DNA of 64,000 bases from an uncultured delta proteobacterium. GTDB taxonomy: Bacteria > Desulfobacterota > Binatia > UBA9968. A program made the position numbers and the translations under genes. The notes under the pieces were generated by a model, which worked only from the letters and a program-made list of their open reading frames with translations, made no database searches and was not told the origin of the DNA. Of the stretch, positions 1-64,000 are shown piece by piece. The stretch lies in assembly GCA_963760795.1 (NCBI GenBank), contig CAVXEP010000001.1:96001-160000 (forward strand), read 5' to 3'. How positions within the stretch are numbered: position 1 is the first letter of the stretch; every line of letters begins with the position of its first letter.

Positions 1-88
1 CGCTACGGCATACAGGAGCAGGTGTGAGGAATCTGTTTGTCGCTGGTCAAGCTGCAGACCAGCGCTTGGGTTGGCATGCATCGGGAGC

Positions 89-183
89 CGTAGGCTTGGG
101 TTAAGTAGCGCAGCGACAAGCCCAATGTTTTGAGGGTATCAATCCAAGAACGATGGGTATCGCAAAGCTCAACCCATCCTACG
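89..183. repeat. REP-like inverted repeat pair (GTAG-type)
   Basis: CGTAGGCTTGGGTT...AAGCCCAA on + and CGTAGGATGGGTTGAGC...GATACCCATC on - face each other; GTAG-headed hairpins; supplies the TAG stop of the Rieske gene. Confidence 0.65.
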
Positions 184-1319
184 ACGGATCAAACCGTTGC
201 TTCCTGGTCCGAAGCCCTGCAGATAAGTCCGCGTGCAGCAGCCGGTGAAACAGATGCTCGCCCGCTTCGCGACGAACTGATAAACGCCCGGTATTGTAGG
301 CGCGAGAATTCAAACCGCGCTGCACCGACTGGCAAATAGCCACGTCCTCGGCCTGAATTTGCTCGCTGACGGCGATGCTGGCTAGATTCTTTTCTCGCGC
401 CGATGCGGAAACGTCGGCGAAGTAGTAGTCGAAGATGACTTCGGTCATGTCGACGCCGCGCGGGATGACCAGATTGGTATCCATCACTTCGTCGTAAATG
501 TTGATCATGAAATTGGGATAGATCCAGAGATAGTTGGCGCGCTCGCCTTTGCGCACGGCGGCGGTTTTGACTTCGCCCTTTTCGGACGCGATGGGACTCG
601 ATTGCAGGCAAAAGCGCTCGCCGGTTTCGATCTTGTATTTGCTGTTGTCCAAAACGCTGCTCAGGCCGCCGTGGATATGCGGCACATGGTAGCCGCCGTC
701 GAGATAGTTGTCGACGAAGACTTTCCAGTTGCAGTTCAAGAAGTAAGCACGGCGCTCGAACCACGAATACTGTTCAAGGTTCAAGGGTTCAAGGCGTTCA
801 ATCAGATCGGTGCCGACGTAATCCGTCAGGTCGGGATCGCCACTCTCTAGTTTAACGAACACCCAGCCATGCCATTCCGCGGTTTGGACCGGGACGAGGC
901 CGTTGGCGCTTCGATCGAAGTTGGCAACGCCGGCAAATTCCGGTGTGAGGATCAGCTTGCCTTCTAGGTCGTAGGTCCAGCCGTGATAGGGACAGCGGAG
1001 ATTTTCGGCTTTGCCTTCACATTTTGTCACGACCGCCGCGGCATGGTGGCGGCATACGTTGAAGAAGCCGCGCAGGACGCTGTCGTTGCCTCTGACGACG
1101 AGAATCGCTTCGCCCGCTACATCCGCCGTGATGTATTGCCCTGGATTGCGAACTTGATCGGAGCGACCGGCGAGTTGCCACGACTGCGAAAAAACGGTGC
1201 GCTGTTCCAACTCAAGAATTCGCGGATCGGTATACCAGGCGGAGGGAGGAGTGGATGCTTCCGCTAGCGGAGAGTTGGGATCGTAGCGTTCGATGAGTTC
1301 CGCGTACGGAAGGTCTCAT
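179..1319 (-). CDS. Rieske non-heme iron oxygenase alpha subunit (choline monooxygenase-like)
   Basis: Rieske CRHH...CPYHGW and mononuclear Fe DNYLDGGYHVPHIH motifs. The frame extends upstream of 1210 (ELIERYDPNSPLAEASTPPSAWYTD); the ATG at 1319 needs a 1-nt indel near 1300. Confidence 0.85.
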
Positions 1320-1574
1320 GCTATTGCCCCACGGATAAGTTCAAAAAAATCTGCCGCGGGTCATAAAACGTACCGCATATGCGTCCGATGTATCGCGGCT
1401 TTGTTTGCTGCGTCCACAAGACGACTTCGTGATCGACTTTCTCGCGGTTCAGGTCCAGCCGATCTCGAACCGCAGCGTTTCAGCTTCGATCGCACCGACT
1501 CGGCGAAAACCTTGACGGCGATCAAACGAGCCTCAGGGCGATTCTATTCAATTAGTTAGATCGTTATTATCGTC

Positions 1575-2546
1575 CTAGGCGCTGCTTCCCAATTCCCGCC
1601 GCGCTTGTTCGGCGAAGCTCCAGTTGCGCACTTTGTCGAGCGGGACGGGGTCTTTGCTTTTCAGTTCGAGCATCGACTGATCCACCAGGGATTGCACCGC
1701 GGCGTCGGAGACGACTCCGCCGTCGGACCAACTTCGTTTACCGAGTTCGTAACTTCTAGAAGCGACTTCGCGATCGAGCCGGAGCCAGTTCACCAGCATC
1801 TGGATGGTTTCTTCGCGATTGGCGCTGGCGAAGGCCATGGCGCGGAAGACTGCTCGGATTACGCCGTAAACTTGCTTGGGATTTTTCTGAATCGTCTCGT
1901 CGCGGACGGCGAGACCGGCGAGCGGTAGCTCTAAGCGTTCGCCGAACCAGAGCAGGTCTTTGTAGCCGGCTTTCTCCGCTTGCAGGTTGTACGGCAGAGT
2001 TAAGATCGTCGCGTCGACGCTGCCGGAAATGAGCGCAGCGTAGCGCGCCGCGGCTCCGCCCATTTGCAAACGAATGAGATCGCGGTCGGGGTCCAAACCT
2101 TCTTGTTTGGCGACCGTGCGGAGCGCGAGATCGGCGGCGGCGCCGAAGCTGCCGATGGCGATGCGTTTGCCTTTGAGATCGCGTACGGTTCTCACGTCTC
2201 GCTTGACGGTGAGAAAGTAGTCGGGACGGCCGAGCAAGACGGCTACCGTTTTAACCGGCAAACCGGCGCTGGCGGCGTTTATCGCTGAAGTGCTGGGAGT
2301 GGCGAATTCGACGCTGCGGGTGAGCAATGCGTTGACCGCGATATTGGTGCGCATCGTAATCGTCAATACGTCAAAGCCTTCGTCGCGAAAAAATCCTTTG
2401 CGCGCGGCGATCTCAAGCGGCAAGGTGCTGAGGCCCGCACCGGTGGAGGCGATCTTGATTTCTTCGGCTGCGGCAACGACAGATGGTGAAAGTACCAGGA
2501 CGGAGAAGATTGCGACGAAGAAACGCAATGCGTATGACTTCTTCAT
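1575..2546 (-). CDS. ABC-type substrate-binding protein, NMT1/SsuA/TauA-like
   Basis: Signal peptide; KGFFRDEG, DLKGKRIAI and ALISGSVDA motifs. Confidence 0.85.
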   Translation of the reverse strand: MKKSYALRFFVAIFSVLVLSPSVVAAAEEIKIASTGAGLSTLPLEIAARKGFFRDEGFDVLTITMRTNIAVNALLTRSVEFATPSTSAINAASAGLPVKTVAVLLGRPDYFLTVKRDVRTVRDLKGKRIAIGSFGAAADLALRTVAKQEGLDPDRDLIRLQMGGAAARYAALISGSVDATILTLPYNLQAEKAGYKDLLWFGERLELPLAGLAVRDETIQKNPKQVYGVIRAVFRAMAFASANREETIQMLVNWLRLDREVASRSYELGKRSWSDGGVVSDAAVQSLVDQSMLELKSKDPVPLDKVRNWSFAEQARRELGSSA

Positions 2547-2587
2547 CCTGGCATAGGTCGACGAAGCTAGCGAAGTGAGGTTTACGA

Positions 2588-2938
2588 TTACGCTTCTTTC
2601 GCAGTCACATGGGCGCCGCCGAACGCTTCGGAGCGGTTGCCGACGAGCACCAGCGGTTCGGTGCCGACGTTAGTGATCTGGTAGTAATCCTTGGCGCCGA
2701 AAAAAACGATCTCGTTCTGCTCAATCACGCGCTCTTCGCCTTTGAGCCCTTTGACCGACGCTTTGCCTTGAAGCACGAGAAAAGTTTCCGGCGACATATG
2801 GAAATGCATGTCGGTGTGTTCGCCGGGGCGGAAATAAAGAATCCATGAGCGAAAAGTCTCCGAACCGAAGAGCGGCATGAAGCGTTTGTCCTGGTCCTTG
2901 GCCGTCCGCATGGTGTCATTGATATTCGCGAATTCCAT
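2588..2938 (-). CDS. cupin domain protein
   Basis: PGEHTDMHFH...ETFLVLQG cupin motif 1; GGAGG RBS. Confidence 0.8.
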   Translation of the reverse strand: MEFANINDTMRTAKDQDKRFMPLFGSETFRSWILYFRPGEHTDMHFHMSPETFLVLQGKASVKGLKGEERVIEQNEIVFFGAKDYYQITNVGTEPLVLVGNRSEAFGGAHVTAKEA

Positions 2939-3007
2939 ACAACCTCCGATATTTGGCGGTCTTTAAGCTTCAGCTTGGCCCGAATTTGGCGGATCCTGCT
3001 AGATTGT

Positions 3008-3820
3008 TCAGTCCGTCAGATCCAGCAGGACGCCGTCGGGATCGGCCAAGCTTTGCTTGCACAGCTTGCAGCCTTCGAGGTTTTTCTGGCGCGTTTCACC
3101 TTCGCGGCCGATGGCGATTTTTCTCGGCGCGGAAGCGGGCGAGGATGCAGCTAGGGCGTCAAGATCCTTTTTTGTTTGTTCAAGATCGTCGACCTTGAAG
3201 CCGAAGTGATCCAAGCCCGCCATATGGCCGCGATACTGGATCATATCCCAGGGACGGATCGCAAGATTCACTTTTCCGTCGGTAAGATAGTAGCTGTTGT
3301 CGCCGGACATTCCCTCGACCGGCTGGAGATCGAAAACTTTCTGGTAGAACTCGGCGATATAAGCGGGGCGGCCGCTGCGGATACAAACATGATTGATCCA
3401 GCGCGGCTGTTCCCAGCCGAACTCGACGTATCCTTCGCGCACGTTGGCCATGCCTTTTTGCGACAGATCGTATTGGTTGCCGTCCGGGTCATGGCCGCGC
3501 AAGCCGGCAAATGGCACATGTCCCGGGCTCTCGTGAATGTAGATATCGGGGTATGACTCTTTGATGCGATCGCGGACCAACTGGACATTGTCGACGGCAA
3601 AGCCGAAATGATCCAGGCCCGATCTCGACCCGGGCTGGCGCTGCAAGAGGGCGAGGCCGATGACGCCGTCGCTCAAATGGCCGCGGTCCTTGTTGTAGTC
3701 GCCTTTCTCATCGGTCATGCCGTTGGTGATTTTCTTCATGCCGAAAATCGTTTGATAAAATTTCGCTTCGCGATCCCAATTTTCGGTCAACACGGCGATA
3801 TGTCGAATGCTGGTAAACAT
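3008..3820 (-). CDS. two-domain VOC (glyoxalase/extradiol dioxygenase) family protein
   Basis: Repeated IRHIAV/INHVCI, GLDHFGF and DPDG motifs; AGGAGG RBS before ATG 3820. Confidence 0.85.
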   Translation of the reverse strand: MFTSIRHIAVLTENWDREAKFYQTIFGMKKITNGMTDEKGDYNKDRGHLSDGVIGLALLQRQPGSRSGLDHFGFAVDNVQLVRDRIKESYPDIYIHESPGHVPFAGLRGHDPDGNQYDLSQKGMANVREGYVEFGWEQPRWINHVCIRSGRPAYIAEFYQKVFDLQPVEGMSGDNSYYLTDGKVNLAIRPWDMIQYRGHMAGLDHFGFKVDDLEQTKKDLDALAASSPASAPRKIAIGREGETRQKNLEGCKLCKQSLADPDGVLLDLTD

Positions 3821-3972
3821 GGTCCTTACCCTCCTGTGTGATTGATTCATCTCAAAGTTGGTCGTTGCTGTCAAATGGATAGAAGCCGGTGCTCCCGGCA
3901 GTTTTTCCGGCGAACGCGCCTTGATTCTAAAAACCTGGAAGGATAGAAACGAAGCGATCTTAAAAAACGCCG

Positions 3973-4827
3973 ATGACTATTCGCTCGTTCGATTTACTCC
4001 AACCGCGATCCTTGGCCGAAGCCGTGGAGCTTTTGCATAAGCATGGCGACGACGCCCGCGCCATTGGCGGCGGCACGACCCTGGTTATTCTGATGAAGCA
4101 GCGCGCGCTGCACTATCCCTACTTGGTCGATTTGCAGACGATTCCGGGGCTGAATCACATCACCAAAGAGAATGACGGCATACGCATCGGCGCTCTGGCG
4201 ACCCATCGCATGGTCGAGCTGTCGCCGGTCATTCGGCAAGCTGTCCCCGTGGTCGCCGAGGCGTTCAGCCATATCGGCAACGTGCGCGTGCGTCAGACGG
4301 CGTCGGTTGGCGGCAATCTCGCCCATGCCGATTATCGTTTGGACCCGCCGCCGCCCTTGTTGGTTCTTGACGCCCAAGTCTCGGTCTTCGGCGCCAACGG
4401 CGCGCGCACGATTCCGCTCAAGAGATTTTTCCGCGGCATGTATGAAACCGCGCTGGAGCCAGGCGAGATTCTCTCCGAGGTATTCATTCCGCAGCTGCCG
4501 GTAAACGGCAAAGCGGTCTACCTGCGTTACAACGCATTGTCGGCCAATGATTGGCCTTGTTTGGGCGTGGCGGCGTTCATGCGGAAGGACAGTGGCCGGT
4601 GTCAGGAACTCCGTCTCGCGCTCGGCGGCGTGGCGGCTACGCCGCTGCTGATCTCCGGATTGGAATTCGCCAACGACCAGCTGGTCGACACCGGCTTGGT
4701 TGATCGGATTCTCGCTGCGGTGGACGAGCAGATCTCGCCTTCTGCAGATTTGCGCGGCTCGGAGTGGTACAAGCGCCGCATGGCTCGGCTGTTTACTCAA
4801 AAGGCGATTGCGCAGTTGAACGGATAA
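3973..4827 (+). CDS. xanthine dehydrogenase family FAD-binding (medium) subunit
   Basis: IGGGTTL, VRQTASVGGNLAHAD and DLRGSEWYKR motifs of the CoxM/XdhB type. Confidence 0.9.
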   Translation: MTIRSFDLLQPRSLAEAVELLHKHGDDARAIGGGTTLVILMKQRALHYPYLVDLQTIPGLNHITKENDGIRIGALATHRMVELSPVIRQAVPVVAEAFSHIGNVRVRQTASVGGNLAHADYRLDPPPPLLVLDAQVSVFGANGARTIPLKRFFRGMYETALEPGEILSEVFIPQLPVNGKAVYLRYNALSANDWPCLGVAAFMRKDSGRCQELRLALGGVAATPLLISGLEFANDQLVDTGLVDRILAAVDEQISPSADLRGSEWYKRRMARLFTQKAIAQLNG

Positions 4828-4831
4828 ACCC

Positions 4832-7162
4832 ATGGCAAATTTCGCAGTGGTCGGACAATCGGTTTATCGCAAGGACGCCAACCCGAAGGTTACGGGACGG
4901 GCTTTGTACGTCGGCAATATCGATATGCCGGGTATGCTTCATGTCGCGGTATTGCGCAGTCCGTATCCTCACGCGCGCATCGCGCGCATCGACAAATCCA
5001 AGGCCGAGGCGCTGAGCGGCGTGGCGGTGGTAGTCACGGGCGCCGAGATCGCCAAGATGCCGGGAATCGATCCCCACTTCGGGCCGGCGTTTCGCGACCA
5101 GCCGATTCTCGCCGTGGAAAAAGTCTGTCATGTCGGCGATCCGGTGGTCGCGGTGGCGGCGGTCGATAAGCGCACGGCCGAGGACGCCTTGCAGTTGATT
5201 GAAATTGACTACGATCCGTTGCCGGCGGTTTTCAATGTGCTCGATGCCGTCACGGAACAGTCGGCGCTGGTCCATGAAGTACACCGGCCGGCCAAAGCGT
5301 TCGCTGATCTGGCTCATGTCCAGGCCGGCCAAAAGTCCAATATCTGCTATCAGTTTAAACTTCGCTTGGGCGACGTCGATAAGGCCTTCGCTGAAGCCGA
5401 CCGGGTGTTCGAAGATCAGTTCACTTCGCCGCCGGCGCAGCATGTGCCGATGGAGCCCCATGTCACGCTGGTCTATCTCGACGAGCATGAACGGGTAAAC
5501 ATCTGGACCGCCAGCCAGTCGCCATCGTATGTGCGCACGGAGGTGTCGGCGACCTTTGGCATCCCGATGCACCGGATTCGCGTGCGTGTGCCTTATCTCG
5601 GCGGCGGTTACGGCGCAAAACTTTACGCTAAGCTGGAACCGCTGGTGACGCTTCTAGCGCTGATCACAAGGAAACCGGTGCGTTACACGTTGACGCGAGA
5701 AGAGGAGTTCCTGACCGTCACCAAGCATGGGGTGGTGACCAAGATCAAGACGGCGCTCAAGAACGGCGCGATCACGGCGCGCAAGTGCGAGGTCTATTGG
5801 GACACCGGCGCCTATGCCGAGATCGGCCCGCGCATCGGTCACAAATCGGGTTACACTTCCGCCGGGCCCTACAAGATCCCAAACGTTTGGATCGACTCTT
5901 ATTGTGTGTACACGAACAAGGTTCCCGCCGGCGCCTTTCGCGGTTTCGGTGTGCCGCAGGTTATATGGGCGTACGATTCGCAGACTGACATGATCGCGCG
6001 CGCCCTCGGTGTCGACCCCGTCGAATTTCGTCTCCGGCCGATGCTTGACGAAGGCGAGGCGTTCGCCACCGGCACGTTGGTGAAGTCCTTCGGTATTAGA
6101 CAGGCGACCCTTCAAGCCGCCCAATCCATCGACTGGTCGAAACCGCGCACGGCCCAATCCGGCACCAAGTTTCGCGGCAAAGGCATCGCCGCCGGCGTCA
6201 AAGCGGTGCTCACGCCGTCGATTTCGGGCGCGATCGTGATTCTCAATGCCGACGGCACGGCCAATGTCTTGAGCAGTACGGTGGAAATGGGCCAAGGGTC
6301 GGAGACGACCATGAGTCAGATCGTCGCCGAGGAGTTGGGCATCGCCGCCGACGAAGTCCATATCGTCCAGCCCGACACCGATGTCACGCCTTACGATACC
6401 ATTACCGCCGGCAGCCGCTCGACTTACCATATGGGCAATGCAGTGCGCATGGCTGCCGCCAAGGTCAAGGCAGCACTGTGCGATGTGGTGGCGTCAAAGC
6501 TCGAGGTCGATCCCGACGATCTGGCTGCGGGCAAGGGGCGCATTTACGTCCGCGGCCTGGAAGAACGCGGCATGACCATCGGGCAAATTTTTTTGGCCAA
6601 GTTTGGCAGCCTCGGCACCACTCTGGCGGCCGAAGCGGTTTGCCAGCCGAGCGCGGCCCATATGGATCCCGAAACCGGCCAGTCTGAGAAGTGCACGGAG
6701 TACTGGTTCCCGTCGGCGACCGCCGCCGAGGTCGAGGTTGACACCGAGACCGGGCAGGTCAAAGTGCTTCAACTGGTGAGCGTCGGCGATACTGGGACTT
6801 CGATCAACCCGCGCCATTGCGAGCAGCAACTGCAAGGAGCTGCGCTCATGCACCTGGGACTCACTATGTTCGAGGAGATGATTTTCGAGGACGGACAGCT
6901 GGTCAATGGCTCACTGCTCGATTACCAAATCGCTTCGATCAAAGATATGCCGGAAGCGGTCCGTCCGGTGGTAATTCAGGTGCCTCATGAGGACGGGCCG
7001 TTCGGCGCCAAAGGGGCCGGTGAGACCGGTGCCCTAACAGTGGCGCCGGCGATTGCCAACGCGATCCACGACGCCGTCGGTGTGCGCATTCGCGACTTGC
7101 CGATCACGGCGGAACGGGTGTTAAGAGCGTTGGCAGAAAAAGACCAGATGGCGCGGGGTTAG
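4832..7162 (+). CDS. xanthine dehydrogenase family molybdopterin-binding (large) subunit
   Basis: GGGYGAK, AFRGFG, EMGQG and PFGAKGAGE motifs; lacks the CODH AYRCSFR signature. Confidence 0.92.
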   Translation: MANFAVVGQSVYRKDANPKVTGRALYVGNIDMPGMLHVAVLRSPYPHARIARIDKSKAEALSGVAVVVTGAEIAKMPGIDPHFGPAFRDQPILAVEKVCHVGDPVVAVAAVDKRTAEDALQLIEIDYDPLPAVFNVLDAVTEQSALVHEVHRPAKAFADLAHVQAGQKSNICYQFKLRLGDVDKAFAEADRVFEDQFTSPPAQHVPMEPHVTLVYLDEHERVNIWTASQSPSYVRTEVSATFGIPMHRIRVRVPYLGGGYGAKLYAKLEPLVTLLALITRKPVRYTLTREEEFLTVTKHGVVTKIKTALKNGAITARKCEVYWDTGAYAEIGPRIGHKSGYTSAGPYKIPNVWIDSYCVYTNKVPAGAFRGFGVPQVIWAYDSQTDMIARALGVDPVEFRLRPMLDEGEAFATGTLVKSFGIRQATLQAAQSIDWSKPRTAQSGTKFRGKGIAAGVKAVLTPSISGAIVILNADGTANVLSSTVEMGQGSETTMSQIVAEELGIAADEVHIVQPDTDVTPYDTITAGSRSTYHMGNAVRMAAAKVKAALCDVVASKLEVDPDDLAAGKGRIYVRGLEERGMTIGQIFLAKFGSLGTTLAAEAVCQPSAAHMDPETGQSEKCTEYWFPSATAAEVEVDTETGQVKVLQLVSVGDTGTSINPRHCEQQLQGAALMHLGLTMFEEMIFEDGQLVNGSLLDYQIASIKDMPEAVRPVVIQVPHEDGPFGAKGAGETGALTVAPAIANAIHDAVGVRIRDLPITAERVLRALAEKDQMARG

Positions 7163-7166
7163 ATTC

Positions 7167-7649
7167 ATGAAGCGCGAGATTGCACTGAGAATCAATGAGC
7201 AGGAGGAGCGCATTACCATCGACGACGCCGACACGCTGCTCGAAGTCTTGCGCGAGCGCTGCAAGTTGTGGAGCGTGCGCGAAGGTTGCGGTGTCGGCGC
7301 CTGTGGCACTTGCACGGTGTTGCTTGACGGCAAGCCGGTGAGCTCGTGCCTGCTGCTTGCTGCGCGTGCCGCCGGCTGTGACATTCTCACAGTCGAAGGC
7401 TTAAGCGAAGGTGAGTCACTGCATCCGATTCAGCAGGCTTGGGTCGAAGAGCGCGCGTTGCAATGCGCCTACTGCACGCCTGGCTTCGTGCTCTCGGTCA
7501 AAGCCCTGCTCGAAGAGAACACCGATCCAAGCGATGACGAGATCCGCGAATATCTTGCCGGCAATCTCTGCCGCTGTGCCGGCTATGCCGATATCCTGCG
7601 CGCGGTCCATGCGGCGCGTGTGAAGCTTAAAGCTACAGTCAATTGCTGA
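7167..7649 (+). CDS. xanthine dehydrogenase family 2x[2Fe-2S] (small) subunit
   Basis: GCGVGACGTC...C, QCAYCTPG and NLCRC motifs. Confidence 0.92.
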   Translation: MKREIALRINEQEERITIDDADTLLEVLRERCKLWSVREGCGVGACGTCTVLLDGKPVSSCLLLAARAAGCDILTVEGLSEGESLHPIQQAWVEERALQCAYCTPGFVLSVKALLEENTDPSDDEIREYLAGNLCRCAGYADILRAVHAARVKLKATVNC

Positions 7650-7867
7650 TCAGTCGTCCACTCCCGCCTCCTGCAATTCCACAATTTGAACATTTCTGTC
7701 GTTATGGGGGCCTCAAGGCAACTTACGACATTTTTGTGCCGCTGCGGTGCGAATTGTCCGTCATCGTTGCCACGATTGCCCCGGGTTCATCGCAGTCGGC
7801 AGTCAACTCATTAACAACGCTAGACAAATCTTATAGCTGGTGGTCGCCACCCGAGCTTCGAGGTCGC

Positions 7868-7883
7868 TGGCACGCCATGTGCT
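7868..7883 (+). promoter_or_regulatory. candidate sigma-54 promoter
   Basis: TGGCACGCCATGTGCT = GG-N10-GC, about 50 nt before the ATG at 7936. Confidence 0.5.
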
Positions 7884-7935
7884 GATGAGACCGGGAGAGG
7901 GCTCAAGTTCAACCTAAAAGCGCCAACAGTGATAT

Positions 7936-9834
7936 ATGGATATCCAGCAAAACCATCAATTCGCTAGTAAGAAGCGGTCATGGAATGTCGATTGGATCTT
8001 CGGTGTGGCCAAGAAGGAAACGGTTATTCGTTTGCGCTGGCCGCTGGTCATACTTTCCTCCTATCTGCTTTACTACGCGCCGGTTGCATGGCTCTCCGCG
8101 ACGCAAGTCCAGGCGCTTCTGAGTCTCTATCTCTTGAGCCACGCCACGCTGTATTTTTTGGCGGATGATTTTTTCGATTCGCCCTATTTCTACGGTCCTT
8201 TGCTGGTATTCGATACCCTGGTGCTGATCGTCGTCTTGAGCGCCAGCGGTGCGGCGAGTCCCGACTTTTATATCGCCTGTGTCGTGACCGTCGTCTTGAG
8301 TCTGATCTGCAACGACTCTCGCGGTCTCCTGGTAGTAACGATCCTGGCGCCGCTCCTCTACGGCTACGCATTGTTTAGCTCGTCCACCGTGCTCGAGCCG
8401 GAGCTTTTTGTTCAGCTGCCGTTTCCCTTCGTGATATCGCTGTTTTACGGTTATTTCGCTCAGGTCGGCAGGATGCGCCGGCTGGCCCGGGAAAAAGAGC
8501 AAGAGGTGCGGCGCGAGCAGCGTGCGGCGGAAGAACTGCGCCGCCAGCGCGAGCGCTTGGAGGCGATGCATGAAGTCAACGTCGCCGTGACCTCGACCAA
8601 CGAAACCAAGAGCATTCTGAATGGTCTGTTGGAGAAAACCTTAAGCCACTTGCCCTATGCCGCGGCGCTGGTTAGGTTGCGCGACCCGCAGTCGCAGCTG
8701 GTCGAGACGGTTGCGGCCAAGGGCTTCGATACTAAAGAGCGGTTGGACGCGGATACGCTCAGCTTTGTCGATGGGATCATGAAAGCCACCGAGCCCTTGA
8801 TGGTGTGCAACGTCTTTGCTGATACGCGGTTCGAGAATTTGGCGTTTTTCAAAAAAGAAGGCTTAGTGTCGATCATCGGTCTGCCGCTGGTGGCCAACCA
8901 CGAAAGCCTCGGCTGTCTTGTCTATGCGACCCGTGAAGAGCATGGCTTTGGTGCTGAAGAAGTCGAGTTTTTAGACACGCTGGCCGGCCAAGCCGCCATG
9001 GCGATCCACCACTCGCAGTTGTACCGCCAAAGCCAGCAGCAGACCGAAGAGCTGCGTCATGCGCACAAGATCAAAGATGAGTTTCTCAAGGTGGTTTCCA
9101 ACGAATTAAAAACGCCGCTCAGCGTGATCGTCGGTTACACCGACATGTTCAACCAAGGATTGTTGGGCCAACTGACGCCGATTCAAGAGAAGGCGATCGC
9201 AACCATCGAGCGGCAATCGAAAGAGCTTGGCGGTCTAATCAACACGGTTCTGCGGGTGAGCGATATCGAGTCGGAGACTCTGCGCGCCGGCGAAAATGAA
9301 ATCAGTCTGTGGGAATTTCTGTCCGAGCTGCGCTCGGAGTACGACACCCCTCTGGAGAAAAACGTCAAACTCGTCTGGGATTATCCGGCGGATTTGCCGA
9401 CCATCCAAAGTGACCGGCCCAAGCTCAAACGCATTGCTGAGAATCTGATCAACAATGCCGTCAAGTTCACCGAACATGGCACGGTGACGATTTCGCTCTA
9501 CTATTTGGCAGCGGCTAAAATTCTTGAGCTCACGGTGGCCGATACCGGAATCGGTATGGCGAGCGAAAGGCGCGGTGTGATATTCGAGAAGTTCCGCCAA
9601 CTACATGATTCCCATCTGGTACCACAGCATGGCGGCGTCGGATTGGGACTCTACATTGTCAGGAAGTACATGGACATTCTCGGCGGTGAGATTCGCGTCG
9701 ACAGCGAGCCGGGGAAGGGATCGACATTTACCATGCGCATCCCGATAGCGCTCTACAAACAAGCGACGCTGCATGAACAGCTTTTACTGCCTACCGGAAT
9801 CGAAACACCGAGGGTTGGTTTAGAGTCAAGATAG
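7936..9834 (+). CDS. membrane GAF-domain histidine-kinase-like protein, H-box His replaced by Asn
   Basis: N-terminal TM helices, GAF, HisKA (FLKVVSNELKTPL), HATPase boxes NLINNAVKF, DTGIG, GVGLGL and GKGSTF. Confidence 0.88.
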   Translation: MDIQQNHQFASKKRSWNVDWIFGVAKKETVIRLRWPLVILSSYLLYYAPVAWLSATQVQALLSLYLLSHATLYFLADDFFDSPYFYGPLLVFDTLVLIVVLSASGAASPDFYIACVVTVVLSLICNDSRGLLVVTILAPLLYGYALFSSSTVLEPELFVQLPFPFVISLFYGYFAQVGRMRRLAREKEQEVRREQRAAEELRRQRERLEAMHEVNVAVTSTNETKSILNGLLEKTLSHLPYAAALVRLRDPQSQLVETVAAKGFDTKERLDADTLSFVDGIMKATEPLMVCNVFADTRFENLAFFKKEGLVSIIGLPLVANHESLGCLVYATREEHGFGAEEVEFLDTLAGQAAMAIHHSQLYRQSQQQTEELRHAHKIKDEFLKVVSNELKTPLSVIVGYTDMFNQGLLGQLTPIQEKAIATIERQSKELGGLINTVLRVSDIESETLRAGENEISLWEFLSELRSEYDTPLEKNVKLVWDYPADLPTIQSDRPKLKRIAENLINNAVKFTEHGTVTISLYYLAAAKILELTVADTGIGMASERRGVIFEKFRQLHDSHLVPQHGGVGLGLYIVRKYMDILGGEIRVDSEPGKGSTFTMRIPIALYKQATLHEQLLLPTGIETPRVGLESR

Positions 9835-9863
9835 TTGCGACGCGCGGGAGCGGCGCAGAATAT

Positions 9864-10430
9864 TTAACGTGGCGTGTCTGAAATCGCCCGGTTGCCACGT
9901 TTCAAATACATTTTGACCCAATGGTCGTAAAGATTGTCGGGCCGCAAGACATCGATCCGTTTACCGCCATTGGCGGTCTCGACGACAATGCTGACGGATA
10001 GCTCCTGCCAGGATACCCCGAGCAGTCGTTCGTTGCTTTGTTCAACCAAAGCCCCGATGGTGCGCATGAGCTGAGATAGACCGTGCCCGTCGGCGCTGCG
10101 GCTGTGGCGCCGCCGCAATTGGCGGCGGTCGCGCTCGATCCGGTCAAGATCTTGGAACGAGTAGCGTAAGCGCTTAGCGAGTTGCGACGAGGTATTGGTA
10201 TAGGTCTCTTCGTGGCCGATCACACGCGGCGCAACTCGATTCTTCCAAAGTTTTTGCAGGCGATTGCGGCTAATTCGCAGCAGCGGATTTTGGCTCGCCG
10301 TCGGCGACTCTGGGCGCAGCCAAACCAGATAATTATCGCCGGTGCATTCTAAATTGAATCGGTCGAGCTGAAGGTTCTCCAGATCGTGGCCAATGACGCG
10401 CAAATGGCGCGCGTAATCGTTATTGCCCAT
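9864..10430 (-). CDS. hypothetical protein with internal duplication
   Basis: Open 188-aa frame; YARHLRVIGHDLE resembles LSQLMRTIGALVE. Confidence 0.6.
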   Translation of the reverse strand: MGNNDYARHLRVIGHDLENLQLDRFNLECTGDNYLVWLRPESPTASQNPLLRISRNRLQKLWKNRVAPRVIGHEETYTNTSSQLAKRLRYSFQDLDRIERDRRQLRRRHSRSADGHGLSQLMRTIGALVEQSNERLLGVSWQELSVSIVVETANGGKRIDVLRPDNLYDHWVKMYLKRGNRAISDTPR

Positions 10431-10689
10431 GGATTTGTTGTGCTTGGGAGTATTCGGCGTCATCGCCGAACTGTGGTCCCTGCCGGCAATCAATCTCAAG
10501 AGTCCGCGTTTGACTGGCCGCGGCGCGCGCCGAACTCCCTCGCAAGATACTAAACATAGGCAATTTATAGTTGCAATTGAGGCAAAAGTTAGTCACCACG
10601 ACTCGGACGGCTTTGGGCAACCGCTTCGAGATGGAGAAGCCGAGATAGTAACCACACTTGGGACAAGACCGGGCGCGATATTTGGACAT
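10420..10689 (-). CDS. small zinc-ribbon protein
   Basis: CPKC...CLNC pair; TTGACA upstream; stop overlaps the next start region. Confidence 0.5.
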   Translation of the reverse strand: MSKYRARSCPKCGYYLGFSISKRLPKAVRVVVTNFCLNCNYKLPMFSILRGSSARAAASQTRTLEIDCRQGPQFGDDAEYSQAQQIHGQ

Positions 10690-10966
10690 GACGATATTGC
10701 TTCTGGTGATGGTACTTATTCATATCATCGGCGAATGTCAAGAAAGGGGGCTCTTCCGCTGATCGCAGTGATATTCAGTTCACCGCGCCTTGGATAGTCC
10801 GCTTTCCCACGTTGTCATCTTTTAGCTAAGGATTGCAACGAATCTTCCCAGCATTTTTATTACGTCTTTTGTTTCGCCGCTTGGCGGAGCGCCAGCAGTG
10901 TCCAGGCTGATGGCCATCGACTTTAATACCGATTGATCTTTGTATAAACAAAATCGTTAGCCACGC

Positions 10967-10993
10967 AAAAAAAGCCGGGAGACTGCTCCGGCC
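10967..10993 (-). terminator. rho-independent terminator after the grdB-like gene
   Basis: GGCCGGAG-CAGT-CTCCCGGC hairpin followed by T7 on the - strand, just after the stop at 11007. Confidence 0.8.
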
Positions 10994-11006
10994 ATGCTCG
11001 TCGTAG

Positions 11007-12311
11007 TCAAACTTCGGTCGGTTTGTCAGCTTTGCTCTCCAACGACGCCAGCGCTTTTTCCATCAATGCGATGCGCCAGCGCCGTTCTTCCTCGGCGGGC
11101 AGCTCCGGCTGGCCGACCGGATAATGAAACTTATTGCCGCCGACGATTCTGCCGACGCCAACTTGCGCGGCGACGTTGGCCAGGCAGGTGATGAGCACCA
11201 CCGGGATTCCTTGTTTCTCAATTTCTTTTGCGATCGTAGCGCCGCTACGCGTGCCGGTGCCTCAGGTCGCGGTCAAGATGACGGCGTTCACACCGGAGTT
11301 CGCCAGTTCCCCGGCGATGCCGGCGCCGAGCTCAGCCATCTTGCTCGGCATCGCGCCGGTGCCGGTGGTGACGAAATAGCGCTCGTGAAGTTTTTTGAAG
11401 CGTTGGTTCTTCTCCAGCTGGCGCATCGCATCCAGCGGCACAATGCGGTCGGGATCTTCATCCACCATCGAGGTGTCGTAGCCAGTATGCATCGCTGCGA
11501 ATTCGCCGCACTTCAAATCGTCCAGCCCGGCCAGCGAATATTTGAAATAACGTGAGCCGCGCGAGCTTTCGAGCCGATCCGGATTACCCTTGGGCACGAG
11601 ACCGCCTTCGGTGACGAGAGCCACCGTGGCGTCTTTCAAGCTGCCGGTTAGATTGGGAATCATGTGCCGCGCGGTTGTGATGAGCGGGATCTCGCTTTCG
11701 TAGGTTTCGCCGTTAAGCTTGGCGAGCATGAGATCGACGGCGCGGACATAATCCGGCTTGGCGGTTCTGACGGTGAAGCGGCGTGGAATCGGCAAGCAAT
11801 GCTCGGCGCGGAAGGCTTCCGCGCCGGCTGGGTCTTGCGCTATTAACAGTTCGACCAGCGCTGAAAAGCGTTTTGCCGCCTCCGCCATGGACGCCGTGGA
11901 GGCGCCGGTTTGCACGACGAATACTTGGCGGCCGATCTCCTGTGTGCCCGGATTGTTTTCATGCATGCCGGTGATTGCCGGAATACGCCAGTTGTCGCGC
12001 ACCCAGCTGCACGCCTTGGCGCAGGCGATACCGTAGCGGCCGGCGTTGAAGGCTGGGCCGGCCAGGAAGAAATCGGGCTGAAACCGGTCGATGGCGGCGC
12101 GCATCGATTGCAGTGCTTGCTCTTCTTGTTCATGAAAGTAGTTGTCGCCGCAGGCCAGCGTTGCATACTCGACGCCGCGCTGCTGGAAACTCCTTTCGAT
12201 TTCAACTCCGATACCGACCGCCTGCGGCAAAAATATAACTTCCTGCCCGGCCTTCTCTTCGCCGCCGATGCCGGCGAAGAACTGATTCAAATAATGGAGC
12301 ACTTTGATCAT
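11007..12311 (-). CDS. grdB: glycine/sarcosine/betaine reductase selenoprotein B family (Sec at TGA 11262-11264), 434 aa
   Basis: HYLNQFFAGIGGEEKA, CGDNYF, GPAFNAGRYG and VPKGNPD motifs. After ILTAT-TGA the same frame continues GTGTRSGATIAKEIEKQGIPVV... to the stop at 11007. Confidence 0.9.
11235..11264 (-). promoter_or_regulatory. in-frame UGA plus bacterial SECIS-like hairpin
   Basis: TGA, 12 nt, then CGTAGC-GGC-GCTACG perfect stem with a G-first loop 18 nt after the UGA. Confidence 0.7.
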
Positions 12312-12322
12312 GTCGTTCCTCT

Positions 12323-13612
12323 CTAGTTTTCATAGACCGCGCGAAAGCCGCTCATGCCCATTTTGCTGTAGGAACCGAAGAAAATCGTCGGGTCGAAGAG
12401 AAAAGGTTCACGCGCGTCATGGCGCGCTTTCAAGTGGAGGTCGATCTCAGGCCCGCCGATGACACTTTCCAGTGGTGGAATATAAATCTTCTCCGAAACA
12501 TTACCGCGGCTGATCATGCCATCGGCCTCTGCCGGATGATCGACCAGCGGCCGCTCGTAGCCCTTGGGTCCGTTGGATTCATGCAACACCGCGGCGGTCT
12601 TGATGCCTTCATCTTCGCATGCTTTCACGGTTTGCATGAAATCGACGGTGCCGTTGCCGGTGCCTTCCATGAAAGCCAGCGCGCCGTCGGCGCCCAAATT
12701 TTTTGCCAGCCGCGCCACCCACAGGCCCATTTTCTTTTTCTGCTCGAAGCTGTCGTTATAACCGCGCGAAAGAATCACACCGCGAAAGTTTATGCCCCTG
12801 CCGTGGCGGTTGAGCAATTCCCATATAAACGGATTGTCGCAATGCAGCGACGTCGGCACCTTGCGTTCGCTCTTAAAGTTGCCGCTGACCAGCGCGCCGT
12901 CGAAAAATTCCGCCGGATGGACGAATGTCGGCAGCGTCCGTGAGATTTCTTCGCCATAGTAAAATGTCCGGGCGCAGCGCACTTGGCTTTGTACTTGGTA
13001 GATCAAGACGACTTTGGGCAGACTCGCGTCTGACCGCAGTGAGCGCAATCCTGTGGCGCTGCGGGCGCGGCGTGGTGCTTTTCCGCTTGCGGCAATAAAG
13101 CGCGCGCAGCGCAGCGCCATGAGCCGGAGCGCTTGATCGAAGCCGGCATTGGAGACCGACGCATCGGCAGTTAGCGATAGCACCAGATGAAAACAATCCG
13201 AGCCGTAGGAGTATGGGGCGCCGACGCCGGTCATGTCGAGAATCCCCTCGCGCTGTTTCTCGATGGGAGTCAATTCGTCGAAATGAGGGAAGCGGCCGGC
13301 GACGGTGATGAGCAGGTTGCGAATTCGCACTGTCTGTCCCGTTCCCACGAGAGCTGCGGGACCGTCGAATCCCGGAAAAGTCGAGCCGCCACCGGAGAGT
13401 TTGGCGATCGGCAGGACCGTGTCGAGCACATGGACGATGCGCTTGGCTTCGCCGGGACGAGCGAGTTCGAAATCAACCCCGATGCCGTGACTAAGGTCGT
13501 CGATTTGCTTTTCAAGCTCGGCCCGGCAGAGCGAGAGGGCGGCGCCGTCAAGCCGCGTGCGCTCGCCCCATCCGAGATCTCCGATTGAATAATCGAGCAG
13601 TTCCAGTTCCAT
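12323..13612 (-). CDS. glycine/sarcosine/betaine reductase component B proprotein (GrdE/GrdI-like), 429 aa
   Basis: MELEL start, LARPGE..RI, FPGF, REGILDMTG.GA.YS, TFYYG, HPAEFFDGALVSGN, HG..INF.GVI, EG.GN..VD and GNVSE motifs; directly upstream of grdB. Confidence 0.85.
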   Translation of the reverse strand: MELELLDYSIGDLGWGERTRLDGAALSLCRAELEKQIDDLSHGIGVDFELARPGEAKRIVHVLDTVLPIAKLSGGGSTFPGFDGPAALVGTGQTVRIRNLLITVAGRFPHFDELTPIEKQREGILDMTGVGAPYSYGSDCFHLVLSLTADASVSNAGFDQALRLMALRCARFIAASGKAPRRARSATGLRSLRSDASLPKVVLIYQVQSQVRCARTFYYGEEISRTLPTFVHPAEFFDGALVSGNFKSERKVPTSLHCDNPFIWELLNRHGRGINFRGVILSRGYNDSFEQKKKMGLWVARLAKNLGADGALAFMEGTGNGTVDFMQTVKACEDEGIKTAAVLHESNGPKGYERPLVDHPAEADGMISRGNVSEKIYIPPLESVIGGPEIDLHLKARHDAREPFLFDPTIFFGSYSKMGMSGFRAVYEN

Positions 13613-13725
13613 CGCGCGATCCTTTCGACAAACGGAACGCTCGATGTTTATCGCGGCAGCAAGCTTGGTGTCAATGCAGTTCGAATCACTCCGATGCGGG
13701 TGCCGCAATGCCAGCAGGGTATTTC

Positions 13726-15048
13726 TTAAAATCGCGCGTCGACCCATTTCGCCACGTAGTCGAAAAAGTTTTTCACCGAATTGGAATATTGCCCCTTGGT
13801 TTTCTCGCACTCCGTGCATGGCGTGATGCCGTGGGTGGCGCCTTCGATGGTGATGAAGTCCTTATCCTTGCTCCTGGCGACCTCGTAGTGGATCTCATTG
13901 TCGCGGATAAAGTAATGGCCGCCCATGGCGCCGAAGAGGACCGGCACGGAAATCTGTTGCAGGGCGCAGACGGTGGAGTTGTTGCTCGAGCAATGGTCGA
14001 TGCCGTCGAGCGAATTGGTCGCGCGCACGGCATTGGCGCTCAAGAACGAGCGCACGGTGAGAAACAGCGTGCCGCCGTCGAAGGTAGAGTTCTGCTTGGC
14101 AATATCGGGCACGGCTACGCGCACACTGTCGAGCATGCAGCAATCGTCGATACTGCCGTCGTTTTTGAGCAGCCGGCGCGGCGCGCTGGTGCTGCGCAGA
14201 ATGCTCAGGTCGAGCTGAAAGAGTTTGGCGGCGTCACCGCGGGGCACGATGAACGGCGCGTCGTCTTTCGGGTTTGCACTCGCTTCGATGCGGCGGAGTT
14301 TTTCCACTGCCAAGTCGATCAGCCGGTTCATGCGCTTGGCCTGTCCCTCGAAGTAGGTTTTTTTGAACGCCTCAGAATAGTGCGATGGACCGTTGGGGTT
14401 GTAGCCGTTCTTGGCATCGAAGGGGTCCAACTTCGGGTCGATCTTGGGCGCTTTGTTTTCGTTGATCATCGCGGCGTCGTTGATGACCGCGGGATTTAGA
14501 TTTCTCACCCCGGCGATGACCGGATTGCCTGGGTGGGCATCGCGAAAAATAATCCCGTCCGCCGGCGGCAATCCGGCGAGCTCGTTGCCGCACTTCAAAA
14601 TTCGCTGCGGCGCCTGGCAGTAGGCGACGCCGTTTTCGGCGACGGCTTGATAAAAACTCATGGTCGGCCCGCCGCCGCTGCCGCCGAGCAGCAAGACTTT
14701 GGCGATGCCGGCTTGCTTGCGCAGGAAGTTGACGCCGGATTTCACATCGAGAGCGATCTGGTCCCACTTCACCATGGCTTCGTTGTTGTCCGAGCGCGGA
14801 TTTAAGCACAGCACCATGTAGCCGCGCTTGGCGAGTTCAGTGCATGCAAGACTGCCCATAACGTTGCCAGTGCGATGCACGACCAAGATGCCCACCCGGG
14901 CGGCCGGCAATGGCGGATCGGGTTTGTACAGCGCGCCTTTTACCGCGGGTGGCGCGAACTGGATGTAGGTCGGATTACTTTGCGCGTGGGCGCGCTGAAC
15001 GGCGACAGACGCGATGAGTGTGAAAAAAATCATTTGAAACCGGCGCAT
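13726..15048 (-). CDS. secreted alpha/beta-hydrolase-fold protein
   Basis: Signal peptide ending AHA; LLGGSGGG nucleophile elbow; C-terminal EGATHG; several Cys pairs. Confidence 0.7.
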   Translation of the reverse strand: MRRFQMIFFTLIASVAVQRAHAQSNPTYIQFAPPAVKGALYKPDPPLPAARVGILVVHRTGNVMGSLACTELAKRGYMVLCLNPRSDNNEAMVKWDQIALDVKSGVNFLRKQAGIAKVLLLGGSGGGPTMSFYQAVAENGVAYCQAPQRILKCGNELAGLPPADGIIFRDAHPGNPVIAGVRNLNPAVINDAAMINENKAPKIDPKLDPFDAKNGYNPNGPSHYSEAFKKTYFEGQAKRMNRLIDLAVEKLRRIEASANPKDDAPFIVPRGDAAKLFQLDLSILRSTSAPRRLLKNDGSIDDCCMLDSVRVAVPDIAKQNSTFDGGTLFLTVRSFLSANAVRATNSLDGIDHCSSNNSTVCALQQISVPVLFGAMGGHYFIRDNEIHYEVARSKDKDFITIEGATHGITPCTECEKTKGQYSNSVKNFFDYVAKWVDARF

Positions 15049-15210
15049 GTTCACTTCCTTCCTGTGGTTGGTGCGGTCAACTTAGATGGAAACAGGAATC
15101 GGAACAAGAAAAATTTTGCGTATGCGCACAGCGAGGCAACGGCTGCTTGCTCAGTAATCTTGCTGCAGCCGGAGTATGAGTACCCTCTTAGCAAAATTCA
15201 GGGGAAAAAT

Positions 15211-15268
15211 GGAGCGCGGGCTTTCTAGCCCGCGTTGCTGATTTTGCGGACAGGGATGTCCGCGCTCC
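15211..15268. repeat. REP-like palindrome (GGAG-type)
   Basis: GGAGCGCGGGC..GCCCGCG and GCGGACA..TGTCCGCGCTCC inverted units. Confidence 0.6.
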
Positions 15269-15336
15269 TCTTTAGCGCCATTCGGCGCTGGAGCGGAAGG
15301 TGTCGCAGCTACAATGCGATTTCGCCGAGGATGTAG

Positions 15337-16821
15337 TTACTGCTCCGGCGATGCCGGGAAAATCAAAGACTTGATGACCACCGGCACGGCGCCGGAGGAT
15401 TGAATGAGCGCGCCGACATCGATGAAGTCGAAGTCGCTAAGCGCAATGCCGTCGATGGAGATGATCGCGCTGTCCAACTTCAGCTCTTCCTGGCAGTGCA
15501 GGCCGATGATGCCGCCGATGTCGCCGTCGTTGACCAAAACCAGCGGATGGCCTTTGGCGAGAATGTCTTTGAGACCTTCGGCCACGCCGCTGCAAAACGC
15601 TTGCAGCCGCGCGAAGGTCGCTGAGCCTTCCCAATGAAATGCTACGGCGACCGGCTGGCGGCCGTGCAGCATATCGAGGCGCCGCAGCGCGCTGAGCAAT
15701 CCGTCGCGCACGGCATCCTTGGTGAATTCTTCCTGACCCAGCGGGAACTCGGGCGCAACCACGGCGATGTTGCGCACCGGCACGGCGTCGTCAGGCATGA
15801 TGAAGATGGTGTTGCCGCTCACTTGCACGGTGTATTGAGACGCGCCGATGACGGTGGCGCGGATGCGCGCGTTGGGTTCCATCATCAGCAGGCCCAAGTT
15901 GCCGGCGCGTTTGTGCACTTCCTCGGCGATCAGCGGCCCCAGGTCGCCAAAGCTGGTCTTGGCGCGACTGTAAATAAATTCCGAGACGCCGCCGGAAAAC
16001 ATCACGCAATCGATCTCGCCGGTGTAGCTTAGCGGCGGCATGCGCAACAAGCTCTTGAAACCGTCGTCGATGGCCGATGGTTTCAACATGGCGAACAGCT
16101 TGTCGACCATGCCGGAGACCATTTTGCGTAAATTCTCTTCGGGAATTTTCTCGCCCATGGCCACCGAGAAGCCGGCCCAGCCAGCATGCTTGCGGGCGGC
16201 TTCTTCGATGCGCACGATGACACCGTCTTTGTCGAAGGCGAGCAGGCGGGCGCCGATGTCGATGGCCGATACTTCCTGGACTTTACCGTTGTTGCAGATC
16301 GCGAACTTGCTGGTGCCGCCGCCGATGTCGATGTTCAAAACTACGCCACCCATTTTCGCCGAGTGGGCTACCGCGCCCGAACCATGGGCAGCCATGGTCG
16401 CCTCAAGGCCGTCGCCGGCGCTGACCGCGACGAACTTACCGGCTTCCTGGGCGAACAGCTCGCCGATGGCGCGGGCATTGCGCCGACGCACGGCAACGCC
16501 GGTGAGGATCAATGCGCCGGTGTCGACCTGTTCGCGGCTAATTTTCGCGATCTTATATTGGTCGTTGATGAACTTGCCCAATGCTTCGACATCGATTCTC
16601 GTGTCATCGACGTAGGGCGTCAGGAGGATTTGCGATTCATTTATAACCTCGCGCTTGGTCACCCGGTAGCGCGACCCTTCGAGGGTCAGTTCGAGGCGAG
16701 AGAAAACCAGATGGGAGGTCGACGATCCAATGTCGACGCCGACGCTGGTGAGCCGTAGGTTTTCTTCATCCTGCATGTGGCGGTTGGCATTGGAAAACGA
16801 ACCTCTAGGTGCGGTGGCCAT
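15337..16821 (-). CDS. EutA-like (reactivating factor family) ASKHA ATPase
   Basis: SVGVDIGSSTSHLVFSRL, ILLTPY, DTGALILTG, NIDIGGGT, FSGGV and IRATVIGASQYT..VSG.TI motifs. Confidence 0.85.
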   Translation of the reverse strand: MATAPRGSFSNANRHMQDEENLRLTSVGVDIGSSTSHLVFSRLELTLEGSRYRVTKREVINESQILLTPYVDDTRIDVEALGKFINDQYKIAKISREQVDTGALILTGVAVRRRNARAIGELFAQEAGKFVAVSAGDGLEATMAAHGSGAVAHSAKMGGVVLNIDIGGGTSKFAICNNGKVQEVSAIDIGARLLAFDKDGVIVRIEEAARKHAGWAGFSVAMGEKIPEENLRKMVSGMVDKLFAMLKPSAIDDGFKSLLRMPPLSYTGEIDCVMFSGGVSEFIYSRAKTSFGDLGPLIAEEVHKRAGNLGLLMMEPNARIRATVIGASQYTVQVSGNTIFIMPDDAVPVRNIAVVAPEFPLGQEEFTKDAVRDGLLSALRRLDMLHGRQPVAVAFHWEGSATFARLQAFCSGVAEGLKDILAKGHPLVLVNDGDIGGIIGLHCQEELKLDSAIISIDGIALSDFDFIDVGALIQSSGAVPVVIKSLIFPASPEQ

Positions 16822-16917
16822 GGAAATCCTTACGGGTTTAAATTGGTTCGGCGTCGAGAGTCTAGAGTCTGGCGTCAAGCCAAACCCTAGACCCCAGGCG
16901 CTGGATGCGAGACGAAT

Positions 16918-18114
16918 TTAGTAAGAGTTCTTGTAAAGATCGGGTTCCATGCGCGATTTGGCGCCGACCTTTTCGAGGGTTTCCTCGAATTCTTTACGCA
17001 GGTACGGATCTTCTTCGTTGTACGGGATCGCGGTGCCGCCGTCTTTCAAGTCGATGGCGCCGTAGTCGATGCCCTTTTCGCCGGGCTTGCCGCGATCGCG
17101 CCCAGGCGCGTTGGGACCGAACCAGGCCGTGAGACGCAGCGGCTCTTTGCTGGCGCCAAAGTGAGCGTGGAACCAATTGCCGCTCATCGGCGCGGCGCTG
17201 ACCATGCCCACCGGTTCATAGTCCTGTCGTCTAATTTTTTCCGTCGTGCCTTTTTCCCAGGGGTGCATGCCTAATTCTGACGGCCAGGTGTAGGTATATC
17301 CTTTGCCGCTGAGGCAAATTAGCACGGCGGCGGAGCCATGCGCATGCGCCTTCGAGTAACGGCCGGTTTCATGCTGGCCGATCCACATGTAGAATTGCTG
17401 GCCAGCCATGTGCGGCTCGATACGCCGGTAACCCGGCGAGCGCCGGTTATCCATCGGCAATTCGCAGGACATCACGTCGGGAATGATGTTGGTCTGGCGC
17501 ATGGCGAGACCGCGCAGCGGATCGGGTGTCACTTCTTCTTTGTACTTGTAATAATCGTCGCTCGGATCGAAACGATCTTTGAAGTGATAGGGGCAATTGA
17601 AAATAAAATCGTCGTTGCCGAAATTATTCATAACGTTCGGCGCCGTGGTGCCGCCCAATAAGAGCGCCGGGCTGGAAGTCGCGTTAACAATTCGGTGGGT
17701 CGCGTTCATTGGAATGGCAAACATCGAACCTTTTTGCCACTCGAAGGTGATCTTCTTCGGATTGCCGTCGATCCACACTTCCGTGGTGCCGCGGCCGTCG
17801 ACGACGAGGTATTGTTCTTCGTACAAATGCTTTTCGGGATTCAACGCGCCGGCGCCGGGAACCTCAACAACGTAGCAGCCCCACAAACCTTCGGTGCCCA
17901 GTAGCTGAATAAAGGTGCCGTTGCCGCCCATGCGTTTCCACGGCTTGCGCGGCAAATCCTGTACGCGGCGCACGCCGATGTCACGATAGATCGGAATACC
18001 CTGCGACTCCATGTAGTTGTCGTAAGGCGTGTTTGGCCGGAGAAATTTTCCATAGCCTGCCCGGGTCTTATTATCCGTCGGTTCCTGAAATGCTTGCTCA
18101 GCGGGATGATCCAT
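16918..18114 (-). CDS. bicupin protein
   Basis: Two cupin motifs (PEKHLYEE...GRG / PMNATH and YSKAHAH...GKGY / WFHAHF); AAGGAGG RBS. Confidence 0.8.
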   Translation of the reverse strand: MDHPAEQAFQEPTDNKTRAGYGKFLRPNTPYDNYMESQGIPIYRDIGVRRVQDLPRKPWKRMGGNGTFIQLLGTEGLWGCYVVEVPGAGALNPEKHLYEEQYLVVDGRGTTEVWIDGNPKKITFEWQKGSMFAIPMNATHRIVNATSSPALLLGGTTAPNVMNNFGNDDFIFNCPYHFKDRFDPSDDYYKYKEEVTPDPLRGLAMRQTNIIPDVMSCELPMDNRRSPGYRRIEPHMAGQQFYMWIGQHETGRYSKAHAHGSAAVLICLSGKGYTYTWPSELGMHPWEKGTTEKIRRQDYEPVGMVSAAPMSGNWFHAHFGASKEPLRLTAWFGPNAPGRDRGKPGEKGIDYGAIDLKDGGTAIPYNEEDPYLRKEFEETLEKVGAKSRMEPDLYKNSY

Positions 18115-18340
18115 AATGCCTCCTTAAGAAATTGTTGGTTGTTTGACTCTGCGACTTGGCACGAGAAAAAAATGCTCAAGCAAGCCCAGGCGAATTACCC
18201 GATCAACTTATAGTCTAGCGAAATCGGAGTCAAATAGCCCTTGCGAATGACCTCGAATTTTAGCGGCTAAGCATATTTCCGATTGTCACTAGAGCGAACT
18301 ACATGGCAGGTAGACTCCAAATGCCGCCCAAGTCCATCGG

Positions 18341-18559
18341 TTAGGCCGAGTCAGTTTGTACGATACCTGGCAACTTACTCAGCGTAAGCTTTTTGAGATC
18401 TACTTTTAGGCTGGCATTGTCGATGTCTATCCCTACCAAATTGCCCGCGCTGTCGTAGTCGAGAACGACGCCTTCCGAAATCTCTCGGCTTTCGGTACTT
18501 GGGCGCTCCGAGAGATCGATATACAGCGAGTCCGTATCGGCGTAGTAGTTGAGTTTCAT
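18341..18559 (-). CDS. DUF2283 family protein (putative antitoxin)
   Basis: MKLNYYADTDSLYIDL...GVVLDYD..GNLVGIDI pattern; ATGA overlap with the upstream ORF. Confidence 0.8.
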   Translation of the reverse strand: MKLNYYADTDSLYIDLSERPSTESREISEGVVLDYDSAGNLVGIDIDNASLKVDLKKLTLSKLPGIVQTDSA

Positions 18560-18798
18560 GGTTTAAATCCTCGATCCGGAAAAGCGTTGTGAATAGTGAC
18601 CTTGTCCTCTAAAGTGATGACTCTCAGAACTCTTCCCTCTAGCTCGTCGATTCTACCCCAAAACCGATAACGGTTCATCTCCTGAGGTTCACTTCTTAAC
18701 GGCCCCTCTACAACTCGTATGCACCATTCCTTTTTCAAATACGAACGCTTGCGTAGAACCTCTCTCTCGAAATATTCCGTGAAGAGGTATTGCACCAC
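18556..18798 (-). CDS. small putative RelE/DUF4258-like toxin
   Basis: 80 aa, RYRFWG...LRVITLED..TIHNAFPDR; coupled to DUF2283; lower GC. Confidence 0.6.
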   Translation of the reverse strand: MVQYLFTEYFEREVLRKRSYLKKEWCIRVVEGPLRSEPQEMNRYRFWGRIDELEGRVLRVITLEDKVTIHNAFPDRGFKP

Positions 18799-18898
18799 GC
18801 GAGGAAGGATAGCCTGTTTTTAACGCTAGAACCAGACTTTTAATCAGCGCGTGTTTTTTGTTAACAGCAGAACGGTCGGGTGAGGTCGGCGCGGTGGC

Positions 18899-18945
18899 GG
18901 GTCATGTCTTGCATTGCGATAATGTGTGATTGCAAGATCTGGCCC
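18899..18945. repeat. imperfect palindrome
   Basis: GGGTCATGTCTTGCA ... TGCAAGATCTGGCCC. Confidence 0.45.
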
Positions 18946-19194
18946 AGTTCTCTTTCTCTATACGTTGAACCGCTAGATAGGCGGCATTATTTGAGCACGG
19001 GACATTTCCAGACGTTGGCTGCCTCCTCCGAAAAGTGCATGGCGAAGAACGGTTCGAGGATTCTCGTCTTAAGATGCCAAAGATAATTCACCCAGAGCCC
19101 ACAGATGGGTTATGAAATGAATTATCCTCTGTGGTAAAAACAATTTTTCTTTCAGATGGGCGAGCGCCGCTCGTCCCCTACGCCAGACTTGGCG

Positions 19195-19785
19195 CTATTT
19201 CGTAAACGTCAGCCGCTTGTAAACCTGCCGCACCGATTCGACATCCCGTTTGCAGTATTCGATGATCTCGGGGAGTTTGCCGGCGCGGTAGTAGGGGTAG
19301 ACTTTGGAGCCGTCGAGATTTTCCTTCGGTGACGGGATGCCGAGGACTTTCGATAGCGAATCGAGGCTGGCGTGTTCGCGGCCCCATTTGCTCCACTCTT
19401 GCATGGTGTCGTAGATCGGCGCGTTGCGGAAGCGGGTGAAGGGGATATCGCGGCTGGGTTTGATCTGGTGGATCACCGAGCGCTGGTAGATGAAGCGCAT
19501 GTCGAAGTCCAAGATGTTATGGCCGACGAAGAGATTGCAGTCGGGGACGATCTTCCAGAAGCCTTTGATGATGTCGGTCTCTTCGCCCTGCAAGACTTCG
19601 ATAGTCCCGCTGACCGACGGCTCAAAGGCGTAGCACAGGCAAATAATTTTTGCCGTGGCGGCGGACAGGCTTAGTTTTTTGATGATCTCCGCTTCGTCAA
19701 GTTTGATTTGCTCATCGAGCAAGCCGTTTTCCTGCAAGGCTTTGTCCGTCGGTACGGTTTCGATGTCGAAGTAAAATATTTTCAT
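19195..19785 (-). CDS. stand-alone DEDD 3'-5' exonuclease (PolB-exo-like)
   Basis: FDIET (Exo I), GHNILDFD (Exo II), YCKRDV (Exo III). Confidence 0.85.
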   Translation of the reverse strand: MKIFYFDIETVPTDKALQENGLLDEQIKLDEAEIIKKLSLSAATAKIICLCYAFEPSVSGTIEVLQGEETDIIKGFWKIVPDCNLFVGHNILDFDMRFIYQRSVIHQIKPSRDIPFTRFRNAPIYDTMQEWSKWGREHASLDSLSKVLGIPSPKENLDGSKVYPYYRAGKLPEIIEYCKRDVESVRQVYKRLTFTK

Positions 19786-19817
19786 ATTTGCTCTATCCTG
19801 TGATTCGCCGCCGATAC

Positions 19818-22800
19818 TTAGAACAGCGTCAATTCTTCATTGGCTTGCGTGCCGACATCAATCGATTCGCCCAGGCGCAGAAAGATTAATTTAAACGCCG
19901 CCACTTGGCGCCCGAGGCCTTTTCGTGCCGCCTCGATATAAATCTCCGCCTGCTGGCGATAGCGCTCGGCGCCGATGCGTAATTCATTTCGTTTAATTCT
20001 ATCTGTCTTATAGTCGGCCAGGTAAAGCAAGCCGTTTTTCTCGTAGATGAGATCGATGACACCTTCCATGATCTGATCCGTTCCATGGCATGAGTGAGCG
20101 GCACTTCGCGGCCGAGGATCTTGGCGCCGGCGAGTTCGCCGTAGACTTTTGAGCGGAAATAATTATCCAAAATTTCGTGCAGCTCGGTTTCGATCTCAGC
20201 GCGGTGTGAAACGAATTCCGCCGGCAGAGCGCCGTCGATGAAAGCTGCGCAATTGCTCATCGAGATTCGCTGTCTCACCGCCGAACTGCCAGGTCTGCAA
20301 AAATCGGTGCGTCAGATCGCCGACCACCAGCGCCGGGGTCTTTCGCGGTGGTTGGATGGTCAGTCTATCGCCGGCTTCGGTGCTCGCTTCTTCCTGGCGC
20401 TTGAGCAGGGTCGGCGTGAGAAATGGCGTGGTCTGTTGCGCCTTTTCATAGATCGCCGTCCGGCGCGCCCAATCGTCGACATAGGGTTTCCAGTTGGGCT
20501 TTTTTTTGGAGCGTTTGGCTTTGGCCGGCGCGTGGCTGGGGGCGCTGAGACTCTGATTGACGACTTCGATCTCGACCATACCTTTGCCGAGGGCGACCCG
20601 GGTTGAGGATTCGGCGCCGGCGATGCTGTCGCCCAGCGTTGTGTCGAGCATGGCCTGAAAGCTGCCGCTGGAACGCCGGCCGCTCGGTGCGCAGGAGATG
20701 ACTAGATGTTCTCGCGCTCTCGTCATGGCGACGTAGAGCAGCCGTTTTTGTTCTTCGGCATTTCTCAAGCGGTTTTTCTCGGCGATGTAGAGGCCGGCGA
20801 GATCGGCGATCTGGCCGATGCGCGTGCCGGTGAGTCCGGTGGACCAATCGAAGGTCGACTCGGCTTCGGCGCTATGGCGTCCTTCGGTGCCGGTCTGGCA
20901 GCCGGCCAGGATGACGATGGGGAACTCCAAGCCTTTGGCCTTATGGATGCTCATGATGCGCACGGCGTCGAGGTTTTCTTCGGCGAGCACGCTTTCGCCT
21001 TCGTCCTTGACGTCGAGGACGCGCTGTTCGAGCTGGCGGATCGCTTGTTTGAGCGTGGTCAATCCCTCGCGGCCGAGCTGTTCGGCTTGCTGGCGCAGCT
21101 TGGCTAAGTTGGCCACCGCCTGCTCGCCGTGGAAATGGCAGGCGGCGAGCAGCTCCACCGGCAGAGTGGAAAATACCCGATCGACGGCGGCGCCGATGGG
21201 CAGGGTTCTGGTTTCCTCGTTGAGCCTGGCCAGCGCCTGATAGAGTTGAGCGAGCGTTGCTGGAAACTCTTCGACGTCGAGTTTGGCGGCGTCGCGATAG
21301 TCGAGCCGGTTTTGCCGGTGCAGCTGGTAAATCTGCAAGTCGGTGAGCCCGCCCAAGGGCGAACGCAGCACGCCGACTAGGGCCAAGCGGTCGTAGGGGT
21401 TCTCCACCGCGCGCAGCAGATTGACCGCGTCGATGATTTCTTTGGCGGCGTAGAAATGGCGCTCGCCTTCGACCACGTAGCGAATGCCCTGGCGGCGTAA
21501 CGGTTCCAAATAGTCGTGGATGTCGGTCAGCTTGCGCATCAGAGATGGCGACGTCTTTCGGCTGGGCGTAGACGGTCTCGCCGCGCGGGTTGAGAATCTG
21601 CGCTTTACCCAACACAGACTCTTTCAACCAGCGCGCCAAGCTCTCGCCTTCGATGCGCCGGGCGGTTTCGGCATCGGTCTGATCGTCAGGCGGCGATGAT
21701 TTTTCTGACCGAGAGTTTCGCCAGCGGGCCTGAGAGGCTCGCGCGGCCGGGCGCGGGCTGGATAGCGATATAGGGCGGCTGTAACGCCTCTCGGGTTTGG
21801 ATCAATTGTTCAAAGGCGCCGTTGACGACGTCGAGGATGGCGCCGTCGCTGCGGAAGTTAGTCGTTAGCCGGCACTCGATGCCGTCTTGTGCCAAGATGA
21901 TTTTTTCTACCACTTCCAAATAGGCCTCGATGTCGGCGCGGCGGAAAGCATAGATCGATTGTTTCGGGTCGCCGACCACGAATAGTTTGCCGGGTTCCAA
22001 TCTAACTTTGCGCCACTCCGACACGCTCTGATTGGCCTGTTCGGCCAAATAGAGAAGAATCTCGTACTGGATCGGGTCGGTGTCCTGAAACTCGTCGATC
22101 AAGATCGTCCGGTAGCGGCGTTTGAGTTCGGCGCGCACCCGCTTGTGGTCGCGCATCAGGTTGCGGGCGCGAACTAACAAGCCGTCGAATGAGATATGGC
22201 CGTCGCGCAGGAAGCGCTCGCGAAAGGCGCTGGCGTAGGGAACGAGCAATCGCCAGAGCAATGCGGTGAACTCGCCGTCGACGCCGGCCAGGCCTTTGGC
22301 GGCGCGGACTAGCTTTTGCGCCGCAGCGATATCTTCCGCAGACCAGCCATTGAGGTCGCGGCTGACCGATTTTTCCGCCAGGAGCGCGTAGCACTCGGCC
22401 AAGTCCGCCGAGCGCCGGCCGGATTTTTCAAACTCGTAGATCACCGCGTGGGCGGCGCGCACGAGTTTTTCATTCATCCGGTCTTCCCGATAGCGCGCGT
22501 CCAAGGCCGCGGCTTGCGCGGCTAATTTGCCGAGCCAAGCGCGCAGCGGCGCGGCGATTTCGTTGGTATTCGTTGGATCTTGGTCGAGGTTCACGGTTTC
22601 CGCTGCCAGCGATATAGCGAGAGCTTTGATTTGATCGAGCTGGCAGCGCGCGAGCACTTTGCGCCATTCGTCGGCGTGGGGGCTGCCTAAGGCCAGTTCT
22701 TGATCGAGCCAGGCGTCCCATTGCTCGTCGAATAGCCGATCGAATTGCGTGCCGTCGTCTTCGCGAAATTGCGGATCAACACCGGCTTCGATGGGATAGA

Positions 22801-23245
22801 GGCGCAGCAAATTGGCGGCGAAGCTATGGATCGTGCCGATGTCGCTGCGTTCTAAATTTCGCAGTGCCTCACGGATGCGCGAGTCCATTTCATCCTTGGA
22901 AAGTTGGTAGAGCGCGATGATGTCTTCGACAGCGTGGAAAGTTTTCTTGTCTACCTCGCCGGCGGGTTGGCGGTCGAGCTCGACGGCTAAGTAGGCCTGC
23001 AAGAGTTCGCGCAACCGCAACTTCATTTCATCGGCGGCTTTGTTGGTAAAGGTCAAGGCGACGATCTCGGTGACCTTGAGCGGTTGGGGATTGCGCAAGA
23101 TCAAGTGCGCCAGCCGGTCCACCAGCAAGGTTGTTTTGCCGGTGCCGGCGCCGGCCGTGACCACCAGATTTCGGTCGAAGGTGCCCACCGCTACTTGGCG
23201 ATCGCGGGCGTCGGGCAGTGCGATGTTTTCCGTCGCTGGGCTCAT
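19818..23245 (-). CDS. addA: AddA UvrD-type helicase/nuclease (frameshifted in assembly)
   Basis: TAGAGTGKT, LTFTNKAA, TIHSF, DEFQD, VGDPKQSIYAFRRA, MSIHKAKGLEF, YVAMTRA and nuclease GVIDL..DYKT across about 4 frame breaks. Confidence 0.85.
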
Positions 23246-26200
23246 AGTTTCTTCGGATCTTTGGCGCGCAAAGCGTAATGCGCGTCGGTCAGTGGATCGT
23301 TCTCGGCGCGCCACAAGCTCGGTGGATGATTCTTGCGGCAGATAGTGGCGAAATCGCAGCGGCCGCAGTACTCGCCGCGGTGGATGAAGTACCGACCCTG
23401 GCGCACGCCATTCGCTAGATACTCGATGGTCTCTTTGGTGGCGGCGCCGAGGTTGCCGCTCAAACCGTCGCGATCGTAGGGCGCTGTAACCAGCGGGCCG
23501 TCGGGCCAGCGCTGAGCGATGTAATAAAAATCCGCTTCGATGGCCGGGGCGGGCTTGCCGTCCTGGCGTTCGGACCACGCCTGGGCTAACAAATAATAGA
23601 AAGGCGGCTGCAAGCGCTCGCCGCGCAGGGCGGCGCGCACAAGGTTTTTGTCTTGAGTCGCCGGTGCGGCGCCAAACTTGAATTTGTAGTCGATGACCCG
23701 CAGCGCGTTGCCGTCGCGCTCGTTGCCCAAGTTACGATCAATGCGGTCCATGCGGCCACGAATAGTCAGGCCCTTCAAACTATCGGGCCAGTCATCCGGC
23801 AAGCTTCGCGCCATGTCGGTTTCCAGACTCACCGGGGCGAAACCCGAGCTCGAAAGTTCATTGAGATCCTCGTCGGTCACCTGGCGCAGCAATTGAATTA
23901 AACCCTCTTTCAACGTTTCCCAGGCCAACGGATAGCCCACCGGATTGTTCGCCTCGTAGTCGGCGAAAGCCTGGTTCGCGATCGCCGACAGCGTGTTTTC
24001 TATATTCATTGCTGGCGTGTTGCCGGTAAAATAGCCGCCCTCCATCAACGCGGCATAAAAGCTGTTGAGAATTTCATGGCCCAACTCACCGAACTCGGCG
24101 GCATTGGGACCGAGGATTTCTTCGGGTCGTTCGAGCGGCTGTAAGCCAAGCACATGACGGGCAAAAAATTGGAACGGGCAACGCGCGTAGGTTTCCAACG
24201 CCGTCGGTGATAAGCCGCGCTCGGCGAAACGTTTCCAGTGAGCGGCGAGTTCGCCGACCAACCCATCGTAGGCCAACAAGCGATCGCCGGAGCGATCGAG
24301 TCTCGCTGACGATCTTGCGTCCCTCCCGGTAGAGCGCCGGCAGATTGCCGGTGGCTTCGATCAACGAGGTTGGATCTTGGTTCTGCAAGGTTAGCCGCAC
24401 AGCGAGCTCGCCCGGCAACAGCAAGTCTTGGCGGTCGAAGGGCGCCGTAGTGGCTTTTTCGATCAGGCTGCGCGGGATGGTGACGATTTCACACTCAACT
24501 CCTTGGCTGACTTGGGCTTGCTTCAGTTCTTCGACATACCACGACGGCGCCAGCGCCCGGCCATTGTCGTCGGCGCGTTGGTACGAGCAGTAGAACCGCT
24601 CGCGGCCGGCGCCGACGAGGAGGGTGAACAGCAGTTTCTCTTCGTCGTAGCCGGTGAGTTTCCGGTTGACCTTGTAGCCCAGGTCGGTTTCCAAGACTTC
24701 GCGGTCGCGGTCGCGCAGAAAGGCGTCCTCGCGGATGGTGCGCGGGAACACGCCTTCGTTCATGCCGAGAACGAACAAAGCCCGGAAGCAAAGGCCGCGG
24801 GCAGCGGTGGCGCCGAGCACCATGACGCCGTCGCGGTTGCGCCGGTCTTCGGTCACCGTGGTGCGTTCGAGCCAGTGCTCGAAGGTATGGCTGAAATCGT
24901 CGAGGCTGACGTTGTCATGGATTTTATCGAGACCGCCGAGCTGGTCCAGGACTTCCAGAATTGCATTATTCACCGACGCTTCGCCTGTTCCAGCCTCGTC
25001 TATGGACGAGATGCCCAGATATTTTTCCAGCAAAGCCTTCCATCTCGTGCTGAAGTCCTGCCAAGTCGCTTGGTTGGGCAGTGCGGCGAGATCGGCAATC
25101 AGCGCATCGACGACATCGGCGAGGGAGAGCAACTGCGCCGCGGCAATGCGGATCACCCGCGCTTCGTCGTCGTCGGAAATTTGCCGCAGTAACAAATCGC
25201 GCTGGGTGAAACGGCGCAGCCGGCGCCATTCGCTAACGCCTTGACAAATCGCCAGCTCGCGGGTCGCCAAGTCCCAGAGATCCGGGCGCGCGTGAGCGGG
25301 GTCAGCGGCGAGTTTGTAAAGCTGAAAATAGGGCGACGACAGCAAGTCGATCACTTGGCTGCGCAAGAAGTCTTTGGCCGGCAGACTTGAGCAGCAGGAT
25401 GACCGCCTTGGTCAGCGGAAACAGCACCAGCGGTTCTTCAAGGCGGCCGGCAAGTGGGATGCGATGTTGGGCAAAGCCGTCGCGAATGACCCTGCCGTAG
25501 GACGTCCAAACCGCGCACCACCACGCCGATCTCATGAAATGCCAACTGACCAACCTCGACCAGCCGCAGGATTTCTTTTGCCGTCGTTGCGACTTCGTCC
25601 TGGATGCCGAAGGTATTGACGATTGTGCAGTGCCACTTTTTGTTGGCTTTCGCATAGCTTCTGCTCTTGTCGCCGTCAAACAGGCGGGCGCCGGTGGGCA
25701 GAGTGCTGTTCGATTCCGCATCACCCACTGAATCACTTGTGTGTCCTTGGACGTAGCGCTCGTAAAAGCGTGCGGCGAACGTCCAGGCGTCATGGCTCGG
25801 TTTGGCGGGGAGCAGCGGAAAGAACAACTTGGTCGGATAGTTGCCTGCCACCGCCAGAAAAAAATCCAGTTGAATCTGCGTCAAATCGTAAAAGCCGTAG
25901 TAAAAAATCTCGGTGAACTGTTGGAGAAACGGCGACGCCGGCGCCTGTTCGGTGGCGCGGCGATCGAGATCGGAAAGATCTCGAATCCCCTGATCGTCAC
26001 AGAAATGGCGCAAGGTTTGCAGACAACGCCAGCAGCTGCGCCGTGCGCTCGCTGGCGGGCTGGCTGAAATGTCCCTCGCTGAGCGCCACCAGCGCCAGCG
26101 CCGGATCGACCAGACCGTCGCGCAGATCGCGCAGGGTCTGCCAAAGTGCGGCACAGCCGCCGGCGCGATCTTCGATGCCGGCAAAGGGCTCGGCGCCGGG

Positions 26201-26504
26201 TTGGCCGGTGCGGATGATCTGACGCAACGCTTCTTCGTGGAAGAGATCGCTATGCAATTCCGTCGGCACGCTGCCGGATTCGACATTCAGCCGTAACGAC
26301 AACTGGTGAAACGTCAGCAACTGCACGTTGAGCAGCGCCAAGCCCCGCTCGCGGCTCAAGAGTATTTTCAGTCGACGGCGGAGGAAATCGGACGGCACCA
26401 GGATTAACAGCGGGCAGAGCAGGTCGGTAGTCTTTATGTCTGGCAATCGCTTCGACGAGAGCATTTTCAAGATCGGGATGAAATGGACCGAGGACGGTTT
26501 GCAT
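23242..26504 (-). CDS. addB: AddB-like PD-(D/E)XK nuclease subunit (frameshifted in assembly)
   Basis: ILVPS, FYGFYD, SPTALETYARCPFQFF, RGRMDRID..VIDYK and C-terminal CGRCDFATIC (4-Cys Fe-S staple); ATGA overlap with addA. Confidence 0.82.
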
Positions 26505-26660
26505 GGATTTGTTTCGACTGTCGAAACGTTCGCGGGTCAAAATCAATATGAAATAGCCGTTGGCGATTGGCAAGGGAGGGATTGTGTTCACAACTCGGAA
26601 TCGGAGATTGGCGGCAAAGAACCCAGCACGGCACAGCCGCAACCCAATGGGAAAGAGTTT

Positions 26661-26735
26661 TTACCACAAGGTCACGAAGGACACGAAGGCTTCGGAAAAT
26701 TATTTCTCCGAATATCGTGCTCTTGGTGTCCTTTG
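26661..26735. repeat. intergenic imperfect palindrome (CACGAAG/CACAGAG-type)
   Basis: CCACAAGGTCACGAAGGACACGAAG ... TCGTGCTCTTGGTGTCCTTTGG; related to 28575-28651. Confidence 0.5.
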
Positions 26736-26802
26736 GACAGGATTTCTCATTCAGGCCGCTGCTGATTGCAAACGCGCAGGCAAAGCATTAAACCCGATCG
26801 AT

Positions 26803-28489
26803 ATGCGCTTCTTACTCCGGTCGAGGATTTTTTTCTGTTTCCTCTCTATCTGTTAGCTTCGTTGCCGCGGAGGTCTCGGCGCGGACGCAGCAAGCCAGCT
26901 CCGGACTTGTGGTGGCCGACAGCGAGCAGGCGAGCCAGGCCGGTATGGAGATTCTCAAGCGCGGCGGCAATGCGATCGACGCGGCGATCGCCACGGCGCT
27001 GGCATTATCCGTCGTCGATCAGGCATCGTCGGGGTTGGGCGGCGGCGGCTTCATGGTGATCTACCGCGCCAAAGACAAAAAATCATTCGCTCTCGATTTC
27101 CGTGAGACCGCGCCGGCAGCGTCGCGTCGCGAGTTGTATATGAAAGACGGCAAGCCGGTGGCGGCGGCGAGTCTGACGGGGCCGCTGGCGGTGGGCGTAC
27201 CCGGCGAGGCGGCGGGATTGATCGAGGCGCATAAGAAGTTCGGCACGCTGCCGCTGGCGGTGTTGGCGGCGCCGGCAATCAAATTAGCCAGCGAAGGATT
27301 TCCCCTCGATGCGACGTTGCGGATCGCCATCGAGCGCGGCGTAAACAACCTGAAGCGCTTCGCCGATCTCGCGCGCATCTACATGCCCAACGGGGAAGTG
27401 CCCAAGGAAGGCGAGCAGATCCGCCAACCGCAACTGGCGGCGACGATCAAGGCGCTGGCCCAGCAGGGCGGCGAAGTTTTTTACCGCGGCTGGATCGCCG
27501 AGGCGATCGTCGACATGGTCAAAAAAGAGGGCGGTGTCATGACCCTCGACGATCTAAAAAACTACCAAGCGGTGTGGCGCGAGCCGCTGGTCGGCAGCTA
27601 CCGGGGTCGCACGGTAATTACTATGCCGCCGCCGAGTTCGGGCGGCGTCGCGCTGTTGCAGATGCTCAATGTCGTGGAAGGCTATAAATTCGACGAGTTC
27701 AAACATAATGCGGCGCCCTATCTGCACTTGCTCGGCGAATCTATGAAGCATGCGTTTGCCGATCGGGCTGAATATTTGGGCGATCCCGACTTCGTCCATG
27801 TGCCGATCCGCAAACTGACGGACAAAAGCTACGCGACCTGGGTGCGCGGCCGGATTACGCCGGATAAAACCCATGCGCCGACCTACTATGGTTACTACAA
27901 CTACAACGGCGAGAAAGGCAGCACGACGCATTTCAGCGTCATCGACCGGGACGGCAACGCGGTGGCCTGCACACAGACCGTCAACACGCGCTTCGGCTCG
28001 AAACTGCTCGTGCCCAAGGCGGGTATCGTGCTCAACAATGAGATCGACGATTTCGCCATTCATGGCGAGACCGGCAATGTCTACGGCTTGATCGGTAACC
28101 AGGCCAACTCGCTCCAGCCCAACAAGCGGCCGCTCAGCAGTATGTCGCCGACGATTGTCCTGAACAACGGGCGGCCCGAGATCGTCGTCGGCGCCTCGGG
28201 TGGGCCGCGCATTATCAACGCGACCTTGCAGACCATCCTCAATATTCTCGAATTCAAGATGCCGGTGGCCGCCGCTGTCGAGTCGGCGCGCATCCACCAC
28301 CAATGGATGCCGGATCGGATGGGGGTCGAAGCCGGCGTCGCGGCGGAGGCGAAAAAGGATTTAGAAAAACGCGGCCACGCGCTGCGCACGCAAAGCGCTC
28401 TCGGCGTCGTCCAGGCGATCACCTGGGATGGGGTGACGATGAAAGGGGCGGCGGATTCACGAAAAGTTGAGCGGGCGAGGACGGAGTAG
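26803..28489 (+). CDS. ggt: gamma-glutamyltransferase
   Basis: GGNAIDAA, SGLGGGGF, DFRETAP, autoproteolytic TTHFSVID and RPLSSMSPT motifs; signal-peptide region apparently frameshifted. Confidence 0.92.
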
Positions 28490-28574
28490 CGCGCGGCTAT
28501 TGTCGCGCTGGTTCCATTGGTTCCAGCCGTTCAAAAAGTTCCAATCGTTATTTCGGATTCAAGATTCGGAGAGT

Positions 28575-28651
28575 CATCGCGGAGGCGCAGAGTTCGCCGA
28601 GGAATTCTGTCTAATATTTTCTCTGTGTCCTCAGCGTCTCTGCGGTGAAAA
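28575..28651. repeat. intergenic imperfect palindrome between convergent genes
   Basis: CATCGCGGAGGCGCAGAG ... CTCAGCGTCTCTGCGGTG. Confidence 0.55.
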
Positions 28652-28677
28652 CTTCCGAAGTGTGTTGATGGGCGGTG

Positions 28678-28977
28678 CTATTTTTTGCGGCGTTTACGCC
28701 ACCAGCTCCAGATGGGCAGGGCGAGCTTCCAGAGTCGCAGCGCATCGCTGGCGGATCGGAGTACTTTGCCGGCGTAGCCGCTGACGAGAAAACTGGAGAG
28801 GCCGGCGGCGACGATGGGGTGGGTTTTGAGCGCGCGGCCGAGTCCCAAAACCGTCGAACTCATATCGAAGGGCGATTTCAGATTGGCGTAATTGCGGGCT
28901 ATCTCGGTGCGCTCGTGAGCGGCTTTGTCGATCAAGGCTTGCTTGCGCCGGACGACGTCTTCGAGGCGGTTGGCCAT
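28678..28977 (-). CDS. YqjK-like protein
   Basis: RKQALI...ER motif and context after yqjD-yqjE homologues. Confidence 0.65.
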   Translation of the reverse strand: MANRLEDVVRRKQALIDKAAHERTEIARNYANLKSPFDMSSTVLGLGRALKTHPIVAAGLSSFLVSGYAGKVLRSASDALRLWKLALPIWSWWRKRRKK

Positions 28978-28981
28978 GGTT

Positions 28982-29380
28982 TTAAACTTTGAGGCGGTCG
29001 CGATCTTTGCCCAGTTCCGCCACCGTCGCAGAGAACAGTCCGGGGCGCGTGAAAAATACCTCGCGCAATTTGACCGCGGCGAATACCGCGACGCCCAAGT
29101 AGAGGAAAGCCAGAGAGCCGATGGCGCCGATCCAGCCGTTCTGCCAAAACAGCGCGACCAGAAAGATCGTCAGGAGAATGAACCCCATGCTGAGGCCGAA
29201 CACCAGCAACAGGGTGAAGATCAGGGTCTGCTTGAGCCGCTCGCGTTCTTCCTCGAGCTCGGTGACGAACAGTTCGACGCGGGTGTGAAAGGCCGACGCT
29301 AACGTCGCGCCGAGCGCTTTCAGCGAGTATATTATGCCGGGCGAGTTACCCTCGCCCGGACGGCTGCCACTGTCGAACAT
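28982..29380 (-). CDS. yqjE: YqjE-like membrane protein (phage holin family)
   Basis: TRVELFVTELEEE, two TM helices, T..EL.KDR. Confidence 0.8.
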   Translation of the reverse strand: MFDSGSRPGEGNSPGIIYSLKALGATLASAFHTRVELFVTELEEERERLKQTLIFTLLLVFGLSMGFILLTIFLVALFWQNGWIGAIGSLAFLYLGVAVFAAVKLREVFFTRPGLFSATVAELGKDRDRLKV

Positions 29381-29389
29381 GGGCGGGAG

Positions 29390-29710
29390 TTATTTGCCGC
29401 GGATCAAGAGCCCGAGCACGAGGCCAACTCCGGCGGCGATGCCGATGGCGCTCCAGGGATTCTCGCGGACATAGTCGTCGGCGATATCCGCGGCTTCTTT
29501 GGATTTCTCAACGATGGTTTTTTCGGCGTCGGCTAAGGCTTTCTTGCCCTCGATCAAGCTCTGCTCGATTTTCTGGCGCGCCACGCCGATCTTGTCGCCG
29601 GCCTGGCTGGCCGTGGCTTTTAGCAGTTCCTCGGCGTCGGCGACGAGATTCTTCAAATCGCTGGCCAATTTTTCTTTGCTGCTGGCTTCACCGTCCATAA
29701 AGTCCTCCAT
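29390..29710 (-). CDS. ElaB/YqjD/DUF883 family protein
   Basis: DAEELLKATA...DDYVRENPW.AIGIAAGVG. Confidence 0.9.
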   Translation of the reverse strand: MEDFMDGEASSKEKLASDLKNLVADAEELLKATASQAGDKIGVARQKIEQSLIEGKKALADAEKTIVEKSKEAADIADDYVRENPWSAIGIAAGVGLVLGLLIRGK

Positions 29711-29857
29711 GTGCAGGTCTAATGGTGGACATAATAAACACGGGGCAGTGGGCTATTCAAGGTCAATCTTGGCAGTCCAGAGAATTATTTTCTCTGCGTG
29801 CGATGTGGAAAACGAGAATGGCGCGCGGTGTGGGCAGCGGCAAAGCCCGCCTTGTCT

Positions 29858-32825
<2,968 letters not shown>

Positions 32826-32850
32826 TTTCGCTTCCATGGGTAGTTTCTGG

Positions 32851-32915
32851 GTCGAGGATCGATGATTGAGGATGGCGTCAATTCGCTATCCTCTAACTTC
32901 GATCCTCCATTCTCG
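32851..32915. repeat. inverted GAGGATC heptamer-like element
   Basis: GAGGATCGATGATTGAGGATGGC ... GCTATCCTCTAACTTCGATCCTCCATTCTCG. Confidence 0.55.
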
Positions 32916-32919
32916 GCTT

Positions 32920-34062
32920 TCAGGGCAGCGCCTCCAGCAAGACCTCTTGTGCCGCGGCGACGCCCCGGCCCAACGGGATTTCGGCGCCAAATTTTCTCAG
33001 CGCCATCTCCAACGCGGCGATCGCGGTGATCACGTCGAAGCCGCCCATGTAGCCGATATGGGCGATGCGGATCGCTTTGCCTTTGAGCTGATCTTGGCCC
33101 TCGGCAAGGACGACATTCATCTTGTCGCGCAGGTATTCGAGCACGGCGTCGGCATCGATGCCCTCAGGTAAATAAATTCCCGTGGCCGCCGGGCTGGGGC
33201 TGTCGGGGGCGAGCAGTTTTAATCCCAATGCTTTCGCGGCGGCGCGGGTGGCGCGGCACAATCGGTCGTGACGCGCGTAGACATTGGCCAGCCCTTCGCG
33301 CTGGATCATTGCCAGCGAAGCGCGCACGCCAAAGATTAACGACACCGCCGGCGTGAAGGCGCCGGAGCCTTTTTGCTGGTTCTTGCGTTCGAGATTCAAG
33401 TCGAAATAAAAACGCGGCAGTTTGGCCGTTTTAGTTTTCTCCCAAGCGCGGTCGCTCAGCGCGATGAAACCCAAGCCGGGCGGCAGCATGAGCGCCTTTT
33501 GCGAGCCGGTGACGAGTACGTCGATGCCCCATTCGTCGAGCGGCAGCGGCACGACGCCGACGGCGGTGACGCCGTCGACTAAAAAGAGCGGGCCGTTTTG
33601 GGTCAGCTTGGCGATCTCTTTGACCGGATGGAGCACCGTGGTCGACGTTTCGCTGGCTTGGATCATCACGCCCTGAATGTCGGGATGGGCTTTGAGTTGC
33701 TTTTCGACCTCGGCGACTTTGACCGCCTGGCCCCACTCGACTTTCATCTCGATGGGATTCAAGCCGAAGGCGTTGGCAATATTCAACCAGCGCTCGCCGA
33801 ATTTGCCGCCGTTGATGACCAGAACCTTGTCGCCGGGGGAAAACAGATTGGCCACCGACGCTTCCATGGCGCCGGTGCCGGACGCGGCCAGCATCAGGAC
33901 ATCGTTCTTGGTGGCGAAAAGTTTTTTCAGCCCCTCGCGGGCTTCGTCGAAGACTTTGTTAAACTGCGGCGTGCGATGATGAATCATCGTCTCGGCCATC
34001 GCTAGGGCCACTTCGTTCGGGATCGGCGTCGGGCCGGGGGACAGGAGATATTGCTTAATCAT
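32920..34062 (-). CDS. class V PLP aminotransferase (AGT/SPT family; probable phosphoserine aminotransferase by context)
   Basis: PGPT, SGTGAME, ETST, VDGV and GSQKAL (PLP Lys) motifs; first gene before serA. Confidence 0.88.
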   Translation of the reverse strand: MIKQYLLSPGPTPIPNEVALAMAETMIHHRTPQFNKVFDEAREGLKKLFATKNDVLMLAASGTGAMEASVANLFSPGDKVLVINGGKFGERWLNIANAFGLNPIEMKVEWGQAVKVAEVEKQLKAHPDIQGVMIQASETSTTVLHPVKEIAKLTQNGPLFLVDGVTAVGVVPLPLDEWGIDVLVTGSQKALMLPPGLGFIALSDRAWEKTKTAKLPRFYFDLNLERKNQQKGSGAFTPAVSLIFGVRASLAMIQREGLANVYARHDRLCRATRAAAKALGLKLLAPDSPSPAATGIYLPEGIDADAVLEYLRDKMNVVLAEGQDQLKGKAIRIAHIGYMGGFDVITAIAALEMALRKFGAEIPLGRGVAAAQEVLLEALP

Positions 34063-34151
34063 GCCTCAACTCCATTCGAAACTATTACGCTATGGCAGGA
34101 TTTGAAGTGGAAATAATCGCGTCGGCGGTAAACTAACGGCGCTTCATCCAC

Positions 34152-34187
34152 AAAAAAACCTGGATCTCTATCGTTAAGAGACCCAGG
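34152..34187 (-). terminator. riboswitch expression-platform terminator
   Basis: CCTGGGTCTC-TTAACGATA-GAGATCCAGG-T7; the 5' arm overlaps the aptamer 3' end CGCCTGGG. Confidence 0.85.
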
Positions 34188-34255
34188 CGTTCGGCCGTCT
34201 TAATGCTTTGCGCTCCCTCGTGGTCGATTCCACGTTGACGCCAGTCGCGCAAAAC
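34182..34255 (-). ncRNA. ZMP/ZTP riboswitch (pfl motif)
   Basis: TTTGCGC-GACTGGCG-TCAAC-GTGG..CCAC-GAGGGA-GCGCAAA, linker, GGCCGAACGCCTGGG. Matches the pfl consensus, including the GGCG/CGCC pseudoknot. Confidence 0.88.
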
Positions 34256-34265
34256 TTACGAAAAA

Positions 34266-34294
34266 CTTCTATCTCGTAGCGCCGGCAATGTCAA
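34266..34294 (-). promoter_or_regulatory. sigma-70 promoter for the riboswitch leader
   Basis: TTGACA-N17-TAGAAG immediately upstream of the aptamer. Confidence 0.65.
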
Positions 34295-34308
34295 TGTTGT
34301 GGGGAAAT

Positions 34309-34397
34309 AGAGAGGCGAGACAGCGACAGAGAATTGCGATAGAGATTTGAGAGAAGAGGGAGGGCGGGGCGGTCTCTGTCTCGACTCTCTGTCTCCT
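34309..34397. repeat. AG/CT-rich palindromic element (copy 1)
   Basis: GAGACAGCGACAGAG..GATAGAGA ... GGGCGGTCTCTGTCTC..CTCTGTCT; similar to 60242-60334. Confidence 0.55.
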
Positions 34398-34401
34398 ATC
34401 C

Positions 34402-35094
34402 ATGGAACGACTGATTCTTTTCGACATCGACGGCACGCTGACGCGGACCCAGAATGGTTATCTGCCGTTCAACGACGCGATTCTAAAAACTTTTGATTTC
34501 GCCGGCGACATCCGCACTGTGGTGCCGGATGGCAGTACCGATCCGCTGATCGTCATGGACATCTTTACGAAATCCGGCGTGGAGATTGCCGTTGGACCGG
34601 AGCAGTGGCAACAATTCATTTCGCAACTTGCCAGCAGCTACCGCGACCATGTGGCGCGCGGTGCGACAACCATTCGGCCACTGCCAGGGGCGGTTGCTCT
34701 GTTGCAACAGTTGGACGCCGCAGCGGATTTTCACTCCAGCGTGGTCACTGGAAACTTCGAAGCGACGGCGCAGGTGAAACTGGCAGCGGCTGGGCTGACG
34801 GATTATCTGGCTCGCGGCGCGTATGCCAGCGATTCGGACCACCGGCCTGACTTGCCGGCGATCGCCAGAGAGCGCTGGCAGGTTGCCACCGGGCGCAGCA
34901 TTGCGGCGGCACAATGTGTCATCTTCGGCGATACGCCCAAAGATCTGCAGTGCGCCCGCGCCAACGGCATGAAATGCGTACTTGTCGGCACCGGGCGTTA
35001 TCCGGTAGAAGAGCTGGAGTATTGGCGGCCCGATGGTTGTCTGGCGGACCTGAGCGCCACGCAAGCGGTGGTGGCCCTGTTGGCGAAATTGTGA
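34402..35094 (+). CDS. HAD-superfamily hydrolase
   Basis: FDIDGTL (DxD), VTGN and GDTPKD motifs. Confidence 0.88.
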   Translation: MERLILFDIDGTLTRTQNGYLPFNDAILKTFDFAGDIRTVVPDGSTDPLIVMDIFTKSGVEIAVGPEQWQQFISQLASSYRDHVARGATTIRPLPGAVALLQQLDAAADFHSSVVTGNFEATAQVKLAAAGLTDYLARGAYASDSDHRPDLPAIARERWQVATGRSIAAAQCVIFGDTPKDLQCARANGMKCVLVGTGRYPVEELEYWRPDGCLADLSATQAVVALLAKL

Positions 35095-35114
35095 ATAATT
35101 TTCGGAGGTAGCTC

Positions 35115-36111
35115 ATGCGATATCGAACGATTGGAACGACTGGCGTGAAAGTATCCGAGATCGGATTTGGCTGCGGCAACAATGCTGTGCTTATGGTCAA
35201 AGCGCCCTACGACGAACAGGTTAAAGTGGTCCGGCGCGCGTTGGACGCCGGTATCACGTTCTTCGACACCGCGTTCGCCTACGGCTTGGGCAAGTCGGAG
35301 GAGAACTTGGGGCGTATCCTCAAAGATCTTGGCGTCAACCCGGCGATCTCGACCAAGATCCGGCTCGAAGCCGACTGTGTGAGCGATATCAAAGCGGCGA
35401 CCATCCGCGCCGTCGAGGCTGGGCTCGAACGGCTCGGCCGCGAGCGTGTCGATTTCGTCCAGTTGCACACCCGCGTAACCCAGGCGCGCGGCATGGAGAA
35501 GCGCTTCAGCCTCACTCCCCAAGACGTGCTCGGCCCAGGCGGCGTCATCGACGGTTTTAAAGCGATGCGCGGGCGCGGCAAGGTCGGCTTCTTCGGTTTC
35601 AGCGGTCTCGGCGAGACCCCGGCGCTGCACGAGTTAGTCGACAGCGGCGAGTTTCACGGCTTTCAATGCTACTACAACCTGCTCAATCCCGAGCGCCGGC
35701 CAACCGGTGCCGAAGAATTTCAGCGCCCAGGACTACGGTTTGATCCTGGAGCGCGCCGCCGCCAAAGGCATGGGTGCCTTCATCATCCGCATACTCGCCG
35801 CCGGCGCGTTGACCGCCGATCCCAGCGCCGGTGGTGGCGGCAGCGGCCAGACCCTCTCGCCCGGCTCCGACTATCCGCTCGATCTGCAACGCACCGAGAA
35901 AGTGAAAACCGCCCTCGGCGTCGCGGGAAAAGATTTGACTCAAGCCGCCATCCGTTTCGGTTTGATGCATCAGACGACCGCCGCGGTGCTGGTCGGATTC
36001 TCCAATACTACCCACGTTGATGATGCGGTGGCCTGTCCGGATATGGCGGCGTTGACCGGTGAGCAGATGGGGAAGATGAGAAAGCTGTGGGAGACGGATT
36101 TTAACGACTAG
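35115..36111 (+). CDS. aldo/keto reductase (frameshift near 35690)
   Basis: VSEIGFG, GITFFDTAFAYG..SEE, STK, QLH and YNLLN; C-terminal half in the 35707 frame. Confidence 0.85.
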
Positions 36112-36138
36112 TTAGTTTTCGCTCTCGGGAGATGCGCG

Positions 36139-37256
36139 ATGGCTTTGTTCTTTCACTCCGACGATGTCGATCAAATGATTCCAATTAAAGATGCAGTGCG
36201 GATCACCGAAGATGCGCTGCGCGATATGATAACACCGTCTGGTGTCTGCGCGCCGCGTAAACGGTTAAATCTGCATCGCAACGTCGGCCGAAGGGACGTT
36301 TGACACCGTGTTAAACATTTATGCTGGCGGGTCGGCTAACTACGGCGCAGTGGGGGCGCAGGTGGCGCTGCATCGTAAGGCGATTTCGGGTACGACGCAG
36401 AAGCGGCCACCGTTCAATCCCAGATCAGACTGAGCTGGCGCTGATTTATGATTCCGACACCGGTTCGCTGCTTGGCGTGATGGCGCATCGGCCGCGGGAT
36501 TTTACCGGCGTGGCCGATCTGCGCACGCCGGCGACAAGTTTGGCGGGTTTGGATCTGTTCGCGCGCAAGGACGCGCGGCGGGTCGGCATCTATGGCTCGG
36601 GCCAGCAGGCTTGGGCGACATTTGCCGGGCTGTGCGAGATGCGCAAGATCGACAGTGCGAAGGTCTATAGCCCGACGCCGGCGCACCGCGAAGGCTTCGC
36701 CAGGAAGATTAGTGCGAAGACCGGCGTGACGGTGCAGCCGGTGGACAAGCCTGAGCTGGCGGCGAAGGACGTCGACATTATTCTCTGCATGACCAATACC
36801 AACGTGCCGGTGCTCGACGGCTCGTGGCTGGAGGACGGGCAGTACATTATCTCGGTCATCGGCAGCAACATCGAGCTGGTCAAGAGCGGCAATCTCGCCG
36901 CGCCGCGCCGGGAGATCGACGACGGCACGCTCAAACGCTGCGACTTCATCGTCGCGCTATCGAAAGCTCAGGCCATCGATTCCCAGCAAGGCGATATCTA
37001 TTGGCCGGTGCAGGATGGCGTGATCACCTGGGACAAAGTCGTGGAGATCTCCGATGTGCTCGCCGGAAAAGTCAAAGGCCGCACCAACGACAAGCAGATT
37101 ATTCTCTACAAGAACCAAGGCGGCCAGGGCATCGTCGATATCGCGCTGGCGAAGAAGTGCTACGATCTCGCCAAACAACATGGTAAGGGCTACGAGATGC
37201 GCATCGAGCCGCGGCTCAACTGGTGGGTGCAAGGCGGGCGCGCGGAGACTTGGTAA
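36139..37256 (+). CDS. ornithine cyclodeaminase/mu-crystallin family protein (frameshifts near 36290 and 36420)
   Basis: MALFFHSDDV start, LRT.ATS, GIYGSGQQA, VYSPT, REID and GRT...IILYKN motifs. Confidence 0.8.
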
Positions 37257-37322
37257 AAATACTTTGTTCAAAAGTTCAAGGGTTCAAAAGTTCAAGGTCG
37301 GACAAAAGAGAGTGGGTGAAGG

Positions 37323-38387
37323 ATGAAATTGACAGATTCAATTCGGTGGCGATTGGGAATTGTTGTTGTGGCGATGGTGCTGGTTAGCGCACTCTGGGCT
37401 GTTCGGGTCAGTGCGCAGGCCGAACCTTTCTACAAGGGCAAACAGATTCGCATTATTACCGGGGCCACGGCGGGCGGCTTTTATGATCGCTGGGGACGGC
37501 TTTTAGCCCGGACAATGCCCAAGTATATTCCGGGACAGCCCGATATCATCGTGCAGAATATGCCCGGCGCGGGCTCGCTGGTGGCGCTCAATTATGTTAA
37601 CGGCGTGGCTAAGCCCGATGGCCTTGCCACGGTCATGCCTAACAGCAATGTCTATTTAGAGCAGCTATCGGGCCATAAAGAAGTGCGCTTCGATTTGCGC
37701 AAGTTCTCGATCATCGGATCGCAAGAGAAGAACTATATGTTGCTCTACATGCGCGCGGACGCGCCGTACAAGACCATCGGCGACATCATCAAAGCCAAAG
37801 AGGCGCCCAAGTGCGGCAGCACTGGCGTCGGCAGCGCCGGCTATGTTCTCGACCGGGTTTTGGACGTGGTATTTGGCGCGAAGATCAACACCGTGATGGG
37901 TTATCCGGGCGGCAACGAGATCGACCTGGCGGTGGAAAAGGGCGAGATTCAATGCCGCGGCAACACCATCTTGCCACATTTCGGCCGCGAGCCCTTTGAC
38001 ACTTGGCATAAGAAAGGTTTCGATCGCCATCTCATTCAAACCGCACGCAAACGCGACCCGGTTGTCGCCGAGGCGCCGACGATCTACGAGCTTATGGACC
38101 AATACAAAACCACTGAATCGAATCGCCGGCTCGCCAACGTTTTGCTCGGCGGCGCTGAGTTTGGCCGCTTTATGCTGGTTGCGCCGGGAACGCCGCCGGA
38201 CCGAGTCAAGGTGCTCCGGGAAGCTTACGCCCGGGCGATGAAGGATCCCGAGCTGATTGCCGAAGCCAAGAAGGGGCGTATGGATATGGATCCTTCAACC
38301 GGCGAGGAGCTGCAAGCGCTGCTGCAAGAGATCATGGATCAGCCGCCCGATGTCATCGAGCGCATGAAAAAAATCTTATCGGAGTAG
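37323..38387 (+). CDS. TctC/Bug-like tripartite tricarboxylate transporter binding protein
   Basis: Signal peptide, FYKGKQI, GG.YD..R, VQNMPGAG, AKPDG and GYPGG..I.LAVEKGE motifs. Confidence 0.85.
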   Translation: MKLTDSIRWRLGIVVVAMVLVSALWAVRVSAQAEPFYKGKQIRIITGATAGGFYDRWGRLLARTMPKYIPGQPDIIVQNMPGAGSLVALNYVNGVAKPDGLATVMPNSNVYLEQLSGHKEVRFDLRKFSIIGSQEKNYMLLYMRADAPYKTIGDIIKAKEAPKCGSTGVGSAGYVLDRVLDVVFGAKINTVMGYPGGNEIDLAVEKGEIQCRGNTILPHFGREPFDTWHKKGFDRHLIQTARKRDPVVAEAPTIYELMDQYKTTESNRRLANVLLGGAEFGRFMLVAPGTPPDRVKVLREAYARAMKDPELIAEAKKGRMDMDPSTGEELQALLQEIMDQPPDVIERMKKILSE

Positions 38388-38440
38388 ACAATGACTCGTT
38401 CAAGGGTTCAGATTAAATAAACTCTGCGGAGGATAAATCG

Positions 38441-39475
38441 ATGAGGCTTAGACTTGTCCTGTTGTTGGTGGCCGTCAACTTATTCTTGGCTAATCCGTCC
38501 CATGGCCAATCCCCCTACTTCCAGGGAAAGAACTTGACCATCATCGTCGGCACCGGCGCCGGCGATCTTTATGACCTGTACGCGCGCGCGATCGCGTTGT
38601 TCATGGGCAAGTATCTGCCGGGCAATCCCAACGTTTTGGTGCAGAACATGCCGGGCGCGGGCCATATGATCGCGGCCAACTATGTTTACAACATAGCTAA
38701 GCCGGATGGTCTGACGATGGGCGCGATCAACGCGGGACTTTATTTTGAGCAACTGATCAGCCGCGCCGAAGTGAAATTCGACTGGACGAAATTCAATTGG
38801 ATCGGCAACGCGACCAAGTCGCCGCAGGTGCTCTACATGCGCGCCGACACGCCGTTCAAAACTATCGAAGACGTGCGCAATGCTAAAGAGCCGCCTAAAT
38901 GCGGCACCACGGGGCTCAGCAACATGGGCTACTTCGTGCCGAAACTTTTGGAAGAGACCGTCAGCGCGAAGTTCAATGTCATATCCGGTTATCAGGGCGG
39001 TAATGAGATCGATCTCGGCGTCGAGCGCGGCGAGATTGTCTGCCGCTCGCTCAGCACCGAAGCGTATTTTTCCCGCGAGCCATTTCTTACTTGGCGGAAG
39101 AACGGTTTTTCGCGAGAGCTGGTTCAAGGCGGCCGAGCGAGGATCGAGAAGCTTGCCAACGTGCCGACCATTTACGAACTGATGGATAAATACAAAACAC
39201 CGGAGTTGGGTCGCCGCCTGGCCACTGCGCTGCTGGCATCGGGTGAATTTCACCGCCCCTATATGGCGCCGCCGAAGATCCGCCCGGAAGTGGTGAAGAT
39301 GCTGCGCGAGGCGTTTAACAAGACGGTGAAGGACCCGGATTTTATCGCCGAGGCCAAGAAGAAACGATTGGATCTGGACCCGACGACCGGCGAGGAAGTT
39401 CAGAGTCTGGCCACCGAAGTGTTGGCGCAACCGAAGGATGTGATCGAGCGGTTGAAGAAGTTGATGGGGATATAG
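38441..39475 (+). CDS. TctC/Bug-like binding protein (tandem paralogue)
   Basis: Same motifs as the upstream gene (VQNMPGAG, AKPDG, ERGE). Confidence 0.85.
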   Translation: MRLRLVLLLVAVNLFLANPSHGQSPYFQGKNLTIIVGTGAGDLYDLYARAIALFMGKYLPGNPNVLVQNMPGAGHMIAANYVYNIAKPDGLTMGAINAGLYFEQLISRAEVKFDWTKFNWIGNATKSPQVLYMRADTPFKTIEDVRNAKEPPKCGTTGLSNMGYFVPKLLEETVSAKFNVISGYQGGNEIDLGVERGEIVCRSLSTEAYFSREPFLTWRKNGFSRELVQGGRARIEKLANVPTIYELMDKYKTPELGRRLATALLASGEFHRPYMAPPKIRPEVVKMLREAFNKTVKDPDFIAEAKKKRLDLDPTTGEEVQSLATEVLAQPKDVIERLKKLMGI

Positions 39476-39629
39476 GAGGTTTTGCTGACCGCGACGGCGC
39501 GATGCTTTTGGAGGCAGCGGGTGAGGGATACCAAGAAGAATAAATTTGAAGCGTAGCGAACCGAACCGCGAGCTAGAGCCCGAAAATCTGCAATGATTCG
39601 CGTGTCCCGCCAAACCGGGCGACCGGCCT

Positions 39630-40690
39630 TCAGGGCTTGATATCCTGCATAAACCACTCGCTGGGAATCTCATGGCCCATGCCGTTCTCTTTGGCGGCTT
39701 TGTAAGCGCAAAAACCCATGGCGGCGAACTGGACGCCGGTGCCGACGTTGTTTAAGAAGAAGGAAATCTGCTGGTCGTTGATCCGGCTCGGGACTTTGCC
39801 GGCGATGAGATCGCAGATCTCGGGATACTTAGTCCAATCGCGCGGTTTCTCGCGGCGCACGCCGGGCATGTCTTCGATAATTCCCGGCGGTTGATAGTGC
39901 TGGATGCCGCCGAACTGGGTGTGGATGGCGATCGGATCGCAGTGGTTTAAGACTTCCAGATCGGTTTCAAACTCGCGGATCGAGTTGTAGTGCATGCCGG
40001 CTTCAAGCCAATCGAGCTTGACCACAGGGCGCGACGAATTAGTCGCGCTGCAAATGACATCGCAGCCGCGCACGGCTTCCTCGGGACTGGCGACCGCTTC
40101 GCCGGCGACGCCGGTTTCCTTTTCCATCTCGGCGACGAAGGCTTTGCGATGTTCCGGGTTGGGGCTGAAGACTTTGACTTTTTTGAGCGGCATGACCGCG
40201 GTCATGTAGCGGTAATGCGCTTTAGCCTGACCGCCGGAGCCGATGAGGCCCAAGGTCTGCGAATTCTTTCTGGCCATGACTTTCATGCCGAGCGCGCTGG
40301 TGACGCCGACGCGGGTTTGCTGGATCAATCCGTCGGGCATGATGGCCAATAGCTCGCCGGTCTCCACGCTGAAGAGCTGGATGAGGCCAATGAACAGTCC
40401 GTTTGCGAGCGGGCAGTTTCTCAAGTCGCATGGAATTATTGACTGCTTGTTCTTGGACAATAGTTGAAGTGATGCGGAGAGCGAACACGCCGTACTTGCC
40501 GACGCCACCGTCGACCGACTTGAAGTTATAGGTCGAGTTGCGGCAGCGAATGGGGAAGGTAGGATTGACTCGTCGGCCGGTTGACCGCGCGGCTTTCGGC
40601 TTGCTCGCGGTAAGATTCCTCCATCACGGTCAGACAATCTTTCACATTGAGCGATTTCTGCACATCGCCGTTGTTGAGAATCAGCGTCAT
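39630..40690 (-). CDS. ornithine cyclodeaminase/mu-crystallin family protein (N-terminal frameshifts)
   Basis: GGAGG RBS plus MTLILNNGDVQK; TGELLAIM, TRVG.TS, GLIGSGGQA, ATNS and GTGVQFAA motifs. Confidence 0.8.
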
Positions 40691-40958
40691 TCCAAAACCT
40701 CCAACTAGTCAGTCGAAGAACTTTTTTAGCACAGGGTGTCGGCGAGGGATAGTTGAGTTTGAAAATTCCCGGGCCGGCCCGCGACCGGTCAACCCGACGG
40801 TTTTCCCCACCGTTGGTTGACATCTTCGAGCGGCGTTGCACAGAGTTCGTCGGCACTTCCATGGCATTTGCTGCCACTTGCAGGACTGCTTGGAAGTCTA
40901 TGTTGATTTGGCCGACAGTTGGCTGCGCCGAATGTCGCTGTCCGGCGCGGCAAGGGCA

Positions 40959-40974
40959 TGGTGCGAGAATTGCT
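40959..40974 (+). promoter_or_regulatory. candidate sigma-54 promoter
   Basis: TGGTGCGAGAATTGCT = GG-N10-GC, 60 nt before the CBS gene. Confidence 0.45.
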
Positions 40975-41033
40975 AAAATTGTTTCCGTTCGTCCGTTAGA
41001 GTCTGCACTCTACGCCAATTGAGAGGGTAATCC

Positions 41034-41510
41034 ATGCTTCAAAGTCTAAGCGGCAAATCGTCCCAAGACTCGCCACCTCGTGAGCTTTCCTTGGTCATCG
41101 GTCCCACTGAAGTGGCCGACGTGATGATCGCCAAGGTGGTCACTTTGAGCACGCATCACGGTTTTGACGATGCGGTGCGGCTGATGAAGGACCGCCACTT
41201 TCGCCACTGTATCGTGGTCGACATGCAGGGTAAGCTTTGTGGTGTCATCTCGGATCGAGACATTTTACGGGCGATGGCGCGCAATGGGCAGTCACGGTCA
41301 AAGTCCCTCGATCAATTCATGACGCGCAACCCGGTCACGGTGAAGCGCCATACCTCGATCCTCGATGCAGTTTCAAAAATTATTTCGAAGAAAATCAATT
41401 GCCTGCCGGTGGTGGAAGACGACGGCACCGTCTGCGGCATCGTGACGTCGACCGATTTACTCAAGTCTTACCAGCAAGTGCTCGAGATGGTGCACAAACA
41501 GGCCGGCTAA
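41034..41510 (+). CDS. CBS-pair protein
   Basis: VADVM, GVISDRD, MTRNPVTV and LPVV...GIVT.TD motifs. Confidence 0.88.
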   Translation: MLQSLSGKSSQDSPPRELSLVIGPTEVADVMIAKVVTLSTHHGFDDAVRLMKDRHFRHCIVVDMQGKLCGVISDRDILRAMARNGQSRSKSLDQFMTRNPVTVKRHTSILDAVSKIISKKINCLPVVEDDGTVCGIVTSTDLLKSYQQVLEMVHKQAG

Positions 41511-41564
41511 TCGGGTTTCTTCACCTCTACGTTGATCGACTTCTAATTGGCGCTAGACTTAGCC

Positions 41565-41789
41565 ATGGCGCGGAAATTTTCGGTCACGGTTAAGCCGAAC
41601 GCTCGCCATATCGGCGTCGAGAAAATCTCAGAATCGGAATTTCGCGTCGCGGTCCGTGCTCCGGCACGGGACGGCGCAGCCAATCGCGCGGTGATCGAAG
41701 CCTTGGCGGAATTCTTCGCCATTGCCAAATCCTCCCTAAGAATCGTCCGCGGCCACTCGTCGCGAAGAAAGCACGTAGAGATCGATTGA
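41565..41789 (+). CDS. DUF167/YggU family protein
   Basis: VKPNA, APARDGAAN and G.SSR.K motifs. Confidence 0.88.
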   Translation: MARKFSVTVKPNARHIGVEKISESEFRVAVRAPARDGAANRAVIEALAEFFAIAKSSLRIVRGHSSRRKHVEID

Positions 41790-41857
41790 TCCGGCTTCGC
41801 GGCGCTGTCCTCGTTTCAGTTGGCGAACTGAGCTTGCGACGACGGCAAAATCAGCAT

Positions 41858-43091
41858 ATGAAATTGGAAAAACCTACCGAGGACGAAGGTTTGTCAAAAG
41901 CCGAAAATATTGAAGCTGTAAGCTTGCCGGTCGCCAACTGGGGCCGGCTTGCCGCCAACTGCGCCGCGCATATGACCGAGCATCTGTTCAATGCCGTGGT
42001 CAGCGTGATCTTACCGTTGATCACCGCGTCGTTGGGACTGAGCCTGTCGCAGGCCGGCGCCCTCGCGTCGATCCGCACGTTGATGGCTGGCGTGGCTAGT
42101 TTCCCTTCCGGTTTTCTCGCCGACCTGGCGAGCCGGCGCAATCTGTTGCTCGGTGGCTGTATCGCCTTGATCGGCTTGGCGTCGTTAGGCTTGAGCGCGT
42201 CGTATAGTTTCCCACTGCTGATGGTTTTCATGGGGCTCGGCGGATTTGGCGGCGGTTGGTTTCATCCCCAGTCGTTGGCGATTTTGTCGGAGAAGTATCG
42301 CACCCAGAAAGCTTTCGCTCTTGGCGTGCATGATAGCAGCGCCAATCTCGGTGAGGTCATCGGGCCGTTGGCGATCGGCTTGATGCTCAATTTTTTCGAT
42401 TGGCGCACCGCGCTGTTGTTTTGGGCGATTCCCGGGTTGATTGGTCGGTGTGATTTACGCGCTGACGGGCTCCGAAGGCACGCTCGCCGTGCCGCACCCC
42501 CGCGACTATCGCAAGGCAATCTGGAATGACGTGCTCAAGAACAAAACCGTCTGTGGGCTAGTCGCGGTGTCGACCTTGCGCGCAATGGGGCAGACGGCGT
42601 TGGCGTCTTTTCTGCCTTTGTACCTGTCGTTGCATTTGAAATTGCCGGCCGCCGTCACTGGCGCTTACATGTCGATCTTGTTTCTCTGCGCCGGGGTGGC
42701 GCCGGCTCTCGTCGGTTGGGTTTCCGACCGCATCGGCCATCGTTATTTGATCGTGCTATTTTCGCTCTTGAGTGTGGCTATGGTGGTGGCGATCCCGCAC
42801 TTGGGTTCGGGGGCTGTCCTGGTTGCCGGTTTGGGAGCTTTGGGCGCGCTGCTCTGGGCGCTGCGGCCGGTGATCGTGTCGGCGGCGATGTCAGAGGCGC
42901 CGCAACAGCTCTCGGGCAGCATCGTGGCGCTCATCTACGGCGCCAATATGGGTCTGTCTTTTTTAGCGCCGCTCTTGGCCGGCGTCGTCGCCGATCAATA
43001 CGGCCTGCCCACCGCGGTCACCGCCATCGCGGTATTCCCGCTGCTCGCGTCCTTGATTTGCTTTGTTCTACTGATTCAACGGCGCGGTTGA
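41858..43091 (+). CDS. MFS transporter (frameshift near 42440)
   Basis: About 12 TM segments; GFLAD..RR, GWVSDRIG and FHP motifs. Confidence 0.82.
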
Positions 43092-43155
43092 AGTCCGACT
43101 TTTTTCAGACGAGATGATAAGGATTGTCGCGCGGGCCAATGCGCTGGCGCTTAAC

Positions 43156-44586
43156 TTATCGGCGCCGTTTACGCGCCGTTTTGGCGGGGGATTTACTTTC
43201 TTGTGCTAGTGCTGTGGCTTCGCCGGTCTGGCCGTCGAACTTGGGCTGCACGTTGTCCTTGATCCATTTTTGATCCCACCATTCCACCGGCAGAATCGCC
43301 AGGCCGTGTAGATAAACGCCGAAGTGCAAGTGATCGCCGCCAGCAAAGCCGGTCTCCCCGGTCTTGCCGATGGGCTGGCCTTGCTTGACCTTGTCGCCGA
43401 CTTTGACGTCGATGGAGCTCAGATGCGAATAGAGCGTGAACAAGCCGAGGCCGTGATCGACGATCACAGTGTTGCCGTAGATTCCCAGATCACCGACGAA
43501 GGCGACTACCCCATGGTTCGACGCTTCGGCTGGATAGTGTTTGGTCACCGAGAGGTCGTAGCCCAAATGGTAGGCCTGATCGATTTCTTCGTTGTTGTAA
43601 ACGTAGGTGCGCGCGTCGGCGAAATTGGCCTCGACCTTGGAGTTGCTGAGCTGGCTGAAAGCGCCATCCCACAACCTTGACGATGACGATTTTTCGGTGA
43701 TCGCTTTGATCTTGTCTTCGTTTTCTTTGCGCAGCCCCTTGTTCACTTTGATGAAAATCTCTTTGGGGCTGCCTTGGCGCGCGCCGACGTCGTTTAACAG
43801 CGGTGTGACTTTGTTGCGGAGAAAGTCTTCGGAAATCTGCAGGGTACTCTTTTTGTATTTGACGTTCTTGAGCGTATAGGAAAGCCGCATTTCTCGCGTG
43901 TTGCCGGCTTTATCGGTGGCGACCAGCGCCGCTCGTTCATCCTCGCCGACGTTGTAGGCATGGGCGAAAAAGGCGACGTAATGTTCCGGATGACTCGCGA
44001 TCTGGCCTTTATAGCCGGGAAAAAAATAGTTGCCGATCTTTATGCCGGTCGTGACCGTGTCTGCCGAAGGCTTGTAAACGATCATGCCGACACCGCCAAA
44101 GTTGACGTAGCGGTCGTCGGCGACGATCTCCAGCGTCGGCGGCGTAATATCGATGGTCAGGTTCTTCTGAATCGCCGTCTCGTTGCCGCGAAACAGGTTC
44201 CACAGCGAATTATCGCGGGCACTGACCCGCAGCACCGCCGGACCTTCCTTCAAGCCGGCGAGTTTCGACGATAGCACGACGGTGAGCTTTTTTTGCAGTG
44301 TCAGTTCGCTGTACTGCTCGGATGCGAGTGGATAATCGGTGCCGCCGGAATTGAGCACCGCTGAAAATGATTTTAACCCGGTGCCTTGCTCGGTGACCTC
44401 GATCTGTAACGTACCCAGGCCCAGGGTTTCACTATCGGGGGTAATCTTGATCTGCGGTTTGTACCATTCGAAGCGCGGGACGAGAAAGTAACCACCGACA
44501 AGCACGATGGCGATAAGCAAGGTGTAAATGACACCTGGCCCGGGGGCGAAGCTTCGCTTGGGTCTGCCTAGTTGAAGTGCGCTCAT
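43156..44586 (-). CDS. M23 family metallopeptidase with N-terminal anchor
   Basis: HLGYD (HxxxD), YGN.VIVDHG, YSHL and HLHF motifs. Confidence 0.9.
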   Translation of the reverse strand: MSALQLGRPKRSFAPGPGVIYTLLIAIVLVGGYFLVPRFEWYKPQIKITPDSETLGLGTLQIEVTEQGTGLKSFSAVLNSGGTDYPLASEQYSELTLQKKLTVVLSSKLAGLKEGPAVLRVSARDNSLWNLFRGNETAIQKNLTIDITPPTLEIVADDRYVNFGGVGMIVYKPSADTVTTGIKIGNYFFPGYKGQIASHPEHYVAFFAHAYNVGEDERAALVATDKAGNTREMRLSYTLKNVKYKKSTLQISEDFLRNKVTPLLNDVGARQGSPKEIFIKVNKGLRKENEDKIKAITEKSSSSRLWDGAFSQLSNSKVEANFADARTYVYNNEEIDQAYHLGYDLSVTKHYPAEASNHGVVAFVGDLGIYGNTVIVDHGLGLFTLYSHLSSIDVKVGDKVKQGQPIGKTGETGFAGGDHLHFGVYLHGLAILPVEWWDQKWIKDNVQPKFDGQTGEATALAQESKSPAKTARKRRR

Positions 44587-44709
44587 GCGTTATATAACGA
44601 ATCTAGAGAGGCTGTGAGATAGTCCCGCCAAGATAAACGCCGTTGGTAATGATGTCAATCAAAACCATCGGAGTAACCGGTCAATTCGAATCAACGCCTG
44701 AAAACCGGA

Positions 44710-44737
44710 AGAGATTTCTCCCTGCGGTAGAAATGAC
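44710..44737. repeat. AGATTTCTC..GAAATGACA hairpin repeat
   Basis: Near-identical copy at about 61599-61627; related unit at 45704-45731. Confidence 0.6.
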
Positions 44738-44799
44738 AAAGTGGCTGGCGCACGTACTATTACGAGGACCGAAAAACTACTTGGTGTCGGAACCGCGAA

Positions 44800-45492
44800 T
44801 CAGAGCATGCCTTTTTCGTTGAAGCTAAAGTAGCGGTCATGGCCGATCACGACATGGTCGAGCACGCGCACGCCCATGACGTCGCCCACGTCTTTCAACC
44901 GTTTGGTGATGTCGATATCCTCGGGGCTCGGCGCCGGGTCGCCGCTCGGGTGATTGTGCACGAAAATGACGCCGGCGGCGGACTCCCGAATAACCGGATT
45001 GTAGACTTCGCGCGGATGGACCAGCGACGCGGTGAGCGATCCCTCGGAGATCTTGACCTCGCGCATCTTGCGGTTTTTGTTGTCGAGCAGGACGACGTAG
45101 AAAGATTCGCGCTTGTCCCGGCCGAGGCTTTCGCGGAAATGCTGAAAGACATCGTCGGCGGAGTGTAGCGGCTGGCCAGTTTCCCATTTTAAACTACCGA
45201 TGCGCTTGCCGATTTCCAGGCAAGCTTTGAGCTGGGCGACTTTAGCCGGGCCGATGCCTTTGATGCTGCACAGTTCGACGACCGCCGCCTCGTCGATGCC
45301 TTTAAGTCCGCCAAATTGGCTGAGCAGAAGCCGCGCATGGTCGATGGCGCTATTGCCGCTCGCGGCGTCGCCATTGCGCAAGATAATCGCCAAAAGCTCG
45401 GTTTCGCTCAAAGCCGGCGCACCTTTGGCGAGCAGTTTTTCTCGCGGCCGGTCTTCCTTGGGCCATTCTTTGATGGTGTACGATAGGGTCAT
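44800..45492 (-). CDS. radC: RadC (JAB domain) protein
   Basis: RPREKL, GIGPAK, VHPRE and HNHPSGDP.PS..D motifs. Confidence 0.93.
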   Translation of the reverse strand: MTLSYTIKEWPKEDRPREKLLAKGAPALSETELLAIILRNGDAASGNSAIDHARLLLSQFGGLKGIDEAAVVELCSIKGIGPAKVAQLKACLEIGKRIGSLKWETGQPLHSADDVFQHFRESLGRDKRESFYVVLLDNKNRKMREVKISEGSLTASLVHPREVYNPVIRESAAGVIFVHNHPSGDPAPSPEDIDITKRLKDVGDVMGVRVLDHVVIGHDRYFSFNEKGML

Positions 45493-45616
45493 GAACACCT
45501 CGCGGCACAGCGTCAACGCGCCCGGAGGGTCCGCGGTTGCGTGCTTCGTCTATCATAGTAAGCACGGGGGCTCAAAGGGGTGTTGACGGGGTCAACCCGT
45601 CACGACTCTCCACCAC

Positions 45617-45731
45617 TGTCGTTTAGAGGTCCTTCGACCTGCTCAGGATAGACTTCGCCGAGAAATCTCGACATTCGTCAATATTGCTAAAATTCTCAAG
45701 ACGGGACCCTTCGCTTTCGCTCAGGGTGACA
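45617..45731. repeat. TGTC...TGACA palindromic element
   Basis: CCTTCGACCTGCTCAGGATAG, GAGAAATCT and CCCTTCGCTTTCGCTCAGGGTGACA units. Confidence 0.5.
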
Positions 45732-45749
45732 ACTAACTGAAAAGTCGAG

Positions 45750-46925
45750 TCAATCCATCACTCGCAACGCCAATCCTTTGAGGTATTCGCCTTCGGGGTG
45801 GTGCAGACTGACCGGGTGGTCGATGGGATGGCCGAGTTGTTTGACAATCGTAGCTTTTCTACCGGCATCGACGGCGGCGCCAAAAATGACTTTCTGAAAC
45901 AGCTCTCGTGGCAAATGCTGCGAGCAGGAAAAGGTCAAGAGGATGCCGCCGGGATTGAGATGCTTGAGCGCATGCAAGTTTAGAAATTTATAACCGCCGG
46001 TGGCGGCGTCCAGGTCGCCGCGCCGGTGCGCCAGCGACGGCGGGTCGAGGATGATCACGTCGAATTTGCTGTCGGTTTCTTTTAAGTACGCGAAGGCATC
46101 GCCTTTGATGACCTCGCCGGAGGCGTCGCCGTAGTCATTCAGTTGCAAATTTTTCTCGGCCAGCTCCAAGGCAGTCATGGACGAATCGAAGGTGACGACT
46201 TCCTTGGCGCCGCCGGCATGGGCGTAGACCGAAAAACCGCCGGTGTAGGCGAAGCAATTAAGCACCGACCGGCCGCGCGTCAGGGTCGAAAGAAACTGCC
46301 GGCTGTCGCGCTGATCGAGAAAGAAGCCGGTTTTTTGCCCGCGCCGCAGATCGACCAGGAATTTATGGCCATTCTCCTGGGTGGCGAGGGTCTCCGGCGG
46401 CGGCTCGCCGGCGAGCACGCCAACGGCAGCTTCGAGCCCTTCTTCCTCGCGCACCCGGCCTTCGCTGCGCTCGAACATGCCGGTCGCTGGACAAAGCTCC
46501 GACAACGCGGCAACGATCTCTTCTTTGAACAATTCCATGCCCGCGGTGTAGAACTGGCAGACAAAATAGTCGGCGTAGCGGTCGACGATCAAACCGGGGA
46601 GAAAATCGCCCTCGCCGTTGACCAGCCGGTAGGCGTTATTGGCCGCGCCCAATTGCTCGGCGCGAAAGGCCAACGCCTGGAACAGACGGTTGGCAAAGAA
46701 GCCTTGATCGATGGTCTCTTTTTTCCAGGTGAGCAGGCGCACGCGCAGCGTTGACTTGGGATTGTAAAGGCCGCGGCCGAGCCAGTTTTTCTTGTTGTCG
46801 AAGATATCGGCAACGTCGACGATTTGATCGTCGCCTTGGCAGCGCTCGATGGCGCCGGAAAATATCCACGGATGGCCCCGGCGGATCGGCATATCGCGGT
46901 TAAGCTTGAGGAATATTTGCAGCAT
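45750..46925 (-). CDS. rlmI: 23S rRNA m5C1962 methyltransferase (RlmI family)
   Basis: GHPWIF (PUA), EGDFLPGLIVDRY, GQKTGFFLDQR, DPPS and FSCS motifs. Confidence 0.88.
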   Translation of the reverse strand: MLQIFLKLNRDMPIRRGHPWIFSGAIERCQGDDQIVDVADIFDNKKNWLGRGLYNPKSTLRVRLLTWKKETIDQGFFANRLFQALAFRAEQLGAANNAYRLVNGEGDFLPGLIVDRYADYFVCQFYTAGMELFKEEIVAALSELCPATGMFERSEGRVREEEGLEAAVGVLAGEPPPETLATQENGHKFLVDLRRGQKTGFFLDQRDSRQFLSTLTRGRSVLNCFAYTGGFSVYAHAGGAKEVVTFDSSMTALELAEKNLQLNDYGDASGEVIKGDAFAYLKETDSKFDVIILDPPSLAHRRGDLDAATGGYKFLNLHALKHLNPGGILLTFSCSQHLPRELFQKVIFGAAVDAGRKATIVKQLGHPIDHPVSLHHPEGEYLKGLALRVMD

Positions 46926-46947
46926 TGGAGCAATGTTTGAATTCGCA

Positions 46948-47024
46948 GTGATGGATTACTGGAGTGTTGGAGTGCAGGGTTCCGGAATGCCCAAAACTCC
47001 ACTACTCCAACACTCCATCACTCC
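46948..47024. repeat. inverted TGGAGT octamer-array element
   Basis: GTGATGGATTACTGGAGTGTTGGAGT ... ACTCCACTACTCCAACACTCCATCAC; overlaps the moaC stop. Confidence 0.65.
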
Positions 47025-47497
47025 GTTCTGATGAACGTGCCGCTTTTGCCGCCGCTCTTTTTGACCAGGCGGATCTCGCCGATGGTCATTTCGCGGTCGA
47101 CGGCTTTGCACATGTCGTAGATGGTGAGGCCCGCCACTGACACCGCCGTCATGGCTTCCATCTCGACGCCGGTCTTACCGCTGACGCGCACCGACGCTTC
47201 GATGTCGACCCGGGCGGGATTGTGCCCCGGGGTGAGATCGATTGTGACGGAGGTGATGTTGAGCGGATGGCACATGGGAATCAGTTCGGAAGTTTTTTTC
47301 GCCGCCATGATGCCGGCGACCCGCGCCACCGAAAAGACATCGCCCTTTTCGATTTTGTCGCCGAGGATCAGCGCCAAGGTTTCCGGCAGCATGTGAATGG
47401 TGCCGCAGGCGGTGGCGATTCGGCTGGTGACTTCCTTTTCGCTCACGTCGACCATGCGCGCGCGCCCTTGTTCGTCCAAGTGACTGAGTTGTGCCAT
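47018..47497 (-). CDS. moaC: cyclic pyranopterin monophosphate synthase
   Basis: MVDVSEK, KGDV, LIPMCH, TGVEMEA, YDMCK and KSGGKSG motifs. Confidence 0.96.
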
Positions 47498-47544
47498 AGG
47501 TTTGGTTTCTTTCTCCCCTGGAAAAATTATGTTACAGAAACCGG

Positions 47545-48486
47545 ATGGATAAGCAAAGTCACTACCGTGTTATCATTCTTGGTTCCGGCGCCGCCGGTCT
47601 CACCGCGGCGATCTACAGCGCCCGTGCCAATCTTAAACCGCTGGTCATCGAGGGATCGCAACCGGGCGGGCAACTGACGATCACCACCGATGTCGAAAAT
47701 TTCCCCGGCTTCCCCAAAGGCATTATGGGTCCCGAATTGATGGAGGAGTTTAAGAAGCAGGCTGTGCGTTTCGGCACTGAGACGTTTTTCGGCGACGTGA
47801 CCGCGGTCGACCTCAAACAGCGGCCATTCAAAGTCACCGCCAGCAAAGAGTTCTACACTTGCGACACTTTGATTGTCGCTACCGGCGCCACGGCGAAGTT
47901 GCTGGGCTTGGAATCGGAAATGAAACTCATGGGCCATGGCGTGTCGGCGTGCGCCACCTGCGATGGTTTTTTCTTCAAAGACAAAGAACTTGTCGTCGTC
48001 GGCGGCGGCGACACGGCGATGGAAGAGGCGACTTATCTCACCAAGTTCGCCAGCAAAGTGACGGTCGTGCACCGGCGCGACAAACTGCGCGCGTCGAAGA
48101 TCATGCAAGAGCGCGCCGAAAAGAATGCGAAAATCTCTTTTGTTTGGGACACCGCGGTGGAAGAAGTTTACGGCGATCCTAAAGCCGGCGGCGTCACCGG
48201 AGTTAAATTCAAGAATTTGAAAACCGGCAAGAATTCCGATTTCAAATGCGATGGCCTGTTCATCGCCATCGGCCACGAGCCCAATTCAAAACTTTTCGCT
48301 GGCCAGTTAGATCTCGATCCGACGGGCTACATACTTACTCACGATGGCTCCAAGACAAACGTCTCCGGCGTCTTCGCCTGCGGCGACGTTCAAGATCACG
48401 TCTACCGCCAAGCGATCACCGCCGCCGGCAGCGGCTGTATGGCGGCGATCGATGCGGAGCGGTTTTTGGAGAATCAGGAAGGGTGA
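47545..48486 (+). CDS. trxB: thioredoxin-disulfide reductase
   Basis: GSGAAG, CATCDG, GGGDTA, HRRD and YRQAITAAG motifs. Confidence 0.96.
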
Positions 48487-48870
48487 AGATTATTCTCGGT
48501 TAGCACGCCATATTCATCCTGCGCGCTTTACGGATTGGCCGAACGTCAAGTTAGGCGCCACGTCGACGGCGAAGATCGCCAAGCAACTCAGTGGCGGGCT
48601 CTGGCCCTTGGTCAGACGCCAAACGTATCCATTACTCAGCGTCGACGTCATTTATAACTCCTTTAATGAGACCAAAGTCCAACATCGCGCCAAGCCGCCA
48701 TTGAGCGGTCGAATCTCCTGCTTCGCCGGCAAGCCGAAACCAGCGCGCAGCTTCCACGAGGGTCGCGTAATGCGCAGACGGCTACTTGGCTTGGAGTTCC
48801 AGAATACGTTGAACTCAAGTTGGATGGGCGTGATCGACTCAACGAACTCGTCTTAGAGAAAGTGTCTCCG

Positions 48871-49188
48871 CTAGGATTCGAGTTTTTTGAGCTCTGCCAG
48901 GAGAAACTCGCGGCTGGGGATTTCTTTGCCGTCGTTATAGCGCATCAGATAGGGCTTGCCGGAGGTGCCGGACTTGGTGGCGACTTTATCGATAAAATCG
49001 CGGACGGATTTGACATCCGCCTTGTTGGCGTCCCACTTGCCGCGCAGGAAGCGCACGGCGGTGGCGGGCTCGTGGGTGGAGCCGTTGCGGACGAATTTGG
49101 CGTCTTTGAGATCGCCGACTCGCTTGATTAGCAACTCGATCTTTTGCTTCTCGGCGGCGGGCAGGTTCTGGGCGTGGACGAATGACAC
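48871..49188 (-). CDS. DUF5329 family secreted protein (true start likely further upstream)
   Basis: KIELLI, FVRNGS.H and FIDKVATKS..SGKPY motifs; hydrophobic signal continues upstream in frame. Confidence 0.75.
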   Translation of the reverse strand: MSFVHAQNLPAAEKQKIELLIKRVGDLKDAKFVRNGSTHEPATAVRFLRGKWDANKADVKSVRDFIDKVATKSGTSGKPYLMRYNDGKEIPSREFLLAELKKLES

Positions 49189-49270
49189 CGTTACGAGGGT
49201 TATTAGTAGTACGATTGCGAACGTTATGCTCGCAGTGAGTTGCTTAGAAATCGTTTGAAATGATTGCTTT

Positions 49271-49360
49271 GCCCTTTGGTAAAAGGCGGGATGGATGGGG
49301 ATTTGGATGTGTGGCGCTGAAAAAATCCCCGCTGACCCCTCTTTTTCAAAGGGGGGAATA
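49271..49360. repeat. CCCTTT..AAAGGGG palindromic element
   Basis: CCCTTTGGTAAAAGGCGGG..GGGGATTT ... AAATCCCC..CCCCTCTTTTTCAAAGGGGG. Confidence 0.55.
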
Positions 49361-49467
49361 ACATGAGTGCGTGCATCGACCGATTTTCTCCAACGCAGAT
49401 TCGAATGGTAGCCATTGCGTAGCTTAGACGTTCGACGATAAGAATCCTTGCAGGCTCTAATCCTCGA

Positions 49468-50103
49468 CTACTTGGCGCCGTCGCGGATCATTCCTAGCAC
49501 TTGGTCGGTGCTGCGCACCCGGGCCAGCCGTGGGAAGACCGTGTCCATCAGCGCCTTCATGGAATCGTCGTGCGAGTTGCTGCACGCGTCGCGCACGATG
49601 ACGAGATTGTAGTCGTGGTCGCGGGCGGAGTAGACCGTCGAGGCGACGCCGACGTCGACGGCGCCGCCAGAAATGATGATCGTGTCGATGCCGCGGGAGC
49701 GCAGCGCCAAGTCGAAGTAAGTCTGGTGAAAGGTGCTCCAGCGGTATTTCGGAATAATGTAATCCTGCGGCTGTGGCGCGATTTCGTCGAGAACCTTTTG
49801 TTCCCGCGAGCCCTCGGTGGCGCCGTGAATCGTCGGATTACAATCGTCGTTTGGCCAGGGACGCAGGCGCATGTCGGTGTCGGTAATCGCCCTATAGCGG
49901 CTTTCGCCGTCAGGCCGGTGATTGGCCATGGCGTAGTAGATGAGAATGCCGTTTTGCCGCGCGGCATTCATCAAACGCACGGCGTTGTCGACCACCGGCT
50001 TCAAGGCTTTTTGCTTTTCATCCGGGATGCCGTGGAAGTAGACGTTGAGCATGTCGAAGAATAGCAGGGCGGTTTTCTTATTGTCGATTTGGTGGACGTT
50101 CAT
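49468..50103 (-). CDS. isochorismatase/cysteine hydrolase family protein
   Basis: TALLFFDM, K.RWSTF..T and ISGG.VDVGVASTV..ARD.DY motifs. Confidence 0.85.
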   Translation of the reverse strand: MNVHQIDNKKTALLFFDMLNVYFHGIPDEKQKALKPVVDNAVRLMNAARQNGILIYYAMANHRPDGESRYRAITDTDMRLRPWPNDDCNPTIHGATEGSREQKVLDEIAPQPQDYIIPKYRWSTFHQTYFDLALRSRGIDTIIISGGAVDVGVASTVYSARDHDYNLVIVRDACSNSHDDSMKALMDTVFPRLARVRSTDQVLGMIRDGAK

Positions 50104-50128
50104 GGTTTAGACCTCCAGTGAATTTGAA

Positions 50129-51028
50129 TTAACCTGGATTCCCGTTGTCACGGGAATGACGGAACGGAGCGGCGATCTCCCACCAGTTTCTATTTAGGTC
50201 GCAAACTAGAAACGATTGGCCGTCCGGTATACTTTGGATGTCGCAGATCTCCATGATGGCGAATTCGTTTCGCCGCGTGTTTAACTTTTCGCGCGCTTCC
50301 TGGAGTTTCTCCTCGGAGGCGACGGCGATGGTGAAGCGCTGCAGCGGGGATAGATATTTGCGGTTTTTCTCCGGTACTTCGAGGCTGACCACGTACCAGG
50401 AATTCGCCGGATGTTTGATGTTGTGCGGTTTGGTGGTTTGGACATGGGTGATGACGTCCATGCCGAGGCCGTCTTTGTAGAATTTTACCGCCGCCGCCCA
50501 GTCGTTGCATTCGATCGTGCCATGGGTGAAGCCGTGCGGCAGGTAACCTCGGCCGGGGAACTGTGCTTCGCTGAGTTCGGTCTGCCACGGATAGGAGACA
50601 TCGTAAGGCAGACCCGCTTGATGGCGGTGCTCGTAGGACTCGATCTCCCAGTAGTTGCCGCCGGGCTCGACGAAAAAGACGGAATACGAACCGGCGCGCT
50701 CGTTGCGCATGATGACTTTTTTCAATGCTAGCTGTTCTTTTTTCGCCATCAAGTAATCGTAGGCGCGGTCGACCTGCTCGTTGTTCTTCACGCGCACGCC
50801 ATAGTGGTTGCGAAAGGGTTTGTCCGGCACATCGGCGCCGCTTTCATGAACGACCAGCAGCCAGTCGGTGTTGGGATGTTTCATTGTTACTTCTTTATTG
50901 CCGCTTGCAACGACTTCCAGGGCGAGCAATTCCGACAATACCGGGACGGTCTGGTCGAGGTAATTGCACTCGTAGTGGCCTTTGATAATGCCCAAGGATT
51001 CGACGGCCGGTTTCGCTGTATCTGACAT
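50129..51028 (-). CDS. two-domain VOC family protein (paralogue B)
   Basis: NHYGVRV, EPGGNYWEIE, THGTIEC and DLNRNWWEI motifs. Confidence 0.82.
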   Translation of the reverse strand: MSDTAKPAVESLGIIKGHYECNYLDQTVPVLSELLALEVVASGNKEVTMKHPNTDWLLVVHESGADVPDKPFRNHYGVRVKNNEQVDRAYDYLMAKKEQLALKKVIMRNERAGSYSVFFVEPGGNYWEIESYEHRHQAGLPYDVSYPWQTELSEAQFPGRGYLPHGFTHGTIECNDWAAAVKFYKDGLGMDVITHVQTTKPHNIKHPANSWYVVSLEVPEKNRKYLSPLQRFTIAVASEEKLQEAREKLNTRRNEFAIMEICDIQSIPDGQSFLVCDLNRNWWEIAAPFRHSRDNGNPG

Positions 51029-51042
51029 GAGGTTCTCCGGAG

Positions 51043-52078
51043 CTATTTCTTGGCTAGGCCCAAACGGTCGACTGCTCGTTGGACGAACGACGGGTCGAGG
51101 TAGGGGCGAGCGTCGCGGTTTTTCACCAGCGCCGGTGTGAAGCGGGCGTGAAAGCCGTTGATCATACTTTCGATACCGTCCTGCCAGGGGAATGGCAAGC
51201 CCTGGATGGCGTCGTACTGCTGCAAATTGGCGCGATAGGTCTTTTCCAAAACCGTCGGATCGTTCTGGCGGGTGATCTGGACGATGGAACGGTAACCGAC
51301 CTCCTTATTTTTGCGATAAAGCTGGATCGCCTCGGTGATGGCGGTCATGAAGTCTGTGAGCACGCGCTGATTCTTGTCGCGAAAATCGCGCGTCACCGTG
51401 TACGGGATGCCGGCATAGGACATGCGCAGATCGAAGAAATAGGCGAGTTCGCGAAAACCCTGTTTTTCCAGCTCGATCTCGTTGGGCGGCGGAATCGCCA
51501 TGCCGTCGTAGAGTCCCTGCTTCATCTGCGCGGCACGGGCAAGGATGCCGCCCGTCGTGTAAATCAGGGCGACATCTTTATTGGGGACCAGGTTGTTTTT
51601 CTCCAGGTAATAAAGCGTCGCGTACTCGTCGAGACCGGCGCGGCCGACGCCGAGTCTTTTGCCTTTCAAATCGGCGGCGCTTTTGATCGACGGGGTGACC
51701 ATCAGGCGCAGCGGCACGTAGCGCGTCTCGCTGCCGATGACGATGATGTTGGGATCGGCGCTGGCGATGGCGCGTGACACCGCCGTGCCGCCGCCGTAGA
51801 GGACGTGAATATTGCCGCTCAACAGTGCCGGCAAATAAGTCGATGGCCCCTGCATCAAGATCAATTCGACGTCGAGATTATGTTTGCGGAAGATGCCTTC
51901 GAGCTTGGCGACCCAGGCGATGGAGAAGTTGGTTGTGGTGGAGGTGTAGGCAATGACGGGTGAGTTTGGTTGGCTGAGCATAAGACGGCGCTGCGAGCGT
52001 GATTAAAGCCACTAGGGTCAGTCGGACCAGACCGATCGGGCGGGTCGCCCCTGGAATAGAAGCGTCAGTTTTCGACAT
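51043..52078 (-). CDS. NMT1/SsuA-like substrate-binding protein (frameshift near 51960)
   Basis: Signal peptide in the 52078 frame; GIFRKHNLDVE and DLKGKRLG motifs. Confidence 0.8.
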
Positions 52079-52937
52079 AGGCGACTTCCCACCAGTTGCG
52101 GTCCAAGTCACAGATTTGAAAGGACTGGCCGGCGCGGCTGTCTTGGACCGCTTCGATGGATGTTAGACCGAACTCATCCCGGCGCTCGGTGAATTCCCGA
52201 TGGGCTTCGGCCAGTGCAGTAGGCGACTCGACGGCTACGGTATAACGTTGCAGCGGCGTCAGATAGTGCTTGTTCTTCGGCGGTACTTCCAAGCTCACGA
52301 CATACCAGGGCGTGGTTGGATGTTTGACATCATGGGGTTCGATGGTCGGCACATGGGTGATGACATCGAGACCCAGCCCCTGCTGGTAAAACTTTTTCGA
52401 TGCTTGGAGATCGGTGCATTCCATGGTGCCATGGGTCATTGCCTGCGGCACGTAGCTGCAGCCCGGCAAGCGTTCCGCGGTGAGCACGGTCTTCCATGGG
52501 TAGGCGATCTCATAGGGCAGACCGGCCTTGTGGCGATTCTCATAGGACTCGATCTCCCAATAGTTGCCGCCGGGCTCGACGAAAAACATCGAGTAGGAGC
52601 CGGCGCGCTCTTTCCGTTTGACGACTTTAGTGAGGCCCAAGGTTTCCTTGTTGGCGAGGAGATATTGGTAGGCATGGTCGACTTCTAGGTTGTTGGCCAC
52701 GCGCACGCCATAGTGATTGCGCTCGGGTTTGTCTTTCACCTCGGCGCCGCCTTCGTGGACGATTAATTTCCAGCCGGTGTTGGGATGTTTCAACACCGCT
52801 TCACGATCACGCCGTTCGAGGAGATCGAGCCCCAGGACTTTCGTGAGCACTGGAATGGTGTCGTCGAGGAAGCGGACTTCGGTGTGGCCGTGCACCAGGC
52901 CGGTGGGTTTAAGGACTGAATTCGTCGCAGCGCTCAT
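52065..52937 (-). CDS. two-domain VOC family protein (paralogue A)
   Basis: HGHTEV, NHYGVRV, EPGGNYWEIE, THGTMEC and DLDRNWWEV motifs. Confidence 0.82.
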   Translation of the reverse strand: MSAATNSVLKPTGLVHGHTEVRFLDDTIPVLTKVLGLDLLERRDREAVLKHPNTGWKLIVHEGGAEVKDKPERNHYGVRVANNLEVDHAYQYLLANKETLGLTKVVKRKERAGSYSMFFVEPGGNYWEIESYENRHKAGLPYEIAYPWKTVLTAERLPGCSYVPQAMTHGTMECTDLQASKKFYQQGLGLDVITHVPTIEPHDVKHPTTPWYVVSLEVPPKNKHYLTPLQRYTVAVESPTALAEAHREFTERRDEFGLTSIEAVQDSRAGQSFQICDLDRNWWEVAYVEN

Positions 52938-53020
52938 ATTCGCTCCTCAGCTATGTCTTGCCAAAGCCCAATCTGTCCTCAGCGCGATGCCCGAAGCTCG
53001 GATCGTTGACTGTCGTCGTT

Positions 53021-54046
53021 TCACTTGGGCAGATCCTTGCCCCACAATTCAGTCAGAAAACCGCTCCTGGCGAGATCTTCGGCGAAGCGGTTGTCGACGA
53101 TGTCGGCGGCTTTCCTGCGGGTTTGGGTGCCCGCCTCGCGGGCTTGCTCGATCATTTCTTCAATCGAACTTATCGGCACGACCAGGCGGCGGTTGGCGAT
53201 GGTCTTGGCGAAGGCGTCATAGGCCGACTGCAGCGCTTCGGCATCGTTGAGCTTAAGCACCTTGCTTAGCGACGCTTTGGCTTTCGTCGGATTCATTTCG
53301 GTGAAGTGCAGCGTCTCCGCCATCGCCGCGACATAGCGCTGCACCGCCAGAGGTTTAGTTGCGATGGTTTTGTTATTTGCGTGGAGCGAGCTGTAGACAA
53401 ACGGTATGCCCAGCTCCTTTAGATTGTAGACGATGTTGAAGCCATCCTTCTTGCCTCGCACTTCCAGCGGCGGGCTGACCAGCACCGCCTGGACGACGCC
53501 CGCGGCCATGGCGTTATACGGTTCCAGTTGGCCGCTGCCGCCGACCGGCTGGAGCTTTACTTCTTGCGGCGACAGATTGAATTTCTTTAAGACTTCCAGC
53601 GCCAGCCGGTGCGTTAGATCGCCGGCGCGGGTGATGCCAATCGCACGGCCTTTGAGATCCAAAGGCGTGCGAATCTCTTTGCGTCCGAGCATGACCCAGG
53701 GCAGGCCGACCAATTGCGAGCCGATGTATTTCGCTTCGGCGCCGGTAGCGATGCCGGGCAGGGTTGCCGAAGCGGCGCAGGTCAGAAACTGAATCTCGTC
53801 GGCGCCCAGCGCCGCCAAGGTCACGCCGCTGCCGCGGAACGCGATATGTTCCATGCGCAGGCCATATTTCTCGAAGATACCGTGATCGAGTGCCGTCGAA
53901 AGATGGATGATCGTGCCGGTGATCGAGCAGGTGCCGACACGGGCTTTGATCGGTGCTTCGCCCGGCTTGGGCAGGTATGGATTGGCTTGGGCCGTTTGGA
54001 AATAGCCGAGGACGAGTGCGAGTGCCAACAGAAATCGGACATTCAT
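53021..54046 (-). CDS. NMT1/SsuA-like substrate-binding protein
   Basis: Signal peptide; GIFEKYGL and DLKGRAIGI motifs. Confidence 0.83.
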   Translation of the reverse strand: MNVRFLLALALVLGYFQTAQANPYLPKPGEAPIKARVGTCSITGTIIHLSTALDHGIFEKYGLRMEHIAFRGSGVTLAALGADEIQFLTCAASATLPGIATGAEAKYIGSQLVGLPWVMLGRKEIRTPLDLKGRAIGITRAGDLTHRLALEVLKKFNLSPQEVKLQPVGGSGQLEPYNAMAAGVVQAVLVSPPLEVRGKKDGFNIVYNLKELGIPFVYSSLHANNKTIATKPLAVQRYVAAMAETLHFTEMNPTKAKASLSKVLKLNDAEALQSAYDAFAKTIANRRLVVPISSIEEMIEQAREAGTQTRRKAADIVDNRFAEDLARSGFLTELWGKDLPK

Positions 54047-54059
54047 CGAACCGTGGACC

Positions 54060-55016
54060 TCATTCCGCGACGATGCGGTTGCGCAAGCAGCCGAGTCCTT
54101 CGACTTCGGCTTCGACCAGGTCGCCGGGTTTTAGCCACCAAGGTACTTGATCGGGTTTTCGGCCGGCGGCGACGCCGCGCGGCGTGCCGGTGGTGAGCAC
54201 GTCGCCGGGATTTAAACCCATCTGCGACCAGTAGGCGATCATGTCGCGGATTTTGAAAATCATGTAGCCGAGGTTTGAGTCTTGGCGCGCCTCGCCGTTG
54301 ACGCGCAGCCAGAGTTTTAAGTTTTGCGGCTCGGGGACCTCATCGGCGGTGACCAGATAGGGCCCCATGGGGGCGAAGCCGGGGAAGCTTTTGCCCATAA
54401 GGTGGATGCCGCTCTTGTTCTCGCCGCGAATGACGTCGCGGGCGCTGATGTCGTTAAACGACGCGTAGCCGGCGACATAGTTCAAGGCTTCTTCCTCACT
54501 GACGTCGACGCAGGGCTTACCGATGATGACGGCGAGCTCGACTTCGTAATCCAAATTTTTCACTTCCGGCGGATGCGGTATGTCGTCATCGGGACCGATC
54601 ACTGAGCCGGGAAGTTTAAGAAAAGCGACAGGCGCCGCCGGACCTTTTTTAGACGACATCTCGGCGACGTGATCGGAAAAGTTTTTACCGGCGGAGACCA
54701 GCGCGCCGGGACGGGGCACCGGCGCCAGCAGGCGAACGCGCTGGCGTTCGACGATGTTGCCATTACCGCCGTCGGTCGCAGCATGTTTAATTGCCAGGCG
54801 GGCTGCTGCCAAGGCTTTGTCGCCGCGCTTCAAGAATTCGACCATGTCGCTGCCGAGGGTGGCAGCGGCCAACTGATCCGCCCCCGCAGCGTTCTCGACC
54901 GCGTGCAGATAAGATGCATAAGCTTTGTGCAAGTCGACGATCGCGCCTGAGCCCGAGCTATCGACAATGGCGCCGATTCTTTCCTGGTCGTCGTCGATAA
55001 AAGTAACCAGCTTCAT
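54060..55016 (-). CDS. fumarylacetoacetate hydrolase family protein (canonical)
   Basis: GKNF..H, FLK, DYEVEL, NDISARD, GKSF..FAPMGP and TGTP motifs. Confidence 0.9.
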   Translation of the reverse strand: MKLVTFIDDDQERIGAIVDSSGSGAIVDLHKAYASYLHAVENAAGADQLAAATLGSDMVEFLKRGDKALAAARLAIKHAATDGGNGNIVERQRVRLLAPVPRPGALVSAGKNFSDHVAEMSSKKGPAAPVAFLKLPGSVIGPDDDIPHPPEVKNLDYEVELAVIIGKPCVDVSEEEALNYVAGYASFNDISARDVIRGENKSGIHLMGKSFPGFAPMGPYLVTADEVPEPQNLKLWLRVNGEARQDSNLGYMIFKIRDMIAYWSQMGLNPGDVLTTGTPRGVAAGRKPDQVPWWLKPGDLVEAEVEGLGCLRNRIVAE

Positions 55017-55996
55017 CGGCGTATACCTCCCGCGGCAATAACTGGGTGCGACAGTTCGCCGATAGCCGGCGACGCGCAGCGGATCGTCGAACCGATCTTC
55101 AGCGGCACGGGATTTTGCAAGCGGTCACCTTGGAGCGCCATGCTGGCGCCGATGGCGAACCAATCCCCTGGCTTGATCCCCAGGATCGACCAGCGGGCGA
55201 CGATCTGCTCGACGCTGAACACGCAGTCGCCCAGGGCGAATTTCTGCTTGACGCCGCCGTCCAACGAAAGCTCGACTTCCAACGCAGCAAAAGTTTTCTT
55301 GTCGTTGCCGATTAGAATGGCGGGGCAGACGCCGGTGCTCGACGGGAAATTTTTGCCGAGCAAGTTGTTGGTCGTCAGCCCTTCGCGCTTGTTGATGTCG
55401 CGGGCGGTGATATCGACGATCAACATCGCCCCGGCAACATGTTCCCAGGCCTTTTCCGGCGGGATGCGCTTGCCGGCCTTGCCGATGACGATGGCGATGC
55501 AGCCATCGGCGTCGAGTTCTTCGGAGAATTTTGGCCAGACCACCGGCGCTCCGGAGATGACGAAAGTTTGCGGCAGTTTGTAATAGCCCGTCGGGATTTC
55601 CGCAGGCGGCAGCGCTTCAGTGCGCGCCCGGTCGGAGAAACCGATGACGAAACTTTTTTCGGGATTCGGCAAAGGCGGTAACAGCCGCACGTCGCTCATT
55701 TCGTAAGCGATTTTTTCGCCGCCGGGGCCGCGCAGCTCGTGTAGACCGGCTTTGCTGGTGAAGGACATGACCTGACCGAGCAGCTGCCGCGACGGTTCGC
55801 CCCATTCGAGAAAGCCGGCGATGGTGTTAGGGAAATAATAGCTTGCCAGTTCGTCAGCGTTGGCCCGGTTGCCTTCGGCCTGAGTCAAATAGGCGGCGCA
55901 GGCGATCTGCAAGTCGACCAGTTGGCCGTCCAGTTCGCCGAAGATTCTAGTTTGATTCGGCCGCCCACTTTCCAATAGACCGAGATAAAGTTTCAT
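55013..55996 (-). CDS. FAH-fold protein with degenerate active site
   Basis: LLPP, YYK, LDADGCIAIVIGK, VDITARD and GKNFP; lacks ExE and TGT. Confidence 0.78.
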   Translation of the reverse strand: MKLYLGLLESGRPNQTRIFGELDGQLVDLQIACAAYLTQAEGNRANADELASYYFPNTIAGFLEWGEPSRQLLGQVMSFTSKAGLHELRGPGGEKIAYEMSDVRLLPPLPNPEKSFVIGFSDRARTEALPPAEIPTGYYKLPQTFVISGAPVVWPKFSEELDADGCIAIVIGKAGKRIPPEKAWEHVAGAMLIVDITARDINKREGLTTNNLLGKNFPSSTGVCPAILIGNDKKTFAALEVELSLDGGVKQKFALGDCVFSVEQIVARWSILGIKPGDWFAIGASMALQGDRLQNPVPLKIGSTIRCASPAIGELSHPVIAAGGIRR

Positions 55997-56108
55997 CAGA
56001 TGAGCCCTTACAGATGGTCCGAAAAAGTAGCTTTCCGTCTATCACGGACGCGAAAGGATTTCACGCCCAAAAAATTAAGCAATGTCGAAAAGCGATAACG
56101 AACAATTC

Positions 56109-56210
56109 TTACTTGGCTAGTAACTCTTGGGTGAGTTCTTTGAATTTTTGAAATTCAGGGTCTTTGTGGAGGAGGGTTGCTTCACGGTTGATAGTGGCGG
56201 CGCCGATCCA
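56109..56210 (-). pseudogene. C-terminal remnant of a VapC/PIN toxin
   Basis: (DG)WIGAATINREATLLHKDPEFQKFKELTQELLAK*; no start, N-terminal portion missing. Confidence 0.7.
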
Positions 56211-56415
56211 GCCGTCTTTCTTTTAAAAGGCGCTGAACCTGTCCTTTGGGACCGGAGCCTCTGAAAGCATTGATCGGGTCGGCTGGTATCGGAATGATTC
56301 TCGCGGTATTTCCTTCAATTGTCCACTCCAGAGTCGTGTTGGCGCGGATGTTAAGTTTTTTTCTGACCTCGGAAGGAACGGAAACCTGGCCGCGTTTTGT
56401 TACCTTCGTACGCAT
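56182..56415 (-). CDS. AbrB/MazE/SpoVT antitoxin (VapB-like)
   Basis: MRTKVTKRGQVSVPSEVRKKLNI motif. Confidence 0.85.
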   Translation of the reverse strand: MRTKVTKRGQVSVPSEVRKKLNIRANTTLEWTIEGNTARIIPIPADPINAFRGSGPKGQVQRLLKERRLDRRRHYQP

Positions 56416-56500
56416 AAACCAAAGTCTACAAGATGGTAGATTGGAGCACCAAGTAGGTCGCGCTTGGCTGCTTGCCGGTGGCACATCAGCGAGGAATCGA

Positions 56501-58092
56501 CTAGCGTTTCCCTCGTTTCAAATCTTTTAGCACTTCTTTGGCGGCATAATATCCCGGCAAGCCGGTGATGCCGCCGCCGGGGTGGGTCCCGGAGCCGCAG
56601 AGATAGAGGTTGTCAATGGGCGTGCGGTAGCGCGCCCAGCCGGGCACCGGGCGCATGAAGAAGATTTGATCTAACGCCATCTCGGCGTGATAGGGGTGGC
56701 CGCCGGTGAGGCCGTAGGTCTGCTGCCAAATCAAGCGGTGTCAGAACCTGGCGATGTAAGATCGAGTTTCTGAAATCCGGGCGCGTATTCCTCGATCAGG
56801 TTGACGACAGCATCGCCCAAGGTCTCGCGCTGGTCATGCCAATTTGACTCGCGCAAGTGATACGGCGCCGACTGCATCCACACCGACATGACATGCTTGC
56901 CTGCGGGCGCAAGGGTCGGATCGCCGATCGACGGCATGGTGATTTCCAAAAACGGGTGTTTGGAGTAGCGGCCATACTTGGCGTCATCGGCGGCGCGCTC
57001 GAGATAATCAATAGTCGGGCCGATGTGGATGATGCCGCCGAGTTGGGCTGGGGATTCCTGCCGTTGGAATTTTGGCAGGGCGTCCAGTGCCAAGTTGATC
57101 TTCGCCACCGTGCCGCGGGCGCGAATGTTTTGCACTTGCAGCAGGAAATGCGGGTCCAAGTAGGTGGGCTCCACGAGCTCAAGAAAAGTCCGCTTCACGT
57201 CGGCGCTGGAGACGACGGCCGTCGCGGCGATTTCATCGCCGTTGGCTATTACCACCGCGCTTGCAGCGCTCTGTTTAGTTAGAACTTTCACGACTTCGGC
57301 ATTGGTGCGAATCTCCGCGCCATGTTGTTGGGCGGCGTGGGCGAGGGCGGCGGCGAGTTGGCCGATGCCGCCGCGCACCAAGCCGGCGCTGCGCAGGGCG
57401 CCGTTGGATTCACCGATCTGATGGTGCAGCAAGTTAAACGCCGTGCCCTGCTGGCGCGGTCCGACGAAGGAGCCGAGCATGGAGCTTGCCGCCAGGCTCG
57501 CCTTTAATAAATCGTTGTCGAACCACTCGTGCAGCAGATCGGCCATGCTCATCGGCAAAATGCGCAGGAACTCGTGGCCTTCCTTGTCGCCGAGGCCGTG
57601 AAATCTTAAGCCGATCTTCAACAGCTCCAGCGGGTTGAATTCACCGGGGCTCGCTTTGTCAGGCAGTGTCAGGGCGTAAAGAGTGCGCAGGAAAGCCGCG
57701 ATAGTCTTGAGTCTGGCACAAAACGCCGCGTACTTGCTGCCATCGCTTGTTGAATGGCGGCCAATCTCTTCGGCCGCTTTGCTTGGATCTCGCGAAATCG
57801 TCAATGGCTCGCCGCTCAGGCTTGGCGCGAACAGCAAGGGATCGAGGGGCAACAGCTCCAACCCATGTCTTTTGAGCTCGAGATCGGCGCTGACTTCGCT
57901 GGCAAAGCCACTGGCGAGATGGGCGACCGTCGGGAATTTGAAGCCGGGAAAGATTTCTTCCGTGGCGGCGATGCCGCCGACAACCTCACGCCGTTCGAGA
58001 ACGAGAACTTTTCTTCCCGCTTTGGCCAGATAGGCGGCGGTGACCAGCCCATTATGGCCGGCGCCGATGATGATCGCGTCGTAGTTGCCCAT
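56501..58092 (-). CDS. phytoene desaturase-family FAD oxidoreductase (frameshifts near 56735-56775)
   Basis: IIGAGHNGL Rossmann motif, VRGG.G, KINLAL and C-terminal YRTPIDNLYLCGSGTHPGGG. Confidence 0.85.
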
Positions 58093-58158
58093 GATTGCTT
58101 TGTTCCTAAATGTTCAATCACCATGTCAAAGATTCAAAACGCTGTCGAGGGAGGCGGT

Positions 58159-58572
58159 CTAAAGATGGAAACGGTGCTGCAGGTCGGGCGGAACCAAGGG
58201 ACAAATGGCCGTCGGCGTCGTAAATAGCCGGCGGCGCATCCGTGCGATGCCGTCATAGGCGAAGTCGAGTAGCGCCGGCGGTAACCGATTCAAGGCAATT
58301 CCAAGCGCGTGCCAAGGGCCGCCGATGCGCATGAGAACGTAGAGTACGGCTGCCGACTTGACCAGCAATCGTCGATCATGAGTTCGCACCACGACACTAT
58401 CCGGCAAGCGCTGCCGTTGCGCTTGAGGTATCACCGTGGCGCAATACTCCCCCTGCAGCGGTGCATAGTCGAATCTGCTGCCGGCGGGATCTCTGGCGAT
58501 TAGAAAGCGCACCAAGCCATGACAGAGGCCGCAATGGCCGTCGTAAAAAACCGTGATCGGAGATTGGGCCAT
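58159..58572 (-). CDS. DCC1/DUF393 thiol-disulfide oxidoreductase
   Basis: YDGHCGLC (DxxCxxC), APLQ and Y..IAR.R motifs. Confidence 0.88.
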   Translation of the reverse strand: MAQSPITVFYDGHCGLCHGLVRFLIARDPAGSRFDYAPLQGEYCATVIPQAQRQRLPDSVVVRTHDRRLLVKSAAVLYVLMRIGGPWHALGIALNRLPPALLDFAYDGIARMRRRLFTTPTAICPLVPPDLQHRFHL

Positions 58573-58608
58573 CGCTGTGCCGGTAGGCGCGAGGACGTTT
58601 GGGTCTGG

Positions 58609-60189
58609 TTACAGCCGCGAGCTTTTCAAAATCTCCAGCGCCGCCAATCTGCCCGACGCCGCCATGACGCCGCCGCCGGGATGGGTGCAGGCGCCGCACA
58701 TGTAGAGATTTTTGATCGGCGTGCGATATTTCGCCCAGCCGGGCAGGGGTCTTAGAAAGAAAAGTTGGTCCAGCGTCAGCTCGCCCTGAAAAATATTACC
58801 TTCGGTGAGGCCAAATTCTTGCTCCAAATCCCAGGGCGTGACCACTTGGCGATGCAGGATGATATTTTTTATATTCGGCGCGTATTCGCTCAACGTATCG
58901 ATGACCGTGTCGCCCAAGGCCTCGCGTTTCTCGGGCCAAGTGCCGCTGGACAGATGATAGGGCGCGTACTGCACGAAGATCGACATGACATGTTTTCCCG
59001 GCGGCGCCATGGACGGGTCGAGCATCGACGGCAGGATGATGTCCATGTAGGGGCGGCGCGAGTAATCACCGTATTTGGCGTCGTCGTAGGCGCGCTCGAT
59101 GTAGTCCAGGCTCGGGCTGATCGAGATCGCGCCGGCGAGATGGGGGCCGTTGCCGGGCATGCTGGTGAAGTCGGGCAACGCATCGAGGGAAAGATTGACC
59201 TTTGCCGACGAGCCGCGGATTTTGAAATCGCTCACTTGCTTCAAGAACGGCGCGTCCAAATGCTGGCTGTCGACCATTTTCAAAAACGTCCGTTTGGGAT
59301 CGACACTGGAGACTACGACTTTGGCCTGGATCTCTTCGCCGGTGGATAGGACCACGCCGGTGGCCCGGCCATTTTTGATGATCACTTGGTCGACGGTGAC
59401 TTGGGTTCTAATCTCGGCGCTGAAATGGCGCGCGGCTTCGGCGATGGCATTACTGATGGCGCCGGTGCCGCCGCGGGCGAACCCCCAGGACCGAAACGCG
59501 CCGTCGAGCTCGCCCATATAGTGATGCAAGAGCACGTACGCTGTTCCCGGCGAGCGCGGTCCCATGAAGGTGCCGATGATGCCGCTGGCCGACATGGTCG
59601 CCTTGAGCACGTCGGTGTCGAACCATTCGTCGAGAAAATCCGCCGAGCTCATGGTCATGAGTTTTGTCAGCTCGTAGAGCAGTTTCTCACCAAGATCGCG
59701 AAAGTGGCTGCCGACCTTCGCCAAACCGAATAGATCCTTGGGATTCCACGTCGTCGGCTCCGGCGGAACCATGCCGAGGAGCGGTTTGACCGCCATCGCC
59801 ATCTGCGCCATCAACTGACCGTACTGCTCGTAGGCCTCGGCGTCGGTCACCGAATGGCGCGCGATCTCCCGGCGTGTCTGGGAGTGATCGCCAGAGCGGA
59901 ACAGATGGTCGCCGTTGGCCATCGGCGTAAACGTGCTGTCCAGCGGAATGATTTCGAGATCGTACTTCGGCAGCTCGAGATCGCGGATCACTTCCGGTCG
60001 CAGCAGGCTGACGACGTAGGAGCATACGGAATATTTAAACCCCGGATAGATCTCCTCGGTCACAGCGGCGCCGCCGAGCACATGGCGCCGTTCCAGGACG
60101 AGGACTTTTTTGCCGGCTTTGGCGAGATAAGCGGCGCTGGTCAGGCCGTTGTGGCCGCCGCCGATGATGATTGCGTCATATGAAGCCAT
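58609..60189 (-). CDS. phytoene desaturase-family (PYROXD2-like) FAD oxidoreductase
   Basis: GGGHNGL, GGAAVTEE, CSYVVSLLRP, YVLLHH.MGE, GNIFQGE and THPGGGV motifs. Confidence 0.9.
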   Translation of the reverse strand: MASYDAIIIGGGHNGLTSAAYLAKAGKKVLVLERRHVLGGAAVTEEIYPGFKYSVCSYVVSLLRPEVIRDLELPKYDLEIIPLDSTFTPMANGDHLFRSGDHSQTRREIARHSVTDAEAYEQYGQLMAQMAMAVKPLLGMVPPEPTTWNPKDLFGLAKVGSHFRDLGEKLLYELTKLMTMSSADFLDEWFDTDVLKATMSASGIIGTFMGPRSPGTAYVLLHHYMGELDGAFRSWGFARGGTGAISNAIAEAARHFSAEIRTQVTVDQVIIKNGRATGVVLSTGEEIQAKVVVSSVDPKRTFLKMVDSQHLDAPFLKQVSDFKIRGSSAKVNLSLDALPDFTSMPGNGPHLAGAISISPSLDYIERAYDDAKYGDYSRRPYMDIILPSMLDPSMAPPGKHVMSIFVQYAPYHLSSGTWPEKREALGDTVIDTLSEYAPNIKNIILHRQVVTPWDLEQEFGLTEGNIFQGELTLDQLFFLRPLPGWAKYRTPIKNLYMCGACTHPGGGVMAASGRLAALEILKSSRL

Positions 60190-60241
60190 GGTGTGGTTTG
60201 ATTAATGAGGCATATTTGGTAATTTCGACCAGCAAGTCAAT

Positions 60242-60334
60242 CAGAGATGCAGACAGAGATGCGAGATAGAGACAGAATGAAGGCAAATAGATTGGGATGG
60301 GAGGTTGGGCGGTCTCTATCTCAAGGCTCTGTCT
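60242..60334. repeat. AG/CT-rich palindromic element (copy 2)
   Basis: AGACAGAG..GAGATAGAGAC ... GGGCGGTCTCTATCTC..CTCTGTCT. Confidence 0.55.
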
Positions 60335-60341
60335 AGCTGCC

Positions 60342-61541
60342 ATGCCCATCGGAACTCCCTTTCACCCGCGCACCGCGGCGCTCTGCGCTAGTCACAATTG
60401 GCGCACCTGGTCGGGTTACTTTGTCGCCAGCTCCTACGACGTGATGCATGACTATGAGTATCACGCGATTCGCAATACCGCGGCGCTGATCGATGTCTCA
60501 CCGCTGTATAAATACGACGTGCGCGGCAAGGACGCGCTCAAGCTGGTCAACCGCGTGATCACCCGCGACGCCGCGAAATGCGCCGTCGGCCAGGCGCTGT
60601 ACGGCTGTCTGTGCGAAGACGACGGCGCGGTGATTCAAGACGGCACGGTGTTTCGCCTGGGCGCGGACTATTTTCGATTTCATCTTGCCGATCCGGCCCT
60701 GCGCTGGCTCAACCTCAATGCGCGCGGCATGGAGGTTTCGATCCAGGAAGTGTCGGAGCAAGTTGCCGCGCTGGCGCTGCAAGGACCCCACGCCTTGAAA
60801 ATTCTTGAGCGCATCGTCGATGTCGACGTAACTCAGCTTAAATTCTTTCGTCTTAGCTCCGGCAAGATTCTCGACGTGCCGATAATTGTTTCACGCACCG
60901 GCTATACCGGCGATCTCGGCTACGAACTGTGGTTTGGCGCCGAGCATGCGCTCAAGATCTGGGATGTCTTGATCGAGCAGGGCCGCGATTTCGGCATCAA
61001 GCCCACCGGCATACTGGCGCTCGACGTGGCTCGGCTGGAGGCGGGCTTTATTCTCCTCGAAGTCGACTATATCGGCGCCGAAAAGGCGGTGATCGAGTCG
61101 CAGCGTTATTCGCCCTTCGAGATCGGTCTAGGCTGGACGGTGGATTTGCGCAAGGATCATTTCGTCGGCGCCAAAGCGCTGCGGCAATGCGAACCGCAAG
61201 GAGCGGAGCGGCAGATCGTTGGCTTGGAGATAAGCCTGCTCGACTACGAATACCTTTACCAACAAGCCGCCCTGGCGCCGCAATACCCTTTGGTGGCCTG
61301 GCGCGGTAGCGTACCGCTGCGCAAAGATGACCGCCAAGTCGGTTACGCGACCACCGGCGCATGGTCGCCGGCTTTGAAGAAGTACATCGCCCTGGCCACC
61401 CTGGAAAAGAAATGCGTGCCCGAGGGCACGCAGCTCGATATTGAAGTGACGGTGGATCACCAAAAAAAATGTGCCAGCGCAACTGTCGTCAAGTTGCCGT
61501 TCTTCGATCCGCCGCGTAAGCGGTCGGTTTCTCAAGGATAA
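60342..61541 (+). CDS. GcvT-family aminomethyltransferase-like protein
   Basis: TPFH, EYHAIR..AALIDVS, LQGP, SRTGYTGDLGYE, RLEAG and PFFDP motifs. Confidence 0.9.
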   Translation: MPIGTPFHPRTAALCASHNWRTWSGYFVASSYDVMHDYEYHAIRNTAALIDVSPLYKYDVRGKDALKLVNRVITRDAAKCAVGQALYGCLCEDDGAVIQDGTVFRLGADYFRFHLADPALRWLNLNARGMEVSIQEVSEQVAALALQGPHALKILERIVDVDVTQLKFFRLSSGKILDVPIIVSRTGYTGDLGYELWFGAEHALKIWDVLIEQGRDFGIKPTGILALDVARLEAGFILLEVDYIGAEKAVIESQRYSPFEIGLGWTVDLRKDHFVGAKALRQCEPQGAERQIVGLEISLLDYEYLYQQAALAPQYPLVAWRGSVPLRKDDRQVGYATTGAWSPALKKYIALATLEKKCVPEGTQLDIEVTVDHQKKCASATVVKLPFFDPPRKRSVSQG

Positions 61542-61559
61542 ATCAGAATTTTCACTACT

Positions 61560-61627
61560 GATGCCCGACGTCCCGAGCGCATGCCAGGGAGCTAAGTCAA
61601 GATTTCTCCCCTTCGGTCGAAATGACA
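61560..61627. repeat. AGATTTCTC..GAAATGACA palindromic element
   Basis: AGATTTCTCCCCTTCGGTCGAAATGACA matches 44710-44737. Confidence 0.55.
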
Positions 61628-61680
61628 TCAAAATCCGAACTTGGCGTCTTAGCGCCTTGGCGGGAGATAATCTTGTAGAC

Positions 61681-62443
61681 CTAACGCACCGGCCGGACAA
61701 CTACGCCGCGGCTTTGCAGATAGTTTTTGCAGTCAGCGATGGAGTACTCGCGGAAGTGAAAGATCGACGCGGCGAGGGCGGCGCTGGCTTTGCCTGCGGT
61801 GAGCCCGTCGTAGATATGCTCCAAGTTGCCGACGCCGCCGGAGGCGATAACCGGGATATCGACGCGCTCGGAGATCGCCCTGGTCAGCTCTAAGTCGTAG
61901 CCTACTTTGGTCCCGTCACGGTCCATGCTGGTGAGCAGGATCTCTCCCGCGCCGTATTTCTCCATGCGTTCCGCCCATTCACAGGCATCGAAGCCGGTGG
62001 GATTGCGGCCGCCGTGGGTAAACACTTCCCAATGGTCGCCGACACGCTTGGCATCGATGGCGACGACGATGCACTGGCTGCCGAACATCTCCGCGGCTTC
62101 TCTGACAAACTCCGGTCGCCTGACGGCGCCCGTGTTGATCGACGTCTTGTCCGCTCCCGCCTGGAGTAACGCCCGAATATCGCCGACTTGATTGATACCG
62201 CCGCCGACGGTGAGGGGCATGAAGACCTGTTCCGCGGTGCGGGCAACCACGTCGAGGATGATGCCGCGCTGCTTCGTGGGACGCGGTGATGTCGAGAAAG
62301 CACAGTTCGTCGGCGCCTTCGCGGTCGTAGATACGCGCGATCTCCACCGGATCGCCGGCGTCGCGCAGCTCTAGGAACTTTACGCCTTTAACGACTCGAC
62401 CGGCTTTGACATCGAGGCAGGGGATGATTCTTTTTGCCAGCAT
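61681..62443 (-). CDS. hisF: imidazole glycerol phosphate synthase cyclase subunit (frameshift near 62270)
   Basis: [42 protein letters not shown] and IASGG motifs. Confidence 0.95.
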
Positions 62444-62594
62444 GTTAGGCGCAGAGTCTAGCGAAGCCCTCGCTAGTTCACAACAATCACCCCTGTGCGT
62501 CCGAAAACCAGCATTCCGAGAAACCTTTGGCGATTCCATAACTTGGCGCCGCATCGAGGCTGAACATAGGCGATACAGTCTTAGTACTTTTGGC

Positions 62595-62743
62595 TTGACG
62601 TAGCTGGGTAATTTGGATATTAACCGCCAAAACCGGTACTAATAGCCGACTAATTACTAACATTTATTTCATGAATACGACTTTTAGCTTGACAGAATTG
62701 GCAGGGTGGGCTAAAAAATGCCGGAAGTAGTACTTAATAAGTA
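62595..62743 (+). promoter_or_regulatory. tandem sigma-70 promoters plus palindromic operator
   Basis: TTGACG-N17-TATTAA (62595-62623), TTGACA-N17-TAAAAA (62689-62717) and TACTTA-A-TAAGTA (62731-62743). Confidence 0.55.
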
Positions 62744-62771
62744 TTAAATTTCAGGGAGGCAAAAGGAGGCA

Positions 62772-64000
62772 ATGGGTATGAAGAAGAAGAGTATGTGGTT
62801 AGCGAGTTTGCTAGCTGCTTTCCTTCTAGCGGCGGGAACGGTTCAAGCGCAGAGCGTGAGTGACAAGATCAGCGCGCTCGAGCAGGAACTCCAGCAGCTA
62901 AAAGAATCGCAGATCGAGTTGAAGAAAGAGGCGACGGCGGCGGCGGCGGCGATGCCCTCGTTTTCGTATCGTCCCGGCAACGGCATGATGATCGAAGCGG
63001 CCGACAAGTCGTGGTCGTTCCGTCATTCGTTCGAAGCGCATATGCGCTACAATTTTACTCAGGGCCGCGACCAGGTCGGCCGCAGCCAGGGCGAGTTGGA
63101 AGGGCGGCGCTTCCGGCCGGAGTTTTATCTGTGCGTCAACAACTGCCTATGGCAGATCGACTGGCGCCTGGACTTGGACGGCTTCGGCGGCAACACGCCG
63201 TTACAGCGCGGCGTAATCTATTTCAATGCCGACCAGCTCAATCCCTGGTTGCCAAGCTGTGCAGTTCGGCATGGACACGACCAACTCGGGTCCGGTCAGC
63301 TTGTCGCGCCAGGGCTCGGGCGCCACGGGCGCGCAGGCCGAGTACGACATGTTGACCCAGGCTTTAGGGTTCAACACCGGCAGCGCCAGCTCCGGCATGA
63401 CCCTTACCTGGGATGACCGCTCGTTGTCGAGCATCGGCATACCCGGCCGCATCGGCCGCTTCCAAGTCGGCATGAACGCCTACGGCGAAGGCGGCGACGG
63501 CACGGCAGCTCCTGACCGACCGCAAAGACTTCCATGCCTACTTCAATATCCAGCCGTTCTCGCAGGTGAAGAACAAATGGATCAGCGGTTTAACCCTCGA
63601 GTATGGCGCATGGTTCTGTAACTCGGATAACCGCGCGGCGGCCAATGGTTGCAACCAGTACCGCATCCAGACTAACGCCCGTGCCGGTCGGCAGACGCTG
63701 TTTAGCACCGGCGCCAACTCGGTGGGCGACGGCCTGACGATCCAACAGGGTCCCGGTTTGGTGTGGAACGTCGGCCCGTATACCTTACGGTCGATGTACG
63801 ATTGGCAAAGATCCGAGGATCGGGGCACCGGCATCGGCAACGCAGCCAATGGCCAGAGGCCAAAAGAAAGCCAGTGTATTCCTGATCGGTCACGATCTGT
63901 TTCTGTGGAGTCCCAAGGGCTGGTTGACCGGGTCGTCGACGACGCCTGGCTCGATCTTGTTCGGCTACCACTTTGAGCGCACCGACTTGTCGGTGGGTTG
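62772..64000 (+). CDS. outer-membrane porin-like protein (OprO/P-like architecture), partial and frameshifted
   Basis: AAGGAGG RBS, signal peptide, coiled coil, then alternating aromatic beta strands including RRFRP; continues through frames 63226 and 63566 off the window end. Confidence 0.6.

What the first reader, a model, noticed from the sequence alone, without database searches (positions are those of the whole stretch)
11007..12311. Hidden GrdB-family selenoprotein with non-canonical UxxGxxS active site
Seen: the ORF track splits one gene at TGA 11262-11264. Read-through gives a 434-aa protein with ILTAT-U-GTGTRSGATIAKE, and a perfect CGTAGC-GGC-GCTACG hairpin starts 12 nt after the UGA. 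Established: clostridial GrdB has T-U-G-T-C-T-R-C (UxxCxxC). Here both cysteines are replaced (GGC, AGC), and the AGC sits inside the hairpin stem. Inference: Sec is kept as the sole chalcogen nucleophile, implying a different catalytic or resolving cycle and probably a different substrate. The errors visible in this contig are indels, so two substitutions at exactly these codons are unlikely to be noise.
Basis: partly seen in the sequence, partly recalled or inferred. Interest (0 to 1): 0.85.

Follow-up and report, generated by a model that had tools for sequence, protein, structure and literature searches.

The report
Cysteine-less GrdB-family selenoprotein subfamily
This is a real selenocysteine-containing enzyme subunit of the glycine-reductase family, from a soil bacterium, whose active-site motif and partner subunit both lack the usual cysteines, so it probably reduces a substrate that is not yet known.

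Summary
On the minus strand, 12311..11007 is one 434-codon gene with an in-frame TGA at 11264..11262. It reads ILTAT-U-GTGTRSGAT, and a perfect hairpin (11249..11235) starts 12 nt after the UGA.

The protein belongs to the GrdB family (Pfam GRDB, NCBIfam TIGR01918). It scores below every named equivalog: GrdB, GrdF, GrdH and PrdB.

The variant is not noise.
- All 28 orthologous loci carry the same U-GTG-TRS motif.
- Contigs from independent sequencing runs agree at these codons.
- dN/dS downstream of the UGA is 0.11, against 0.09 upstream.
- selA, selB, selD and tRNA-Sec are all present in the genome.

The hairpin is the stem of Rfam SECIS_4. Two of its six pairs covary across the family.

On a tree, UxxGxxS marks one deep, well-supported clade. 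Other clades carry CC, GC, SC, SS, CS or DS at the same two positions.

The most telling finding is in the adjacent GrdE-like partner. It lacks both cysteines of the canonical pyruvoyl-processing site, as published for GrdI and FarE.

Most likely this is a pyruvoyl-independent "protein B" with an unknown substrate. I rate it a new variant of a known kind, of moderate interest. A "different resolving cycle" is possible but not needed.

The parts
11007..12311 (-). GrdB-family selenoprotein B gene. It has 434 codons plus a TGA stop at 11009..11007, with Sec at codon 350.
   Evidence: One search gives the translation. Pfam GRDB matches at E 8e-108. NCBIfam TIGR01918 scores 371 bits against a cut-off of 65. 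An AlphaFold model has mean pLDDT 88.4.
11262..11264 (-). In-frame UGA read as selenocysteine.
   Evidence: The TGA is kept in all 28 orthologous loci. Median dN/dS downstream is 0.114, against 0.094 upstream. Contigs of three runs bridge it unchanged.
11224..11261 (-). SECIS element, a variant of Rfam SECIS_4. Its 6-bp stem and GGC loop lie at 11235..11249.
   Evidence: 34 bits, full model 1-38. One search shows covariation in 2 of 6 pairs. One search lists the stem variants.
11244..11255 (-). Codons +3 to +6 after Sec: GGC ACG CGT AGC (Gly-Thr-Arg-Ser). The canonical family has Cys-Thr-Arg-Cys here.
12323..13615 (-). GrdE/GrdG/GrdI-family partner subunit (430 aa from MELELLDY). It lies 11 nt upstream of the selenoprotein gene and lacks both Cys of the canonical processing site.
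   Evidence: Pfam Gly_reductase matches at E 5e-91. It is the only neighbour conserved across the whole clade. The longer ORF reaching 13819 overlaps a neighbouring ORF. Orthologues align from residue 1-2 of the shorter form.

Best explanation
The gene pair at 13615..12323 and 12311..11007 (minus strand) encodes the two subunits of a substrate-specific 'protein B' of a glycine-reductase-type system.

UGA-350 is decoded as selenocysteine. Decoding uses the SECIS_4-type hairpin 12 nt downstream and the genome's SelA, SelB, SelD and tRNA-Sec.

The enzyme belongs to a deep subfamily of its own. Its signature is T-U-G-T-G-T-R-S, and its partner subunit has Phe or Tyr where GrdE has the Cys that becomes the pyruvoyl group. 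It therefore most likely works like the pyruvoyl-independent members, betaine reductase GrdH/GrdI and fluoroacetate reductase FarB/FarE. In that mechanism the selenolate attacks the carbon next to a carboxylate directly and expels a leaving group that needs no Schiff base. The Se-bound fragment is then passed to the single GrdA (CxxU) of the genome and on to GrdC. The substrate is unknown.

Shown here: gene structure, Sec decoding signals, conservation, clade structure, and the missing cysteines in both subunits.
Inferred: the chemistry, hand-over to GrdA/GrdC, and absence of a pyruvoyl group.
For: 1. Family membership. Pfam GRDB and TIGR01918 are passed, while the GrdB, GrdF, GrdH and PrdB equivalog cut-offs are missed by a wide margin (331 vs 602; 378 vs 800; 360 vs 775; 88 vs 300).

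2. Sec decoding.
- selA scores 612 bits, selB 410 bits and selD 379 bits (selD itself carries a TGA); tRNA-Sec scores 76.7 bits with anticodon tca.
- SECIS_4 matches directly after the UGA.
- The hairpin pairs 24-34 (UA 43, CG 17, UG 2) and 25-33 (AU 37, UA 23, 2 unpaired) covary. In each pair a synonymous site tracks a non-synonymous one.
- Variable sites in the 79 codons downstream of the UGA, by codon position, are 38, 25 and 72. Median dN/dS is 0.114 there and 0.094 upstream.

3. Not noise.
- All 28 orthologous loci (62-94% identity; 23 distinct proteins) read T-U-GTGTRSGAT.
- Contigs from two DNA runs of different studies and one RNA-library run bridge the UGA with no difference at 11244-11264.

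4. Own clade. The GS rows are one side of a branch with SH-aLRT 100 and a stem of 1.02 changes per site. Each motif class needs only 1-2 changes on the tree.

5. Partner subunit.
- All 7 partners of CC-type genes whose site was covered read SGNCVSAC.
- All 7 GS partners read SGN[F/Y]KSERK.
- SS (5), SC (4), CS (2 partners at one locus) and DS (1) partners also lack the canonical site.
- Only CC genes reach the GrdB equivalog cut-off.

6. Precedent. FarB lacks the CxxC and FarE lacks the two processing cysteines 'similar to grdI', and grdA was reported as upregulated (passages of PMC10838667).

7. Downstream partners exist. GrdA is present with ECFVU. GrdC-beta scores 537 bits against a cut-off of 450, next to grdA. 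GrdA was found in 34 of 41 related genomes.
Against: - No grdA, grdC, grdD or thioredoxin gene lies near the pair. Neighbours differ between orthologous loci, so context gives no substrate.
- GrdD (component C alpha) was not found in this genome (completeness 89%) nor in any of 41 relatives. A full canonical A/C pathway is therefore not demonstrated.
- All 7 GS partners have a clade-specific Cys 13 residues after the lost site (SLHC). A relocated pyruvoyl precursor cannot be excluded.
- The SECIS_4 score (34) is below Rfam's gathering score (38), and the 81-nt fold is not better than shuffles.
- Transcription is not shown. The RNA-library evidence is one contig, which may derive from DNA.
- No biochemical data exist for any member of this clade. 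Searches found none.
Confidence: 0.6

Rival explanations
1. Self-resolving cycle independent of protein A, as the first reader suggested and as in D-proline reductase. After Sec attacks the substrate, a cysteine elsewhere in the protein resolves the selenoether as a Se-S bond. An external reductant then reduces that bond, and no GrdA is needed.
For: Two Cys are invariant in the GS clade and absent or rare elsewhere: C172 (EHCLP) and C376 (LITCL). In the model, Sec350 follows strand 343-347 and C376 follows the next strand, 371-375, of the same beta-alpha-beta unit, so they could be close; that proximity is my inference. No grdA lies near the pair, and GrdD was not found.
Against: CC and GC clades have a Cys one residue earlier (position 375) in addition to their motif Cys, so a Cys there is not special to Cys-less motifs. 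GrdA and GrdC are kept in the genome and in 34 of 41 relatives, although no canonical CC-type GrdB turned up in this genome. Something must use them.
Confidence: 0.15
2. It is simply this lineage's glycine betaine reductase (GrdH/GrdI orthologue) with a drifted motif.
For: GrdH/GrdI is the known pyruvoyl-independent protein B (passage). JGI names several relatives 'betaine reductase'.
Against: The GrdH model scores 360 bits against a cut-off of 775, no better than the GrdF model at 378. GrdH is reported to carry UxxCxxC (passage). The genome has five such pairs, and nothing singles this one out for betaine. The JGI names are automatic and vary between glycine and betaine reductase for near-identical proteins.
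Confidence: 0.12
3. It is a pyruvoyl enzyme after all. The precursor cysteine has moved to the conserved SLHC site of the partner, and the substrate is a primary or secondary amine.
For: All 7 GS partners have a Cys at SLHC, aligned with Gln of the canonical HQNNP.
Against: Both canonical Cys are lost together, as reported for FarE and GrdI. The SGN motif before the old site is kept but is followed by Phe or Tyr. No known member cleaves at that position, as far as I recall.
Confidence: 0.1
4. It is a pseudogene or a 349-aa truncated protein, with the UGA acting as a stop.
For: 115 of the 120 best database homologues are 348-349 aa long. A search with residues 335-434 found only one full-length protein.
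Against: Those lengths are gene-caller artefacts. In the DNA the frame continues for 79-98 codons in the 22 distinct sequences measured, with dN/dS 0.11. The SECIS is conserved with covariation, and the Sec machinery is complete.
Confidence: 0.02

Closest known systems
Glycine reductase selenoprotein B (GrdB, TIGR01917) with proprotein GrdE
   Same: Same fold family (Pfam GRDB over residues 1-349). Sec is at the homologous site after a T-[ST/A]-T strand end. The same SECIS hairpin architecture is present, and there is an adjacent PF09338 partner gene.
   Different: It scores 331 bits against a cut-off of 602. The motif is UxxGxxS instead of UxxCxxC. The partner lacks the N-C cleavage site (SGNCVSAC becomes SGN[F/Y]KSERK). 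No grdA, grdC, grdD or trx gene lies in the locus.
Betaine reductase GrdH/GrdI
   Same: The partner subunit is not a proprotein and there is no pyruvoyl group (per the passage). This is the working model adopted here.
   Different: The GrdH model scores 360 bits against a cut-off of 775. GrdH is reported with UxxCxxC. No betaine transporter lies nearby.
Fluoroacetate reductase FarB/FarE of Cloacibacillus porcorum (PMC10838667)
   Same: This is the only published case I found in which the selenoprotein lacks the CxxC and the partner lacks both processing cysteines. It is proposed to feed GrdA and GrdC.
   Different: The FarE model scores 100 bits against a cut-off of 675, so this is not an orthologue. 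There is no radical-SAM or antiporter gene here. The host is a different phylum and habitat. I could not see FarB's motif; the supplements were not consulted.
D-proline reductase PrdB
   Same: Homologous C-terminal half (TIGR04483 E 7e-25 over residues 204-402).
   Different: It scores 88 bits against a cut-off of 300. PrdB is about 240 aa and works without protein A. The partner here is not PrdA-like.
Rfam RF01990 SECIS_4
   Same: Full-length match directly after the UGA, with the same 6-bp stem and 3-nt G-rich loop.
   Different: 34 bits against a gathering score of 38. The fourth stem pair is A-U instead of U-A because Ser AGC replaces Cys UGC, compensated by GCU for GCA in the Ala codon. 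One of the two outer pairs is lost.

Membership tests
GrdB family in the wide sense (Pfam PF07355; NCBIfam TIGR01918 'glycine/betaine/sarcosine/D-proline family reductase selenoprotein B') | Profile match above the curated cut-off | tested here: met
   PF07355 scores 361 bits (cut-off 22). TIGR01918 scores 371 bits (cut-off 65.45)..
GrdB family in the wide sense | In-frame UGA at the conserved site, followed by a SECIS, in a genome with Sec machinery | tested here: met
GrdB family in the wide sense | Adjacent PF09338 (GrdE/G/I) partner gene | tested here: met
   The pair is conserved in all 9 orthologous loci that had upstream flank.
Canonical GrdB/GrdF/GrdH (as in the literature) | UxxCxxC motif after Sec | tested here: not met
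   U-GTG-TRS in all 28 orthologous loci.
Glycine reductase GrdB (TIGR01917), sarcosine GrdF (NF040794), betaine GrdH (NF040795), PrdB (TIGR04483) | Score above the equivalog cut-off | tested here: not met
   331 vs 602.2; 378 vs 800; 360 vs 775; 88 vs 300. Positive control: CC-type genes L081 (633) and L094 (617) pass TIGR01917.
Pyruvoyl-dependent protein B (glycine or sarcosine type) | Partner proprotein with the two conserved cysteines at the cleavage site | tested here: not met
   SGN[F/Y]KSERK in all 7 GS partners, against SGNCVSAC in all 7 CC partners. Actual cleavage was not testable here.
Fluoroacetate reductase FarB/FarE | FarE equivalog model NF053623 above its cut-off | tested here: not met
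   100 bits against 675.
Complete glycine-reductase system | GrdA, GrdC (beta) and GrdD (alpha) in the genome | tested here: inconclusive
   GrdA is present (172 bits, CxxU). GrdC-beta is present (537 vs 450). GrdD was not found in G000 or in 41 relatives. The model does work, scoring 507 bits in G247.
Rfam SECIS_4 (RF01990) | Score at or above the gathering threshold | tested here: not met
   34 bits against 38. The structure is kept and covaries, so it works like SECIS_4 but falls just outside the curated threshold.
Selenoprotein (any) | Selenium actually incorporated | not testable with these tools
   Needs 75Se labelling or mass spectrometry.

The most novel reading that the evidence does not exclude
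The Ser(+6) genes (GS, SS, CS and DS classes) are one radiation of selenium-dependent, pyruvoyl-independent C-X bond reductases, in which Sec is the only chalcogen of the active-site helix. Up to five paralogous pairs per genome in soil Desulfobacterota would each cleave a different, still unknown small molecule. The GS clade, the most divergent and widespread in soil metagenomes, would use its clade-specific Cys376 and/or Cys172 in place of the lost CxxC, which would be a mechanistic branch of the glycine-reductase family not yet described.
Probability: 0.25. Interest if true: 0.65.

Novelty: new variant of a known kind. Interest (0 to 1): 0.45.

Why it matters
The UxxCxxC motif is treated in the literature as required. 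One genome paper called a GrdB copy lacking it a likely pseudogene (passage). Here a Sec-obligate clade without either cysteine is under strong purifying selection and is common in soil metagenomes:
- At least 120 clusters at 74% identity or more were listed.
- Twenty listed runs from 15 studies hold part of the gene.

Together with the partner subunit's lost processing site, this shows that most branches of the family sampled here are not glycine-type enzymes. It points to a set of selenium-dependent reductases with unknown substrates in soil Desulfobacterota.

In practice, every database protein of this clade but one is truncated at the UGA. The active-site motif and the last 84 residues are therefore invisible to protein-based surveys.

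The SECIS data also give a clean example of an amino-acid change (Cys UGC to Ser AGC) matched by a compensating synonymous change in the opposite arm of the stem.

Tried and rejected
- **Second Sec at +6.** A pattern hit in G172 read T-U-GTGTR-TGA-GA. The fetched locus L089 is a chance match in a non-coding frame. L084 was likewise rejected.
- **Neighbouring genes as part of the system.** The cupin (16918-18114), the EutA-like ATPase (15337-16878) and the ORF at 13726-15054 are syntenic only in relatives above 90% identity. The last one is decayed or absent there.
- **Substrate from context.** Neighbours of distant orthologues differ: NMT1-type binding proteins, ABC parts, amidohydrolases, a creatinase/M24 peptidase, a CN-hydrolase and methyltransferases. 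No conclusion follows.
- **Solved structures.** There was no sequence hit in the PDB. Foldseek with the model gave only weak matches to two-lobed periplasmic-binding-protein-like folds (TM 0.16-0.28, rmsd 17-23 Å). I take these as generic alpha/beta likeness.
- **Independent origins of Ser(+6).** The tree needs 2 changes, but the AU test does not reject a single clade (p 0.282). I therefore dropped the idea of lineage-driven convergence.
- **Terminator after the gene.** A T-run follows an imperfect GC-rich repeat near 10965-10995, but the scan did not flag it. I make no claim.
- **Cys-containing homologues.** None were seen. The search with residues 335-434 returned only P0031, whose W stands at the TGA position. 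That search needs shared 5-residue words, so it is not proof of absence.
- **RNA evidence.** Parts of the gene without cover in the RNA-library contigs say nothing either way.
- **Not available or not run.** No complex prediction was run. bSECISearch is not available here.
Full report
**1. What is in the sequence**

The feature lies on the minus strand. The plus strand reads 'tca' at 11262-11264. The ORF list has two same-frame pieces, 11262..12311 (349 aa) and 11007..11201. Translating 12311..11007 with TGA=U gives 434 residues with ...NAVILTAT-U-GTGTRSGATIAKEIEKQGIPVVLITC....

Twelve nucleotides after the UGA comes CGUAGC-GGC-GCUACG (11249..11235). The Ser codon AGC (11246..11244) is inside the 5' arm.

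**2. Family**

The protein matches Pfam GRDB (E 8e-108, residues 1-349) and NCBIfam TIGR01918, the umbrella model for selenoprotein B of glycine, betaine, sarcosine and D-proline reductases (371 bits, cut-off 65). It falls far below the cut-offs of the specific models:

| Model | Score | Cut-off |
|---|---|---|
| GrdB | 331 | 602 |
| GrdF | 378 | 800 |
| GrdH | 360 | 775 |
| PrdB | 88 | 300 |

The gene 11 nt upstream (12323..13615, minus strand) is a PF09338 GrdE/G/I-type subunit.

**3. Can the organism make selenoproteins?**

Yes. The window's genome (6.58 Mb, 35 contigs, completeness 89%) has the following:
- selA at 612 bits.
- selB at 410 bits.
- selD at 379 bits, itself with one TGA.
- tRNA-Sec at 76.7 bits, which ARAGORN calls tRNA-SeC with anticodon tca.
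- One grdA with ECFV-U, next to a GrdC-beta gene (537 bits, cut-off 450).
- Four more GrdB-family genes, each with an in-frame TGA and its own PF09338 partner.

**4. Is UxxGxxS noise?**

No.

*Orthologues in relatives.* A search of 41 related genomes found orthologues (62-94% identity) in 17 of the 24 other genomes of the genus. None turned up in the 16 genomes of other genera of the order.

*Motif conservation.* With 11 loci from named MAGs (labelled delta proteobacterium, Thermodesulfobacteriota, Syntrophobacter sp., Candidatus Binatia), 28 loci show the region. All 28 read T-U-G-T-G-T-R-S-G-A-T, and the 15-nt hairpin is identical in all of them.

*Independent assemblies.* Contigs of independent public runs bridge the UGA, and no difference is listed at 11244-11264. 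The bridging contigs are:
- X1 record 2, a DNA run.
- X2 record 20, a DNA run from another study, with 0 differences.
- X16 record 12, from an RNA library, with 0 differences.

An RNA-library contig does not prove transcription.

*Selection downstream of the UGA.* Among 22 distinct orthologous sequences, the 79 codons downstream vary at 38, 25 and 72 sites by codon position. Median pairwise dN/dS is 0.114 (212 pairs), against 0.094 upstream (211 pairs). The frame past the UGA is therefore translated.

*Database state.*
- Of the 120 best database proteins, 115 are 348-349 aa long and stop at the UGA.
- Of the three others I read, P0031 is full length with W at the TGA position, and P0120 ends at the UGA.
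- P0048 has R at that position and breaks off a few residues later.
- A search with residues 335-434 returned P0031 only. No Cys-containing homologue was seen, and the C-terminus of this clade is essentially absent from protein databases.

**5. The hairpin is the family's SECIS**

Rfam SECIS_4 (RF01990) matches 11261..11224, directly after the UGA, over its whole length (34 bits, E 1.5e-5, gathering score 38). Canonical genes score higher: L085 56.7 and L081 53.1. Others score about the same as the window: L094 37.9, L092 37.0 and L064 34.9. Eight of the 14 loci searched gave no hit at E 0.01 or better.

On 62 distinct 69-nt sequences from all motif classes, 98.4% of cells pair. Two of six pairs change on both sides:
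- Columns 24-34: UA 43, CG 17, UG 2.
- Columns 25-33: AU 37, UA 23, 2 unpaired.

No shuffle out of 500 reaches the observed paired fraction or covariation score. Slid controls drop to 10-59% paired.

In both covarying pairs a synonymous site follows a non-synonymous one:
- Arg CGU/CGC tracks Thr ACG/Ala GCG.
- Ala GCU/GCA tracks Ser AGC/Cys UGC.

Ser at +6 is AGC in every sequence listed.

As a caution, the hairpin alone is not rare. The window has 28 such hairpins, and 8 of 1774 TGA are followed by one. The 81-nt fold has z 0.11.

**6. How unusual is the motif?**

*Literature.* I read passages, not whole papers. UxxCxxC is described as conserved in GrdB, GrdF and GrdH, and as protecting Sec (PMC6778437; PMC13188914; PMC10838667).

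*Scan of the window's phylum.* I scanned 401 genomes (G000 plus 400 others) with a degenerate pattern. The pattern found all five G000 genes, with 0 control hits in G000. I fetched the 24 hits that looked GrdB-like by eye. Twenty-two proved to be family genes: 12 CC, 7 GC and 3 SC, with none having Ser at +6. The remaining hits were judged random by eye and were not fetched.

*Scan of the Bacillota-side phylum.* This scan covered 301 genomes centred on the genome of L067. It listed 150 matches, and the list may be capped. Reading them by eye, without protein verification, 132 look GrdB-like:

| Class | Count |
|---|---|
| CC | 114 |
| SC | 9 |
| DC | 6 |
| GC | 2 |
| DS | 1 (the centre genome itself) |

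*Conclusion.* The +3 Cys is often replaced. The +6 Cys is nearly universal outside the window's order, where GS, SS and CS classes all carry Ser.

**7. Tree**

The tree used 64 distinct read-through proteins. Each was trimmed to 352 residues before Sec, with X at Sec. L084, L089 and L041 were left out, and duplicates were removed.

Results from the quick IQ-TREE run, SH-aLRT support only:
- The 23 GS rows form one side of a branch with support 100 and a stem of 1.02 changes per site.
- SS (13 rows), CC (12 rows) and CS (2 rows) are each one group.
- GC and SC need two changes each.

The +6 state needs 2 changes on the tree. A single clade of all 39 Ser(+6) rows is not rejected (p-AU 0.282). 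Only CC genes pass the GrdB equivalog cut-off (L081 633, L094 617). GS genes score lowest (331-362). The motif is thus a subfamily signature, and GS is the most divergent subfamily sampled.

One SS row (L045) comes from G004, a genome flagged as unpublished. No statement depends on it alone.

**8. The partner subunit**

Only the PF09338 gene stays next to the selenoprotein gene across the GS clade (61-93% identity).

At the site where CC-type partners read DGAIVSGN-C-VSA-C (7 of 7 covered), GS partners read DGA[LV]VSGN-[F/Y]-KSERK (7 of 7). Three GC partners read SGNYIIAC and one reads SGNCAAPC. SS (5), SC (4), CS (2 partners at one locus) and DS (1) partners have no canonical site.

That the N-C bond is the cleavage point is my recollection of Bednarski et al. 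2001, which I did not read. [quoted passage not shown]

As a caveat, all 7 GS partners have a clade-specific Cys 13 residues further on (SLHC).

**9. Structure**

An AlphaFold model from a 21-sequence alignment has mean pLDDT 88.4 and pTM 0.56. It places Sec350 between strand 343-347 and helix 351-365. Residues +3 and +6 therefore sit on the first two turns of that helix. The GS-specific Cys376 directly follows the next strand, 371-375.

GS-specific invariant cysteines are C172 and C376. C54, C97 and C101 are family-wide. No solved relative exists by sequence, and fold matches are weak and generic.

**10. Reading**

The best-supported reading is a pyruvoyl-independent protein B that works like GrdH/GrdI or FarB/FarE. 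It would deliver its Se-bound product to the genome's single GrdA.

Points against or left open:
- No A, C or thioredoxin genes lie in the locus.
- GrdD was not found in G000 or in any of 41 relatives. It was found in only 1 of 5 genomes with a CC-type gene, where it scored 507 bits beside grdB.
- Neighbours vary between loci.
- The SLHC cysteine is unexplained.
- There is no biochemistry for this clade.

**11. Novelty**

I found no paper on this clade or on a UxxGxxS motif. Only Creative-Commons PMC papers and bioRxiv are covered, and the supplements of PMC10838667 were not consulted.

The kind of enzyme is known, and one Cys-less, pyruvoyl-less member (FarB/FarE) is published. I therefore rate it a new variant of a known kind, with interest 0.45.

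Noticed in passing
G000:C20:125302-126576, C13:9941-11212, C4:122429-123736, C4:155457-156750 (loci L002-L006, L070-L073): The genome has four more GrdB-family genes, each with an in-frame TGA and its own PF09338 partner. Their motifs are U-GTS-TRS (two genes), U-GTC-SRS and U-GTC-TRS. NMT1-type binding-protein genes lie beside most of them.
   Followed up: partly
G000:C4:155457-155708 and 155686-156750 (L005, L006): The N-terminal 86 residues of this paralogue are in another frame and contain a TAG. A DDE transposase gene lies 0.6 kb upstream. This is either a frameshifted pseudogene or an assembly indel.
   Followed up: no
G000 and 41 related genomes; G247:C97:59325-60479: GrdD (component C alpha, NF040747) was not found in G000 or in any of 41 relatives, although GrdA (34 of 41) and, in G000, GrdC-beta are present. 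Among five genomes of the phylum with a CC-type GrdB, only one has GrdD. GrdD-less systems may be common in this phylum.
   Followed up: partly
G000:C11:1948-7514 (L007, L008, L015): selD, selB and selA lie together on one contig, and selD itself contains one in-frame TGA.
   Followed up: no
protein P0048: One database relative (74% identical, 362 aa, source 'src') reads R at the Sec position (LTAT-R-GTGTRSGATIAKE) and breaks off there. It could be a CGA or AGA variant or an error. No DNA was available to check.
   Followed up: no
L066:5887-5955 and 9060-9128: Two tandem SC-class GrdB genes in a delta-proteobacterial MAG have Ser-Ala (UCC GCA) after Gly. The SECIS stem seems to be kept in a register shifted by one base (GUUGCG/CGCAAU), as read by eye.
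   Followed up: no
window 13726-15054 (-): A 442-aa ORF has a weak alpha/beta-hydrolase hint and overlaps the long form of the partner ORF. It is fragmentary in two close relatives and absent in a third, so it is probably a decaying gene.
   Followed up: partly
window 3973-7649 (+) and L070:11023-14883: Three-subunit molybdopterin hydroxylase clusters (FAD, Mo and 2Fe-2S subunits) lie near two of the GrdB/GrdE pairs. In L070 the Mo subunit is split into two overlapping ORFs, which suggests an indel.
   Followed up: no
window 15337-16878 (-): An EutA-like ATPase (PF06277, 384 bits; best EutA equivalog 327 vs cut-off 598) lies next to a two-cupin protein. No ethanolamine ammonia-lyase gene was seen in the stretch I annotated.
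   Followed up: no
window 20196-24279 (-): Genes for a UvrD-type helicase and a PD-(D/E)XK nuclease (AddAB-like) overlap oddly in the ORF list. The helicase appears split into two ORFs (20196-21539 and 21686-23578).
   Followed up: no
G692:C85:6780-6808 and G579:C75:25138-25166: Two pattern hits in the Bacillota-side scan read S-U-G-S-S-C-R-S and T-U-G-T-R-T-R-L. They may be further motif variants or chance matches.
   Followed up: no

Follow-up and report, generated by a model that had tools for sequence, protein, structure and literature searches.

A selenoprotein gene pair from a soil bacterium assigned to a new, putatively non-pyruvoyl subfamily of 'protein B'

The gene pair and its signals

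The window (i.e. the whole stretch of DNA analysed, 64 kb in length, on contig C1 of the assembly) carries two tightly coupled genes on the minus strand. Their features, with the evidence used for each, are as follows.

12323..13612, minus strand: GrdE/GrdI/FarE-type non-selenoprotein subunit of 'protein B', 429 aa (PF09338, site alignments)
12312..12322, minus strand: spacer of 11 nt from the E-like stop to the B-like start, tight coupling (gene coordinates)
11007..12311, minus strand: GrdB-type selenoprotein subunit, 434 aa plus stop, with Sec350 encoded by the UGA at 11262-11264 (PF07355, TIGR01918)
11235..11249, minus strand: SECIS-like hairpin CGUAGC-GGC-GCUACG, 12 nt 3' of the UGA (synonymous-site freeze)
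10966..10993, minus strand: intrinsic-terminator-like hairpin plus U7 at the end of the two-gene unit (fold test)

The start of the E-like gene at 13612 was consistent with 428-aa homologues spanning 100% of the query, and the order E-then-B was preserved in the related loci reaching far enough to include the B-like gene. Directly 3' of the GrdB-like stop lies a hairpin (10973-10993; -19 kcal/mol) followed by a U7 tract (10966-10972), in agreement with a preliminary description of this DNA in which a terminator closed the pair. The fold had a z-score of -1.91, with equally good folds in 9 of 200 shuffles. This hairpin was missing from the list produced by a consensus terminator scan, likely because its stem contains a one-base bulge. 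Conservation of both genes in the 80 metagenome loci carrying the pair ruled out a pseudogene or artefact and shows a genuine pair under selection. Orthologues formed at least 120 clusters at 74–90% identity, and the wider family comprised 813 clusters at an identity level of 50%. Parts of both genes were covered by contigs of four RNA libraries, with one contig spanning the UGA; these contigs are taken as weak evidence of presence and not as proof of transcription, since DNA carry-over is possible. A PDB sequence search with the E-like and B-like proteins returned no match at E <= 0.01.

Residue U350 of the B-like protein aligned with the Sec of GrdB, GrdH and GrdF, and a TGA followed by codons for GTGTRSGAT was present in 52 of 52 related loci reaching the site with downstream sequence. 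The reading frame continued past the Sec codon in 29 distinct orthologues, giving total lengths of 429–436 aa. The local motif (i.e. TAT-U-GTGTRSGAT) lacks UxxCxxC, and the Ser of STUG is replaced by Ala; its U-GTG-TRS segment, as compared to U-GTC-TRC in the canonical form, was invariant among orthologues. Codons +5 to +9 3' of the UGA were nearly frozen across 44 distinct orthologues (CGT 44/44, AGC 44/44, GGC 41/44, GCT 44/44 and ACG 43/44), as compared to four codons used per residue at invariant residues elsewhere. The SECIS-like hairpin was present in both the MFE and centroid folds. As its fold energy alone was non-significant (z = 0.35), the evidence for a SECIS element consists of the frozen synonymous sites. 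The genome encodes tRNA-Sec and a SelB scoring 410 bits (cut-off 242). Two cysteines of the B-like protein, C172 and C376, were invariant and clade-specific.

Processing site and family placement

The E-like translation (12323-13612, minus strand) contains FFDGALVSGNFKSERKVPTSLHC, in which SGNF begins at residue 243 and the Phe is residue 246. At the aligned site, the target reads SGN-F-KSE-RK, lacking both cysteines, whereas GrdE and GrdG read SGN-C-VSACDK or SGN-C-VAPCDK. The GrdE references were operon-defined proteins of Acetoanaerobium noterae and an Acidaminobacteraceae MAG together with a GrdE-like protein of [Clostridium] symbiosum; the GrdG references were two annotated copies on the megaplasmid of Peptoclostridium acidaminophilum. 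In C. difficile, the pyruvoyl peptide of GrdE begins at residue 242 (PMC9908766), which agrees with the aligned processing position in the target. Among 121 orthologues (74–100% identity, target counted), this position was Tyr in 91, Phe in 30 and Cys in none, indicating that the missing processing Cys is a fixed trait and not a chance loss, and confirming its absence as stated in the preliminary description. The feature is less exceptional than that description implied, loss of this Cys being the usual state in the family: Cys was found in eight of the nearest 133 family representatives and Tyr in 67, and a double loss is already published for FarE/FarB (PMC10838667). Phe also occupies this column in GrdI of betaine reductase, in an SG(N/S)-F context as in the target; GrdI is the partner of equivalog-level GrdH (806 and 842 bits). 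By analogy with GrdI and with FarE (PMC10838667), the E-like subunit should be of the unprocessed, non-pyruvoyl type and its substrate should need no Schiff base, in line with the earlier proposal. Cys258 was conserved as Cys in 120 of 121 orthologues, in 9 of the 17 rows that make up the surrounding clade, counting the target, and in 14 of 145 rows across the whole family, and on this alignment is a clade-specific cysteine of the E-like protein.

Family models were passed at the level of the broad families and missed at the level of the equivalogs. The E-like protein exhibited a score of 306.4 bits against PF09338 (Gly_reductase, protein B non-selenoprotein subunits; residues 1-389, gathering threshold 22.2), and its best NCBIfam match, to NF040793 (GrdG), was below cut-off (196.8 bits as compared to 780), as was that to NF053623 (FarE; 100 bits, cut-off 675). 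Similarly, the B-like protein matched PF07355 (361 bits) and passed TIGR01918 (371 bits, cut-off 65) but fell below the equivalog cut-offs for GrdF (378 bits, cut-off 800), GrdH (NF040795; 360.5 bits, cut-off 775), GrdB (331 bits, cut-off 602) and PrdB (TIGR04483; 87.9 bits, cut-off 300). In an NCBIfam scan of 92 of the 133 representatives (E <= 1e-120), no model other than GrdG matched and no FarE-equivalog representative was found; only seven of the 92 reached 412–631 bits with the GrdG model, all of them with Cys at the processing site. In a FastTree phylogeny, which was midpoint-rooted with local supports only and carries no claim on whether Cys or Tyr/Phe was ancestral, the target fell in its own 17-row clade (99% local support) and GrdI grouped together with GrdE/G in a separate 18-row clade (100% local support). 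Judged by family membership in these sequence comparisons, the pair belongs neither to GrdHI (glycine-betaine reductase) nor to FarEB (fluoroacetate reductase), and it was assigned to a new non-pyruvoyl subfamily of 'protein B' that is widespread in soil.

Carrier genes and genomic context

A whole-genome family search placed the only GrdA and GrdC matches of the genome on a second contig, C13, leaving the 64 kb free of grdA, grdC and grdD as originally stated. The GrdA gene (C13:157087-157515, 172 bits) contains one TGA within a canonical C-x-x-U and exceeded NF040748 (180 bits as compared to 130). It adjoins the gene for GrdC (protein C beta; NF040746, 537–539 bits as compared to 450), and the resulting two-gene grdC-grdA unit was syntenic in approximately 35 related loci. 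For GrdD (protein C alpha), the best score in the target genome, which is 88.9% complete, was 24.5 bits as compared to a cut-off of 350. GrdD was found in none of 121 genomes of the class and none of five further relatives, whilst the same model detected it in five of five Firmicutes used as a positive control. Formation of acetyl phosphate by the canonical route is therefore doubtful, which upholds the earlier view that the pair does not serve Stickland acetyl-phosphate formation.

GrdA and GrdC co-occurred in 11 of the 121 class genomes. Full-length GrdB-like genes were present in 12 class genomes, including all of these 11; the 12 genomes contained 2–6 GrdB-like matches each as compared to one GrdA. 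The remaining 109 class genomes yielded no convincing GrdA, the one match among them being partial (22 bits) and without a TGA. Because the genomes with both GrdA and GrdC are related, coming from about four families, the co-occurrence is not statistically independent. The target genome contains at least four further E/B-like pairs besides that of the window, and the five further relatives had 5–8 GrdE-like matches per genome. Three genomes reached via their GrdA (i.e. G001, G004 and G005) also carry the orthologue, and G211 has GrdA too. One genome, G236 (95% complete, 80 contigs), exhibited three full-length GrdB-like matches and no GrdA or GrdC match. Gene presence and co-occurrence suggest that the pair probably depends on carrier genes elsewhere in the genome and is not stand-alone, and leave the 'stand-alone two-component enzyme' of the preliminary description unsupported. 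The same description had proposed a genome search for grdA, grdC and grdD and a phylogeny against GrdI. The search recovered grdA and grdC but not grdD and the phylogeny gave no clustering with GrdI, so that the contrary case it had named, a complete grdACD set elsewhere plus clustering with GrdI, was only half borne out.

The pair forms a self-contained two-gene cassette; neighbouring genes varied across 85 loci. Recurring neighbours were PhnS-like binding proteins (26 loci), NMT1/SsuA-like binding proteins (22 loci), ABC permeases and ATPase (13, 6 and 9 loci), Amidohydro_2 (10 loci) and a bicupin (seven loci, including 16918-18114 of the window); no BCCT or OpuD-type transporter was among the recurring neighbours annotated. 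A B12-binding radical-SAM gene lay beside the pair in 15 loci, the mappable ones all falling in a sub-branch of 64–66% identity, and had no tblastn match in the target genome. The NCBIfam matches of the recurring neighbours were all far under cut-offs. With tblastn at E <= 1e-20, the target genome yielded 75 PhnS-like, 92 NMT1-like and 30 bicupin segments, and adjacency of these large families to the pair may therefore be background. Gene context was accordingly set aside as a weak guide to the substrate. Even the closest relative has another gene immediately upstream of the pair, namely a GNAT gene instead of the hydrolase. Because of this change and of a bidirectional terminator-like hairpin at 15213-15236, the upstream EutA-like and bicupin genes probably form a separate transcription unit.

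Proposed mechanism, alternatives and significance

Several described systems share parts of this arrangement. FarE/FarB, the fluoroacetate reductase of Cloacibacillus porcorum MFA1, is likewise a two-gene protein-B module of the GrdE and GrdB families (PMC10838667). According to that report, FarE lacks both processing cysteines and FarB has no CxxC after Sec, a double cysteine loss common to the target in a comparison based on the features described there (PMC10838667). Its authors also predict that the carboxymethyl selenoether from FarE/FarB is taken over by GrdA and protein C, which are shared, and the STUG Ser is proposed there as a second site for a carbonyl group (PMC10838667). Unlike the Far system, whose host is a Synergistota fermenter with grdABCDEX, the target comes from an uncultured soil MAG that lacks GrdD, and the window has neither a farA-type MFS antiporter nor a farC radical-SAM gene. 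Betaine reductase GrdI/GrdH (A. noterae and Hespellia stercorisuis, whose GrdH references exceed the NF040795 cut-off) resembles the target in the Phe site, subunit sizes, gene order and Sec position, whereas GrdH keeps U-GTC-TRC and GrdI lies in a different clade. Glycine and sarcosine reductases (i.e. GrdE/GrdB and GrdG/GrdF, with GrdA, GrdC, GrdD and TrxAB) share the families and Sec position, and the target genome has GrdA and GrdC; in contrast to these enzymes, the target lacks the Asn-Cys site and UxxCxxC and its genome lacks a GrdD match. The pair is also unclustered with grdA, trxA, trxB and grdX, unlike the canonical cluster at A. noterae locus L104, which was labelled from gene order and size with GrdD confirmed by model.

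Presence of an aromatic residue at the pyruvoyl-Cys site (F246; mostly Tyr in orthologues) indicates, at the level of sequence, that the E-like subunit is not a self-cleaving proprotein, and because of this residue the substrate would not be bound as a Schiff base. By family chemistry, Sec350 would attack the alpha-carbon of X-CH2-COO-, expelling X and leaving a carboxymethyl selenoether; the leaving group would need no imine activation and could be quaternary ammonium, sulfonium, halide or similar. As no Cys lies beside the Sec, the selenoether would presumably not be resolved inside the pair. Gene presence and co-occurrence suggest that this intermediate would pass to the single selenoprotein GrdA, encoded with GrdC on the other contig, and that the pair would be interchangeable with at least four other protein-B modules of the genome. 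As a speculative last step, given a lineage without GrdD, the acetyl group would probably leave GrdC by a route other than the canonical acetyl phosphate, for which hydrolysis or transfer to CoA are candidates.

D-proline reductase (PrdA/PrdB) is a two-protein selenoenzyme of the same superfamily that operates without GrdA; it differs from the target in that PrdA is a proprotein of the pyruvoyl type and that UxxC is present in PrdB. It provides the model for a stand-alone enzyme in which an internal thiol and an external reductant resolve the selenoether with no need for GrdA or GrdC. The invariant clade cysteines C258, C172 and C376 could act as resolving thiols in this manner, which counts against dependence on GrdA, as do the cassette organization with its own terminator and variable neighbours, the absence of grdA and grdC from the 64 kb and the GrdB-like genes of G236. 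Such an enzyme is nevertheless unlikely in view of the presence of GrdA and GrdC both in the target genome and in all but one of the 12 class genomes that have a full-length GrdB-like gene, the lack of a convincing GrdA in the other 109, the GrdA of all four relatives named above and the low PrdB score. Identity with GrdI/GrdH, releasing trimethylamine from glycine betaine, would fit the shared Phe and the best tblastn place of the target in A. noterae, which is the GrdI gene (32.8% identity), but is very improbable given the separate, well-supported clades, a GrdH equivalog score of less than half the cut-off, the UxxCxxC kept in GrdH and absent from the target, and the transporter types missing from the annotated neighbours. 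Scarcely credible is a proprotein cut instead at Cys258, 12 residues downstream of F246, or at a Ser, with a carbonyl cofactor still possible: whilst the clade-specific conservation of Cys258 would suit this reading, the residue has a His-Cys and not an Asn-Cys context, no precedent was met in the literature examined, and the STUG Ser, which the Far report proposes as a second carbonyl site (PMC10838667), is missing from the partner as well. The explanation preferred here as a whole is regarded as moderately probable: the products of 12323-13612 and 11007-12311 would together form, as its two subunits, a substrate-specific 'protein B' within a selenoenzyme system of the glycine-reductase type.

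Enzymes of the glycine-reductase type are textbook examples of selenoenzymes in anaerobes that ferment amino acids and, to our knowledge, few of their substrates have been established (i.e. glycine, sarcosine, betaine, D-proline and fluoroacetate). A literature search on reductases for glycine, betaine or sarcosine in this class gave no Binatia/Binatota paper among the matches listed, and in other searches nothing was read as describing the branch of the target pair. As a tentative proposal, uncultured soil bacteria (MAGs labelled Binatia or Deltaproteobacteria) might possess one GrdA-GrdC core without GrdD that serves several paralogous protein-B modules (5–8 GrdE-like matches per genome) lacking both the pyruvoyl site and UxxCxxC. 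Each module might work as a reductive C-X lyase on an alpha-substituted acetate of its own (e.g. betaines or sulfonio-, halo-, sulfo- or phosphono-acetates), with the acetyl group leaving as acetyl-CoA or acetate for use in assimilation or detoxification and not in Stickland fermentation. If this modular reading is true, the pair of the window would be the most widespread and most conserved of the modules. The branch is large and highly conserved in soil and is without three hallmarks of the mechanism, namely the pyruvoyl site, UxxCxxC and GrdD. Its substrate would extend selenocysteine chemistry and help to explain why soil bacteria retain the costly Sec machinery.

Gene pair, flanks and distribution

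The GrdE-like target gene and the GrdB-like selenoprotein gene downstream of it are tightly coupled, with a spacing of 11 bases.

Features of the gene pair and its flanks (positions in the window)
10973-10993, minus: terminator-like hairpin followed by seven U, closing the pair (-19 kcal/mol, z = -1.91)
11007-12311, minus: GrdB-type gene, 434 aa (PF07355, 361 bits; TIGR01918, 371 bits, cut-off 65)
11262-11264, minus: in-frame TGA, codon 350 of the GrdB-like gene
12323-13612, minus: GrdE-like gene, 429 aa (PF09338, non-selenoprotein subunits of glycine/sarcosine/betaine reductase component B, 306 bits)
13726-15054, minus: secreted-looking alpha/beta hydrolase, upstream of the pair
15213-15236: bidirectional terminator-like hairpin between the hydrolase and EutA-like genes
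15337-16878, minus: EutA-like ATPase, reactivase family (PF06277, 384 bits)
16918-18114, minus: bicupin, 398 aa
18341-18798, minus: two short ORFs (72 and 80 aa) that overlap each other, within a stretch of low GC (0.50 versus about 0.58)

A consensus terminator scan did not report the closing hairpin, the folded stem of which contains a bulge of one base. The two-gene cassette is the only conserved unit, flanking genes varying between sub-branches. Directly upstream, the hydrolase gene encodes 442 aa; the N-terminus resembles a signal peptide, and the alpha/beta-hydrolase match is only weak (17.5 bits). A GNAT acetyltransferase gene occupies its place in the closest relative (locus L123), where EutA-like and bicupin genes also precede the pair. 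No ethanolamine ammonia-lyase genes were found beside the EutA-like and bicupin genes (15337-18114, minus). Of 85 loci, 7 have a gene of the bicupin family adjoining the pair; this family has 30 tblastn matches in this genome. The small ORFs may be a toxin-antitoxin-like pair. In 15 metagenome loci of a sub-branch with 64-66% identity (L172-L198), a B12-binding radical-SAM protein of 581 aa is encoded divergently, upstream of the pair, and frequently together with a PhnS-like ABC transporter. No counterpart of this radical-SAM gene was found in this genome. The published far operon contains a radical-SAM gene as well, farC. Recurring neighbours are only leads to the substrate, because their families are hugely expanded in this genome; solute-binding families gave 75 (PhnS/PotD-like) and 92 (NMT1/SsuA-like) tblastn matches (E <= 1e-20).

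An orthologue was present in only 2 of 121 sampled genomes of the class, both of one genus, and in the phylum sample (n = 151) in the window's own genome only. In contrast, 80 loci with 64-90% identity were retrieved from metagenomes. Orthologue sources were labelled as MAGs of Candidatus Binatia, Limnocylindria, Deltaproteobacteria and Pseudolabrys, and DNA runs holding the stretch mostly as soil metagenomes. Parts of both genes are matched at 90-99% identity by contigs from RNA libraries, four libraries in all and from three studies (soil, rhizosphere and estuary), and a single 314-nt contig bridges the UGA; this establishes presence in such libraries and is no proof of transcription.

Processing site and place in the family

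The Asn-Cys site of self-cleavage was aligned with reference proteins, i.e. two annotated grdG-grdF pairs from the Peptoclostridium acidaminophilum megaplasmid and an Acetoanaerobium noterae cluster interpreted, from the order and size of its genes, as canonical grdX-trxB-trxA-grdE-grdA-grdB-grdC-grdD, its GrdD being confirmed by a model match. GrdH of A. noterae and of Hespellia stercorisuis scored 806 and 842 bits on the NCBIfam betaine equivalog, above its cut-off of 775; their immediate upstream neighbours were accordingly taken as GrdI. The site reads SGN-C-VSACDK or SGN-C-VAPCDK in GrdE/GrdG, SGS-F-MP in GrdI and SGN-F(246)-KSE-RK in the target, and its aligned position fits residues 242-266, where PMC9908766 places the pyruvoyl peptide in GrdE of C. 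difficile. Among 121 orthologous sequences (74-100% identity), this residue was Tyr in 91, Phe in 30 and Cys in none, bearing out the preliminary description, which had reported the processing cysteines as missing. With Tyr or Phe in 121/121 orthologues and the reference alignment, absence of the cysteine is a fixed trait of this group.

This loss is less unusual than it first seemed. When 1.84 billion cluster representatives were scanned in full with HMMER, 813 family members emerged (E <= 1e-3); from the best 150, 133 (330-800 aa) were kept and 17 fragments dropped, and 12 reference or own-genome rows were added for the site tally. The 145 rows comprised Y 68, F 22, C 13, L 8, H 6 and fewer of others; five Cys rows were references, leaving Cys in only 8/133 representatives. 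The GrdG model scored 412-631 bits in just 7 of 92 representatives scanned, all seven with Cys at the site. Loss of both the processing cysteine and CxxC is already described for fluoroacetate reductase, in PMC10838667.

In a FastTree phylogeny of the 145 rows (local supports only, midpoint root), GrdE/GrdG and GrdI were sisters within an 18-row clade (100% support). The target fell outside it, in a different 17-row clade (99%) with site residues Y 13, F 3 and H 1. It scored below the NCBIfam equivalog cut-offs for GrdG (197 of 780) and FarE (100 of 675), as did its partner for GrdF (378/800), GrdH (360/775), GrdB (331/602) and PrdB (88/300). As every equivalog fails and the clade differs, the pair does not belong to GrdHI, FarEB or GrdEB and is a separate subfamily. 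Its orthologues form a tight group that stands apart: a 50%-identity library contains one full-length cluster at 76% identity, and the next best are at 41-42%.

A whole-genome family search found five GrdB-like and about seven GrdE-like loci; among them are further intact GrdE-like/GrdB-like (Sec) pairs, at least three in number, on other contigs.

Further intact pairs in the genome, without the processing cysteine
C13:10175-12584: post-Sec motif U-GTS-TRS
C20:123960-126339: post-Sec motif U-GTS-TRS
C4:118580-123733: post-Sec motif U-GTC-SRS

All four intact E-like paralogues lack the processing cysteine, and all three intact B-like paralogues have Sec. Besides its pair, C4 carries an extra E-like gene, without this cysteine. 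GrdB-like and GrdE-like genes split between reading frames (C4:155454-157977 and C7:96546-97725) are either pseudogenes or assembly errors.

GrdA, GrdC and GrdD

The preliminary description had seen no grdA, grdC or grdD in the window; in the whole genome, the first two are present and grdD was not found. A single GrdA with TGA (C13:157087-157515) has a single GrdC immediately upstream (537-539 bits; cut-off 450), and the best GrdD match reached 24.5 bits against a cut-off of 350. Synteny of the grdC-grdA operon (C13:157087-159122; locus L018:9067-11108) extends to about 35 related MAG loci, none with a GrdD-like neighbour. The operon's neighbours include a macro-domain gene, HAD phosphatases, an NMT1-like binding protein and an SthA-type transhydrogenase.

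Across 121 genomes of the class, full-length GrdB-like genes occurred in 12; GrdA was found in 11 of these, plus one marginal 22-bit match elsewhere, and GrdC in exactly the same 11. The exception (G236; 95% complete, 80 contigs) has full-length GrdB-like genes with no GrdA or GrdC match. This co-occurrence is suggestive and no statistical proof, because the genomes are relatives drawn from about four families. GrdD was detected in 0/121 class genomes by a model positive in 5/5 Firmicutes genomes with grd operons, and in none of five further relatives reached through GrdA, which have 5-8 GrdE-like matches per genome and, in 3/5, the target orthologue. These absences support the earlier doubt about acetyl-phosphate formation.

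The selenoprotein partner and the reading of the pair

The Sec motif aligned as ST-U-GTC-TRC-GAT in GrdB/GrdH/GrdF and TAT-U-GTG-TRS-GAT in the partner, whose cysteine loss after Sec parallels that in the E-like protein. GrdB-like alignments reached residue 349 in 53 related loci, 52 with downstream sequence, and TGA was followed by GTGTRSGAT in 52/52. Codons +5 to +9 (CGT AGC GGC GCT ACG) were almost frozen at synonymous sites across 44 distinct sequences, as compared to four codons each for invariant residues elsewhere. The frozen codons form a hairpin (CGUAGC-GGC-GCUACG) 12 nt past the UGA, whose fold energy alone was not significant. The genome has tRNA-Sec and SelB above cut-off, and in 29 distinct orthologues the reading frame runs past the Sec codon, giving 429-436 aa.

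The preliminary description proposed a stand-alone enzyme acting on a substrate that forms no Schiff base. Catalysis without a Schiff base is a reasonable reading, for which two precedents are published. A stand-alone, PrdAB-like enzyme is kept alive by clade-specific invariant cysteines, C258 in the E-like and C172 and C376 in the B-like protein, which may replace the lost thiols; however, GrdA and GrdC in the genome and their co-occurrence with GrdB-like genes contradict it at the level of gene content, which makes it unlikely. The pair is classed as a non-pyruvoyl, CxxC-less protein-B module, a substrate-specific component, which most likely supplies a GrdA-GrdC core without GrdD.
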